A stretch of 63,762 nucleotides of DNA, the filler included. It is 13 parts of 13 records of this genome, joined end to end, with 100 filler letters (N's around TTAATTAATTAA, not from the genome) between each part and the next. Parts side by side here need not be neighbours in the genome. Positions count along the whole stretch, not along the records: positions 35,508 to 46,982 come from SRR9670534_1192; 12 more parts are not named here. The stretch is one strand, 5' to 3'. Position numbers and translations under genes: made by a program. Position 1 is the stretch's first letter, and the number at the start of each line of letters is the position of its first letter. This document shows, in pieces, positions 1 to 63,762 of the stretch. The notes under the pieces were generated by a model. The model had not been told where the DNA came from. It was given only the letters and a program-made list of their open reading frames with translations, and did no database searches.

Positions 1-48
1 TTGGTAGATTACACTAATAGGTACCAACACTATGTACTACAATACTAT

Positions 49-2402
49 TCATTGCGTAGGCGTTGAGACTGTGCTTCCACTTCCATTACTACTACTGCCA
101 TTTTTGGTGGTGGTTTGTTCGAAAGCTCGTTTAATGTACAAATCAAGTAATCGCCTTTTTCCTTTATTTAAACTGGATAAGTAAGGATCTAACACTTCCT
201 TTCCGACCTTTATATGTGTTGCTACCAAGGCAAAACATGCCGATTTTCGTACTGAACTATCATTATGATTGTAACACTAAAATGCGTAAGTTAAGATTTT
301 ACATCTTAAAAATCTCGCAATTAGACACTTTTGTACCTTTAAGAGACCATCTAGAACCTCTGGAAGCAGTTCAAGAACATGTTCTTTGTCCATATTTTCA
401 ATAAGACGTGTTAACATCCCCATAGCTGGGTGTATTGAGGTTGCTTCAGTAGTTTTTATATAAGGTTTCAATAATCTTACGACGTCTTTACTGGGAATGA
501 TCACTGCGAATGTGCTCGCAACTTCTTCTGCTTGTCTTGCGATCTTAAACAAACATGTCATAAGCACTTGAAATTTTATTAAACAAATTTTACAGGTTTG
601 GAATCTTTATGTGCTTCCAAAAGCCTTAAAACCGTTAATTCAAGAAATTCTTCAAATCTCTTGGGCTGTTTCTTAATAAGTTCCTTCATAACTCTCAAAG
701 CCATTACTTTAACGTCATCTTTGCAGTGCTCTTGCTTCAAGCTATCAGAAATTATGCCTAACATTTTCGGAAAAAACTCGCTCCATTCATTTGGGTTTAT
801 ATCACCATTTCTCACAAGCCTTTGCAAATTTTCAAATAAAGCAATCTTTTTGTCATCCTTTATGTCATCCAAAGATAAGTCATCAAGAAGCACAGGCAGT
901 TGAATTTTAATCTTCGAACCTAAAATGAACAATTATCAAAATTTCAAAATGTTTTAACAAAACATGAAATTACATAGGGGAAACCCGTTAAAAGCACATC
1001 AAATCAAAAGTTATCAAATTTGCCGTCTCGAAATCATTAATAACCATTTCATAATTTGGAAGTATTTAAATTTCTACAATTTATTTTTACGCAGTTTTTG
1101 AACCTTGATAAACGCTTGCAAAAACTTTATCTATGTTAATGTTAAACATGTTGACGTGGACAAACATTAATTAATAATTAGCAAAACTTCCAGAAAAACA
1201 TAAACTGGGAAAAGTAATAACAAAAAGCCAACACCAACGGAAATTACCTGACAACGTGTCTGGCAAACCTAGTATCTTACGAAACGCTTCTATGGAGAGA
1301 TAAAGAAACGTAAACGCTTGCAATCATTACAAAATATATTCGCAAACATTCATGGAAAATGTATAATTATAGTAAATCAATGATTCATTAACTAAAACAT
1401 ACCTTCATCCAAGAGTAAACTTGATTCCATCATTGGTGATGATTCGAAGGTTGAATGTTTTAATAAACCTGACTAAAATAAACAACTTACATAATAAATA
1501 CGTAATTAAAAAGCATAATTGTTATTCAAGAGAAAAAAGGGATGATAGAAATGAGAAGAGAAAGCAGAATTCCTGATATTTGTTCACTTTTCACATACCT
1601 TGACAAAATGAGTTATCAATGAGTTTTCAATCGTACACGTACTACGTACAGTGTACTTATGTCTATGCTGCACGCAGTATAAGTGACATCTTTTTTTAAA
1701 ATTAGAATCTTACCCTTTCGGCAGCTATTGTCGTTGTATCTGAAGGAGATTCATGAGAAGAATCTGCATAGACTACAGGATTATATGGCGATAATGCCGC
1801 ATCAACAGAAAAACGTCTCGGTTGTAGATTTGAAGGTGAATAATGCCCCACTTTTTGGTGGTCTCCAACAGCAAAAGACTTTTGAATTTCAGCAGTTGTT
1901 TCTCGAATAGATTTGTGCACATCAGCAGGATTTATATTTTCAAGTTCACTTGTGTTGCTATGGGAAGAATGTCTTGGTGATGACTTTGAATTAGGAGACG
2001 TTCTGGATAAATGCTGGTGTAATATTTGGTAGCCTATGTCTTGCGATACTCTTGGCAAACCACTTAGTAACATTGAAAATTCGGGAGAATTTAAGTTGAA
2101 CAGGCCAATAATAACAGTTGTGGACATCTAAAGTATGTAGTTTTAAATAAGTTTTGACTGGTAATTTTTAAAGTAAGATTGATAATATTCTATGTCAAAT
2201 GTTTCATAAAATACTTTTAATTTAAAAGTTGTAAACATTATTAACATTTTTGTTATACCGTTCTTAAATCAGGGTATTTATTATCTTGTGCCCAATGTAT
2301 AATTCTAGTTATCCCAGTTCTTGTATCTCCGTTATTCGTAAAATCAGTCGGATCCATGTCTTCAAGTAAACTTACCATATAATTTAAAAAGTTACTTCTT
2401 AT
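49..2402 (-). CDS. CLASP: CLIP-associating protein (CLASP), 3' part, multi-exon, 5'-truncated
   Basis: Exons read FTNNGDTRTGITRIIHW / IIGLFNLNSPEFSMLLSGLP / ELTVLRLLEAHKD / LLPEVLDGLLK / DSSVRKSACFALVA...LLDLYIKRA, matching the CLASP TOG3 end and C-terminal CLIP-binding domain. GT-AG introns; stop at 49-51. Confidence 0.92.
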
Positions 2403-2516
2403 CTAAAGAGTAGTGGGGTTTATTAAACAAATCATTTATTAGAGTACATAATTACATATGTAATAAATATTAATATATACTCACTATATTAAATATATAT
2501 ATGTACGCAACGAGTA

Positions 2517-2616
2517 NNNNNNNNNNNNNNNNNNNNNNNNNNNNNNNNNNNNNNNNNNNNTTAATTAATTAANNNNNNNNNNNNNNNNNNNNNNNNNNNN
2601 NNNNNNNNNNNNNNNN
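2517..2616. other. Artificial contig-joining spacer (first of 12)
   Basis: 44 N + TTAATTAATTAA (stops in all six frames) + 44 N. Identical spacers at 8658-8757, 14257-14356, 16637-16736, 19138-19237, 23301-23400, 25976-26075, 28225-28324, 30432-30531, 35408-35507, 46983-47082 and 51876-51975. Confidence 0.98.
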
Positions 2617-3377
2617 ATTATACCAAGGTTGGTATAATATCCTTGAATATTATATTACATATTATTAAGAAAAATGTTTTATCAAGTATATTTTTATATC
2701 TTATTAAAAACTAGGTATTATGTATGTATAACCATGCTGTATTATGAATACCCATAGATACTAATAAGTACATATCTAATAGATATTAATAACTATTATG
2801 TACCAAATGAAATGATTGTATCTATTATTTTAAATGTTATGCATTTAATAAGTAGATATAATGTATTATAAATTTTATTTTAGGTTGTTGTACATATAAT
2901 ATTACAGTACATATTACACTATAGTGATGAATAAGTACCTATACCTACCTAGTTTATTGCATTACTGTATGACAATTTGTCATTGACAAACAGTGTATGA
3001 CCGTATTATAAATTAATAAGTACCTAATTATCATGTACTAATAAATAAAGGTATTGTCAGGTACACGGTATACCTTATATTTGGTATTTGTTACCAGTCT
3101 GCAAATGCTAAGAAACGTTCCCTGTTTAGATTTTACTGCCAGAGATCTTCATTTAGGTAATTAGGTTCAGTGATTGTATATACCATGGTTCAATAATTCA
3201 TAGCAGTTGTCCATGGTACATGGGTCAAGTATGGTACCTGTGGTATTTTTATAGGATTATTTCAGAAATATGTGGCAAGTCAGCATTCACTATTCAATGA
3301 AATGTTTTCTCTACTAACGATCTTCAATCTGTGATCGACGTCTTCCCTTGTAGTCTACCTATTATACAAGTTGTAGC

Positions 3378-6300
3378 ATGGTTAATGTTCTCCATATACT
3401 TTTGTGGAAGCGAATTTGGCAATTGTTTTTGTTTCTAGTGTTTTCAGTTGCAGCTATCTTTTTATTGGATTTCGGTATGTTTGTAAAATCGTGGGCTACT
3501 GAATAATACATACATACTATTAAATTATTAATAATTTACATCAATAGGTTATTTGCTTTTCATTTCAGGAAATTTTACTAATAGTCATGATGAAAACGAC
3601 GTACAGCAACCATTCATCTATTTTTCGCATGATAACATCAGAGAGGATTATGGCATAATAAGTAGCGGCAACATTACAACAAAATGTGAAGTACACCATA
3701 ATTAATAATTACGTTAATGCTATTACAATATGTATTTATTATGAGTGTACATACGTTGCGATGCCTTTTCTGATACATAGGTAATAGGATATCCTGGCCA
3801 GAATTTCTGGCTTTTAGTATGCTATAATAGTCACTATAGTATAGTGTCATTATAAATGAATAATTAGTGATTCGTATGTACATACATGTAAAATTTTCAT
3901 TGTAAATCTTAGTATGTACTGTAATTATTATTAATGTATAGGTAGATTTGGTACTTATGTATTTTACATACGGTATGTAGCATACCTAATCTAACTATTG
4001 TACCTTTATGCTGCATAGCCTAATTATGTACATAGCTTATCTACCAATACAACATTGTATGAAGTACACATGTGACATATGCGATAGTTTTTGTTATTCA
4101 TAAACAGTAACAATGTTATTGCTATTACATATTATTATTATTACTATTATTAAAAAATGTATGTTATTAAAGTAACTAGTTATAAATATTCATATGAATA
4201 ATAATCATATGCGTAATTATTAGTTATTTATTAGTAATACAATAATTACAACTTATCACTGCACATTACGGTGTGTTATGTAATAAATTATTACTAATAA
4301 TACCTATATTGTATAATATACCTATGTAGAAATTCTACAGTAGAATATCATGCTTATTCCATTTTTGCAAAATACAGCAACTACTATAAATAATTGTAGA
4401 CTAGTACCTACTAACTAAATTACTAATACAGTAGTTCGCAATAATAATTTACGATTCCCAAAATGTACATTAATAACCACGTTAATAACGTAACGTTATA
4501 CATATTAAGGTAATAGAATAATTACATGTAGTATTCATAATGATAAGTTATCATTGATAACTGCAATTTAATTGCAGTACAATTTGTTTTTTCCCTCTAT
4601 TGATACTACAATACTATATGTCATAGTATTCAGTAGGTATAGTATATATGTTGCAATGTTGGTTTTGAATAATCGCCGTGCATGTCACGTAATTTATGTA
4701 ATTTAATTTATTTTGCTGCTAACATATTTTTATTTGTTATTAATATTTATTAATACAAACACTATGTATGTACTAAATATGCTGTTATGTCCATAGGTAC
4801 TACACATAGCATTTGTCTGTGCTGGTTTTGTTTCCATGAGGGATTTGACTCCCTTAATTAAAAGTTTAGTTTATCATTCGTCCAGATCTTTATCCTTACA
4901 CTTATTAATAACAGATGATTTTGGTCAATCAGTTTTGTCAACTTTATTAGAGTCCTGGAATATTCCAATGGTTCATTACACTTTATATAATGCTAACAAA
5001 TTTAGTAACCAAGTCTCCTGGATTTCCAACAATCACTACTCAGGGTTGTATGGATTGCTGAAACTTGTTATGCCTGACATACTTCCTCCAGAAATTGGTA
5101 ATTTCATTACTGCATCATTTTAACTTTATTAAAACGTACATGTAAAGTCTTTAGATAATGTGATAGTATTAGACACGGACATTACGCTTGTCTTTGACAT
5201 CAGCGAACTTTGGCAATATTTTGAAATATTGAAACGTTCTCGCAAACCTTTTGGTCTTATTGAAAACCACAGTAATTGGTATTTAAAGAAAGAAAATCAT
5301 CGTCCATGGCCTGCAAAAGGTTCTGAGTTATTACTGTACATTGTACATATGACGTAACTTTGTCGTACATCATCCTAAGTAAATGCAACATACTGCAATA
5401 ATAATACATTGTTTTCAGTTAATGGATTTAACACCGGTGTAATTTTAATGGATTTAAAGCGAATTCGAAAACTGCATTGGCATTTCTTATGGCATGGAAT
5501 TGCATCGAAATATTTGTCATCGCTTGGAGCCACTGCTTTAGCTGATCAGGATATCTTCAATGCTGTGTTTTACGAACACCCTTCACTTGTTTACCAGTTA
5601 CCATGTAAATACAACGTCCAACTACCGGAAGCATTCAACGCATCGTTTTGCGTTGAAAAAACTCGGGATTATAAAATTATTCACTGGAATAAAGCCTCAA
5701 AGTATAAATTAGATAAATCTCAAATAGAAGATGTGGAGTACTTAAGGAATCTCTTCATTTCCTTCATTGACTTTGATGGCTATTTATTACGATATAAAAA
5801 GCCATTATGTCCATCAAAAGAATTCTCACAATCCTCATTCATTAAAAAGAAGGCAAATTTTTTACTTGACTTAACAGATGATGACGAGTGCAAGGAGCTG
5901 TTTAGAAGTGGGTATCCTAAATCCTTCAGAATTCAGCCTTATTTTACTGAATATGAAGAAGATTTGTCCAATAATCAAGGCCATTATGAAATTACCATCG
6001 TGACTCATTTAAGGTGTGTTTAAATGTTTCACAAATTAAACGTGTTGCCATTTCTTGCGCTTATAATTAAGTATATATAAAGAAGTGACAACAGTTACTG
6101 AAAACCCTAACATTTGATTACATAATACCACTTTAGTTTGGAAAGGTTATTGGCATTTGAGCAGATGGTAACTAATTGGCCTGGTCCAATAAGTGTTGCA
6201 ATGTATTTATCAGATCATGAAATCAGGCAGTTTTTGTCTTTTCATGAAAATAGTCTGGTCTTGAAAGAACGAAAAAACATTGGATATCATGTTGTATACC

Positions 6301-7516
6301 GTGATGGGGTACGTATCATAAAGAATATTACTGCAATAGTATGGACGCTATAAAATTTATGGTTTTATGGACTTACTTAGATATTCATGTCCAATTTTAG
6401 GAGTTTTACCCCATAAATTTTTTACGCAACGTAGCTCTAGGTCAAGTTGGAACGCCATTTATATTTCTACTGGATGCAGACTTTGTTGTTTCACCTAACT
6501 TACACTCAAAACTATTGCATGAAGGCTTTTTAAGGGAAACATTTCCATATGACAATAATTCAAAGTTTATTGCTGTAGTTATGGCCTTTGAATCCTCCCA
6601 GTATAAGTTTACATTACCGTCTAACAAATCTGACCTAAGGAAACAGATGCAGGGGCGACAGACCATTTTTCCATTTCGGTATGAATTTTTTGTTAATAGT
6701 AATAGCATATGGTATATTGCATGGTCAAGGTTTAAATACCTATAGATAGGGCATGTCTTAAAAGCATGTTATGTACATTCAAAATCACTTTTTTAAATAA
6801 TTGTTTAATTTTAGATCATTTTAAAACTAAGTTTAAAATTAAATTAAATTGTAAAATTATCATACCAAAAATTTGAAATTTACCTTTAAAAAATTGAAAT
6901 TTGCCTTGAAAAAATTGAAATTTAGCTATTGTTAATAATATATATGTTTTATAAGTTTAAATTGTTAATAATGATAAAGTTTAATATAATATTAATAATA
7001 TTAACATTTAATAACTTGATTAAACCATAATTAGAAGCAAGGAATGGAGCAAAGGTCAAGCACCAAGTGATTATGAAAGATGGTTTGTTGAATCTTCGGC
7101 TTATGAAGTCCAATGGAGTCAAGATTACGAACCATACATAATCGCAAAGCGTGACATCCCTGTATTTGACGAAGATTTTATTGGGTTTGGTTGGAACAAG
7201 GTTTCCCATATCGTTGAACTCTATGCTGCTGGGTATGTAGTCAGTGACGACGTTCTTCATGTTCTTTATTATGACGGCAATCGTCTTTTCCCTCATGTGT
7301 GATTAGTAGTAATTACTTGGCTCATTTAGGTATAAATTCTTGGTACTTCCGGATGAATTTATTGTACACATGCCACATAGCCCCAGTCTTGATTTATCCA
7401 AATATCGATCTAATAATGTATATAGAAAATGCTTGGATCTAGTCAAAAGCCATTTTCAGAACAAAATGGTTAGGAAATTTGGCGCATCCGCACTTAGATA
7501 TTTGTCCTCGCAATAA
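3378..7516 (+). CDS. LARGE: LARGE xylosyl/glucuronyltransferase (GT8 + GT49), complete multi-exon gene
   Basis: Signal anchor from ATG 3378. Spliced KCE|VLHIAFVCAG, NHYSGLYGLLKL, VLDTD, FNTGVILMDL, LADQDIFNAV, WPGPISVA, YPINFLRN, LLDADF, GFGWNKVSHI, HMPHSPSLD. Stop 7514-7516. Confidence 0.95.
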
Positions 7517-7784
7517 ACACCGCAATCCTAATAAGCTGAACAATCACCAGCACAACATATATGTTTTCAATAGTTTTAATTGATTATGCAATATCATGTA
7601 ATATAAATTTGTTTCACTTTTTTTTGTTAACTTTTTTGTCTTTTTGACTTTTCACCAATATATTATTTATTATTGATAATATTCTAAGATTATATATTAT
7701 GCTGATATGGATGATGAATCTTCTATTATTTATGATATATCTATTTTCTCATTATTAAATATTATTAGATTGTATAACATTTGA

Positions 7785-8234
7785 GATCTGGCTGAGGGTG
7801 ACAATTTTAAGAGCAGCTGGAATGCTCAAAAGTCAAAGAGGACGAGTGCACCATCACCCGAAGAGAAGGAAGAGTATTTACTGATTAAGTCATTACCACA
7901 TTACTTACCCAAGGGTGAAAATCACATTTACATAAATAAGAAAACAAATTTTCCAGGCCAAATTGAAAGAGCTAGGAAATATTTGGATAAGCAGAATGAG
8001 ATCTTTCTCCATGGTTTGGGCAATGCTATTAACAGGACTATAAACATGGCTCTGCAATTAAAAGCAGAGGGCAAAGGAAGTATTGATGTCAGCGTAAATA
8101 CATCTACAGTTGAAGTCGTGGATGAATATGAACCAAAACAAACATCACCCAGAGATGGAAGAGTTGTAAGAAGAAACGTTTCCGCTGTACATATTAAGGT
8201 TTTTAGGCCTGATATACCCGTTGACGATTTCTAG
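7785..8234 (+). CDS. POP7: RNase P/MRP subunit Rpp20/POP7 (Alba fold); 5' end unresolved
   Basis: Frame is open from 7785: LPKGENHIYINKKTNFPGQIERARKYLD...EIFLHGLGNAINRTINMALQL...NTSTVEVVDE...RNVSAVHIKV. Confidence 0.88.
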   Translation, partial: DLAEGDNFKSSWNAQKSKRTSAPSPEEKEEYLLIKSLPHYLPKGENHIYINKKTNFPGQIERARKYLDKQNEIFLHGLGNAINRTINMALQLKAEGKGSIDVSVNTSTVEVVDEYEPKQTSPRDGRVVRRNVSAVHIKVFRPDIPVDDF

Positions 8235-8339
8235 TTCCGCTAATTTGTACGATCTGGGCTGGAAGATTGATGGAATTTCCACTAGTATTGAATTATGCAT
8301 ATCACACAGGTGACATCTTTCTGGGTTTGGGAAATCATT

Positions 8340-8410
8340 TGTTGTTTCAAACAAGCTGTTGTTTCAAACAAGCTGTTGTTTCAAAACATGATGTTGTTTC
8401 AAACAAGCTG
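8340..8410. repeat. Minisatellite, ~17-bp unit x4
   Basis: TGTTGTTTCAAACAAGC repeated four times; the third copy is degenerate. Confidence 0.9.
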
Positions 8411-8539
8411 ATACAATAAAAATACACTGTAGCATTGCCTTTATCGTATCAAGCATTAAAGCATTATGAACTATTTATTTATTTATTTTTGAATAGAAAA
8501 ATAAATTGGAATATTCATAGCATCTAATACAATTAATAA

Positions 8540-8657
8540 TTAGGGTTCAGTATAAACTGCTTCATCAAAGGATTTTTCATGATGTTCTTCTTTAAAACCC
8601 TTCACTTGATTGAGCCATACATTTTCATAATACGTTGAAAAATGTTTCAAACCACTT
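8540..8657 (-). CDS. Possible terminal exon of an unidentified gene
   Basis: Open frame SGLKHFSTYYENVWLNQVKGFKEEHHEKSFDEAVYTEP* running in from the contig edge; no family recognised. Confidence 0.3.
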
Positions 8658-8939
8658 NNNNNNNNNNNNNNNNNNNNNNNNNNNNNNNNNNNNNNNNNNN
8701 NTTAATTAATTAANNNNNNNNNNNNNNNNNNNNNNNNNNNNNNNNNNNNNNNNNNNNCTTCTATCAACAAGATGTCGCTTATAATTGCTTGCAAAATTAA
8801 AATGTTTGGTCACAGATCTTTCTATGGTGATTCTATAATTATGAGTAGGTATCTGTTTTGTACTGCACTCTACTATGACATTATTATATATCTACTATGA
8901 CATTGCTATATACCTAGTTGAATTAGACACGTTTTGTAG

Positions 8940-11340
8940 ATGAGACAGAAGCCAAAGAACTTTTAAGGTTTATAATTATTATAATAAGTGCGATAATAGT
9001 TGAATTTTATCGTGACAGTAGTTTAAACGTCCTTACCAAAATCACGTTTCGCTGATTGTAGGCAAATGAAAGAAGACCACGAAAAAAGTTTGTACTCTTT
9101 GTTTGAGGGATACAGCGAGTATTTTGCTAAACTTACCAATGTTCGTACTTTCGGAGAAGCAAATGAAGTTATGAAAAAAGAAGTTGAAGGACATGAAGCA
9201 TATCAAATGGAATTGGAGAAGGTATAATACCTACGTAATTTGTTATACCATCATATAATATCTACATTATTAATAATTGTTGTAGAAAATTTCTGAATTT
9301 TATGAATATTTAAATATGGAAAATCCCAAAGAACCTACTGAGGAATACCTTTCGCGACCAGATACCATAGCCTTTAACAAAATGGTAAACAAGGTGTCCA
9401 AAAAGATAGAAAAGCTGACAGCAGTGGCACTCGATTTGGATAAGAAGCTTGAAGAAGCTGCAATTAAAGCCGATGAAGAACAGAATGAGCGCCTAGCGGG
9501 TTTAGCTAAATATGAAAGCCTTCGTGAACAAATTGATAACTTATCGGGTGCAGCATTTGCGGTTCGCGAAGAAATTGATGACTTGACGGATGTAGCATTT
9601 GCAGTTCCTTCAAAGTTAACTACCAAACACATGTTGATGGATAAAAGGCACTCCAAGAAAGATGTCGAGAACTGTAGTCACACAAAAGTCGCTGTTAATA
9701 ATAATAAAGATGAAAGTTCTGAAGATAGTAAACCTGAAAACTCGGCAACCATGAAAGAACCAGAATTAGAGCGTCAAAGCTCTCCATTGGATTCTCGTGA
9801 CATGCCGGCGGCAAAAGAAATTACCGTAGCCTTTGACAAAATGGTGAACAAGATGTCCAAAAAGATAGAAAAGCTTACAGCAGTGCCATCTAATTTGGAT
9901 AAGAAGCTCGAAGAAGCTGCAGTTAAAGCGGATGAAGAACAAAAAGAAGGTACTAACAATAAGAATAGTGAAGAAGTTGAACCCACAAGAAAAAAGGAGG
10001 AGATGGAAGATACTAAAGATGATACTAGCGATGTAGATTTTAGACCTGAACCTTTTGCTGACCTGGATGCCGATGCTTTTCCTGGAATAGAAGAAGCTTA
10101 TGATTTTGAATCACAAGATATTCAAAACGAAACCCTGGATATTTCGATGGTGGATGATGAGGATAACGTAGGCCAAGAAGAATTTGATCATGTCCCGGTT
10201 GACGATCCTAAAAGTATAATAAAGGAGCCAGATTCTTTGGAAAAAGACATGGTCAAATGTAAGTACGGTAATTGAGTAGATTTCCGTAATTTACGTCAGG
10301 CTGGTGAAAAATCAATAATTATACGTTTGCGTAGACCTAAGTGACATCTGTACATATAATTAAAAGTTAGGTAGGCTCTTAATTATATGTATAGATGTCA
10401 CTTATTTTTAGGCGCGTAAGTAGTTCAACATTAATCACGGAACCTACAATACATTTAATGTATTACATTATCACGTTTAGCAAATAGACATGATGCTCAC
10501 GTTCGTTTTTCTCATGAAACCACAGAAGATGACCTTTGCACTCCTGAAAATATTTCGTACATGGCAGATTTTCATTGGACTAATGTGACGAGAACACCCA
10601 GGAGTAAGAAAAAACACGGTACTCCTGAAACTGCGGCACCGAATAGCAATAAGAAAGAACCGGATTTGTCTCAAGATGAAATCGGCATTCCTGGAGTTGG
10701 GGAAGAGGATCCTAAAGCTGCGAAGACTAGTATATCATTCACATGTTCCAAAAAACGTTATAAGTTTTTTTTCCTAGGTGAAATTCCTTTTAACAAGGAT
10801 GTACTTGGATTTGATTTGGAATTTAGCACCGAAAAGGAATCGGAAGCGCACGGTAGTCCAGGTAAATTGCTTTTACGAATATTGTCAACTGTTGATACAG
10901 AATTCATTAAAACATACATATATCTAGAAATGCCACTATTTGATATGAGTTTTTCTCAAAATATGAATGAAGGCAATACAGATGATCAATTTATGAACTT
11001 TGACATGTCAAACTTTAATGTGAATCTACCAGAGAGCAAGAATGGAAGTCCTACCGATGATAAGATTTTGAACTTTGATCTAGATAACTTCGATACGAGT
11101 CCTCCAAAGAGTCAGGAGAGTGCTGAGGATCCGCTTTTAAATTTTAACATGAATGAGTTTAGTGGTAACAATGAAAGCCAGTCTATGGGCCTGACTCAAA
11201 CAATGGATTTTAATATGTCTGGAACGCAAGATGCTGATGCTGATGATGGGAAATTCAGCTTTAACTTCGATGATGATAACGTTAATAATAGTAATGCTGA
11301 AGATGGGGGGAGTTTCAATTTTGATAATTTTGAATTGTAG
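8940..11340 (+). CDS. Orphan multi-exon acidic protein: coiled-coil region, internal 40-aa duplication, C-terminal acidic Phe/Met repeats
   Basis: ORFs 9316-10275 and 10561-11340 plus short upstream exons bounded by GT/AG. Exon boundaries partly inferred. Confidence 0.7.
10338..10404. mobile_element. Intronic foldback/MITE-like element with TA flanks
   Basis: Arms TAAGTGACATCTGTACATATAATTA / TAATTATATGTATAGATGTCACTTA (25 bp, 1 mismatch), extendable to ~29 bp. Confidence 0.65.
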
Positions 11341-12291
11341 TCTTGTAGATAATTTTGAATTGTTTCATCTTCGTTTATTTGCGTTTTACTTCTTTTTAAA
11401 ACAGGCTTTTTATTTTTTTTGCTTTGTTCTTATCCTTAAATTAAACTTGTTGCTTTGTTATGTTACATAACTAATGTATTATGCATACTATATAAGTATG
11501 TACAACAATTGTTTGATTTTATTGTTTATTAAAAATACTTATTGTATTATTAACAGTAGCAGTAACAGTAGCAGAAAACATTAGACTTCCCAGAGTAAGT
11601 TCCTCTTAATAAGAAAGACTAAAAATAACTTCATATCATTTTTAAGCACCAAATTTGTCAATAGATGTCTATGTCTATGGTTCAATTATTGGCATAAAAG
11701 GGTTTCACTGTAGACGTAAATGTAAGAAATGAAATATCTATTCATATATTTCATGAGAACTCTAAAGTTTTTGCAAGTACTACTGGTAGTACATGCTTTT
11801 TCACGACACGACAATTAAAAATTCCAAAATTGTTTTGTTCGCGAACCACTCTTATGTACAGTCGGTACTGTCAAAGCCTATGTTGGTGAGGTGTGGTCTC
11901 AGGCCCCAGAGTCTGGACTAATGCTCTTATAACATAGGATGATATATCAGTCTTATAAGTCTTAGTAATTATTAATTAATTAATATAGATTGTGTTTTGT
12001 TGTTTGTAAGCCTTTGTTTGAGTTGCTTTTTCGTTATTACATTGTAATTGTACACGTTGTACAAAAATACCTTATCGCCTTCATAATAATTAATTTCAAT
12101 ATCTTCTAGATATTATCTAATCAATTATCTTTGGAGAATTTCATTTTTTTACTATTATTAATACGAACACTCTTTATAAGATCTATGTTATTATTAATAT
12201 TAATAATAAAATTCATTGCTATTATTAATTGTACAAACATTCGACATTCGTCTCCCTTGGCAATTTCACCATGACGATGGGCAAAACTTAA

Positions 12292-13302
12292 TTACCTTCT
12301 TTCGATCCTGTTGGTAGCAATTTTCATAAAAGTCTGACGAGTAGATTTTTCTTCGACATCATTTCCTATCGAAGATTTAGGGTTGTTTGGTACAACTGAT
12401 ATCAGTTTGGGTTTCTTTTTTGTAAGAGTGGATTCATTCACGTTCTCAGAAGGCCTGTTTTCCACAGTACCAACATCGGAAAGAGGAGCAGTAACATCTG
12501 ATTTGTTAATAGTATCAGGATTGGCAATTTCTGTAGTGGGAGTGGTAACTTCTGATTGAGTTTCATTGATTTGTGTTGTGCTTTCTATCAGTGATATAGT
12601 ACCACTTGAACTTACTGGTTTAGTTGCATCATCGGTAATGATTGATATCAACCTCTTTTTCGTTGTAGTAAGGCTGGTCTCAAACTTTATGGAACTTGGA
12701 TCAGTAGAATTTACTTCCGTATCATCAGCTGTGGAATTTGATTTCCTGGTAGTGAATACGGTGGAATTAACGGATTGTCCTGACTTCTTTTTGGTTGGTG
12801 GTGTGGTTTTTCCCTTTATCATCTGATCATGCTTTGAAAGCGTAGTCAAGTTTCTTAACACTGGAACGGATTCAAAATTATCGGTAATATTAGCGCCATC
12901 TTTTGTTGTGTATTGTTCACTCTGGTTCACGGTTACACAAATCTTCTCGGTACTAGCAGTAGCATTGGCTATTTCACTCGCATTAAAACTAATAACATGG
13001 CTGCAACTTTTATTTGTGTATTCAGTCAATTCGTACAAGAAGGCCAATTGATCTGAACCATTCGCGTATGTTGCCACGAAACATTTAGCTATTAGTTTCA
13101 TGTCTGAAGGGCATTGAATTTCTGCTCCATCTTCGTAATATAGAATAAGAGTAGACATCATCATACCAAGTAACAGAGCAAAAACATAAGTTATGGCATT
13201 TCTTAATCGTGTCTTCCGTAACCTTGGGTATATAAAAGTTGCAATATCATGAAACGAAGAAAAAACGAAAAATAACCGCAACTTCGCTTTCTTATCAGTC
13301 AT
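12292..13302 (-). CDS. Type II-like membrane protein with Ser/Thr-rich mucin-like stalk and a small Cys-containing segment
   Basis: Long ORF; hydrophobic AITYVFALLLGMMMSTLILYY preceded by basic residues; T/S-rich C-terminal half with many N-x-S/T sequons. A possible GT donor at the 3' end means it may continue. Confidence 0.65.
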   Translation of the reverse strand: MTDKKAKLRLFFVFSSFHDIATFIYPRLRKTRLRNAITYVFALLLGMMMSTLILYYEDGAEIQCPSDMKLIAKCFVATYANGSDQLAFLYELTEYTNKSCSHVISFNASEIANATASTEKICVTVNQSEQYTTKDGANITDNFESVPVLRNLTTLSKHDQMIKGKTTPPTKKKSGQSVNSTVFTTRKSNSTADDTEVNSTDPSSIKFETSLTTTKKRLISIITDDATKPVSSSGTISLIESTTQINETQSEVTTPTTEIANPDTINKSDVTAPLSDVGTVENRPSENVNESTLTKKKPKLISVVPNNPKSSIGNDVEEKSTRQTFMKIATNRIERR

Positions 13303-15327
13303 ATCTCTATACGGTCTCAACAAGAAGCGTTCTTCAACGTTTTAGCTAAACATTTATTCCACAGCGTTTTAAAGGCTATTTTCTTTGCAAATTGCAAATT
13401 GCATGAGTCATGCAGCATGACAAATATGCATGCAATACTAACATGACAACTTTTTTATATTATGAAATGTTAAATCATACATATAATATTATTACGCAAT
13501 GTTACATAATAGGCTACTATAATTTAATATGTAAACCAAATAAATTACATTATATTAGTCGATAAATCTAGAGGTAATCAATTAATTTATAGAACTTAAT
13601 TCTAACTATATAATTTATTAATTTTTAAATGATCATGTCTTGTTTTTGACAAACACAATGTTCTTTGTCATATAATTTGGTTGATAATAATAAACACTGT
13701 TGTGCAAAACGAATGATGATTTAACATGTGTTTAACCATTTTAAGAATGAAGAAGTGTAGGTTTCAAACCTTGGAATCCATACCATGGACAATCTTGATA
13801 AAGCCCTAACATGCAATTTTCAAGTATTTAAAGTACCGTACTTTCATCCAGTGAAATTAAATTAGTATTTTGCTTGCTAAAGCGCAAACGTCGCAAACTT
13901 TCATTTCCATCATTTGAAATATCCATCAGCAAAAATACTGAGGAAATATTTTTTCTTTACTATCTTAAAATACACTTATTCATAATATTTATCAACGACT
14001 TATTGACAACAAGACTTGTTGAACAAGTATAAATTTTGATATTATAAAACCTTTCGTTATTATTTAATAACAAACTTAATTCAAGATAAGTGAATTTAAG
14101 TTAATCACACCATAACAATGTATCCTAAAAACAACACAATTAACAGAGAATAACATTTTCAATAATCAAAAGGAGAAGCTCATACAAATGTAATTTCAAT
14201 AAGAAGTTATAAGCAATTCATACGAATTAATAATAACAATTCAAATGGAATATATANNNNNNNNNNNNNNNNNNNNNNNNNNNNNNNNNNNNNNNNNNNN
14301 TTAATTAATTAANNNNNNNNNNNNNNNNNNNNNNNNNNNNNNNNNNNNNNNNNNNNTATATATATATATATATATATCTATTGTTTTATCTATGTATTTG
14401 CTGTCAATAAAAAACTAGAATAAATGGTCCTTTATTAATATTATTAATAATACCATGTAGTATTCATAAAGTACTTAATAAGTATTTATAGTACTACTTA
14501 TAGAGTATATATCATAAATTTGCGTAATGGCATGATCTTAGATGATATTCTTACTACAGCCTGTTATATATCTTACTTAATATGAATTATCATTATTATT
14601 ATTAACAATCAGTTATTAATAGAAAAGCATGTCTTATGATTTTCCAAAAAATGCTTACTACTAGTAGCAACTCAGCAGTTGCTGGCACTTGTATTAACAG
14701 CTATTGATACAGCACTACCATATTGGGGGCCCTCAGTGAGGGCCTTTAGGACTTATTAGGCTATTTGCTTCCACTGTGGAAGTTCCACATCACCTATGGT
14801 GATGAAGCAACTAATAATGTGTACTCACTTTTGTATAATACTACAATATGGTAACTATAGTATTAAACGGAAATTATTGCTAATCTAATTTTTAGCCAAT
14901 TGGTTTTTGGTCAATTCATCAACAATCTTTTCTGCAATGAAAGCAATATTTCTAGCTCAACTATTTTCGGTCTACCTACTGCTGGCAAATCATCAAAGCT
15001 GTAAGTTAAATTTTCAGCAAAACTTAACTGTATCTTTTTTGTAACGACTTTTTAGTTTATAGAGCGGTTTTGCAAGCATGCAATTAAATTATATGTTATT
15101 CATTTCAGATGTACCAAATATATTGTTATTTTTGTTTAGTCAGTAGTCCCTACTAAGGACTAAAGCGTTACGTTTATAACAGTAAATTATGTTGAAAGCA
15201 GTTATTTTGAAGGCGTTTTGATACGTTTTTGGAATTTGATATTATGCAAAAAGTTAATAAGTCTAAAATGTGTGAAATTGATTTTTATAAAATCATTTAG
15301 TTAAAGCAAATTAATACAAAAGTAACA

Positions 15328-15402
15328 GAAGTATGCACCTTAGTTAGTACATATTGTGTTCTACTGTAGAACATAATATGTACTAACTAAGGTGCATACT
15401 TC
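15328..15402. repeat. Near-perfect 75-nt palindrome
   Basis: 37-bp arms with one G-T mismatch and a 1-nt centre. Confidence 0.9.
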
Positions 15403-15989
15403 CGTTCTTCATAGAACTTCTACATAAGTAACTATGGCAATAAACAAAACAATGCATAAGCACATACTATATAGAACAATGTTCTAAGAACATTGATTAC
15501 ATTGCATAACACATAAAAACTTACCTGCTCTTTAGTTGAAATAGCAATAGTGCAGATGCACATATCTTCAATGTACATTGTATGTACACTCAGTGTACTA
15601 CACTGCATTACGTTTACCTGTTTTGCAATAGAAATGGCAACTGTATCAAAGCTTATCAAAATAAATGTTATTATTTTAATGCATTTATGTTACTGTTACT
15701 TGAATTCCACCACAGGTGAATTTTTATGAAATATGCGAAAATGTATTCTTTGAGTGAATTTTGACAAGTTTTATATCAAATTTTAATAATAATAATAATG
15801 GGTACAAACTAAGCATGTATGATCTTCATGAAATCACATGTTATTAGTCCAGTTTAGATTATAGTTATATAAATACATGCAAATAAACAAGGGTGCACCA
15901 ATATCTAGTAAATAATGAATGCATCTAGTTAGTGCAAAAGTACATACTTTCATAACGCAACCTGTTTCATAAATAAAGTAGCTACTATG

Positions 15990-16125
15990 CAAGGGGCCTC
16001 TTCCAAAGGCACATAAATATATGCATATAACTTATTAACTCTACTGCAATCAAAATTGCAAAGGGCTTTTCCAAAGGCACATAAATATATGCATAATTAT
16101 TAGTTCTCCTGTAATCAAAATAGCA
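15990..16125. repeat. Diverged tandem duplication, ~78-bp period
   Basis: TTCCAAAGGCACATAAATATATGCATA occurs twice with similar flanks. Confidence 0.75.
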
Positions 16126-17315
16126 ATAAAGGAAAGGCAAATGCATACATTGTACTTTTGTTATTATTTACTAAAGGACAAAAACATACTTGTTCTTTAG
16201 CTCAAAAAATAATGTTCAGATATACCAAAGTTATGTAATTACTTATATGGCATGCATTTACTTGTTTATGCAAGTTCATTAATATGCAATTTCGTTATTA
16301 ATTATAATAGTAATGCTCCATGGAGTCCATAAGCAATACTAAATAATAACTTAAAACCTGTGCCTTCTATTGAAAACTAGTAACTTTATTAAATTAATAT
16401 CCAAACTCTTGTAAGAAACATTCATGTAAAATTTTACATAAGCATTTCAATTATTTCCGCGTTAACTACTATTATTAGTTATATTTTATAAATGTGATTG
16501 CTCTTTCAATATAGAGATGGAAAAGAGTTTGCGTCACTGGTATTAGCAAGCACTACTGAGCTGATAATTATCATTAGGCTATTTTTATAAATATGTCATC
16601 ATTAATAACAAATGTTATTACTTTCATGAACAAATGNNNNNNNNNNNNNNNNNNNNNNNNNNNNNNNNNNNNNNNNNNNNTTAATTAATTAANNNNNNNN
16701 NNNNNNNNNNNNNNNNNNNNNNNNNNNNNNNNNNNNATAACACAGTTATATACATTATGTATTATATTGTTGTTCTTACTTACATTTATTATTATTAAGC
16801 TATGCAAAGTTATAAACCTTCTAAAATGGCTTCAAATGCCATTTTTTCGATTTTGCGTCCCTATATCTCACCGTCACGTGCATATGGGCCGCTAACTAAT
16901 ATTTTATAATTCTATCTGAGAATTTCTCCATAATAATGAGTCATTATCATTCAAACTTATAAGTGACATCTTTTTTATTAAATTGGCTTTTCGCTCTATT
17001 TGGCCAATATGATAATCAATATGGTACAACCATTGTGATGGCATCTTATACATCTTGTACCATTAGTAGTATGCAGTATTTCGTTTTGGAATAGAACTAC
17101 ATGTGTGTCTGTACTTTTTGATAGATTGTTTCTGGCTAATAAGCATAACCCAACCGTACAGTATAAACTGTAAAAAAACCTTGGTGCAACCAATGGGTTG
17201 GCCTAGGGATTCCTAACAATCACCCCAGTTATGGAAAGCCTTTTAAGGATACGCAAAGAAACAAGTATTCATCGCAGGACTAGATAAATTTGGGAAGACT
17301 GATTTTAAAGAAACT

Positions 17316-18553
17316 ATGCTGAACTTGTTCAATACTTTATCAATAAATATTAAAGAAGACTACCATGAAGTCCTTCAGAAGATGGAGCTGATAATCTGGA
17401 GAAGTGGATTTACGAATTTTTATCAAGACTTCAGGAAAGCGTTTTATACAAATGATGTTTTGCCCAAAGGAGAACTTGAAAATATTGATAAATATAGAGC
17501 CCAGGATAAAAATAGCAAATTTTTCTCTATTTTCTCTAAATTTGTCACCAAAGATAGATTCAAAGAATTTGTAAAAACTTTGCGAGAAAATGACTCAGAT
17601 AAGATGTATCCAAGTATTACTGATGAAAAGAAGTTAATGATGCTCGATGATAGAAAAGTTGTCCTTTTATGTAAAAGTGATTTGGGTTCAGAAGTATCAT
17701 GGGAACTGATTGGCTCTGGAGCATTTTCAAACGTTTACAAACTGAAGAGTAGAACGTTTGGTTCTTGTGCTTTCAAAAAATTTAAACTGTTGTCAGAAGT
17801 TTTTGATAGTAACTTGTATCAACTAAAGCCACTTTTCAGAAACAAAATTGATTACGAAATAGCATTGGCATCAAAAATAATCCACATAAACTGTGTAAAA
17901 GTGTACGGCTATGTATCAGATGTTAACTGCTACGGCTTTATTCAGGAATTGTGCCCTCTTGGTTGTGCTGAAGATTATATTTGTTCCCACAGTGTTTGCA
18001 TAGCAGACAAGTTAAAGTGGATCCAAGAACTGTCAAATGCTGTTGCTTATTTACATGGTCTGAATCCAGTTATTCTTCATAATGACATTAAAGCTGCAAA
18101 TTGTCTCTTATTTCCAGTAATTGATGAGGAAATAATGTTGAAACTTGGCGATTATGGTTCAGCCGAAATGCTACTTATTACTGCAACTTTAACTAAAAGT
18201 GAGGTAAGGATGACGCCAACGCATTGTCCTCCAGAAATTCTTTCGAAAATGGGCAAAATTAGCAAATCCTCAGATATTTATCAAATCGGCATAACAATTC
18301 ACGAAATTTTAGTGCTTAAGCCAAAGGCAACAACAGCGTTTTCATTTAGCAGTCTGTCAGGATCAGATCTCACGAGTGATCTTTCCAAACAACTGTCTTC
18401 TCCTCTACAAGATGGATTAAGCCGGGTTGTAAGTTGTATTCTGGCTGAAGAGCCAGCAGAAAGACCAACTGCAAAAGAGATAGCTGATATCTTTGAAAAA
18501 GTTTCACACAGAGAGTTTGGGATTACTATGGCTGAAGAACCATTAGTGACAGG
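17316..18553 (+). CDS. TKL/RIPK-like non-RD protein kinase with N-terminal CARD/death-fold-like helical domain
   Basis: IGSGAFSNVY, CAFKKF, ILHNDIKAANCLL, LGDYGS, HCPPE, SDIYQIG, ERPT. N-terminal ~100 aa are helical. The exon ends at a phase-1 donor ACAG|gtatgt. Confidence 0.85.
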
Positions 18554-19108
18554 TATGTAGTTAATAATAACTACCTAAGTAAAACTGTAGTAACAGTATA
18601 CTATAATAATATGATATTATTATAGTATCAATTAAACTGTATATTATTATCATAGTATAATATTATAATATTGAAATTACAAAATTACAATCACGTAGCC
18701 ATTCATTTCAAACGTGTACAATAATATTATTATATATCATTTTATTTATTAATAATAATAATAAGCTATTAGAATAGCATTTTAATATAATTATCAAAGA
18801 TAAACACGCTTTTTGGTAATATGATATTATACTATAAAATTAATATATCAGTTTAATAATAGTTGATTAGTTATATAACATGTATGGCATATAATCAAAA
18901 ATGTGTTGCTTTCAAAGTTTCACAAACAGTTATTGAGCCGTAACAAATAAAACTTATTTATTACAAACTAATTATTACTATTATTACCACTATAATAGTG
19001 GTGTATAATTAATCATAGAAAGTAATTAATTAACTATAAGTCATTGTCAACAATAGTATCATTAATTAACAGTATGGTATTATGTACTAAGTAATTTGAA
19101 ATTACTAA

Positions 19109-19137
19109 TCTATATATATAAATCTCAAATGTTCGTC
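19109..19137 (+). mobile_element. Probable Helitron 5' end at contig edge
   Basis: A|TCTATATATATAAATCTCAAATGT, identical over 24 nt to 28199-28222, with different upstream flanks. Confidence 0.6.
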
Positions 19138-20602
19138 NNNNNNNNNNNNNNNNNNNNNNNNNNNNNNNNNNNNNNNNNNNNTTAATTAATTAANNNNNNN
19201 NNNNNNNNNNNNNNNNNNNNNNNNNNNNNNNNNNNNNATGTAGCATTTATTATGCACTCTCCCAATAGATTAGGCCTATAGGATATTGTGCATATGTTTG
19301 CACACGGTTAATGGAACAAAGTCATTAGTAATAACAACGAAAACAATTAGAATTATTATGAAAAACTTTCGATTCAAAAATAGATGTTCAACTATTGTTG
19401 TGATGCTTGTTATCAATGTAATTTTGTTTTTGTTATAAACTGCAAACCAAAACAAATGAATTTTTCCTATGACATCAGGAAGTACCCAAGTTTCCATTAT
19501 AAACAACCTATTACAAATAATAAAAGTTGACTAAAATTTATTTGGTTGGTTGCAATTGGTCTCCTGAATTATTATTAAGACAGGTGCTTCTTGTCGTCAT
19601 ATTCTTTCGCTCGTTCAGCATAGAAAGACCAAGCAAGCACCTGCAGTAATAGCTAAGAGGGCATAGAATATAAAAACCCTCCATCTACTTCAAAAACTCA
19701 ACCATTGTATAACAAACACTTACTAGAGGTTCAATGAAACACATCCATGATATATTACGAAAATATATAGCACTTATTATTATGAATATAATAATAAATC
19801 TTTTCATTTTTAAAGTGTGCAAATGACAGATTAGATCGCTTATTTCACCCTTCTTTTCTCCACAAACCCCACTATAATGTGTCAATAATAATAGTGGTAA
19901 TAATTGTTATGGCTCGATCATTACCAACCACGTCACATCATTTGAACTTATTCCGCTATTTCATACAACTATAATTACAGAATAATAATAACAACAATAT
20001 TACGATATGGAAATCAAATTGCAGAAATCTGCAGCATGGATGATAAATTTATTGATGAAACGCCAAAAATACCTCAATGGGACTCATACAAGTATCCAGT
20101 TTCTTTAACTGTTACCATTATTAACACCTTCCTTGCATGGGGCAAGGGTTGCTGATGGTATAGTAAACAATCTGAAAAATTTGTATCACACATCTCAATA
20201 ATGGAATATGTGAGAAGACCACGTGCATTTTGCTCAGCTGTGGCGCTAAAACTACCAATAAAACCCACGGTATATGTATTTGTTATTATCAATAACAGCA
20301 ATAAGTGTAACAATATCCAATACGTAATCGTTATAACGATACATAATAAGTCTAGCTAATTATTATTATTAATAAAAGCTCAGGCAAATCGCTACCAACC
20401 ACATTTCTTGTACACATTTGAAGGTGAACTGACTCAGCAGCATTTGAAATTGTGGTTAGAAGACAATCGTTGCCAGGACAAAAGGCGTATTGCAAAGACC
20501 AAATCAATGCAAATAATAGCAGGGATTGTTATTCTATAAATAATAAACATCGCATGAGAAAATGTAAACTGTTCCATTCTACCATACTGGTTCTTCTGTC
20601 AG

Positions 20603-20914
20603 CAGGTAAAAACAAGCATAACGGGTTTTCCCACCAGTGGCAAACAGTGGTTGAAAGATGTATTATAACACAGGTGCACAGCAGGTGATATGTAAAAGAT
20701 GCTACTGTAAGCGGCTATCTGAAATTCAAGAGCGCGAAATATGTTCAGGTGCGTCTAATTAGTAATAAAAACATTCTAAGTGGTGTGCTATGATTATCAT
20801 TATTATCCCAGGTGCGACTTGTATATAACACTTCAAAAACCATCATAATAACGACAGATATATGTAGCCAGCTACCATAACGTTTTGCTTTTATACCTGC
20901 CTGTTGCTTACCTG
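20603..20914. promoter_or_regulatory. Cluster of E2-box motifs (CAGGTG/CAGGTA) upstream of ADMP
   Basis: CAGGTG at 20671, 20682, 20746, 20809; CAGGTA or TACCTG at 20603, 20894, 20909. Confidence 0.5.
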
Positions 20915-20993
20915 CTTCCGATTCACTTATTCCTTCAATTACGCTTATTTCGTCAGTCAGCGTTTCTGGCATTCGTCTTGAATACCAAGCAAC

Positions 20994-22610
20994 ATGCCGC
21001 CATTCGTCCTCAAAAAGCTTTTGCTAATTGTTAATTGGCTAATTGCAATATCCGTCAAATCTTATTCATATCCTCTTGATTATTACGCGTATGACACTTA
21101 TTCTTATTCCCTCAGCAATGATGAACTATCATGGGATACGCTATCAGAGCTGGAACGCGAAATTTTTAAGGAAAAATTCCAGGAAATTTTGGATATTCCC
21201 AAAGTACCAAATGGAAGACCAGCCAGAGTTCTTACTCCGCCCAATTACATGCTGGAACTGTATGAAACAGTAGCAGATGGAACAACTGGTATTGCCAAAG
21301 CTCCAAATCCATACAATGCAGATATTATCAGAGGAATACCAGACAGATGTAAATAATACCCACAATCTTTATTTTATTTTTATGATAATTATTACAATTG
21401 TTTTAACCTACTAAGGGCCAACCCAAGCCATGGACTTCTACTTCAATGTCACCTCAGTCAGGAAACTTCGAGAGCCAGTCGTCCAAGCAGAACTTCACCT
21501 CTATAGAGCTAAAACGCAAGATTATTTATACTATAAATCTGAACTTATGAGAAACCACTTAATACAAGTAAGACGTACCTCAATTTGCTATAGTGACACA
21601 TTAAAAATCTCTCATGTTCTTATTTAGATAGATTTATACCAAAAAATGGATACCAATGACATCAGATACAGAGATGGGTACAAGCTTCTGGAAAGACGAA
21701 AAGTTTCTGCATATGGTGAAGGCTGGGAGATTTTCTATATTCGAAAAACAGTGATGGAATGGGTTGATAATCCAGCCAAAAATTTAGGTGTAAATTGTAA
21801 AATGGTCGATTAGACACGCCTTAATATTCCATTTTTCAGGGCTCATGGTAGCAATCACGACCTTATCTGGACAGCCAATTAATGGTACCATGTTCCAAAT
21901 AGAGCAAAAAACAGGATATCATGACTCAAGACAACCATTATTGGCTATATTTTGCCACGATTTAAAAGCACAACAATATCGCAAAGAGATATCACCTTAT
22001 AAACATACCAATGTTTTAGACTCTCCCTTTCAGGGTAAGTACATTAAATAATTTTGCGGCAATTTAACAAAATTTTACATTGAAAATTAATCTTATAACA
22101 TACTTTTTAGGCGATGAACAAAACTCAATCAGTTATGATACCAGTTATCCTACTAATAATTACGACAGTCAAAAAATAGAATCACTACAACACAACGTTG
22201 ATTTTTCTCGGAATCAACTGAACGAAAATGCATGGCAACCTTCATCGTTCAGTAGGAGTAAAAGGGGTGTTAATTCAGGAAATAACAATAAAAACAATAA
22301 ACAATCTTGCCAACGAAAAGATTTGTATGTTGATTTCACAAAAATAAAATGGCATGAATGGGTTATTTCTCCAATTGGTTATGAAGCTTCTCATTGTACT
22401 GGAGCTTGCCAGTTTCCTCCTGTAGAACCTACTAATCATGCTACTATTCAGAGTGTACTTAATGTCTTAAAATTGCAAAAAGATGTCGGCCCTCCTTGCT
22501 GCGTTCCGAAAAAGCTCGCGCCATTGACTATATTATTCTTTGACGAAGACGAAAATGTTGTTCTTCGAGGGTATGACGACATGACTGCAAAAGAATGTGG
22601 ATGCCAGTAA
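20994..22610 (+). CDS. ADMP: Anti-dorsalizing morphogenetic protein (BMP family), 5 exons
   Basis: Exons ~20994-21348, 21416-21567, 21628-21787, 21840-22034, 22111-22610 splice in frame. Signal peptide; prodomain PPNYMLELYETVAD...NPYNADIIR; RSKR furin site; mature domain LYVDF..I.W..WVISP.GY, PTNHATIQS..N.LKL, CCVP, LFFDEDENVVL..YDDM, CGC. Confidence 0.85.
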
Positions 22611-22956
22611 TGAAAACGCAAGAACCATCCTCTAATTAATTATGTTTAAACACAAAAATAAATTCATATTCAACTATACATACTTTTAATTTTGGTTTTG
22701 ATTTTTTTTTGTAACATAGCTTTTGACATAAGCCTTTTGTTATTACGTAAGTATAGTAGAACTGTAATTAAAGTATGCAAATCAATGATTCATTGTACCT
22801 CCTCCTTAGTTTTTTAATTTACATATAAATGTAAGAATACCAAAGAAAATTAGGCACTTCGATTTTTATTGTAAATCCAATTTTACTACATAACTGTCAA
22901 ATTTGTTTCATATTATTAAAAATAAAAACCTATTGATTTTCCAACACCAATGTGCG

Positions 22957-23300
22957 TCAAAGTTGAGGATACTCCGACAATAATTTATTAATCACCTCTC
23001 TGGGGTACTTTCCTCGTCTACCTTTGGAAAAGCCACCACCACTTTTTTCTTCAGCTCGAATTGCCTAAAATGTATTTTAACAAATAACTTATTTTCAATA
23101 TTATGAAACTCAACTCTCTCTCGTTCCAGACAGGTATGATAGCCTTTGATTTCATTTTTACAAAGATTTTCATCAAAATCATGTTTCTGCATGCACATAA
23201 GCATGCTTTGTATTTCCTGCACACATATATTTCCTAAAAATTTTATTTTATATGTAAAAATATCAAATTAGTTACTCAAATTTACCCTTATCTATTCGAG
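22957..23300 (-). CDS. CHCHD1: CHCHD1 / mitoribosomal mS37, 5'-truncated
   Basis: Twin CX9C: CVQEIQSMLMCMQKHDFDENLCKNEIKGYHTC. Spliced last exon ends INKLLSEYPQL*. Confidence 0.8.
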
Positions 23301-23718
23301 NNNNNNNNNNNNNNNNNNNNNNNNNNNNNNNNNNNNNNNNNNNNTTAATTAATTAANNNNNNNNNNNNNNNNNNNNNNNNNNNNNNNNNNNNNNNNNNNN
23401 TTTGGAACACCCTATTGTTCACATTAGTTTAAAATAATAGAATAATGTACAAGTAGGTCTTATTAATGACATCACATCGTAGGTCTTACGTATATGTAAA
23501 TACATAATAATGTACAGTACAATGTATATTATATCATGCGTACAAACATGTTATATGTATATTGTACCTGCGTATATACTGTACAATATGTAGCTTTGCG
23601 TTATGTGCATAAAAGTAACGTATGTAAATGTACTGTATAGTGTTCATGTATGCACCTTTGCGTTAAGTAACGTATGTACATACAATAAGTGTATTGTATA
23701 GTGTACATGTATGTACGT

Positions 23719-25624
23719 TTAAATGCACGTATGTACAGTATGTGATGTACATGTATGTACACATATGTATAATGCTATCATACCATAACGAAGATCTTGT
23801 GTACTGGTATTGTATGAACAAGAACCAAATGAACGTCTTCTTGTGCGTTTCAATATTCTATCACTGCCATTATGGGTTTCTATCAACAAAATATCCATTC
23901 CATCCTTATATGATGCAGATAGTACAGTTTCATCTTCAGTAGGTTTTTGATCTAAATAAGGAATGTTAATAAAAACTGAGTCTGCTATTAGTCTTATTGC
24001 AGAAGTAAGCAACAAAATTGACATAGACGTAAGCCCTATGTCACATCAAGGGATGTTTCTTACACCAATCATAGACATAGTAAGACGTAGAGATTCCTTA
24101 CTATGTCTATGACACTAATTCATGCGACATCTTTTTTTGCCGGGATGATCTAGCTACAGTAGCTTTAGTGCAGTATATCAATAGCATATTATATAATTCT
24201 TATACAATATCATTAATTAATCGTTAATAATAGTATCTTGAACAGAACTACAGTATTATGTACACAGTATTTACCAATTTCCGAAGCATTAGTTTCTTCC
24301 TTCACCACTGCTGAGACTGCACCCATACTTGGAGATACTGGCATAGTCATACTATTAAGCGCAGGAACATCTGTCACCGAATCTCTTGCAACGGAATCCA
24401 CTTGGCCTGTGGATGTTCTTGAACGAAATATTTCAGAAAAGGGTGCCATTACTAAATAGTAAAACACATCTATAATATCAAAACTTAATCACAGTGAGCC
24501 CTATTAGTCAAAACCATAAACCTGAAAGTAATTCTTCTTGGATGTTTTTATAATCAGAAGATAAATCTTCCACAATTTTTCTTTTGCTGACAAACTTTGG
24601 TAGAAAGCTTTGGGTATTTAACTGAGTACGTAACTGCTTTGCAAATCTTTTGTCAATTTCTTTTTCAAATTTTAATTGAAATTTGATTAGTGGTTTAAGC
24701 AAGAAAAATAGGCATCCTCTTATCTCAGTTGTAAAGAACACAAAATTCCACCAGGGCATATGAGCACTGCCTAAATTAGACAAAGATTTTCTGATGGTAT
24801 TATGTCACATAAATGAAACTAACACTGATTTCGTAGCAAAGACTTTTCGAGATAAGTGCCCATTAACGAAGTCTATAGTGCATTCGTGAATATATTATGC
24901 AACACAACAACTAGCTAATTCAACTAATTCACCTGTATAACTGCGAAAAGCTTTCAAAATCTCTCTGCACACAGACAGCCAATCAATGGAAACTTCCATC
25001 TCTCTCTCCAAACAAGTCAGCAACCTCAACCCTATGAAAAATGTTTGGCAACACAACTGAGTTTGTTCTCTTAAAGTTGAAAACGCTTTGGCTTTAATGG
25101 CACTTGCAGTTGAACCTGCTCCTGTTTTACTAGTAGATGGTTCTTTGTATAGGTTGCTGCTTGCCAAACGATTCCTTGAATCTAAGGTATCTTGAGTTAG
25201 ATGAAATGCGCGAGATTGATTCATATAGCGCATAAAATCATCCATTTCCATTTTTGAAACATCAGTTAGAGCTGAAAGCAAAGTGCGTTTATAATGTAGC
25301 ATCTTTCATCGAGCATACGGTAAACAAATGATGCAAAAATGAGCGACATCTTTCTGACATACTATTCAATATATATTCAATCATATCCTATAGCTATCGC
25401 CCAACTACATACATAGACTTTGCGTGCAATCAATAATGAGTACAAAATTTGTACACAAATGTATATACAGCTACTATAGTATACATTTACTTACCATGTG
25501 ATCCATCCTTCATAGTTAACTGTTCAATCATAAGCGGGTAAATGATGAAGACTAATTTGACGTGAACATTATCTGAAGGAATGTCCGTAATTAGAGTTAC
25601 TGCATCTTGATAGGTAAAGACATT
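23719..25624 (-). CDS. UNC80: UNC80 (NALCN channel complex subunit), C-terminal region, partial multi-exon
   Basis: CQTFFIGLRLLTCLERE...WLS, MPWWNFVFF...LFFLLKPLIKFQL and QLNTQSFLPK..SKRKIVEDLSSDYKNIQEELLSG align in order with remembered vertebrate UNC80 C-terminal blocks. Confidence 0.72.
24062..24119. mobile_element. Short CA...TG palindromic insertion with 8-bp TSD
   Basis: ACACCAAT [CATAGACATAGTAAG-12nt-CTTACTATGTCTATG] ACACTAAT. Confidence 0.7.
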
Positions 25625-27081
25625 CTAAATAGTTATAATTATCTTCAATTTTACAAGGCTCTAATATCTAGAATACTTTATATTTTAGATTTATAATATC
25701 ATAATAATAATGCTAATTATTTCGATGGATAGATGCATGGTTGTTGTTAATAATGAATTTTTAAAAGGGTTGCCAATTTGATTTAATAACTAGTTTGAAC
25801 AATCCACATACGAGTAGGTGTGAATAATGTTGATATAATGGGGGGCAAAAGCTGTACTCCATTTCAAAGTGCTAACAAGTAAGCATTTTTGTGCATGCTC
25901 CAATGTAGTGTATCAGTGATAGTTGATACAGCAGTTGCAATGCAGCGATAATAGTATATTATGTCGAAGTTTGCANNNNNNNNNNNNNNNNNNNNNNNNN
26001 NNNNNNNNNNNNNNNNNNNTTAATTAATTAANNNNNNNNNNNNNNNNNNNNNNNNNNNNNNNNNNNNNNNNNNNNCTTTTTTATTATTTCATATCACTGG
26101 CTGTTTGAACATGTGTATTTTGTCCTTTCATTTTTTATCTGTTCGTCTTAGCAAGCAAACTTTTTCCACCATGGAAATTCCATGAACATTCACTAACTAA
26201 CACATACGCAAAGCTTTCTGGTAAAATTTTTTGCTACACTTTTATTATTGTTGTTATTATATAACTATAGTTATAACCAGTACCTATATATTTTAAAAAT
26301 ATTGTCATATTAGGTCCTAATAATTAGGGTTTTTGTCGTATAGAACATTTTTCGCTAGGATTTGTTTTGGAAGGCGGGTTAGACAAGATGTCGCCAGCCC
26401 TATTAAACCCTTTTGCAATGAAATTAAGATATCTACCATAAAGGTTAATATCATATGGTTGTCTTAATCTCATAGTAAAAAGGTGATCTTTTGATTACAT
26501 ATGTTACCACTATTAAACGTGTATTTAATAAGAATAATATTATTATTTGTAATTTATTCTATGTAGATATGCTGCCGCCGTATTGTTATACGCGAATAAT
26601 TCCAAAAAGAGAAGAGTCATGATCAATGCAGGCACACACAAACCGTGCTTTGATATTGTAGATAGATAATGTGCAGGTACGTATCAACGTCGTATCTTTA
26701 CTAAAGATTCTTTAGTGCTAGCTATTTATAATGAATGGGCTGTATGTTTACCCTTACATTGTAGTGTCATTACCTATAAATTTGGTTGACCCACCCTTAG
26801 TAGCAAGATGTTACATACTATACAGTTAAGCTTACCTGTCCTGCCATGTCTACCTTTCTGATTTTTATATCGATAGTGTGAATTTTGTTTACCTGTGCTT
26901 ATTTTTGCCATACCTTGTGTATATGAAATGAATGCAGTAATTATATCGAATGTTTGATCTTGTGTAGCTAACGACCACAAGTTGTTATAACAAATTATAA
27001 TATCGTATGTTAATGATATATGGATTCTATAAATAAAATATTATATACAGTGTTGTGTGATCAAATTTTGCCCATTATTAG

Positions 27082-27757
27082 GGTTACTCAGGCAAACCAC
27101 TGTAAAAGGGAATAGGAAAATGTCTCTTACGGATATGGACACTAACGGCGCTGATTTGGTGTACCAAGTGCCATTTGATGCAGCAGATTTGACGAGCTTT
27201 GTATATAAACAGAAATCCATGTATAAAATTAAGTCAGATTTGCAGGATCAAAATGAACGGTTTTCCTCCCTTTTGAATCAAACGAAAACCCTCCAGGATA
27301 AAAATGAATTTCTACGGAATGAGATTGAAAAATATTGGAAGTTACTTTGGAGAAAAAAGACCTCTATTAATGAACCTTCCAGTAGTGCCTTGATGGTGCT
27401 GAAGTCACTCAGGGAATCATATAATGAATCTTTAAAGCAGCGGACCATTTGGGAATTGAAGGCCAGGCGATTGCAAGAAGAACTTGATGATATCAATATG
27501 ATGTATGTATTCATCTTATTGCCCTGCAATTTAGTTCTGTTAAACTGATAAATTATGGCTATTATTATTATTGTGTCTATGTTAGGATAATGAGATTACT
27601 TGATCAAATCCAAAGTGATCGATTTGAAGTTGAACAACTCAATGAGAAGATAGTGAAACTTAACATACTAATATCAGATTTAAAGTTAAGGCCACAGAGT
27701 TATGATACTAGTAGAGATTTGGAATATTGGTATGGAGAACTTGCCAAAATTAAAAAG
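27082..27757 (+). CDS. Coiled-coil protein, possibly a divergent intermediate filament; partial
   Basis: LQDQNERFSSLLNQTKTLQDKNEFLRNEI resembles the IF coil-1A motif. In-frame phase-2 splice from 27502 to 27586. RDLEYWY..EL resembles the coil-2 start. Confidence 0.5.
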
Positions 27758-28198
27758 GTACTTTTGAAGACATTCTATCAATATAAACGTAAAATTAAAT
27801 TTATTAACTAAATCTTTTTTTATTTTAAGTTGTTTTTTCAAATACTGTTTTGCTTTCAAATCTAGCCAATTATAGGTGTTATTAGGTAAATCTAGAAGTA
27901 CATATGTAAGGTAATATAATTATGATTAAATATTTATTTTTATTCATGATATGCACAATTATGACGCTGATTGCGTTATGCATCATAATTATGTAAGGCT
28001 ATGATATATTCATTAGTAGTATCTGTAGACTGCTGTACTTTCAATATTAACTTATTAAACAGACATGTGTATTATAATAATATCACATCTTTATAAATAT
28101 TAATAAATGTACCCAGTGGTTGAGCAAAGCATAATGATTGCTTTGTTTGTAATAGAATCTATAAATTATGTCGTAATACAGACTCTGTATATTGAATA

Positions 28199-28224
28199 TC
28201 TATATATATAAATCTCAAATGTCT
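28199..28224 (+). mobile_element. Probable Helitron 5' end at contig edge
   Basis: Second copy of A|TCTATATATATAAATCTCAAATGT. Confidence 0.6.
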
Positions 28225-28499
28225 NNNNNNNNNNNNNNNNNNNNNNNNNNNNNNNNNNNNNNNNNNNNTTAATTAATTAANNNNNNNNNNNNNNNNNNNN
28301 NNNNNNNNNNNNNNNNNNNNNNNNTTGCTGTCATAGCGGTTTTTTAGTAGTACTTTAGAGCGTTTTTGCACGACCATAAAGCGTTTTTTCAAGAATCGAT
28401 GAGCTGGTGGTGTCTAAATGTATCAACTTTAATGTCCTCGCCTGTCCTCGTCCTTATTAAAAATGACAATTTGATAAGCTCACCAAATTGTTCTTCCAT

Positions 28500-28660
28500 A
28501 TTAAATTTACAAACTGCAAAAAGATGTCAGCAATGCATTTTGTTAGAAAGGGCGCCAAATGAAGAAAAAGCCATTTCGCATATGAGAAGTCACTGCTCAG
28601 AGGTTATTGTACGCAAAGATGGCGCTCTAAATAGCTACAAACCGCGAAATTAAGGAATTT
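28500..28660 (+). repeat. Dispersed repeat, copy 1 (copy 2 at ~30003-30140)
   Basis: Shared ordered blocks AAAAAGATGTCAG, GGGCGCCAAATGAA, AGTCAC, AGAGGT.ATTGTA, ACCGCG. Confidence 0.7.
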
Positions 28661-28977
28661 TCAATTAAACTTTACCTTTCAAAGTTACTATATAGTTTTA
28701 TTTTAAAAATATATTATTTTTATATTATTAATGATATGGATAGTAATTATTTGAAACCAAGAGTTATTAAAAATTTCAACTCACAATGTTTATATACAAT
28801 GTTATGATATGATATATTATATTGATATAAAATTAAAATGCAGTATCACAATCAGTAATGACTAGAGTATTAGTAGACAGAATTTACTTGCCATTATAAT
28901 ATTTTATTGTGACAAAATGTATTTTTAGAAAAAATAGTTAAAATAAACATTGAATTTATCATTTTGAATTATGCAAT

Positions 28978-29303
28978 TCAAAGTAAGCTGTGCAGAATGT
29001 TATTTTCAGGATCATTATTATTGTTGGTCTTTTTGTGGTATATCATATGTAACTGCATGACTTGAGTACTACAAGATTGAGCTTCTGCTTTGAACAAGGA
29101 TTGTTTGAGCATTCTCAGAAGTGCTTTACGAAATGTTGTATTCATCAAGTTGTAGATGATGTGATTGATTGTTCCAACCATGTAATACATAATACCAGAA
29201 ATGTGGTAATAAACATTATGTATACTCCTTTCTCCATAGACAAACAAAAGACGTTCTGTTTGATGTGGGGCCCAACAAATGAAAAATGCTATTACCATGG
29301 CAA
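28978..29303 (-). CDS. Class A GPCR last exon (TM6-TM7), neuromedin U/PRXamide-receptor-like
   Basis: VIAFFICWAPHQTERLLFVY...ISGIMYYMVGTINHIIYNLMNTTFRKA; AG acceptor at 29304-29305. Confidence 0.75.
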
Positions 29304-29454
29304 CTAAAATAAAAAAGTATTATTTATTATGCCAACACATCTAAATAGTAGCCTACTAGGTATTGGTCGCCAAAACTGGACATCAAACGAACATGCGCCG
29401 CAAAGTAACTATTTTAAGGCGACCAATAAGTATTACGTACTACGTATTAGTCGC

Positions 29455-29620
29455 TTTAATAAAGTACGTAATACTTGCTGTATTACATACTATGCCATAT
29501 GGTACTGTAATACATTACATATATACTGTAATACGGCATAAGTTGCCTTAATAAAGTACGTAGTACTTGTTGTACTACGTACTTGGCCATATGGTACTGT
29601 TACAGTACTACTGTAATACA
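29455..29620. repeat. Diverged tandem duplication, ~92-bp period, intronic
   Basis: TAATAAAGTACGTA.TACTTG.TGTA...GCCATATGGTACTGT occurs twice. Confidence 0.7.
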
Positions 29621-30786
29621 GTACGTCCAGTGCATAGTATTTCTGTTGCAGAAATTCTATACACGGCTATATCGTATTATGGACATCCTGTACGTAATGT
29701 ACAAGCTGATAACGATGTTCTATGTATACTTAGTGCTAATTGAAATTCAATTTCAGACATTGTACATACTGTACTGTACCGTAATGCCATACTGCAATGC
29801 ACCATATTCTTAATATGATATTCCGGGTACAAGCTCCACTGTACTGTATTGTATTGTTTGAATGTTACATACAGTATCTAAGGTGTCTGCCATATAATTT
29901 GTAGGTATTTATTCAATATATGTACTATGTTTGAAATACGTTGCATTCAAACCATACTACACATTGTATTGTGTATGTACTGTTATAACTTTCATATTGT
30001 AGTAAATTTTTAAAAACAAAAAAGATGTCAGTAATGTACTTTGTCAAAATGGGCGCCAAATGAAAAAAAGTCACAAACAAGAGGTAATTGTAAGGTAAAG
30101 GAAACGCTTGAAATAAGTACACACCGCGTAAATAAAGAATGTTACAGTACTATTACAGTAATACTACTACTGTACCATCTGTACCTACTGTACCAGGTAC
30201 CTACTGTGCCTACTCAGTAGGTCCTACTGTACAGTGTACCTTCTCTAATATGGTATCATATTTAATTAAATTATTTAATTTAAATTTCATGTTTACATTC
30301 AGGTAAATATATTATTTCATTTGCAGCTGCTACAGTAAGGAATCTTTGCTAATAAGGATGCAATAAAATCAAAGTTATTGATTGATAATAATGATACAAC
30401 AAATTCGTTCAAATTCGTGAAATCATTGTCANNNNNNNNNNNNNNNNNNNNNNNNNNNNNNNNNNNNNNNNNNNNTTAATTAATTAANNNNNNNNNNNNN
30501 NNNNNNNNNNNNNNNNNNNNNNNNNNNNNNNTTATTATGCTACCGTTTGCACATAAACAACTTTTTAAGTGATATTGTAAATGGATGAAGTTGAAATTTT
30601 TTAGTAACAACTACACAACTAAATTATAAATCATTGTAACGCAGTGATTACATAATACATAACTATATTACATAATAGTATTAAATATTGCATGATAGAA
30701 AGTTTAGAATACAACAATAGCATGTAAATATGTTAATCCTATTCTATAAAATAGACAAAAATAAAGAACAATAGAAATGTTTGCTC

Positions 30787-32132
30787 TCATTTATTCTTCC
30801 AGTTTGTTGTATCGCAAAAGTATAACATGACGAAACTTAGGATATATAGCAACTGCAATGCTGCAATAATAGAGCCAAGATAAAGGGCAACGCTCAGTTT
30901 TGGATTAAATTTGTTAAGAAGCTTTTTGACACATCCGCCTCTGCTTTTCGATTGGTCAAAGTAAATTCTGCTACCATTCATACATTTGGCATCTGGTTCA
31001 TGGAAAACTTTCCCACCAAAGATATTGAAATAGTTTCTTTGAATCTTTTCGCAGCAAGAACTGGGCACTCCGCAAATACCTCCTTTACAGGAAAAATGAT
31101 CATTTATCTCCCAATCCTCAGGACCATTTTTGCTTCCACAGCATTCATACTTCCTTTGAATGTTGTCAATGGTTTTGGTATCGACTTTTCCATAAACAGC
31201 AATGCTGTCATCCAACTCCTTTTTAAATGTGTAGGAATGAAATTTTTGGACTTCATTGTAATACAGTAGTTCAGATAGCAATAAGCAGATTGCAAAGGAA
31301 ACTAATGAGAATGCCAATGCTTGTATTATTAGACAAACTCCACACTTGTCCACTGTGCTGACTCTTGCTGCAAAAACGGCAAATACTACGGATATTGTTG
31401 TCAGTATTGATGCAGTTGCAACCAAGGTTAGAAATAGTGCTGAAATTTGTAGTTAATAAGAAATGAATTTAAATTATTTAATAGATTGGTTAATTTTTTT
31501 GATAGTTTAATAAATACATTAAGAAATATCTTATTAACACATACCTATTCTATAAATATAATTAAAATTTTAAACTAATTTTAACTATAATTTCTAAAAT
31601 TTAATTTAGTTTTTGTTTTAAAACTTGGAATATTTACATCTAACTTTAGTTGCTATATTACTAAAGTATCATTATAATAAAGAGTTTTTCGCAAATTCGC
31701 AAGAATTAATAACATTTTTAAAAAAATATATAATGAAATTTTTTATCAAATTTAAAAACAAGACCTTACGAGGTTCAGGTATTTTCATGTTAAAGCTAAC
31801 TTTGTAATCGGCAGCAGCAGTTAAACCAACTATAATCATAACCATGCTGGAAATCCCCAACGTTGCAAGCGTTAAACCTTGCATACAAGTACATGTTTTT
31901 TTAAATGCTAAACGACATCCCTCCTTGGAAAAACCCCTAACTTGATTACTTACAGAATTTGGTGTAGAATGTGGTGTTTGTCCCATATACATTAGAGTTC
32001 CTATGACTGGTTCTTCCAAATTTCTATTTCCAGTAGCTTCATTGTATGTCGGTGGATTATCATTATTATAAATAGCCCAATCTGCTGCAGATGACGTCAT
32101 TTTTGCATTTATAAATGTAGCGTTTTTGTCCA
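30787..32132 (-). CDS. Tetraspanin, 2 exons
   Basis: Exon 1 ends at 31770 and exon 2 starts at 31439 (phase 1, in frame). Four hydrophobic segments; IQRKYECCG, DW, GVPSSCC, GC. Start codon (32132 or 32100) uncertain. Confidence 0.88.
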
Positions 32133-33180
32133 TTTTACAAAAAGATGTTGCTATTGTTTTTTGCAACAAAAGGGTTGTATTTATACTATCACTATTTTAA
32201 ATAGAAGTACCGCGCTTTTTCAGTGAATGTGCACCATAGTATGCCACACCATGGCATTGCCGCGGGTTTGGTACAACAAATGAAAACCAGAAGTAAACTA
32301 TGGGACCCAATCTTCGTAGAATTAGTGTTACATCTTTCCCGTTATTACTTCGAATTTTCAGCATTGCTCCATGTTTCGTTTTAAAGCCATTTTTCCAATA
32401 GGTAAATCTAATTAGTCTTATAATACGTAGTAAACACAATAATAAGTCACCGAGTTATTGGATCACTATCGAATCTCATAAACTGCTATATAAGCAAGAC
32501 CAAGGCTTTAGCGTCTCCCGCTCTGCCTCCTCTTATCCATTAACTTATTTAATAATCTTGAAAGGAAAAACATATCACCTATCTTTGATTGATAATGATT
32601 TGTTATTATTAATTTATTTTTACAGTCTCCATAGAAAGAATATCGATCGATAACTGTTACCCGGGCAATAACACAACAAATGCTAACATACCTATTTGTA
32701 GCCCGCATGTGTGAAATAGGTATCTTATCAATATTAATAAGTGTTTACTCTTCTTCATCAAAATTTTCTATCATTTGCATTTTTGTAGCAATTACTAATC
32801 TTTGTCAGTTTGTAAATATTCATAGTTGTACATGATATTTCTATGTTTTAATAGTAGTAAGCACAGGTAGATTTAACATATTATATAAAATAGCAATTTT
32901 CTGCACCACATTGCCATTTTTGCATGAACATTTTATTAACTAACAGTGTTATTATTAATAAAGGATTGCTAATGTATTTGTCGAATTTGATGCCGTATTC
33001 GAAATCTTTATGTGGCAAGAACCATTTGTACTTGTTTGCATATGTCACTTTTAGACTCTGCTTGGTGTAAGTAGACGAATCTTTAGAACTTTACAATTTT
33101 CATTAACTATATCAATATCACCAAAGTTTGTTTTGGTTATCTGTTAGAATACTTATTTGATCAAATACTCGAGTACCAAT

Positions 33181-35139
33181 ATGAACAAAAAAGCAACCAT
33201 ATTTACTGCAGGTTTGTAGCATAAATTATCATTTATTATTATTAATTTTAACAAATTGCTGCTAATTTAGGACTTTTCTTGGCTTTGTTTCTATTTGAAC
33301 TTGTACTATCCCAAGTGGTTACAGATGCTAGCATTGACATGACAACAGAAGCTTGTATGTTTGTTGTTAATTTAATTTAGAAATAAAATTAATGCAAAAT
33401 CTTTACTATTCTAAGAATCTATTGTTTCCTATATTATTATTAAGAATATGTTTACATTCTTACAGATGAAAGTCTTTGTGGAGAGAAAGTTTGCCTTAAT
33501 CTTTACTACAATGATTCATATAGCAATATTGGGCAAAAGTGCAGGTTTGATAATTAAGTTAATTGATAAATTATACAAAATTTGTAATGGTGTCACAGTG
33601 TGCCATTTTGAAAGCATACATATGATATCAACATTTAAAAATCAAAATTTTATGTTTTAAAACACATTTTGAATTTTGTTTGTTTGCAGAGCAGTTGTGA
33701 AATATTTCGATTGTGTAGAGGAATACTATTGGGCCAACCAGTGTGATTCGAAAGTTTTAGTTGTTGACTCTTACTGGAATGGCTATATGTATGAAAATGT
33801 TTCCTCTAATGCTGTAAAAGAACAACTTTATGAATTTATTATTGAAGACTATTATGGTTGGAAATACCATTATTGGGAATTTTATGAGGAGTACTATCTG
33901 TGTGATGACCTGCTTAAATCAGAATTCATGTGGGGTAAGTAAAGATTTGTTTTACATGGAATTTCCGCATTGGTATTGTTATTGATAAAGTTGATCATTT
34001 TAGAGGTAAGTGATGCAACAACTTGTGGAATTTTGGGCAGCTGTTCCTTGGAAAATTATCCATATAGTGAAAACTCGACGGGTTATGCCCAATTTTGCAG
34101 GTAATAGTGACAGTTATACATCAAAGATTACATTTTGCTTTGTTCATAGTGATATTGGAAAATGGCAAAGTTGCGCTTTTGACCAAATCTTGACGGAAGA
34201 ATGCATGGGCTTAGATGAAGCTGATGACAGCCTAATTATAAATGGAATTAAGAGAGGTTTTGAGACATTAGGGCATTATTTGGGCATGTTCTGTTCGTCA
34301 GGTATTGTGTGATTCTACTGATATGTATATGCTTAATTTTTGCATACAATTATTGATTACTTTAATTATAATTATTTTCTGCGGATACTATAGACATCTT
34401 TTTGCAGACTTTGGTCAATTTGGTTGTGCTATGGTTAAATGTCAGAATCATATGCCAATGTTTGACAATGGCTACTACAATTCATCACTCTTTTGTACTG
34501 ATTATGTGCAATGGACTGAATGTGTAATTAGTGAATATTCTGTTTGCGAAGCTGAAAATCCGTCCACTTCTAATTCTTTGATTGCTGCTTTTCTAGACCA
34601 ATTTTTGGTCTTAAGCCATGGAACTTTTAATATGTTGTGTGATACAAGTAAGATTTTAACTTTATTCATAATTTCATTTCAATGTTTTATTAACAATTTC
34701 AGAACTTTTATATGGAGAATGTGATATAATGCAATGCCTGAATCTGAAACCTGGTGTAGATGATGAGTTGGGATTTTCAAGCGATGGTACTATGGCTGGT
34801 TTTTGCTAGTATGAATTTTTTTAACAAAATTTTATTTTTATGTCATTGTGAACTACACTTAGTGCACAAAAAGGACTTAATAAGTGTATAATGGATAAGA
34901 TGGATGCATGCACAGCAGATGCAGGAGAATCCGCAATACTTGATGCCACTTTTAAATTTTTGGGAGATTCAACTGAAATGTCAAATCATCTTTGTGACCA
35001 AAGTTCGTTGATTATTATTAAATGATCTTATTAAAGTTGCTAAATATTGTTAATAATATTTAGTTCTTGGAAATGGCAGCTGCAGTGTGCTTACTTGCAA
35101 CAATTACCTTATGGAACTCAATGGCAACTCATTTTGCAT
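33181..35139 (+). CDS. Secreted protein of at least 5 tandem six-cysteine modules, 3'-truncated
   Basis: Ten exons splice in frame via GT-AG. Signal peptide MNKKATIFTAGLFLALFLFELVLS; repeated C-x4/5-C...C-x8-C-x7/9-C...C. Confidence 0.82.
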
Positions 35140-36292
35140 GTAAGTGATTTGGAGCTATCACCATAATAATCGTTATTATTATAGCATAATATAGGTGTAG
35201 CCTAATTTACATAGGCCTATATGATAAGTACAAATTATGTGAAGAAGCATAAAATTTAGTAAAACTAATTATAGATAAATTTTTATAAAATATAGTGAAA
35301 AATGAAATGTAATTATTAAATAAATATAAATATGTGAAAATTTAACATAATTGTGCTAAATATTATATTGTAATATAATATATTAAATATATATATATAT
35401 ATATATANNNNNNNNNNNNNNNNNNNNNNNNNNNNNNNNNNNNNNNNNNNNTTAATTAATTAANNNNNNNNNNNNNNNNNNNNNNNNNNNNNNNNNNNNN
35501 NNNNNNNAGTACTAGAAAAATTAGAGAAAATTTAGAATAATACCAAAAATAATCAAAACAAAGCAAAAAAGTTGGAAAATAAGTAGAAAAAATTACTGCT
35601 AATTCAATAAAAAAAACTAACTGTTGGATATCATAGTATGTAGCCTATCATAGTATGTAGTACATAGTATGAAGCTATGTACAGTATGTACATAATGTAC
35701 TACATAGTGTGTACTATGAAAGTATGAATCATAGTCTGTGATAGTGCCTTTGTACTAGCATTTCGCGATATTGCGGTGGAATAATTGTACATACCTACCA
35801 TGCATTTAGAACGATAGCTGTAAGATACAGCTCGTAAGTTACCCCCATTGTCCAGTATTCTAGAAGCGACTGCAATGAGTGCATCTTTTGAAGAAAGTAA
35901 TTTGAGGTGCGGTATATCAGCAATCAATCATTATATATCATTCTGAATTATGTACATATTATGATTAGAATTAATTATTATTATTAATACATAACTATTA
36001 TTATATGTACTCATTATCCGTCACTCGTGCAGAATGCACTTTATTAATTACCTAATTATTATTAATAGTAATCAGTAAGCCTACTTATTTACATATAGGT
36101 ATGTCCATAGTAATTACCTGGGCTGATAGGTTATAACCAACTTGGTTAAACCAAGTGAACTTGATATCATGATACATAGGTACCTACCTATTTTATGCTT
36201 GGGGTGATAGATTGCATGTTATTATTATGGCTGCTGGGAATAGAAATCCTTCCTTGGGTCCTAAGTTAGGACTCCTAACTTAGAACTCCTAA

Positions 36293-36337
36293 GGCTTATG
36301 CATAGCATAAGAGAAATGCATAGAGTATGGGCTTATG
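36293..36337. mobile_element. 29-bp CATA...TATG insertion with perfect 8-bp TSD
   Basis: GGCTTATG [CATAGCATAAGAGAAATGCATAGAGTATG] GGCTTATG. Confidence 0.55.
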
Positions 36338-36615
36338 ATCATCGAGCATACCTGTATGCAAGGGCACTATGTAGTAGTAATGTGAAGTCTTCACAGTGAA
36401 GACTGCAATTTATGCAGAGCCTAGCAAACTCATTCATTGTACCAATGTACTGTAATAAAACCTATTACAGTAATTCGAACAATTTCCTTGGCAATTTTTG
36501 ATTAGGCGGCTTTGTCATTGTCATTCTGTCGACATTCTGATCAAAACTTACGTAGTATTTTCCTGAATTTCTGGCGATGTGTCTTATAATAAGACTCTTA
36601 TTTTGATCACCTATA

Positions 36616-36669
36616 GGCATATCCATAGACCTTCAATTTATTCGGGGATTGAAGGTCTATGGGCATATC
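36616..36669. mobile_element. 38-bp CA...TG palindromic insertion with perfect 8-bp TSD
   Basis: GGCATATC [CATAGACCTTCAAT-10nt-ATTGAAGGTCTATG] GGCATATC. Confidence 0.75.
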
Positions 36670-37125
36670 TACTCGTCTCTCTTCTAGCTCCATGACTCAT
36701 CGCAAATCCACCTTCAAATAGAGAATTTCTCAACATTTACTTGTTACAGGTAGCATATATGACCTTGTTTGCATCGAATGTATACTTACCTTACTTCTTT
36801 ACTATCAATTGATAGTAATACTTGTTAGGTAATACTTGCGCTTTTCTATTACAGTGTAACACTATATGGAAGAATCGTTGTAACGATTGATATACCAAGC
36901 ATTGCAATAAACCAACTTGATATACCAAGGTTGTGTATGCAGCAATACTATTATATATGAGTCATTAGTTAGTAACGATACAGCTCATTTACATTCAAGA
37001 CACTACTCTATATTTGCGTTGCGTAGTTAGCGCCGCTAACTTACAATTAGTAGTGGGCAATTTTTTTTATGCTTGATTAGTAGTAATCAATGATTACTGT
37101 TGAATAAGTACGTACTTTCTTCTAG

Positions 37126-38536
37126 TGTACAGTTCTCCCAGACAGACCTTGGATATGTCGAACATGTCGAAAATCTGGAAGCAGAACCATTTTTTCATGG
37201 CCAAATTAGCCGATATGAAGTGAATGAACGATTATCCAGTGGTGTTATTACTGAAACTCCAGTACAATGTGGTGATTTTCTGATTCGGGAATGTGAAAAT
37301 AAGATTATCGGAAGCCGTAAGTTTTGCACCTAACTTTGCACCTTACTTACTATTATGAATCTAAGCCCTGTGCTTTTTCTACTAAACGAAAATTTTAGAT
37401 GCTTATTGTTTGGTTGTAAGAGTTCCAGCCAGTTCCGGAGGTCCTCTAGACAACAAAACAGAAGAATGTTCAAAAACTTTTAAAATTTACCAGTCCTATG
37501 ACACGGGGGAATATTTCATTCAACGGGAAAATCGTCGTCTTTTCTTCCCATACTTACGAAATCTAATTGAGCATTACAGACAAAGTTTCCTTAACAGTAA
37601 AACTGAAATGCTTTTAAATTACCCTTGCCCAAAACCTATATTTTGGATTAATAGAGAGGACGTGAAATTTTCAAGAAGAATGGATGTGGCCACCATCTAT
37701 GATAAGCAATATGCGGTCAAACGTTTTGCCAATGGTGATAATGAAGATTATGTTAAAACCAAAGTGGAAAAGCTTCTAGAATTAAGACATGAAAACATTT
37801 TGCCAATTCTGGGGGCGTGTATTTCTCAAGCTGAAACGATCTTGTTTTACAAGTATTTTTCAGACTCGTGCATTGATATGCAAGCTTTTTTAAAGAGTGA
37901 AAAACCGAACCTTAAGAAGTCAGGGAAAGATAATGAAAAGTTGCTTCGTTACTGCCATCAGGTAATGTGCTGTAAAAAATCCGAAATTCTTAAGAATTGA
38001 TTCCATTTTGTAGATTGCCACTGCGATGGCGTTTGCTGAAGCTAGAAATATTGTTCATGGTAATTTGGACATATCGAATTGTATATTAGTAAGGGATAAT
38101 AACGTGGTTAAGGTTGCAAATTTTTCACTATACCGTTTTGAATCAACCTCTATGGTGAACGAAGCTATTTCTGCTCCTGAAGTTATTACAACCCAACAGT
38201 GCACACTGGAAGGAGATGTTTGGAGTTTTGGTGTATTGTGTTGGATAATACTTTCCCTGGGTAAACTTATATAAAAATTATGATAGATATAATATTATTA
38301 TTAGAATACAACAATTTTTAGGAATCTCGGAGAAAATGACTGTTGATAAAATAAGGAAAAGTGCTCCTCCAAAATACTGTTCCTTCAATGTTTATGAAAC
38401 AACTGTTTTGAAGTGCTGCAAGGCGGAGGCAGCGCAGCGTCCTACATTTTTTACCCTTGAACAAAATCTCAATAATATTATTGCTTCTGATAGATCTGTT
38501 ACCAGTACTATAAGACAAATGTCTAGTACTTTGTAA
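37126..38536 (+). CDS. SH2 domain + tyrosine-kinase-like pseudokinase (Fer/Fes-like layout), 4+ exons
   Basis: SH2: FFHGQISR..V..RL, GDFLIRE, F..LRNLIEHY, L.YP. Kinase: YAVK, LRHENI, VHGNLDISNC, VKVANFSL, SAPE, DVWSFGVLCW, RPTF. Confidence 0.82.
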
Positions 38537-38765
38537 TGGTTTTATAGAAATATCTTAAGATTTGAGATTCGATTTTTTAATAAGGTTTAATTGTATGGTA
38601 TTCAAAAGTTATGTATGTCTTTTTAATTAATGACTACGTAACTTCTGTGTGTTTGGCTGATCAGAAAACATATATTCGAATAATAATGTATTCATATGTC
38701 TATTTTGCATTCAAACGGGTAGATATCATAAGGGTGTAATTTTGTACCTTTTTAGCGTGTTTAAA

Positions 38766-40224
38766 ATGCCAGGTACTCCAAACATTTACGTTGAAGTTTT
38801 GGACGAATTAAAAGACAGTATTAAAGATCGAATTGCTCTTGAACCTATCAGCTATCTTGTGAAATTACAAGAGCATATAAAAGAAATCTCACCACAGACT
38901 GTAGACCAGCTCTGCCAGAAAGGTCATCGAGAAATGGCAGCAGAAATTTTTGATATCGTTAGAGGTGGCTTCCATGAATTTGCTGAAAAATTTATCAAGA
39001 ACATTTTACTAGTGAAGTTAAAAGAAACTGATGAACTTCGAGTACAAATCCAAAATATTTTTGACATGCCTCTTCGACAAGACGATGATTGGAGACTACC
39101 TTTGATTTCCATAAAAAGTGAAGTTGTATCTAAATATCCACACTTTTTTTTCGATATTAAGGGAGCTGTTTTGGCCGTTGGCATTTTAGATCAAATAGAT
39201 GTTGGAAAAATTGATTCTTTAAACAACGAGCAACAACAAAACGAGGCCTTCTTTAATGAGCTTAGTCGAAGTAGAAATAATGAAAAAATTAGAAAATTTT
39301 TGAGGGTGTTACATGAAAGTGGAACATATGCTTATCTTGCAAAAGAAGATTTTTTGATGAAAACTCAAGGTGGTCATATCAGTTACTTCGTGAAGAAGGA
39401 TTTAAAATTTTTAGACACTCCAATTGCAGAAACTCCAAGGTCTGTTATTCATAAAGTAATGGTGGAGAGTTTGGGTTATTGTGTTTTCAAAGAGTTCAAG
39501 GAACAGGCAAAATACCAAACAGATCCCCTTGATCCAACTACGGGAAGTGTTGAACTAAAAACACACGTGGAAAGGGTTCGTGTCTTGGCAAGCAAATTAT
39601 GTCTGAACCGCTATTGTGTTTCTGTATGGGGGATTGTTTCTGGTAGTGGTTGTTTTGGGTTTTTGGAAGAATACTGTGAGCATGGTGACATCATGAAATA
39701 TCTGCATTCAAATGAAGTGTTATTGCATTTCAAAGTGAAATGGACTAGACAGATATTTAATGGCGTTTCATTTCTGCATTCTTTTATTCCGCCGATAATC
39801 CATAATGATATTAAAGGGTCGAATTGTTTCCTTTTTCAGGCAGGGGATACTATTGTGGCAAAGTTGGGGGATTACGGATCTGTTCGAATAGACTTCTTTA
39901 CCAATGAAACTCAAAAAATATATGCCACCACTTCACATGCTGCTCCAGAAATTCGAGCACAAGGCGCAGGAAAAATTGAATCAGACATTTATGCATTTGG
40001 AGTGACTTTCATGGAAGTTATTAACAATGACGTAATTTTGGAATTGGGGGAAGTACAAAGAAAAACACTCGAAGCATTGGATACACTAGATTGTTATGTT
40101 GGAAAATATAACAGGAAAACCTTGAATAACATGTTAGATGATGATCCAAGTAACAGACCTAAAGGCGGAGCTATTCAAACTGCACTTGAAGATTTGGAAG
40201 AAAAGCTTCTGCCAAAGGAACAGG
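38766..40224 (+). CDS. Non-RD TKL/RIPK-like kinase with two N-terminal death-fold-like domains (exon 1 of a kinase-MATH gene)
   Basis: CVFKEF, EYCEHG, PPIIHNDIKGSNCFL, LGDYGS, HAAPE, SDIYAFG, RP. Phase-1 donor CAGG|gtatgc at 40225. Confidence 0.85.
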
Positions 40225-40414
40225 GTATGCACTGAATCACTGTTAATAATTATACTTAATAAGTTAGTCTGTCTGAGTGTCTCAATAGACGTCACGTTTC
40301 TTTTTGAAATTTTACGAGTAGTTTCATAACTTTTTTACGTACAACATATATACAATAAGAGTTTTATCACTGATAAATTATCAGATGATTACTTGGTATA
40401 GTTTCGCATTTTAG

Positions 40415-41301
40415 CTGACACTTTTGATCTCTTTTTGACTGAACACGCATCTACAAATTTATGTCCACACTTCATTTTTGGCCCATGCTTAGCAATTGAT
40501 GAAGTGAAAGTGTTACTGAAAGCATTTTATTCAATAAATGAACGCAAACAATGTGTCAAATTTGGATTATGGCCAGTTTATGCACCTAAAGAGGCATTTC
40601 CTATGAGGATTTCTTGGTCATGGAAATCTAGCAAATCTTCTGAACCTGAAAATTCTAAAGAACATATCTTCGAAAAGCCATGGCCAAAGGGGTTCGATTT
40701 GTGTCCACGGGTAGACTTTAGATCTTCTTTTGGATTCAGAAATAATGATGTTGATCTCTTCTGCTTTGACATGAAAGTTACAAACATAAATGATACCGAT
40801 ATCACTTCTGCTCCTAGCAGGATGAACTTGCATAAAAGCAGAATTTGGCAAATGAGATTGACCGCAGAATCTAGCAGACCTTGTTGTAGCAATGATGCAG
40901 GATTATCAATTAAACTTGGTGAACATCAAGGGGAGTGGTTACTTGAAGTGCATCCGGATGGCTATAAAAGTACTGAAGGAACCAAAGGCAACTATGTCTC
41001 AGCCTTCATCAAATCAAATCCTGGTACGCTAAGAGAAAAGGCCAGCATAGCGTATTCTATTAGAATTATCAATAAAGATAATGTTACTTGTGCTCAAAGT
41101 ACATTCCGAGATGAAATTAATCCATCACCTATGCCATTTTTAAAAGGTGATATTTTGTTTGAGGAGACATGTCTTTTTCAGCCTGACAGAGGATTGTCTG
41201 GCAGTAGTAATTTAGTTTCACTAAAAGATATAACATCCTTTCTTCATCGTAATTGCCTATATATACAGTATGGAGTTCGTCCTTTGTCCAAAATTATTTA
41301 A
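40415..41301 (+). CDS. Tandem MATH/TRAF-like domains (probable exon 2 of the kinase gene)
   Basis: GEWLLEVHPDG...YVSAFIK...YSIRII...FLHRNCLYIQYGV is MATH-like, with a more divergent first copy (EHIF...GF...FRNNDV..FCFDMKV). Acceptor ttttag|CT at 40414 keeps frame. Confidence 0.7.
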
Positions 41302-41377
41302 CTTTTAAGTATACCTATGTTCGAGATATATATCGAAATATATATTTTACAAAATATTATTTGGTTATTCTTACTAC

Positions 41378-41403
41378 AAGTTTGACCTTATAAGGTCAAA
41401 CTT
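41378..41403. repeat. Perfect 26-bp palindrome
   Basis: AAGTTTGACCTTA|TAAGGTCAAACTT. Confidence 0.85.
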
Positions 41404-41734
41404 ACTGTAATACATGTCTCAACTTTTTTTTATGTTTTCAAATAATGTATTCGGAATAATTCTTTTGTTTATTTTACACTCTTGAGATTGTTAAAATGAC
41501 ACTGCTTATCTTTCATATTTGATGAAAATATGATTTCCCACTGTTTTTAGGATAGATTTTTTTACTAATATGGATAATTCCTAATTTTTTAGGTTAGATT
41601 TTTAGAATTGTTAGTACTACTTTGTCGTGGATATCGAATACAATAATAAATAGGAGTTAGATTTATTGGCTGTCTTTTCAAGCTTTATAAATTATAAATT
41701 ACAAATTGTAATTTACAATAACCATCTAAATAAT

Positions 41735-43565
41735 CTAACACCATCCAGGCTGCCAAGTACCATTCCAGTTTACAGGATTAGCTTCTTGAACTTCTTCATA
41801 AAATTCAGGAACATAGACAGAATTCTCCACTGCTTCGACATAGAAAACAAGTAATAGATTGTACACAATTTGAACATGTTCGTTATCTGCAATATTCATC
41901 ACTTCATATGGATCATTCTCAAGATTGAATAAATAAATATCTTCAGGCACTGTGGATGCTGCAGATGCTGAGGATGCGCCAGCTGCACCCGAACAATCGC
42001 AATTTGAAACAGCGTTTGCGTCGTCTGCCATATCCAAAGGTGTCATCCAATTTGCTGAATCATAATGATAAATCAATTTAAATGAATCTACGATGACAGA
42101 CCCTTGGTCCGAACTTGAAGAAATCATTAGAGCAAAGTTATTTCTTAAAGTTTTGGTGTTGTGTATAAGGGTATCTGAATTATCAATCCCATCTAAATTT
42201 GTTGGCAAGTCAGAAGCATCACCAAAAGTTAATTTGGCTATTGATGGAAAGAGGTCTTCAAGTATGAAAAATTCTTGACTAATGTAATTAGTTTTTGACA
42301 AGTTTGGAGCATAAAAAATAGCTGGAACACGAGTACCACTCTCAAATGGAAGAGATTTGCCTCCTCTGAATGGGTAAGCTATTCCACCTGTTGCAGGACC
42401 ATTGTCTGAAGACCACCATATGATTGTATTATCCCATAAATTGTTTAATTTTAGTGTTTTGATGATGTTACCAATTGCACGATCCATTGCATATACCATG
42501 GCCATATGGCGTTTTCTGCAGTCATTTTCAATGTACAAGAATGGATTTATGTCAGATTTTTTAACCTGCAGTGGGACATGTGGTGTTGGGAAAGCCACCA
42601 TTAGTAAAAATGGATCACCAATTGTTGCCTTTTGTTTGATGTAATCCTGAGCCACCTTTCCAAAAAGATCAGGTGCTATAATTTAATAATTAAATTTGAC
42701 ATATACAAAGCGTAGAGGTACGCTTTGGACATATACGAAGTCATTAAAAATTAATAGCTATTATAATTATTTAGATATTTCAAATTAGTTATAATTATGT
42801 AATCAAATTAAATTATTAATATTTATTTAAAATTACTAATACAATATTGGTTTTCAAATCCGTAAACTGGTAACGTATCATTCCAAAAATCATATCCCTC
42901 ATATTTATCCTCATTACATCGTTGACATGACATGTGATCCATATAATCTTCAAACCCATTGAAATATCCGAAATGGTGTTTAAATCCTTTGTAGGTCGGG
43001 GTATATTCCCATTTACAAAAGCCGAGATGCCATTTACCTATGAAAATATTGTAATTACCGATATTTTTGTAAATTAATTAATGATGTTGAATCACCGATT
43101 AGGAAGGTATCATATCCCTTATTCGAATAATATTCAGCCATGGTAGGGTATTCTGCTAGCAACCCATATCGTTGACAGGCGGAATATTCGGCCTCATTTA
43201 AACCAAGTTTATGTGGATAAATTCCCGTTAGGAGTGCTGCCCTTGATGGGATACATGTGGTGTGAGTGTGCAGGTTATCAATAATCACGCCTTCCTGAGC
43301 CAAGGATACCAAATTTGGTGCTAAGGGATGATCGAGTCGTGCATTCCAGGGAACATCGCCATATCCTACACAACATATCAAATATATTAGTATTATTCAT
43401 AATTAATAATAATAATGACTTTATTTTGAAATGTATGTTTTAACATATACCCAGATCATCTGCAAACAAAATGACTACATTTGGAGTTTTGGTAGATAGT
43501 ACTATCGCTATCATATGGCATAGAAGAGTTAGAATAACGTAGTGGTTGTAGTAATAACAGCTCAT
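41735..43565 (-). CDS. Arylsulfatase (ARSB/ARSI/ARSJ-like), multi-exon
   Basis: Signal peptide; PNVVILFADDL|GYGDV, CIPSRAALLTG (formylglycine motif), GKWHLGF, PHVPLQ, SDNG, RGGK, LFNLENDPYE. Confidence 0.92.
42698..42735. mobile_element. 22-bp CA...TG palindromic insertion with perfect 8-bp TSD, intronic
   Basis: GACATATA [CAAAGCGTA-GAGG-TACGCTTTG] GACATATA. Confidence 0.7.
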
Positions 43566-44444
43566 TCTGATATGTACTTGGTATTGTAAAACCATGGACC
43601 ACTTTATACCACCTTATGTCATTAGTAGAATAATATAGGAAGAAATGAATGATAAAATTTCTATTGTTTGCATGTTGTTTTCTATATACATTTGTTACAG
43701 CAACAAAAGACCAAAAGACAAGTTTGCATTATTAGTAGTAACAAAAGAGGATTACGCCTGTGGAATTGAATGGCCCAGTGGGGTGAGTCTTAGCAAGCAA
43801 AAAGATGTCGGTAGCGATAGTTGCATGGACATCTTAGTTGTTACTATTGTTACTAATCATTAGTAACATTATGATAATTCATTGAGCTTCACATTCTTAG
43901 CTTTGAATATTTAATAATATGTATTATAAGTTATAATATTTGATATTTATAATGTTTAATTATTATGATTATTATACATTTTTATAAATCTGGCATTAGT
44001 AATAAGAAACTCTGCCTTTCATTGTCACGTTTATCGTGACACCCCCGACTAGTGTAGTACCTATGTATGTATGTAGTACCTATGTATGTATGTACGTACC
44101 TATGTGTCGAATATCTGAACAGTCTCCTACATAATATTCTTCGTGTTATTTTGTGTTTATGCAACAAACTTGATCAAATTATTCTACTTCAATCACTGAA
44201 GTACATTATCTAGGTACCACATTGATTACTAATCAGTGGCAGTGCTAGTAATCCTTGACTACTGATTCTGCAAGATACCACAGCACTACAGCAGTGCCTA
44301 CTTCTCATATTCATAATAATTAACATTCAATAATTGATTAATTAAAAATAATCAGTTTGGGTATGCGTATCCATTGTATTAATACATATATAGTCGCTTT
44401 GCAACGTAACTTTAGTAGCATAGCTATTACCTAAAGATTTTTAT

Positions 44445-45680
44445 ATGATGGAGGAAGAACCGCTAAATTTTATTAATAATGCCGGTTCTTCTCTAGCTCA
44501 ACTAATGTACACCAATCTCTCTGTTGGCCAATTAGACAACTTAACAAAGATGGTTTTAGAAAATATTACTTACTCTTTGCTGAAAGAAACTTCACTGCAA
44601 AACTATGTTTTGTATGCCACAACTATTGGAAAGATTTTCCATCCACTCTTTTTGGTACTGGCTATAGTATTCAATACACTAATAACTGTAACTATACTGA
44701 AAGGGAGTCTCTACAAAAATTCGCTTTTTGCCTCCCAGATAGCTTTATCTATATTTGACACGAGTGTTATGCTGTTCACGTGCGTCCCCAATTGGACAAT
44801 GTACATGTGGCCAGAAAAGTATGGAAACTTTACCAAAGAATATTCATCAGTTTATGGAAGTGTCATTGCAAGTGGTACCTATGCATCAAATTTTGGTGCT
44901 GCACACATGATATTGTTGACTTCTGCAGAAAGATGGGTTGCTGTTTGGTTTCCAAAGAAATTGAAGGCTTTATTTTCTAGCAAAAAAATGGTGGTCATAA
45001 TATTACTCATATCCCTCTTTGACATAGGAGTTGGTACACTTTTTGGATCTGTTTACAATGCTGGAGAAGAAACTGGGGTGTGTTTCAAAAGTGGCCCATA
45101 CCCTTTCATTTCAACAGTATTCTTTGCTTATAGAAGTTGGATACCAGTGACTGGCATTTTGGTTTTTTCATCTTTAACGAGCTTAAGAATATTTAGACAT
45201 ACGGAGGTTTTTAGACAAAATGGAATTGGAGGTAGAAGAAGAGCCAGATTACTTAGAGCCACGAAGACGATTCTTATGGTTGCTTTTGTCTATGTAATAT
45301 TACTAACCCCTCATGATATGATAACATATTTTTGGTATTGTCAAGTCACAACAATTGATGGGCTTATCAAAGCAAATTTCGCTTTATCAATTTCAATACT
45401 GTTTTTGTTTACAAATCACACGGTAAATTTTGCCATTTACTTCAACACTGATACAAATTTTAAAAAGGCTTTTGGTCTCGTTCTAAGGTCTGTGGGATGC
45501 AACATCTTTCCATTAAGTCACCTCAGTGCTATAAGCAGGACAGTGGCTAGCCCATATCTTCATAGTGAAGATAGAAATGGTTTAACTACTATAAATGTTA
45601 CAGAAAAAAATTGTTTATTAATAAGTACATTAAATGTTGCTGGTAATAATAGCACCATGGAAACTAAGGAAAATAGTTGA
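44445..45680 (+). CDS. Intronless class A GPCR, peptide-receptor-like (FMRFamide/MIP-receptor grade)
   Basis: Seven hydrophobic segments; N in TM1, LSIFD, SAERWVAVWFP, IP in TM5, NHTVNFAIY, FKKAF. Confidence 0.85.
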   Translation: MMEEEPLNFINNAGSSLAQLMYTNLSVGQLDNLTKMVLENITYSLLKETSLQNYVLYATTIGKIFHPLFLVLAIVFNTLITVTILKGSLYKNSLFASQIALSIFDTSVMLFTCVPNWTMYMWPEKYGNFTKEYSSVYGSVIASGTYASNFGAAHMILLTSAERWVAVWFPKKLKALFSSKKMVVIILLISLFDIGVGTLFGSVYNAGEETGVCFKSGPYPFISTVFFAYRSWIPVTGILVFSSLTSLRIFRHTEVFRQNGIGGRRRARLLRATKTILMVAFVYVILLTPHDMITYFWYCQVTTIDGLIKANFALSISILFLFTNHTVNFAIYFNTDTNFKKAFGLVLRSVGCNIFPLSHLSAISRTVASPYLHSEDRNGLTTINVTEKNCLLISTLNVAGNNSTMETKENS

Positions 45681-46739
45681 AAGATTGCACAATAAATTAT
45701 TTTTTTATAATCATATTTGTCACAGGTTATGATACAAAACAGATACCATAATGTCACCCGTTTTTGTATTGGCCTACAAAAATATATTTACATTATAGGC
45801 CTAGTATATTTGTTGGCCTAATGGTTGTTACAGCTAAATTTAAACTTTTTCTGATCCATAAAAATTGTACGAATTAGCTGTTATCATTTATTTGAAGGCA
45901 CTGCCATTTTGCTTTATTAACCTATAAAATAAAAAATGCAATTATATTATTTGGTGTGGGCCAATAGTAGCATTATTTTATGGGGGACATTGTGCATTGT
46001 TGTTCAATTTATTTTCTATTGTTTAGTTTACTTTTGTTCCTTATTTATTTTAGATTTTTTTTCATTCTAATACTTCATTTTTGCTATAGTCATGTATTTT
46101 ACATTTTTGACTAATTAGCTACGAAAATGATAGCCTAGCATCTAGATGATGCCACCCTCTACTTGACACTTTATTATTGTATTTGACATTGCTAATTAAT
46201 AATAATAAGATTTTAACCTTGCTAGCGTTTACAAAATACATTATCTCTATAATTAATAATAATAATAAGTCTATAATTATTAGAAATGCATAAATATGGC
46301 AATAGTTGCTTATTAATTCATAATCACTCTAGATTGTTATTATTAATAGTGATAATAAAATTTAATATACATTGTGTTTGTCATAATTCTTAGCTAGAAG
46401 CAGTATATTTGTGTATTTTGCAAATGGCGGGAAAATAGCGACATCTAATTCCTGATTGTAAAACTACTGCATGCCCTCTTATAGCATATCAAAGAGTAGT
46501 GACTGTAGTCCTTTATAGCCTATAGTCCTACTCACTGTCAATTATGTTTGAAACCTGTTTGTGCATGTGGACTATTGTTTGCGTTCACACAAGTCACTGT
46601 GTATTTGAAGGAACAGGTATATTGTTATTAACAATATAGGGCGATACCTTTTTACCTTTATTTGATTATTATAGAGCGATTACCTGTGTGCGATTTGCAG
46701 TTTTGAGGGCATTTCTGCCTATTTCACAATTCTGATAAC

Positions 46740-46982
46740 ATGTACGATTTGGTTAAGAATTTGTGTTGTGATCCTCGAATTTACCTGGCTCTGGTTGGTT
46801 TATACCTTGGTAGAAATATTCCCCGAGGCCTGTTCAACATTTTTCGTTTATTTGTTTGGAGAAGAATTTTTCCGGTGGACTTGAAGAAATATGGTGAATG
46901 GGCAGGTAAGAAACACGATTAATTGGGATTATTGTTATTAGTTACTATTCTAATAATTAGCTATTTTTTAGTAATTACTGGA
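46740..46982 (+). CDS. HSD17B12/KAR-like short-chain dehydrogenase, 5' end only
   Basis: N-terminal membrane segment, then DLKKYGEWA|VITG across a GT-AG intron; cut by the spacer. Confidence 0.78.
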
Positions 46983-47082
46983 NNNNNNNNNNNNNNNNNN
47001 NNNNNNNNNNNNNNNNNNNNNNNNNNTTAATTAATTAANNNNNNNNNNNNNNNNNNNNNNNNNNNNNNNNNNNNNNNNNNNN

Positions 47083-50069
47083 CATACTATTGTATTGCTT
47101 AAAGATGACAACATCATGTGCTCTTGTTCCAGTTTCGTCAAATTCAATATGTCCCTAAAAGAAACAACTTAGTTTTTTTATTGAACAACAAAATAATACA
47201 ATTTATATTGGGCCTAGTAGGTACATGCTTATTGAACATGTTCTTGTAGTTCTACTATGTGTCACACATGACGTGTTACACAGAGTATTCCTAGAATACT
47301 ATTCTACTATATGTCATAATATGACATTGTCATATAGTGTATTATTAATAATAAAGTATTGTCATACGGAAATTCCTTCAAAGCCTAGAGAGTGTAATTT
47401 GTCTTCAAGCATTAGGGCTAAAGGGTGATACCGAGTGTAATTAAAACTTTCAAAAAATCCTTTTTGGTAACCATTCGATTTAAAAACATGGTCATAACTC
47501 AAGCCAACAGCAAAAATGGCATCTGCCGCTAATCTTACACGTTCTTGAGAAAAGCTATTATATTGCGTAGCAGAGTAATTTTGTGCTAAAGCAAATTCTT
47601 TAAAATTTTCAAACCAAGATGACGTGGTCTCGTTGATGGTAGCAGTGGGGTGCACATTAGGATTATTTTCGTATTTTGCTGCTAACAGAAATCCACCATG
47701 AATGGTCTTCAAGAGTTCTTCTTTAGAACAGTCATGCATCCAATTAAAATGTTCAAGTTCATAAAAAAGCTCTGCTAGATCAGACAGGATAATCCATTGA
47801 TATATCAAACCAAACATTTGTTGTTTGTAAATCTAAAAACAGTAGCTATTATTAATAATAATAATAACACTAGTTGTAGTATTACAATAATAACAAAAAA
47901 CATACCTCACAAGTCATGATTAAGCCAAAACGTGGATTAGCAAATACCAGGACGAAAACTGCATATGGCATGCTCTACAAAAGCTACTATGGTAATACCA
48001 ATATATAGTACTTAGTAATACAATATAGTGAGCATACTTACATTTTAGAATTATTAATAAATACCATTATTAATAATAATAACAATATTATAGACTATAG
48101 TATTCATTATTATGATTTTATAATATTATAATTCATAGTGTTCATTATGTATACTATAGTAGCCTATATACCTATATAGTAGTGTCATACAGCTTGAGCC
48201 TCAAGTTGAGGCATTATACCTCAAGAGTATTATTAGTATTAGACATATTAGTATTAGAGTATTATGTCTAATACGTGTGTTATGAATAATGAATATTATA
48301 ACATGCTATAATATAATATAATAATATACTATAATATTGTAATATTATAGTATATTATGATATTATATTATAGTATAATACAATATCATAATATTATAAT
48401 ATACTAAAATACTATAGTAAAGTTAGTAATGGCAGCTTAATTAATGTGGTACGCAATTATTCGTAACTATATTATTAGCAGCTTAGTATTAGCATTATAT
48501 TATAGTATTTTATGGAATATATTTGTAATACATGATTTTGAATACATGCGGCATAACATAGTACGTTAAACATACCTAGCTGAAATAAAAAAGTAAGCCT
48601 AGCTAAAATAAAAAGACTATTTATTATTAATAAATAATAATAAGTTTTTATTATTGTTATTATTATGAGTATAGAGTATATAGGTATATAGATATCTATA
48701 TCTATATAGAAAGCATAAAACGCAAGACATGGTATTATAATAACCTATAGAATTATAATTCTGTTATTATAATAACCTATAGGTAAATAGTACATTATAC
48801 TAAACTCATTAACCTTTAGCTCTTTCAATGTTTCCTTGATGTAATCGGGTTCGGTATACGATAGCTTATAATATTCAACTATAGATATATTTGCGTTTAT
48901 CGCACTTTCTTCAATTAAACGAACAAACTAAATCACACAGGTTTAAGCATAGTATAAATGTTATAAATAATGCAAAAAGTATCCCATTAATATTGTCAAT
49001 GTAATAAGTAGTAGGCAATGCCTACTAGGGCCTGGTAACTAGGCATATCAAATTAGTATTGTATACTATAGTATTCAATAGCAAGTTACAACATTAGTAC
49101 CTAGGCATAGCTATAGCTATAAGCTTTACAGTACATCATGTACTGTACATGACTTACAAGCTTTTCAGAACATAAGATAGAAGTTGCAAGTTAAAATTTA
49201 TCTTACGTCATCGCTATAATACTCTGATATCAAAATTATATCTGTCCACTGGAACTCTTTCAGCAACTTTTTAAGTGGCGGGAAAAAGCTTTGATATGAA
49301 AAGCACGTTCGGAAAAACAATGGGTAATGTTCTTTAATGGATAATCCAGGCTCTGTAACGGTGTATGCTACCTAAATATTCGCAAATCATTTTATGCTTA
49401 CATTACTACTGTAATTATACACTCACCTATAAGTTGTAGGCTATAATGAAAATAATTATATATCAAAAAAATATAATATAGTAACATAAAATAATATAAC
49501 AATATTAGAATAATAAAGTACATAGTTAGATTATATTACTAACCATAGTTATTTTATATTAACTATGTACTAGTTAGAATTAATAATATTGATAATCACT
49601 AATAATTATTAATAATAATCATATGGATTATTAATAATAAATATATCAGTACCTATAGTATAGTAATTAATTCAATAAGTTTTACCTGCGGAATACCATA
49701 ATATGAAGCAATCACAGATACTATTTCTGCACAACCACCCGTGTGTGGGCCTACCAAAGCATGTGCAACTTCCAGGCTTGACATAGCGTTTACGAACGTA
49801 GCTGCACATGCAGGTACCATTTCAAGAGCATAGTAGGTATTGGCAAAAGGATGAAGTCTGAGAAAATGATCAGGCAAAACATTGGGGTTTGTATTTATGT
49901 TTTGCGTAGCAAACTTTACTGCGGCAAGTTCACCATAATTGTCATAAGGTGTATCACTTGAATACATAACTATGACATTTATTTCTGTTTTATTGCACCA
50001 AAAGCATGGGATATTTATGCTACTAAAGAAAAAGAATAGTAGTAGTTGTTTAATCTGCTTAATCTCCAT
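47083..50069 (-). CDS. Venus-flytrap (ANF-receptor domain) receptor, GABA-B-like, 3'-truncated
   Basis: Signal peptide; AAVKFA...IN.NP.VLP, LVGP, PQ|VAY..T.P.LS....YPLFFRT, YQWII, DAIFAV.L, FEGIS|GHIEFD..G.R. Confidence 0.8.
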
Positions 50070-50157
50070 GATGGCAACCACGTATAGAAAATTTAAATGA
50101 TTAGTAATTAGGCCTACGTGCTAGATATAAGCTAAATGAAAAACGGCAGTAGGCCTA

Positions 50158-50235
50158 TAATAATTATCTTATTTAGTTTACTATTATTATTAATAATTAT
50201 CTTATTTAGTTTACTATTATGATTAATAATTATCT
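50158..50235. repeat. AT-rich tandem repeat, ~33-bp unit x2+
   Basis: TAATAATTATCTTATTTAGTTTACTATTAT repeated. Confidence 0.75.
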
Positions 50236-50904
50236 TAATTATCTTATTTAAAGTTGATTTGCTGATATTATTATAAATTAATAACATGGTTCGCCCGAAT
50301 AGCTGAAGTATTTATTATATAGGCTACCTACAAACATGATAAAACTAATAAAAACTTTAATTATGAGTCATAATTTATGACAACCTTAATTATTACCAAT
50401 ACATTTGGTATGGTAACCCCACCTCTAGATTTGAGACTACCTTTCGGCGCGAGCGACATCTCTTTGATGGCAATATTGTAATTTATCTCTGTGTTATTTG
50501 TAATAGACGTTACTAAAGTTCAAAGTTATGATGATTATTAATTGTACTAATTACAGCATGTTTACTGTTTTTAGGATTTCAAAAAAATACTACTATTCCC
50601 CGAACAAATATCAAAATGAACGCTTTTTAAATAGCGACATCTTTAGAGCGGATTTAATATAGGCATCTTTTTTTTGTCAATAATGATTATATTACATAAT
50701 TTATATAGTGTAAATAATTTACTGTCTAATTATAACTGCACTAATTATTATTAATACAAGCATGTTTGCTATATTTGATATTTTGCTGCTAAAATATTTT
50801 CAATCAAAAAACGCTGTTTTTTAATTAGCAATTAAAAAAGATAATTCTTATAAAAGCAAACTAAAATACAAAGTGTTTAATTTATCAATAACCTAGAATG
50901 GCTT

Positions 50905-51414
50905 ATGTATATACATGTCATTAACAAAAAGTTTATTATGATATTTTGTCTTGTTACTACAATTCAAGTTACTTTTGTACAAGTTTCTCCATCAAAAATA
51001 AAGCCAGCTTCATTATTAAAGCCAATAAAATTACCCGAAACTCTGCTTCGAAAACTAAAAGCACAAGAAAGTGACTCAGATTCAACAACTCAAGAATCTA
51101 GTAGTAGTGTCACCTCTTCTTCCACAACATCACCTGAAAATGAAGAAAGTACTACTATTATTATTAATAATATTAGTAAAAATAAAACAGCATCAACATC
51201 AATGACTAAGCCAACAGACGAAGATATTGTTACCAGAATTCCATGGCAATTATTTCGCGTAAATGGTTTGCAAAGAAAACAATGGGCTTTGATAGCTTTT
51301 GTAGTCATTTTTTGCTTCTTAATTATAACTGTTGCGATGGGAGTAACATTTTGCATTCTAAAGAAAAGGAAAGGGAAGCGAAGAAAACACAAAAAGAAGC
51401 ACGGAAGGAGATAG
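50905..51414 (+). CDS. Small type I membrane protein (signal, S/T-rich stalk, TM, basic tail)
   Basis: 169-aa ORF; WALIAFVVIFCFLIITVAMGVTFCIL followed by KKRKGKRRKHKKK. Confidence 0.65.
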   Translation: MYIHVINKKFIMIFCLVTTIQVTFVQVSPSKIKPASLLKPIKLPETLLRKLKAQESDSDSTTQESSSSVTSSSTTSPENEESTTIIINNISKNKTASTSMTKPTDEDIVTRIPWQLFRVNGLQRKQWALIAFVVIFCFLIITVAMGVTFCILKKRKGKRRKHKKKHGRR

Positions 51415-51975
51415 AAAAGGTGAATATAATTGTTCAGTGACTGCTGGAATTTAGGACAAGTTCTTTCCTGTACAAGAAGCATTTCTCACAATAAAATTTT
51501 CTATTTTTTTATTAAAACATTTTTAGGTAGTATAAAAAATAAACTATAATTTAAAATTATTATATATGTGTAATGTATATGTGTATAATTATGGAAGGAC
51601 TGAATGAAACATTGTAAAGGTATGGTTGCAAAAAATGGAGATTGGGGCATTTTATTACATCAGACTTTATTATTAGGGCTTTTGTTAAAATTTTTGTTAT
51701 TATTAATAGATAATAAAGCCTAATTCAGTTCTTGCTGAGCAGGTGAAAAGCTATGTTCTGCTGAAAATAAAAAAGAAACCAATTTAGATTTCGGAAGACA
51801 TTTTGAATTTTAATAAAATTTTATTAAATTATTAAATATTTTTAAACTTTATTAAAGTTATTTTGAATGTATTATNNNNNNNNNNNNNNNNNNNNNNNNN
51901 NNNNNNNNNNNNNNNNNNNTTAATTAATTAANNNNNNNNNNNNNNNNNNNNNNNNNNNNNNNNNNNNNNNNNNNN

Positions 51976-52144
51976 GCAGAAGACGGGCGAGAAGAAAGCC
52001 AAGAAAGAGGCGCCAAAAAAAGAAGTGGCAAAAGAGCAAAAGGCAAAGAAAATAAAAAAAGAAACGCCCAAAAAAGCTGTTTCGCCGAAAAAAGAATTAG
52101 CAAAAGAGCAGAAGGCAGGCGAGAAAAAAGAGGTTAAAAATTAA
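51976..52144 (+). CDS. Lys/Ala/Pro/Glu-rich C-terminus of the gene before secY (positionally rplO)
   Basis: Frame QKTGEKKAKKEAPKK...SPKKELAKEQKAGEKKEVKN* ends 3 nt before the secY ATG. Identity is from synteny only. Confidence 0.5.
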
Positions 52145-52147
52145 ACT

Positions 52148-53491
52148 ATGAGTGGAATATTAAGCATCATTCGCGTATCAAGTTTAAGACAGAAGATCTT
52201 ATTTACATTTATGGCGATAGTGATTTATCGAATAGGAACTTATATTACAGTTCCTGGAGTTGACCCTGTTGGTCTAAAAGATTTTTTCACAAGTTTAGGA
52301 GGAAAACCTATTGGAGGGATTCTCTCTTATGTGGATCTTTTTGCTGGTGGCGCGTTTCAGCGTTTTACCATTTTTGCTTTGGGGATTATGCCATATATTA
52401 CGGCATCCATTGTCTTTCAATTGCTGATACCTGTGGTTCCTTATTTTGAGAGATTGCGACGAGAAGGAGAGCAGGGAAATATTAAAATACAACGTTATAT
52501 TCGATATTTAACGGTGCTAATTTGTCTTGTTCAAGCTTTTGCGATTAGTCGTTGGGTTGCCTCTTATGACGGAGTAATTGCTTCTGAGATAGAGCATAAC
52601 ACGTATTATTTTAGTTTGTTATTGGTAACATCTATGACTGCAGGAACAATATTTCTCATGTGGCTTGGTGAGCAAATCACAGAGAGGGGCGTGGGTAATG
52701 GTGTTTCACTTATTATTTTTGCAGGAATTGCAGCGCGAATCCCTGCAGAGTTTTTGAGAACTTTAGAGCAAGTACAGAACAGGGAATTAAATCCTGTTAG
52801 TTTTATATTATTGTTAATGATATTTGTGCTTATTATATTTTTTGTAGTGTATGAGCAAGGAGCGCAAAGAAGGATTCCCATACAGCATATGAAGAGAATT
52901 GTAGGCAGAAAGCTTTATGGGGGTCAAGGAACCTATTTGCCATTTAAAATTAATCCCACAGGAGTAATTCCGATTATTTTTGCAAGTGCAGTAATTATGC
53001 TTCCTACCCAATTAGTACAGATGTTTGGAGAGCGATTTCCGGGACTTACTGCGGTAGCAGCGTCATTTTCTCCAGGACAGATGCCTTATATGATATTTTA
53101 TAGTATGTTAATTATCTTTTTTGCCTACGTATACACGACGGTCCAATTTAATCCCGTAGATATTGCGGAAAATCTCAAGAGACAAGGAGGGTATATTCCA
53201 GGAATAAGGCCAGGATCTCATACCCAAGAATATATAGCGGCAATTTTATTTCGAATCAGCCTAGGTGGAGCGATATTTTTGGCTCTTGTAGCGATATTTC
53301 CTGATTTACTAGTCAGGTTACAATTTTTTTCTGGGATGAATATTAATTTTGCCTATCTTATGGGGGGCACATCCATATTAATTTTGGTATCAGTAGCCCT
53401 TGATACTATGAAGCAAGTAGAATCCCAATTATTAGAAAGGGATTATGAAGGATTTTTAAGTGGGAAACGTTCTTCGAGGAGAAGACGTTAG
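52148..53491 (+). CDS. secY: Preprotein translocase SecY
   Basis: IFALGIMPYITASI, WLGEQIT, GNGVSLII, GVIPIIFA, IPGIRPG, GGTSILI. Confidence 0.98.
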   Translation: MSGILSIIRVSSLRQKILFTFMAIVIYRIGTYITVPGVDPVGLKDFFTSLGGKPIGGILSYVDLFAGGAFQRFTIFALGIMPYITASIVFQLLIPVVPYFERLRREGEQGNIKIQRYIRYLTVLICLVQAFAISRWVASYDGVIASEIEHNTYYFSLLLVTSMTAGTIFLMWLGEQITERGVGNGVSLIIFAGIAARIPAEFLRTLEQVQNRELNPVSFILLLMIFVLIIFFVVYEQGAQRRIPIQHMKRIVGRKLYGGQGTYLPFKINPTGVIPIIFASAVIMLPTQLVQMFGERFPGLTAVAASFSPGQMPYMIFYSMLIIFFAYVYTTVQFNPVDIAENLKRQGGYIPGIRPGSHTQEYIAAILFRISLGGAIFLALVAIFPDLLVRLQFFSGMNINFAYLMGGTSILILVSVALDTMKQVESQLLERDYEGFLSGKRSSRRRR

Positions 53492-53494
53492 ATT

Positions 53495-53716
53495 GTGAGC
53501 AAAGAAGAAAGTATCGTAGTAGATGGAGTGGTTATAGAGCCGTATTCCAATGCTATGTTTAAGGTAAGACTTGAGAATAACCAGGAGATTTTATGTCATA
53601 TTTCTGGGAAAATGCGTATGTTTTATATTAAAGTTTTACCAGGTGATAGAATAAAGGTTGAATTATCCCCTTATGACTTAACAAGAGGTCGGATAATTTA
53701 CCGCTACAGAAATTAG
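53495..53716 (+). CDS. infA: Translation initiation factor IF-1
   Basis: [13 protein letters not shown]...[13 protein letters not shown]. Confidence 0.98.
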
Positions 53717-53729
53717 GAAGGAAAGATTT

Positions 53730-53843
53730 ATGAAAGTAAGAAGTTCTGTGAAAAAGATTTGTAAAGATTGTCGAATAGTCAGAAGAAAAGGAGTTGTCCG
53801 CGTGCTTTGTAAAAATACACGGCATAAACAACGACAAGGATAA
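53730..53843 (+). CDS. rpmJ: 50S ribosomal protein L36 (below ORF-track cutoff)
   Basis: [37 protein letters not shown]. Confidence 0.97.
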
Positions 53844-53854
53844 AAGGAGAGATT

Positions 53855-54235
53855 ATGCCACGTATAGCAGGAGTTGACATACCAGGATCGAAGAGGGTAG
53901 AAATTGCCCTTACCTATATTTATGGGATAGGTCCTACACGTTCAAAAGAGATTTTAAGTGCGTGTGAAATTGGATTGGACAAGAGAGCCCGGGATTTAAA
54001 TGAGGCGGAGACGAAGAAAATAATGGATTATCTCAACCAAAATTACAAGGTTGAAGGAGAATTACGAAGTGATGTAACCGCATCTATTCGCAGGCTCATT
54101 GAGATAAAATCCCATCGGGGTATGTGTCACGTTCGAGGCCTTCCTGTTCGAGGGCAGAGGACAAAGACAAACGCACGGACGCGCAAAGGTCGCACAAAAA
54201 CAGCTGTTGCTGGGAAAAAAATGGTTCGGAAATAA
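53855..54235 (+). CDS. rpsM: 30S ribosomal protein S13
   Basis: [35 protein letters not shown]. Confidence 0.98.
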
Positions 54236-54246
54236 GGGGTGAGATT

Positions 54247-54639
54247 TTGGTAAAGAAAAAAGACACTAATAAACGAAAAAAGATAAAAGAAAAAGTAACA
54301 AGGGGAATTGTTCATATCCAAAATAGCTTCAATAATACAATTGTTACCGTTAGTAATATGAAAGGCGGAGCCATTGCATGGTCATCAGCAGGAGCATTGA
54401 ATTTTAGGGGAGCGAAGAAGAGTACTCCTTTTGCATCTCAAAGTGTAGTTGCTAAGGTGATGGATGATGCCCTTCGCTTTGGCTTACAAGAAGTGATAAT
54501 TTTTGTTAAAGGGCCGGGATTTGGAAGAGAAGCAGCCATTCGAGCTGTTGTCAAATCTGGCGTGAGGATAACGGAGATTCGTGACGTTACCGGGGTTCCG
54601 CACAATGGATGTCGACCCAGAAAATTGCGAAGGCCTTAG
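54247..54639 (+). CDS. rpsK: 30S ribosomal protein S11
   Basis: [35 protein letters not shown]. Probable TTG start at 54247. Confidence 0.97.
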
Positions 54640-54651
54640 AGGGGAGTAAAT

Positions 54652-55635
54652 ATGCTTGTAAATAAATTAGTTCGAGATTTTATTAGACCAAAGTCGGTAG
54701 AATACAAGGAGTTAGAAGATAAAGATGGGATTTTTGTCTTTCAAAGTGCTCCTTATGAAAGAGGATATGGGATTACCCTTGGCAATACTCTTCGACGGAT
54801 TATGCTCTCTTCTATTCCAGGATATGCGATTATCGCGATTCAAAGTGAAGTTTTTAATAATGAATTTCAAAATATTGATGGGGTTTATCAAGATACTTTA
54901 GATATTATTTTGAATTTAAAAAGAGTTAATATTGCATTAAAAAATGATATTGATTCAAGGGTAATTCGCTTTGATATTGATGGAAAAAAAGATTTTTATG
55001 CGAAGAATTTGGCGGTAGATGGGGATGTTCTTGTGGGAAATCCTGATTTACTTCTTTTTTCTTGCAATGATAAGGCTAAATTTAGCTTTTCCCTTCAGAT
55101 AGAGAGGGGGTGGGGATATGTTCCTGCGACGGAGTTTGAGAAATTGAAGGAAGTGGCGGGAAGTGTATTAATAGATGCGGATTTTTCTCCGGTAAAAAAT
55201 GTTTCTTATGAGACGAAAGCAATTTTCTTTGAAGGAAGAGAATATGAAGAGCTCACTATGAAAATAGAGAGTAATGGAGTGATGTTAGCATCAGATATTT
55301 TAAAACAAGCAGCAGGGATATTAAAGGATTCTTGTGAGACTTTTGGAACTCTTGAGAAATTTAAGATTAAGCAAGTGGACCGGAGTGAAAAAACAGAAAG
55401 AAGTAATCAAGGAATTTTTTCAAGCTCAATATTTAAAGGGAATTTCACTGTAAGAACTTGTTTTTTCTTGCGCAATAATGACATTTTAGAAATGGGTCAA
55501 TTGGTGGTTTTAACGGAAAAAGAACTTCGAGAGAAGAAATTTTTTACAGAAGAAATCTTAGAAGACGTTAATAAAAAGCTTAGCGCAATACAATTAAAGC
55601 TTGGGATGAAAGACATTGCATATCAGGCAATTTAA
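54652..55635 (+). CDS. rpoA: RNA polymerase alpha subunit (divergent)
   Basis: PYERGYGITLGNTLRRIMLSSIPG, DIILNLK, G.GYVPA, IDADFSPV; located between rpsK and rplQ. Confidence 0.96.
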   Translation: MLVNKLVRDFIRPKSVEYKELEDKDGIFVFQSAPYERGYGITLGNTLRRIMLSSIPGYAIIAIQSEVFNNEFQNIDGVYQDTLDIILNLKRVNIALKNDIDSRVIRFDIDGKKDFYAKNLAVDGDVLVGNPDLLLFSCNDKAKFSFSLQIERGWGYVPATEFEKLKEVAGSVLIDADFSPVKNVSYETKAIFFEGREYEELTMKIESNGVMLASDILKQAAGILKDSCETFGTLEKFKIKQVDRSEKTERSNQGIFSSSIFKGNFTVRTCFFLRNNDILEMGQLVVLTEKELREKKFFTEEILEDVNKKLSAIQLKLGMKDIAYQAI

Positions 55636-55650
55636 GAAGAGGATTGGACA

Positions 55651-56247
55651 ATGAGGCATAGAGTTGCAAAAAAGAGATTAGGAAGGGATTATAAACATAA
55701 GAAGGCGATATTAAGGTCATTAAGTGATGCCCTTTTAAGACATGGCGCTATTTCTACGACAAGGCATAAGGCAAAGATGCTTCGGACATTCATCGAACCT
55801 CTCATTACTCGAGCGAAAAATGATAATTTACATAACAGGAGAATTATTCATAAAAATATTAAGAATCCTCACCTTATTCAAAAATTATTTAAAGAAATAG
55901 CTCCTGGATTTAAGGAAAGACCTGGAGGGTATACGAGAATATATCTTTTAGGCAAGCGGAAAGGCGATGCAGCAGAGATGGCTTATATTGAGTTTGTTCG
56001 CGAAGAATACAGCATCAAGGCTAGAGAAAGTGAGGAAAGTGAGAAAAGTGCCGCGCCAAGTTCAGAAAATTTAGCATCCGAAAGTGCCAAAAGTACCCAA
56101 AATCCCGAAGAAAAAAGCGAGACTCAGGCTTCAGAAAAAATTGAATCTAAGCAAGAAGAAGAAGCTAAGCTCAAAGCTGAGAAAAAAGACAATGCAGAAG
56201 AAAAGTCTGAAAGCAAATCCGATAAAGAGGAAAACAAAAGCGGATAA
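55651..56247 (+). CDS. rplQ: 50S ribosomal protein L17 with ~80-aa Glu/Lys/Ser-rich extension
   Basis: MRHR....LGR, I.TT..KAK, RPGGYTRI, R.GD.AEMA.IE. Confidence 0.97.
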   Translation: MRHRVAKKRLGRDYKHKKAILRSLSDALLRHGAISTTRHKAKMLRTFIEPLITRAKNDNLHNRRIIHKNIKNPHLIQKLFKEIAPGFKERPGGYTRIYLLGKRKGDAAEMAYIEFVREEYSIKARESEESEKSAAPSSENLASESAKSTQNPEEKSETQASEKIESKQEEEAKLKAEKKDNAEEKSESKSDKEENKSG

Positions 56248-58234
56248 GGAATTTTTTTTCGAGGTAGTTTTCAAATTACCCGTTGACAGATCATTTTTTT
56301 ATCGTTATAAAATTCGAGAAGGGGAAAAATTACCCGCTCTTTATAGTCGAGTGTTTTGCCCATTTGCTAACACAAAACGCACAGGTATTCTTATTAAAAT
56401 ATATGAGGAATACCCCTTATCAAATGAATTTCCCAAAGAAAAAATTAAAGATATTATCAAGGCATTTGACGAAGGTGAGCCTTTATTAACAAAAGATGAC
56501 TTGGTCATTGCTCTTTTTATGAGAAAATATTATTTTTGCTCTTTGGGAGAAGCTTTGGCTTGTTTTTTTCCATTAAATTCCATGGAAATCGGAAAAGCTA
56601 GGCAATCTCTTAAAGAAAAATCTTCTATTTTGCAGGAAATCAAAGAATTGGAATTGAGCCCTTTACAGAAGAAGATTTATTTTTCCATCCTTGCTTCGAA
56701 GAAAAGGGAGCATCTTTTACATGGATTAACGGGAAGCGGAAAGACTCATATTCACGTGGCACTTTTGAAAAATGCCATTAGACAAGGAAAACAGGGAATC
56801 TACCTTTTACCAGAGATAGCCTTAAGCCCCCAATTAGAGAAATATCTCTCTTCTTTTTTTAAAAAAGAGATTTTAGCCATCCTTCACAGCAAAATTTCCT
56901 TACAAAAGCGGATGCGGATATTAAAAAAATTTTCCAAAGGAGAGATAAAAATTCTCATAGGCACGCGTTCTGCAATTTTTGCAAGTCCCAAAGATCTTGG
57001 AGTGATAATTATGGATGAGGAGCATGAAAGCACTTATAAAAATAATCAAAATCCTCGCTATAGTACAAGGCATATTGCCCAACTTCGAAGCCGAATGGCA
57101 TCAGCACTTTTGGTTTTTTCTTCAGCAACTCCGCTTTTAGAAAGTTATCATCGTGCCCGTAGGAAAAAAATGGAATATTGGCATTTGGATAAGACGTATT
57201 ATGAAACGAAGAAGGTGAAGGGCTACTTTATTGAAGAAGATGGGAAATTAATTTCATCCAAAATGATGGGAAAATTGCAAGAAGGGATTAATAAAGATGA
57301 GGCTAGTCTTATTTATGTAAACAGGCGGGGCTATGCGAATTTTATTCGGTGCCAAAAGTGTAAAAATATTCCCATGTGCCCCTCATGTTCGGTCTCATTG
57401 ACCTATCATAAGGAAAAGAATATTCTTATGTGTCATTATTGTGGGCATTATCGCTCTTTTGCTGACAAATGTGATAAATGCTTTTCTGCCTTTTATAAAA
57501 AAGAGGGATTTGGAATAGAAAGAATCATCGAAGAGCTCGATAGAAATCTCCTTAATGCAAGAATTTTACGAGTAGATTCGGATACATTGAAGACATTTAA
57601 TAAGATAAAAGAAGCATTTTCTGATTTTTCTCAAAAAAAATATAATATTATCGTCGGAACACAAATCTTAGGTAAAGGCCATGATTTTCCTAATATTAAA
57701 AGAGTATTTATTTATCATCCGGAAATGATTTTGGCATTGCCTGATTTTCGAGCAATGGAGAAATTGTATTCGAGCATCGTCCAGGTGGCAGGACGGGCAG
57801 GAAGACGGGAGGTAGCGGGAGAATTTTATATTGAAAGTGCAAAGATTTATGGAGAAAATTATGCGATAAAAAAAGCATTGGATGGGGATTACTTGCAATT
57901 TTATCAAGAAGAAATTCAGCAAAGAAAAGCCTTTAATAATCCTCCTTTTACAAGGATTTTTCGTCTTGTATTTCGCGCAAAAAACAAGGCATTTCTCAAG
58001 CAAGAGGCCCGATTTCTCAAGAAAATTTTCCACAAAATTCCCAATGACATTGCACAAATTTTACCTCCGACATTTTGTCTTATCCCTCGAATGAAGAATT
58101 ATTATCGGTTTCACATTCTCTTTCGTGTGAAGAATATGAAAAAACTTGTTCCATATATTAAGAATTTTAAAGAAAATTACAAGAGAAATGACATATATGT
58201 GGAGTATGACTTCGAATCTTTGGATGTTTTTTAA
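56192..58234 (+). CDS. priA: Primosomal protein N'
   Basis: LLHGLTGSGKT, PEIALS, GTRSAIF, DEEHE, SATP, NRRGY, four CxxC pairs, KGHDFP, QVAGRAGR. Nearest in-frame ATG at 56192 overlaps rplQ. Confidence 0.96.
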   Translation: MQKKSLKANPIKRKTKADKEFFFEVVFKLPVDRSFFYRYKIREGEKLPALYSRVFCPFANTKRTGILIKIYEEYPLSNEFPKEKIKDIIKAFDEGEPLLTKDDLVIALFMRKYYFCSLGEALACFFPLNSMEIGKARQSLKEKSSILQEIKELELSPLQKKIYFSILASKKREHLLHGLTGSGKTHIHVALLKNAIRQGKQGIYLLPEIALSPQLEKYLSSFFKKEILAILHSKISLQKRMRILKKFSKGEIKILIGTRSAIFASPKDLGVIIMDEEHESTYKNNQNPRYSTRHIAQLRSRMASALLVFSSATPLLESYHRARRKKMEYWHLDKTYYETKKVKGYFIEEDGKLISSKMMGKLQEGINKDEASLIYVNRRGYANFIRCQKCKNIPMCPSCSVSLTYHKEKNILMCHYCGHYRSFADKCDKCFSAFYKKEGFGIERIIEELDRNLLNARILRVDSDTLKTFNKIKEAFSDFSQKKYNIIVGTQILGKGHDFPNIKRVFIYHPEMILALPDFRAMEKLYSSIVQVAGRAGRREVAGEFYIESAKIYGENYAIKKALDGDYLQFYQEEIQQRKAFNNPPFTRIFRLVFRAKNKAFLKQEARFLKKIFHKIPNDIAQILPPTFCLIPRMKNYYRFHILFRVKNMKKLVPYIKNFKENYKRNDIYVEYDFESLDVF

Positions 58235-58251
58235 AAAAATAGTACTTTTTC

Positions 58252-58280
58252 TTGACTTAATATAAAAAGTATTCTAAAAT
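58252..58280 (+). promoter_or_regulatory. Sigma70-type promoter
   Basis: TTGACT-17 nt-TAAAAT, overlapped by inverted repeat TACTTTTT/AAAAAGTA (58243-58271). Confidence 0.7.
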
Positions 58281-58377
58281 CATTTTTGTGAACCTGAGGG
58301 AATGTGGAGTAATGCCACCCCTCTAGTGTTTTCAAAAAAATAAATCAGACTTTAATTTGTTTAAGGAGAATAGTAAA

Positions 58378-58818
58378 ATGGTATCCTTTGAGAGTATTAA
58401 ATTGCAGTTTCCTGATGAGGGAAGTGCGTATCAACATATAGAAAAACTTCGCTGGAAAGATGGGGTCTATTGCCCTATGTGTATGGAAGATCGAAGAGTT
58501 TACAGATGGAAGAATAAAGCAATTTACAGTTGCAAATCTTGTGATCAGAAATTTCATATTCTTAGTCGTAGTATTTTTATGAATAAAAAAACTTCTCTTA
58601 ATTACTTATTCTACCTATTTTTTCTTTTAGCTAAGAGAAAAAAAATTAGCGATTTAGAGCTTTCTCAAAAAAGTGGCTTTTTATTAAGCAGTGCACTTTA
58701 TCAAAAAAAGCGGATTTTAGGATTTTTCAACAACGATTTTTCTGTATTTAAACGGAAGTCTTTTGATGAAATGCTGCTTCTTGCTTGTGAAGAATACAAC
58801 CCAGATTTACGATTATAG
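58378..58818 (+). CDS. IS1595-family transposase N-terminal zinc-ribbon/HTH protein lacking the DDE domain
   Basis: F.DE..A...IEKLRW.DG..CP.C...Y.C..C..KF.....IF and IS..EL. RBS AAGGAG upstream. Only 146 aa. Confidence 0.8.
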   Translation: MVSFESIKLQFPDEGSAYQHIEKLRWKDGVYCPMCMEDRRVYRWKNKAIYSCKSCDQKFHILSRSIFMNKKTSLNYLFYLFFLLAKRKKISDLELSQKSGFLLSSALYQKKRILGFFNNDFSVFKRKSFDEMLLLACEEYNPDLRL

Positions 58819-58880
58819 TTTTTAACTTTTTTTTCAGAGGAACGTCAAACTAGTAGTAAATAGGGAACGTCAATACTAGT

Positions 58881-58944
58881 AAAAGAAGATCGGGGTATAC
58901 TGCCATAAAACCTTCGTGTATATCCTTGATCTTCTTTTTTTTTT
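58881..58944 (+). terminator. Intrinsic terminator-like hairpin + T-tract
   Basis: AAGAAGATCGGGGTATAC...GTATATCCTTGATCTTCTT, followed by a run of 10 T. Confidence 0.65.
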
Positions 58945-58984
58945 CACTTCATGTTATGCTTTTTTTTTAAAAGAGGAGCTCTTA

Positions 58985-59851
58985 ATGATTTCCGTGAAAA
59001 ATTTATCCTATCATTATCCTTCATCCAAAGAAGTGGTAATTAAAAATGTCAGCTTTGACATTGAGCATGGAGAAATATTTGGTTTTTTAGGTCCTTCTGG
59101 TGCGGGAAAATCTACTATTAAAAAGATTCTTATAGGTTTACTAAAGAATTATAGAGGTTCTATTTTTGTGATGAATAAAGAACTTCAAGCGTATACAAGA
59201 GATTTTTACGAAGACATTGGCATTTCTTTTGAGTTTCCCAATCATTACTTACGTCTTAGTGCCCTTGAGAATTTGGAATATTTCCGTCGTCTTTATGGAA
59301 AAGAGACCGAAGATCCCATAAAACTTCTTAAGCTTTTTTCTTTAGATAAGGATAAAGATAAATTAGTCTCCCAATTTAGTAAGGGAATGAAAGTTCGCTT
59401 AAATCTTGCACGAAGTCTTATTAACAAACCTAAAATCCTTTTTTTAGACGAGCCTACCAGTGGCCTTGATCCCATTAATGCAAGGAAGGTAAAAGATATT
59501 ATCTTAGATATTAGATCAAGAGGGTGTACTGTTTTTGTCGCCAGTCACGATATGATTTTAGCAGAGGAAATTTGTGATAGATTGGCTTTCATTACAGAGG
59601 GGACAATTAAGACCATCGATAGCCCCAAATCTTTAAAACGAAAATATGGAAAACGAGAATTTGTCGTTCATTTTGCAGAAAAATCCCATTCTTCTCATTG
59701 GAAAAAGAAAAAATTTTCCTTAGATTCTCTTGCTACTAATAAGGAATTTTCCGCTTTTCTTAAGACTAATCCTTATATAGATTCCATGAAAACTTTAGAG
59801 GCTTCTTTGGAGGATATCTTTATCAAGGTGACGGGAAAGGAGCTTTATTAA
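58985..59851 (+). CDS. ABC-2 exporter ATPase (Rv2688c-like fluoroquinolone-export family)
   Basis: GPSGAGKST, FEFPNHY, FSKGMK, FLDEPTSGLDP, SHDM, SLEDIFIKVTG. GAGGAG RBS before ATG 58985. Confidence 0.92.
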   Translation: MISVKNLSYHYPSSKEVVIKNVSFDIEHGEIFGFLGPSGAGKSTIKKILIGLLKNYRGSIFVMNKELQAYTRDFYEDIGISFEFPNHYLRLSALENLEYFRRLYGKETEDPIKLLKLFSLDKDKDKLVSQFSKGMKVRLNLARSLINKPKILFLDEPTSGLDPINARKVKDIILDIRSRGCTVFVASHDMILAEEICDRLAFITEGTIKTIDSPKSLKRKYGKREFVVHFAEKSHSSHWKKKKFSLDSLATNKEFSAFLKTNPYIDSMKTLEASLEDIFIKVTGKELY

Positions 59852-60585
59852 TGAAAGTTATTAAGCGATTTCTTTTTTTACTTAAAAGGGATATTCACGT
59901 TCAATATCGCAACAAACTTTATCATATAGGTGTCCTTATGGGGATAATTTTTGCTATTTCTTTGGGGCTTATTTTGCCCCTTGAAAAAATGGAATATATT
60001 ATTGCTCCGCTTATGATAATTTTCTTAGGAAATACCTCGGTCTTGTATTCTTCGGTTTTAATCTCTTATGAAAAGGAAGAGGGAAGTATTTATGCAACGA
60101 TGATCTCTCCCATTGAATTAAGGGAATATATTTTATCAAAAGTCCTCTCTTTAATGCTCCTTGCCTTTGTTGAGGCCTTATTTTTCTTTGGAATTCTTTT
60201 TGGATTTCAGCATTATTTTTCCCAATTTACTATGCCTTCGGTGATTCCCTTTTTTCTGGGAATGTTTTTTTTAATTGTGCTTTATATATTTATAGGAATT
60301 ATTGTCTCTGTTCGTTATAATAAAATTACCCAATTCCTTGTGCCTATCGGTTTTATTGGTTTTATTTTGCAAATTCCCATTTTATATTTTTTTGAGTTAT
60401 TTTTTCATCCTAGCATCTATCTCATCATGACTACCGCTTCGGGAATCCTTATTAAGGGCGCTTACAGTACATTGGCAATTGAAGAATATGTCTATGCTAT
60501 CTCTTTAAGTGTTTTTTACTTTGTTATCTTATATTACTGGTCAGTTCTGGCCTTTAATAAGCATATTCTTTTGAAAATGGAATAA
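59851..60585 (+). CDS. ABC-2 exporter permease 1
   Basis: About six TM segments; EKEEG...ISP...EYILSK; TAATG coupling to the ATPase. Confidence 0.88.
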   Translation: MKVIKRFLFLLKRDIHVQYRNKLYHIGVLMGIIFAISLGLILPLEKMEYIIAPLMIIFLGNTSVLYSSVLISYEKEEGSIYATMISPIELREYILSKVLSLMLLAFVEALFFFGILFGFQHYFSQFTMPSVIPFFLGMFFLIVLYIFIGIIVSVRYNKITQFLVPIGFIGFILQIPILYFFELFFHPSIYLIMTTASGILIKGAYSTLAIEEYVYAISLSVFYFVILYYWSVLAFNKHILLKME

Positions 60586-60588
60586 ATT

Positions 60589-61353
60589 ATGCGTTCTTAT
60601 CTCTCTCATTTTTTTCATATGTTTTTCCTTGATGCTAAATTAATTCGAAGGGATAGCTTTTTTCTTCTTCTTTTTTCATTTATTTTTATTTTGAGTATTG
60701 CCCTTCGCTATTTCCTTCCCGCTACTAATGAATTTTTTAGCAATTTACTTCGTCAATATGGCTATCAAATGGAATTTTCTCACTTTCATCCGCTTATTGT
60801 CTCTTATGTTGCAATTTATTCTTCTGCTATTATGGCGGGATTATTTTATGCTTTTATTATGCTTGATGAAAAGGAAAGTCTTGTCACTAAGGCTATTCTT
60901 GTCTCTCCCCTTGCTTTGTCTCATTACTTTTCTTATAAAGTAATTATTACTTTTATCGCTTCTTTTTTCATCATCTTATTGGAAATCTTTATTATTAATA
61001 ATAGTATTCCTCCCCTTATTCCTTTGATTTTCATTAGCCTTGGAGCCTCTTTAGCAGGGCCCATTGCTGCCTTTTTTTTAGCGAGCTTTGCCGAGGATAA
61101 GGTGCAGGCTTTTGCTTATGGGAAATTTATTGGATTTGTTGGGTTTTTGACTTTTGTCTCTTTTTTCATCAGCCCTCCTCATCAATTCTTCTTTGGAATT
61201 TATCCTCCATTTTGGATTGTCAAATCCCATTGGGCTGTGCTTGACGGAGATCCCCTATGGAAGTACTACCTTCTCATAGGGGTGATATCTCAAATTGTTC
61301 TTATTTTCTTTCTTGTAAGACGCTACTCTTACGCAATTTATGCCAGTAATTAG
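60589..61353 (+). CDS. ABC-2 exporter permease 2
   Basis: D.K.I.RD, MLDEKE....A..VSP, A.DKVQAFA..K, PPFW..K. Confidence 0.88.
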   Translation: MRSYLSHFFHMFFLDAKLIRRDSFFLLLFSFIFILSIALRYFLPATNEFFSNLLRQYGYQMEFSHFHPLIVSYVAIYSSAIMAGLFYAFIMLDEKESLVTKAILVSPLALSHYFSYKVIITFIASFFIILLEIFIINNSIPPLIPLIFISLGASLAGPIAAFFLASFAEDKVQAFAYGKFIGFVGFLTFVSFFISPPHQFFFGIYPPFWIVKSHWAVLDGDPLWKYYLLIGVISQIVLIFFLVRRYSYAIYASN

Positions 61354-61389
61354 AACGCTATTTAATTTTATATAAATGCTCTTGGCCAA

Positions 61390-62544
61390 TTAAAGTGCTT
61401 TTTCTAATATAGTTCGCGCCTCTTTTTCGTAAATGGATCCTCTTTCTCCAATGGGTAAGGGGACATTTTTCTTCAGAAATTGAAGAATTTCTTCGATGGA
61501 TTCTTCTCCTAGATCCACATCACTTAAGGAGATGGGAAGTCCAATACTTTGAAAAAATTCTTCTGTCATTTTAATCGCTTTGTCTATACGACTTTCTTTA
61601 TCACCCTCTTGAATATTGAAGATTCGAGCGCCATATTGGAGCAATTTTTCCTCTTTGTCTTTTCGTCGAGCTTTCATAACCGCAGGAAGAATAATTGATA
61701 AAGTCCTTCCGTGATCAATCCCATATAATCCCGTTAATTGATGACCAATTTGATGACTTACCCAATCATTGGGAATTCCCGCTTTTCCAAAGCCATTTAA
61801 TGCCATGCTTGCTGCGAGCATAATATTAGCTCGAATACCCAGATCCTCAGGATGGGAGAAAATCCTTTTTCCCTCTTCAATAAGGGTCAGAAGAATGCCT
61901 TCTGCAAATCTGTCATGAATTTTTCCTCCCTCAATGGGATAAGTAAGGTATTGTTCCATAACGTGAACATAAGCATCGACAATGCCATTTTCAATTTGTC
62001 TTCTTGGCAGAGTCAAAGTTGTTGTCGGATCAAGGACGGCAAAAATCGGTCTGATTTTTGGATGGGCATAGGCAACCTTGTCTTTTCCTCTTGTAATAAC
62101 GAAGTTAAGATTTGTTTCAGACCCGGTTGCAGGAAGGGTTAGCACACAGGCAAGGGGTAAAATTTTCCCTGCTTTATGTCCTTTTGTCATAATATCCCAA
62201 GGATCTCCATTTTCATAATGCGCTGCTAATGCAATGAATTTTGTCGCATCAACAACCGATCCGCCTCCTACCGCAAGAAGATAATCATAAGCTTCTTCTT
62301 GAATCTTCTTAACAGCTTTCATTAAAGTATCGTAGCGAGGATTTGGCTCTATGCCAGAAAATTCTCCCCAACGATGCTCTTTTAAAGCCTTCTTTACTTG
62401 CTCAAAAACGCCATTTTTTTTAATGGATCCGCCCCCATAAAGGACAAGAATTTTTTTGTCTTTGGGAATGTCTCGTGTAATTTCTTTAATTTTCCCTTCT
62501 CCAAAATGAATACGGGTTGTGTTTTCATATGTAAATTTTAACAT
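61390..62544 (-). CDS. yqhD: Iron-containing (type III) NADPH alcohol dehydrogenase, YqhD/BdhA-like
   Basis: YGGGSIK, GIEPNP, AVGGGSVVD, TLPATGSE, HVMEQY, HQIGH, DHG. Confidence 0.88.
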   Translation of the reverse strand: MLKFTYENTTRIHFGEGKIKEITRDIPKDKKILVLYGGGSIKKNGVFEQVKKALKEHRWGEFSGIEPNPRYDTLMKAVKKIQEEAYDYLLAVGGGSVVDATKFIALAAHYENGDPWDIMTKGHKAGKILPLACVLTLPATGSETNLNFVITRGKDKVAYAHPKIRPIFAVLDPTTTLTLPRRQIENGIVDAYVHVMEQYLTYPIEGGKIHDRFAEGILLTLIEEGKRIFSHPEDLGIRANIMLAASMALNGFGKAGIPNDWVSHQIGHQLTGLYGIDHGRTLSIILPAVMKARRKDKEEKLLQYGARIFNIQEGDKESRIDKAIKMTEEFFQSIGLPISLSDVDLGEESIEEILQFLKKNVPLPIGERGSIYEKEARTILEKAL

Positions 62545-62565
62545 TGACTCCTCCTTTGTAAATCA

Positions 62566-63489
62566 TTAATACAATACTTTCTTTTTCAAGTGGAATTTCT
62601 TCGAGCTTTTTTTCCTTCTTATAGAATATATTCTCTTAAATCGTTTTCCTGTGATAAATAATTCGGCTTTATCGTTCCCTTTTTCTGCTTTATAGGCAAT
62701 GCCGTTTAATACATTATCTGCACTTTGCTCGTTAAGGGATTTATTATAGAGAAAATCCTTCTCTTTGTCAATAATTATCTGACAATCAATGATTTCCCTT
62801 ACAATCCCTTCATTATAATCAAATACAATAAGATAATCTTTTTTCCATACATTAATATAAAAAAGGCCATTAATGAAAGCAAGGGCGTTGAGATATTGCA
62901 TTTTTTCTCCTTGGATGAGGACGGCTTTTTTCTCTATTATTTTAAAATCCTCATTCCCTTTGTAAAGAAAATGAGACCCGTCTGTCATATAAAGAAATTC
63001 GCCATCAGATGCTAATCCCCATCCCTCCTTTTGAGGTAAATTAATACTTTTTGCCTTGGTTAATGGATTGAGATCCGTATCGAAAAGGAAAAGTTTTTGA
63101 GATTTCCACGTTAAGGCGTAAATTTTTCCTTTGTGAAAAGTTATTCCTTCTAAAAAAATTGGCATATTGGGAAGATTGACATCGCGTTTTTTTTCCAATA
63201 TACTAGGATAATATTTCCCATTATTTTCCCGATTTCCTACTTTGAATTTGATAATATAAGATTTGCGAAAGAGCCCTGAGGATTCGTAAAAAAATCCATT
63301 AAGATAAAAAAATCCTTGAACAAAAGGGGGCGTTGCCGTTTTGAGATCTACTAAATGTTCAATGCTTCTTTTAATAAAAACTTCTGAGATAAGAGGCTCT
63401 GCTTTGCGGAGGCTCTTATCTGTGAAAGAAGACTGCGCATAGGTCAGGCTTAGGCTAAGAGTAATCGTTAATGTGAGATTTCTGAGCAT
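62566..63489 (-). CDS. Secreted bacterial/plant-type glutaminyl-peptide cyclotransferase (beta-propeller)
   Basis: Signal peptide; FVQG, YESSGL, FLEGIT, LTWK, EGWGL, DGS, INVW, VLNGIAY, ITGK. Confidence 0.85.
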   Translation of the reverse strand: MLRNLTLTITLSLSLTYAQSSFTDKSLRKAEPLISEVFIKRSIEHLVDLKTATPPFVQGFFYLNGFFYESSGLFRKSYIIKFKVGNRENNGKYYPSILEKKRDVNLPNMPIFLEGITFHKGKIYALTWKSQKLFLFDTDLNPLTKAKSINLPQKEGWGLASDGEFLYMTDGSHFLYKGNEDFKIIEKKAVLIQGEKMQYLNALAFINGLFYINVWKKDYLIVFDYNEGIVREIIDCQIIIDKEKDFLYNKSLNEQSADNVLNGIAYKAEKGNDKAELFITGKRFKRIYSIRRKKSSKKFHLKKKVLY

Positions 63490-63501
63490 AAGAACAAGAA
63501 A

Positions 63502-63588
63502 CGGAGAGAGAGGGATTCGAACCCCCGGTACCGGTTAAAGTACATCGGTTTTCAAGACCGCCGCTTTCGACCACTCAGCCATCTCTCC
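63502..63588 (-). tRNA. tRNA-Ser(UGA), CCA not encoded
   Basis: Reverse complement GGAGAGATGGCTGAGTGG...GCGGT-CTTGAAA-ACCGA, long variable arm, GGTTCGAATCC, G discriminator. Confidence 0.96.
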
Positions 63589-63599
63589 ATTTTAGAAAT

Positions 63600-63628
63600 A
63601 TTTTACCTTAAAGCTTGCTATCTGTCAA
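63600..63628 (-). promoter_or_regulatory. Near-consensus sigma70 promoter for tRNA-Ser (and possibly QC-yqhD)
   Basis: TTGACA-17 nt-TAAAAT, 11 nt upstream of the tRNA 5' end. Confidence 0.8.
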
Positions 63629-63762
63629 GAATCTTTCCTGATAATTATGCATAAAAGAAAAGAGTGCTTTTTCAATTTCTTTCCTTTTCTTTTGTGTTTT
63701 TTCCCCAAAAGATGCTAAAATAAAGCCATGACTTGTGATGTTGTTTTTGGTGGACAGTGGGG

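Follow-up and report, generated by a model that had tools for sequence, protein, structure and literature searches.

Closest described systems and the setting of the locus

In vertebrates, the adaptor, the IRAK or RIPK kinase, and the TRAF are three separate proteins. IRAK/Pelle proteins carry an N-terminal death domain followed by a kinase, in a family that mixes active enzymes and pseudokinases, and the TRAF6 that IRAKs recruit is a separate protein. RIPK2 consists of a kinase with a C-terminal CARD, and RIPK1 of a kinase with a death domain. In invertebrates, kinase, death-like, and MATH domains occur in one-off combinations: two reports describe the sea-anemone protein NG3, which joins kinase, death, and TIR domains, and TRADD-N proteins whose tails vary between kinase, MATH, and SH2 (PMC5094078, PMC8195603), and a third describes MATH expansions in invertebrates, for example in planarians (PMC6109357). 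A literature search for kinase–MATH, CARD–kinase, and similar architectures returned one irrelevant paper and no description of a kinase–MATH fusion with such a helical N-terminus, which may still exist in databases.

Here, we describe a predicted gene that appears to place a helical N-terminal region, a divergent kinase, and a MATH-like domain in one polypeptide. It lies in a window of 63,762 nucleotides (the whole stretch of DNA that was analyzed) made of 13 concatenated contigs, of which 12 are apparently eukaryotic and one is bacterial. Eukaryotic and bacterial contigs in one record are what results when host DNA is binned together with a bacterial genome. The contig bearing the kinase–MATH gene is apparently eukaryotic and probably of animal type, and gene callers working by bacterial rules would cut the gene into two. 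Its feature coordinates, with those of a paralogue on another contig piece, are collected in Table 1.

Table 1. Features of the kinase–MATH gene and its paralogue (positions count along the whole window)
Feature	Position	Strand	Description
Exon 1	38766..40224	+	486 codons and first base of split codon 487; helical N-terminal region and kinase domain; from ATG/ORF reading and Pfam Pkinase match
Predicted intron	40225..40414	+	190 nt, phase 1, GTATGC...TTTTAG
Exon 2	40415..41301	+	Last two bases of codon 487, 294 codons, stop TAA 41299–41301
Helical module 1 (aa 1–105)	38766..39080	+	Six predicted helices; sub-threshold CARD_2 resemblance at aa 8–67
Helical module 2 (aa 106–200)	39081..39365	+	Common to the paralogue, aligned from aa 71 onward
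Protein kinase domain (aa ~215–466), non-RD, degenerate N-lobe	39408..40163	+	Pfam Pkinase; N-terminal extent from paralogue alignment
AETPRS replacing the glycine-rich loop	39426..39443	+	Opposite paralogue GSGAFS
β3 lysine K242 (CVFKEF)	39489..39491	+	Invariant between the two copies; paralogue K aligns with PLK2 AAK lysine
Catalytic loop H346-N347-D348 (non-RD), then IKGSN	39801..39809	+	Motif read; paralogue alignment
D369-Y370-G371 replacing DFG	39870..39878	+	Motif read; alignments
~140-aa region between kinase and MATH	40415..40839	+	Strand-rich in poor model
C-terminal MATH-like domain	40840..41283	+	Pfam-matched core 40930–41271
Paralogue exon, other contig piece	17247..18552	+	Helical module 2 and kinase with intact GSGAFS, HND, and DYG

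The gene model and its paralogue

The initial annotation proposed that two open reading frames at this locus are joined in frame by a phase-1 donor at 40225 and an acceptor at 40414 into a protein of about 780 aa, and donor, acceptor, and phase can all be read as proposed. The first frame begins with ATG (38766–38768) and stays open until a TGA at 40233–40235 (...KEQGMH, then stop). Codon 486 (CAG) ends at 40223; the split codon takes G40224 as its first base, and GTATGC comes directly after, which places the donor (AGG/GTATGC) three codons 5′ of the exon 1 ORF stop. The acceptor (...GCATTTTAG) ends at 40414, with its TTTTAG 13 nt past the last in-frame stop, and exon 2 opens with CT at 40415; the joined split codon (G + CT) encodes Ala, after which the protein runs DTFDLFLTEH. 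Donor and acceptor phases are compatible, and the spliced product is 781 aa long. All three frames of the predicted intron contain stops, and GC content, 0.28 there and 0.35 in exon 2, steps up exactly at the acceptor. Introns of neighboring genes have donors GTAAGT, GTAATG, or GTAAAC and acceptors TTTTAG or TTTGTAG.

Exon 2 has a 299-codon open frame (P ~1e-11 for local noncoding composition), of which 67 codons precede the first ATG at 40603 (P ~0.003–0.009). The 61 codons at 40417–40599 score +0.207 bits/codon, compared to 0.218 ± 0.084 for trained in-frame windows and −0.407 ± 0.176 for off-frame windows; the intron scores −0.07 to −0.88 bits/codon, the range for intron and intergenic DNA that these codons are set against is −0.25 to −0.88, and exon 1, itself in the training set, scores 0.262 bits/codon. 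The highest 19-aa Kyte–Doolittle windows reach 1.27 (exon 1) and 1.39 (exon 2), and the 781-aa product is most likely soluble. We conclude from the sequence that the two ORFs are most likely two exons of one gene.

A tblastn search found a single paralogue (31% identity over aa 122–419, E 1.5e-37), which spans helical module 2 and the kinase and is 30% identical over the two. Its Pkinase match is nearly full-length (profile positions 5–258; E 5.4e-29, 101.8 bits), it has the αC Glu and a canonical Gly-loop, and its ILHNDIKAAN aligns with ILHRDLKLGN of PLK2; its closest solved kinases are PLK2 and Aurora A (~1e-13, phmmer against the PDB). With its canonical Gly-loop, the paralogue is predicted to be the catalytically competent member of the family. 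Its ORF ends at a phase-1 donor, ACAG/GTATGT, two codons before its stop; the contig piece is 2.4 kb long, and the upstream and downstream exons fall outside it.

Domain composition of the predicted protein

The kinase domain is, by profile comparison, a real protein kinase domain: Pkinase (PF00069) matches aa 283–465 with E 7.1e-19 (68.6 bits vs. a gathering threshold of 31.7; profile positions 59–252 of 263). The catalytic Asp is preceded by Asn, not Arg (HND), which makes the domain non-RD. K242, D348, N353, D369, and an APE-like AAPE are kept, while none of the three Gly-loop glycines remains, an insertion follows β3, and the αC Glu is out of register, with V271 at the paralogue Glu position and E269 two residues off. 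Of the full catalytic motif set, the Lys, Asp, Asn, and DYG Asp are thus present, and the Gly-loop and the in-register αC Glu are missing. On these points, the initial annotation read the domain correctly: it had noted the non-RD HND loop, the replacement of the Gly-rich loop by AETPRS (where the paralogue has GSGAFS and this copy no glycine), and the retained Lys, Asp, and DYG. The displaced αC Glu, which that annotation missed, raises the odds of a pseudokinase, and, because the Gly-loop glycines are also lost and an insertion follows β3, we consider a low-activity or pseudokinase scaffold slightly likelier than a robust enzyme. The same annotation had further drawn a comparison with RIPK/IRAK-type kinases, and a kinase of this type found no support: in a phmmer search of PDB sequences, the best solved relatives are WNK1/3 (8e-15), which outscore IRAK4 (3e-11), followed by PLK2, BRAF, ZAK, and TAK1. 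The paralogue is closest to PLK2 and Aurora A, and the predicted kinase shows no specific RIPK/IRAK affinity in these searches.

The two flanks of the kinase are harder to assign. The N-terminal ~200 aa most likely form α-helical modules, as judged from a single-sequence AlphaFold model that is itself poor (pLDDT 41.4) and has six helices in aa 7–100 (H7–21 to H89–100) and about seven in aa 112–192. CARD_2 (PF16739) matches module 1 in two of five fragments (E 0.043, 14.3 bits, and E 0.0047, 17.3 bits), below the 28.2-bit cutoff, and is absent from the three shorter fragments in the same Pfam scan. Module 2 has no Pfam match in the four fragments or the two paralogue fragments scanned, and no profile of the death-fold superfamily (CARD, DD, DED, or PYD) matches the N-terminal region above threshold. 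The two modules do not resemble each other (z = −0.64; Smith–Waterman, 500 shuffles), and hhalign of module 1 against alignment A2 recovered only 35 residues that were present in both inputs. A likeness of module 2 to TDRD7, obtained with a two-sequence profile against the PDB, was rejected as nonsignificant (E 0.2). The region scores 0.78 in the ESM-Atlas, with CARD-bearing clusters among its low-scoring neighbors. No death-fold chain appears among the 50 matches listed for the model by Foldseek (best E 1.7) or the 50 listed by VIA (best Z 5.0).

For exon 2, one C-terminal MATH domain is supported below threshold. MATH_2 (PF22486) matches seven of 10 distinct fragments (E 3.2e-5 to 6.3e-5, 23.7–24.6 bits, profile positions 31–134 of 136) at scores below the Pfam gathering score of 32, and the match vanishes with fragments of 294, 173, and 133 aa. 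MATH families account for at least 28 of the 30 clusters that lie nearest in the ESM-Atlas (score 0.93, 188 of 256 shared features), at a "recognition" value of 1813 that lies under the level where high scores are strong evidence. The single-sequence AlphaFold model of exon 2 is poor (pLDDT 37.6), and, like those for the N-terminal model, its fold matches are weak for that reason. Against residues 142–290 of this model, VIA aligns TRAF2, TRAF1, TRAF6, and SPOP (Z 4.8–5.1, rmsd 3.5–4.7), tied with GH2 and P19 sandwiches; at least 14 TRAF/SPOP MATH domains are among the 50 matches listed, and they span the whole of 142–290. Foldseek with the same model gives meprin α as its best match (E 3.2e-3) and none at E ≤ 0.001, and the MATH half has chance matches only among PDB sequences (E ≥ 1).

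The tandem MATH arrangement that had been proposed stands in part: the MATH_2 match (~3.5e-5) and the Atlas neighbors point to a C-terminal MATH domain, while a second copy found no support. The first ~140 aa of exon 2 have no Pfam match in any of six fragments and nothing among PDB sequences at E up to 10, and the two halves of exon 2 are dissimilar (z = −0.49; Smith–Waterman, 500 shuffles); the fold search barely tested the first half of the model. Pfam scans of either exon found no RING, TRAF zinc finger, coiled coil, BTB, protease, or USP domain. By these scans, the protein falls outside the TRAF family proper, in which RING and/or TRAF-type zinc fingers and a coiled coil stand N-terminal to the MATH domain.

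No relative of either flank, N-terminus or exon 2, was found among 1.84 billion representative proteins or in metagenome contigs. A word-indexed protein search with exon 1 scored 8000 candidates and gave three remote kinases covering 22 to 24% of the query; the same kind of search gave none of 1198 candidates for residues 1–215 and none of 999 for exon 2 against longer proteins. An exhaustive phmmer search of the 1.84 billion representatives matched exon 2 solely to a bacterial LapA/RTX repeat adhesin of 4471 aa (E 1.1e-4), in which the same 34-residue stretch was matched 15 times, and we discarded this match as spurious. Scans of genome contigs yielded one locus from 143 pattern matches, and those of metagenome contigs none from 589 and then nine loci from 187. 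All 10 loci match the kinase core alone (aa 293–438 at most), and none matches the N-terminus or exon 2 (best exon 2 E 0.096); the top locus, L002, encodes a bacterial-type membrane-anchored kinase adjoining an HTH gene. With no homologue of the same architecture found, the architecture is without comparative support, and the kinase–MATH protein is plausibly a member of an orphan family.

Competing readings and comparison with known systems

The reading we prefer, to which we give an even chance, is one gene for a soluble 781-aa protein in which ~200 aa of helical modules, a divergent non-RD kinase fold, a ~140-aa region, and one MATH domain follow one another, with the MATH domain docking and the kinase or pseudokinase acting as a scaffold. 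By analogy with the MATH domains of TRAF-C and SPOP, the β-sandwich would dock onto short peptide motifs of a partner; docking would tether the kinase fold to a signaling complex together with the helical modules, which may mediate protein–protein assembly. We infer the splicing, the docking, the scaffold role, and the link to immunity, and by analogy the protein may have an immune role. The same fused protein could instead be a fully active non-RD Ser/Thr kinase that tolerates its odd Gly-loop and phosphorylates MATH-recruited partners, which we regard as unlikely, though the best placed of the alternatives. K242, D348, N353, D369, and AAPE are all kept, purifying selection is the simplest reason for catalytic residues to persist, and the paralogue is canonical; against this, all three Gly-loop glycines are gone, V271 sits where the paralogue has its αC Glu with E269 two residues away, and Pfam cannot align the N-lobe, its match beginning at profile position 59.

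Two further alternatives are both improbable. The initial annotation pictured a one-polypeptide adaptor–kinase–TRAF module of innate immunity, built from two CARD-like death folds in tandem, a non-RD kinase, and a pair of MATH domains likewise in tandem. The weak CARD_2 match at aa 8–67, the CARD-bearing clusters among the low-scoring Atlas neighbors, and the roughly six plus six helices of the predicted model agree with this picture, and a shuffling of death, kinase, TIR, and MATH modules is described for invertebrates (PMC5094078, PMC8195603). However, the CARD match is sub-threshold and confined to two of five fragments, module 2 matches nothing, the helical modules differ from each other as do the exon 2 halves, Pfam scans found neither a second MATH domain nor any RING, coiled coil, or TRAF zinc fingers, and the kinase shows no particular likeness to IRAK or RIPK. 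Least probable, in our estimate, is a pair of separate genes with coincidental splice-like signals, one for a kinase that stops after KEQGMH at 40235, the other a small gene for a MATH protein of 233 aa that starts at ATG 40603. The ORF track reads so, and no fused homologue was found; the intergenic gap upstream of the kinase–MATH gene is 230 nt, so genes on this contig can be tightly packed. But the ~62 codons from the acceptor to ATG 40603 are open and score as coding, the GC step coincides exactly with the acceptor, donor and acceptor phases match, and the kinase ORF ends precisely where a strong donor stands, as it does in the paralogue with its like phase-1 GTATG; the coding score of these codons and the paralogue donor are why we favor the join.

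If the join is real, the gene encodes a natural kinase–MATH fusion, possibly with a death-fold head. Such a fusion would argue that the fused modules act together and would be one more case of invertebrates freely recombining signaling adaptor modules. The fusion is a plausible signaling protein, and its function is one that we infer. A bolder version, which we hold to be unlikely, is that an unsampled invertebrate lineage uses a self-contained unit of a death-fold-type oligomerizing head, a non-RD kinase or pseudokinase, and a TRAF-like MATH docking domain, belonging to a highly divergent family.

As in IRAK/Pelle, a helical interaction module comes before the kinase in the predicted protein, and IRAK4 (E 3e-11) ranks among its stronger matches of solved structure, but the protein has no significant death-fold match, WNK1/3 outscore IRAK4, and its MATH domain is in the same chain. 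RIPK2 and RIPK1 likewise link a kinase covalently to a homotypic adaptor module, for which the candidate CARD here would qualify by architecture alone, whereas its domains stand in the opposite order and its kinase has no specific likeness to theirs. With TRAF, SPOP, USP7, and meprin the predicted protein shares a putative C-terminal MATH-like β-sandwich; here, in contrast, a kinase precedes the MATH domain, and RING, TRAF zinc finger, coiled coil, BTB, protease, and USP domains were not detected. Unlike the shuffled invertebrate architectures, this kinase–MATH family is without detectable sequence relatives, and a helical N-terminus with kinase and MATH is not among the combinations described in the accessible portions of PMC5094078, PMC8195603, and PMC6109357. 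The paralogue differs in that the canonical GSGAFS loop and the αC Glu belong to it; both have helical module 2 with the kinase, HND, and DYG, and in both the kinase is followed by a phase-1 donor with GTATG.

Proposed splice structure of the gene

We propose, from the DNA alone, that the two open reading frames are very probably joined by splicing into one 781-aa frame. All that the initial annotation described at sequence level is present on direct reading of the window: the start ATG lies at 38766, the exon-1 frame closes with TGA at 40233-40235, GTATGC comes directly after G40224 at the donor, the acceptor TTTTAG has its last base at 40414, and the split codon G+CT (Ala) is followed by DTFDLFLTEH and, at 41299-41301, by the stop TAA. 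When each GT in 39900-40235 was combined with each AG in 40236-41000 and open in-frame joins were sought, this pair, which gives a 190-nt intron and the 781-aa product, retained the most coding sequence of the pairs tested; its acceptor is T-rich.

The less likely alternative is that the frames are two separate genes, and local spacing between genes can indeed be as small as 230 nt. The evidence that bears on this choice is the start of exon 2. Its frame opens 13 nt 5' of the acceptor, and no stop interrupts the 67 codons that precede its first ATG, at 40603 (P 0.003-0.009 by chance, depending on composition; about 1e-11 for the whole 299-codon frame). A codon log-odds score was trained on exon 1 and on host ORFs that match Pfam (2,912 codons, counting pseudocounts). 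By this score the ATG-less stretch 40417-40599 reaches +0.207 bits/codon when read in frame and drops to -0.53 and -0.70 in the other two frames. In-frame windows of equal length from the training set score 0.218 ± 0.084, the intron -0.07 to -0.88 and flanking intergenic DNA -0.25 to -0.75. GC is 0.28 in the intron and climbs to 0.35 at the acceptor. Because the coding signal begins at the acceptor with no start codon, exon 2 needs an upstream exon, and the kinase exon, whose donor lies three codons 5' of its stop in the phase matching exon 2, is by sequence the sole candidate within reach. The proposed sites fit local usage, since the inferred introns of the neighbouring SH2-kinase gene have donors GTAAGT, GTAATG and GTAAAC and acceptors TTTTAG or TTTGTAG. 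The paralogue ends likewise on a phase-1 site, ACAG/GTATGT, two codons short of its stop, and its next exon would fall outside its 2.4-kb piece.

Regions flanking the kinase

We conclude that exon 2 in all likelihood encodes a single C-terminal MATH domain, because Pfam fragments, ESM-Atlas and fold searches, each weak, converge on it. Whole exon 2 had no Pfam match; MATH_2 (PF22486) was matched by seven of ten distinct exon-2 fragments, namely all those of 143-163 aa starting between 40810 and 40870 (E 3.2e-5 to 6.3e-5; 23.7-24.6 bits, short of the Pfam gathering score of 32). The span was constant (exon-2 aa about 172-285, profile positions 31-134 of 136), and fragments of 294, 173 and 133 aa gave no MATH_2 match. 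In the ESM-Atlas feature search MATH clusters came out on top (score 0.93, 188/256 features in common), with MATH Pfam families in at least 28 of the 30 nearest clusters, a result weakened by the query's low recognition value of 1813. The single-sequence AlphaFold model of exon 2 was poor (pLDDT 37.6), with 7-8 strands in its second half. With this model Foldseek returned nothing at E ≤ 0.001, the top match being meprin alpha (E 3.2e-3), with SPOP and TRAF4 MATH domains at E 0.06-0.08; among the 50 matches listed after VIA re-alignment, 14 were MATH domains of TRAF1/2/6 or SPOP (model residues 142-290, Z 4.8-5.1), on a par with unrelated sandwiches (Z 5.0-5.4). A single MATH domain is thereby supported, and the tandem pair first suggested is not: the initial ~140 residues of exon 2 gave no Pfam match in any of six fragments and none in a PDB sequence search, and they do not resemble the MATH half (z = -0.49). 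Since no RING, TRAF zinc finger or coiled coil was detected in the product, it is a MATH protein and not a TRAF.

For the N-terminal region, a death fold in at least one of its two helical modules (aa 1-105 and 106-200) is a reasonable guess that we hold only tentatively. CARD_2 matched aa 8-67 below threshold (E 0.043 with a 486-aa query, 0.0047 with 215 aa) and did not match N-terminal fragments of 100, 105 or 120 aa. The Atlas neighbours, with CARD-bearing clusters at ranks 1 and 11, scored 0.78, under the lead level. Only helices appear in the model (pLDDT 41.4), six of them between residues 7 and 100 and about seven between 112 and 192; death-fold chains were absent among the matches listed (Foldseek best E 1.7, VIA-wide best Z 5.0), which is uninformative either way because the model is of low confidence. 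Module 2 is common to this protein and the paralogue, matched nothing, and has no similarity to module 1 (z = -0.64).

Kinase domain and proposed function

The paralogue, the only relative found, is 31% identical to this copy across aa 122-419 (E 1.5e-37). It matches nearly the full Pfam Pkinase profile (5.4e-29); the match of this copy (7.1e-19, aa 283-465) begins only at profile position 59. Residues were placed by aligning both copies, and the paralogue with PLK2. K242 is the β3 lysine, H346-N347-D348-I-K-G-S-N353 the catalytic loop (Ser/Thr-type, non-RD), D369-Y-G stands for DFG, and AAPE for APE. AETPRS occupies the position of the paralogue's GSGAFS with none of the three glycines left, and an eight-residue insertion follows β3. 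The paralogue's αC glutamate pairs with that of PLK2; opposite it this copy has V271, with E269 two residues out of register, a point missing from the initial annotation. From the lost glycines, the misregister and the insertion, we judge the ATP-binding lobe to be degenerate and the catalytic lobe intact, which would make a low-activity enzyme or pseudokinase scaffold a little more likely than a robust enzyme. Among solved structures, family affinity did not look specific to RIPK/IRAK: the best relatives of this copy are WNK1/3 (8e-15), ahead of IRAK4 (3e-11) and then PLK2, BRAF, ZAK and TAK1, and for the paralogue PLK2 and Aurora A rank first (about 1e-13). A metagenome locus (L002, 903-2123) encodes, beside an HTH gene, a bacterial-type membrane-anchored Ser/Thr kinase with a non-RD PPIIHNDIK loop; HND is thus not unique to this family.

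By sequence the product is soluble, with no 19-aa window above hydrophobicity 1.39. TRAF-C and SPOP MATH domains dock peptides, and IRAK/RIPK adaptor-kinases work in assemblies. By analogy, the MATH domain may bind short motifs in a partner and so anchor the protein there, the helical modules may mediate assembly, and the kinase-fold domain may serve as a weak enzyme or scaffold, perhaps alongside the canonical paralogue. Non-RD kinases are statistically associated with innate immunity (PMC8463890); this association assigns no function here.

Genomic setting and relatives

The window, 63,762 bases long, comprises 13 contig pieces separated by identical linkers, so adjacency across them is artificial and genes on different pieces should not be taken as linked. 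Of the 116 ORFs that reach 75 aa, 106 were scanned against Pfam; the ten left out were the two that form the gene and eight on the antisense strand that overlap this gene, the paralogue or the SH2-kinase gene. Animal-type genes lie on six of the first 12 pieces (LARGE-like GT8+GT49, Rpp20, TGF-beta, UNC80 C-terminus, tetraspanin, SH2 + tyrosine-kinase-like, sulfatase, ANF-receptor domain) and bacterial genes fill the last piece, so that host and bacterial sequence occur together in one record.

Features of the window, with positions along the whole stretch
Feature	Position	Strand	Content
Linkers	2517-2616, 8658-8757, 14257-14356, 16637-16736, 19138-19237, 23301-23400, 25976-26075, 28225-28324, 30432-30531, 35408-35507, 46983-47082, 51876-51975		44 N, TTAATTAATTAA, 44 N
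Long ORF, piece 8758-14256	9286-10272	+	329 aa
Long ORF, piece 8758-14256	10459-11337	+	293 aa
Long ORF, piece 8758-14256	12295-13341	-	349 aa
Paralogue exon	17247-18552	+	Kinase
Piece bearing the gene	35508-46982		11.5 kb
SH2/kinase-like gene (upstream neighbour)	37094-38536	+	
Sulfatase gene (other-side neighbour)	41738-43396	-	
Single-exon ORF	44424-45680	+	418 codons
Last piece	51976-63762		Bacterial (Pfam): SecY-S13-S11-RpoA-L17-PriA block (typical), ABC transporters
Last piece, further genes	51976-63762		IS1595-type zinc ribbon, Fe-ADH, glutaminyl cyclase (Pfam)

The SH2/kinase-like neighbour has four exons, with introns of 52-81 nt read from exon ORFs. It is probably a pseudokinase, because its loop reads HGNLDISN where HRDLAARN is expected, the catalytic Asp being replaced. 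Only 230 nt separate its stop from the ATG of our gene. An acceptor-like TTTTTAG lies 10 nt 5' of the AAAATG start (38750-38768); this site may be the acceptor of a 5'-UTR intron or of trans-splicing, which with the short gap would fit operon-like packing. On the same piece, the single-exon ORF has multiple hydrophobic segments and ERW and NFAIYF motifs that we take to resemble rhodopsin-type GPCRs; like the three long ORFs on piece 8758-14256, it had no Pfam match at E ≤ 0.001.

Protein searches detected no homologue of either flank of the kinase, and an exhaustive search of 1.84 billion representatives found no genuine relative of exon 2. Its single match, a bacterial adhesin repeat, was rejected as spurious. 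When contigs from prokaryotic genomes and JGI metagenomes were scanned by pattern, 10 loci were returned, all matching the kinase core only; the best of them is bacterial. The source organism's proteins are evidently absent from these collections, so orphan status may partly reflect sampling.

The literature searched yielded no description of a helical head, kinase and MATH domain together. Invertebrate proteins that recombine kinase, death, TIR and MATH domains are well documented. Examples are the sea-anemone gene NG3, in which kinase, death and TIR domains are joined (PMC5094078), the TRADD-N proteins, whose tails vary among kinase, MATH and SH2 (PMC8195603), and the MATH expansions of planarians (PMC6109357).
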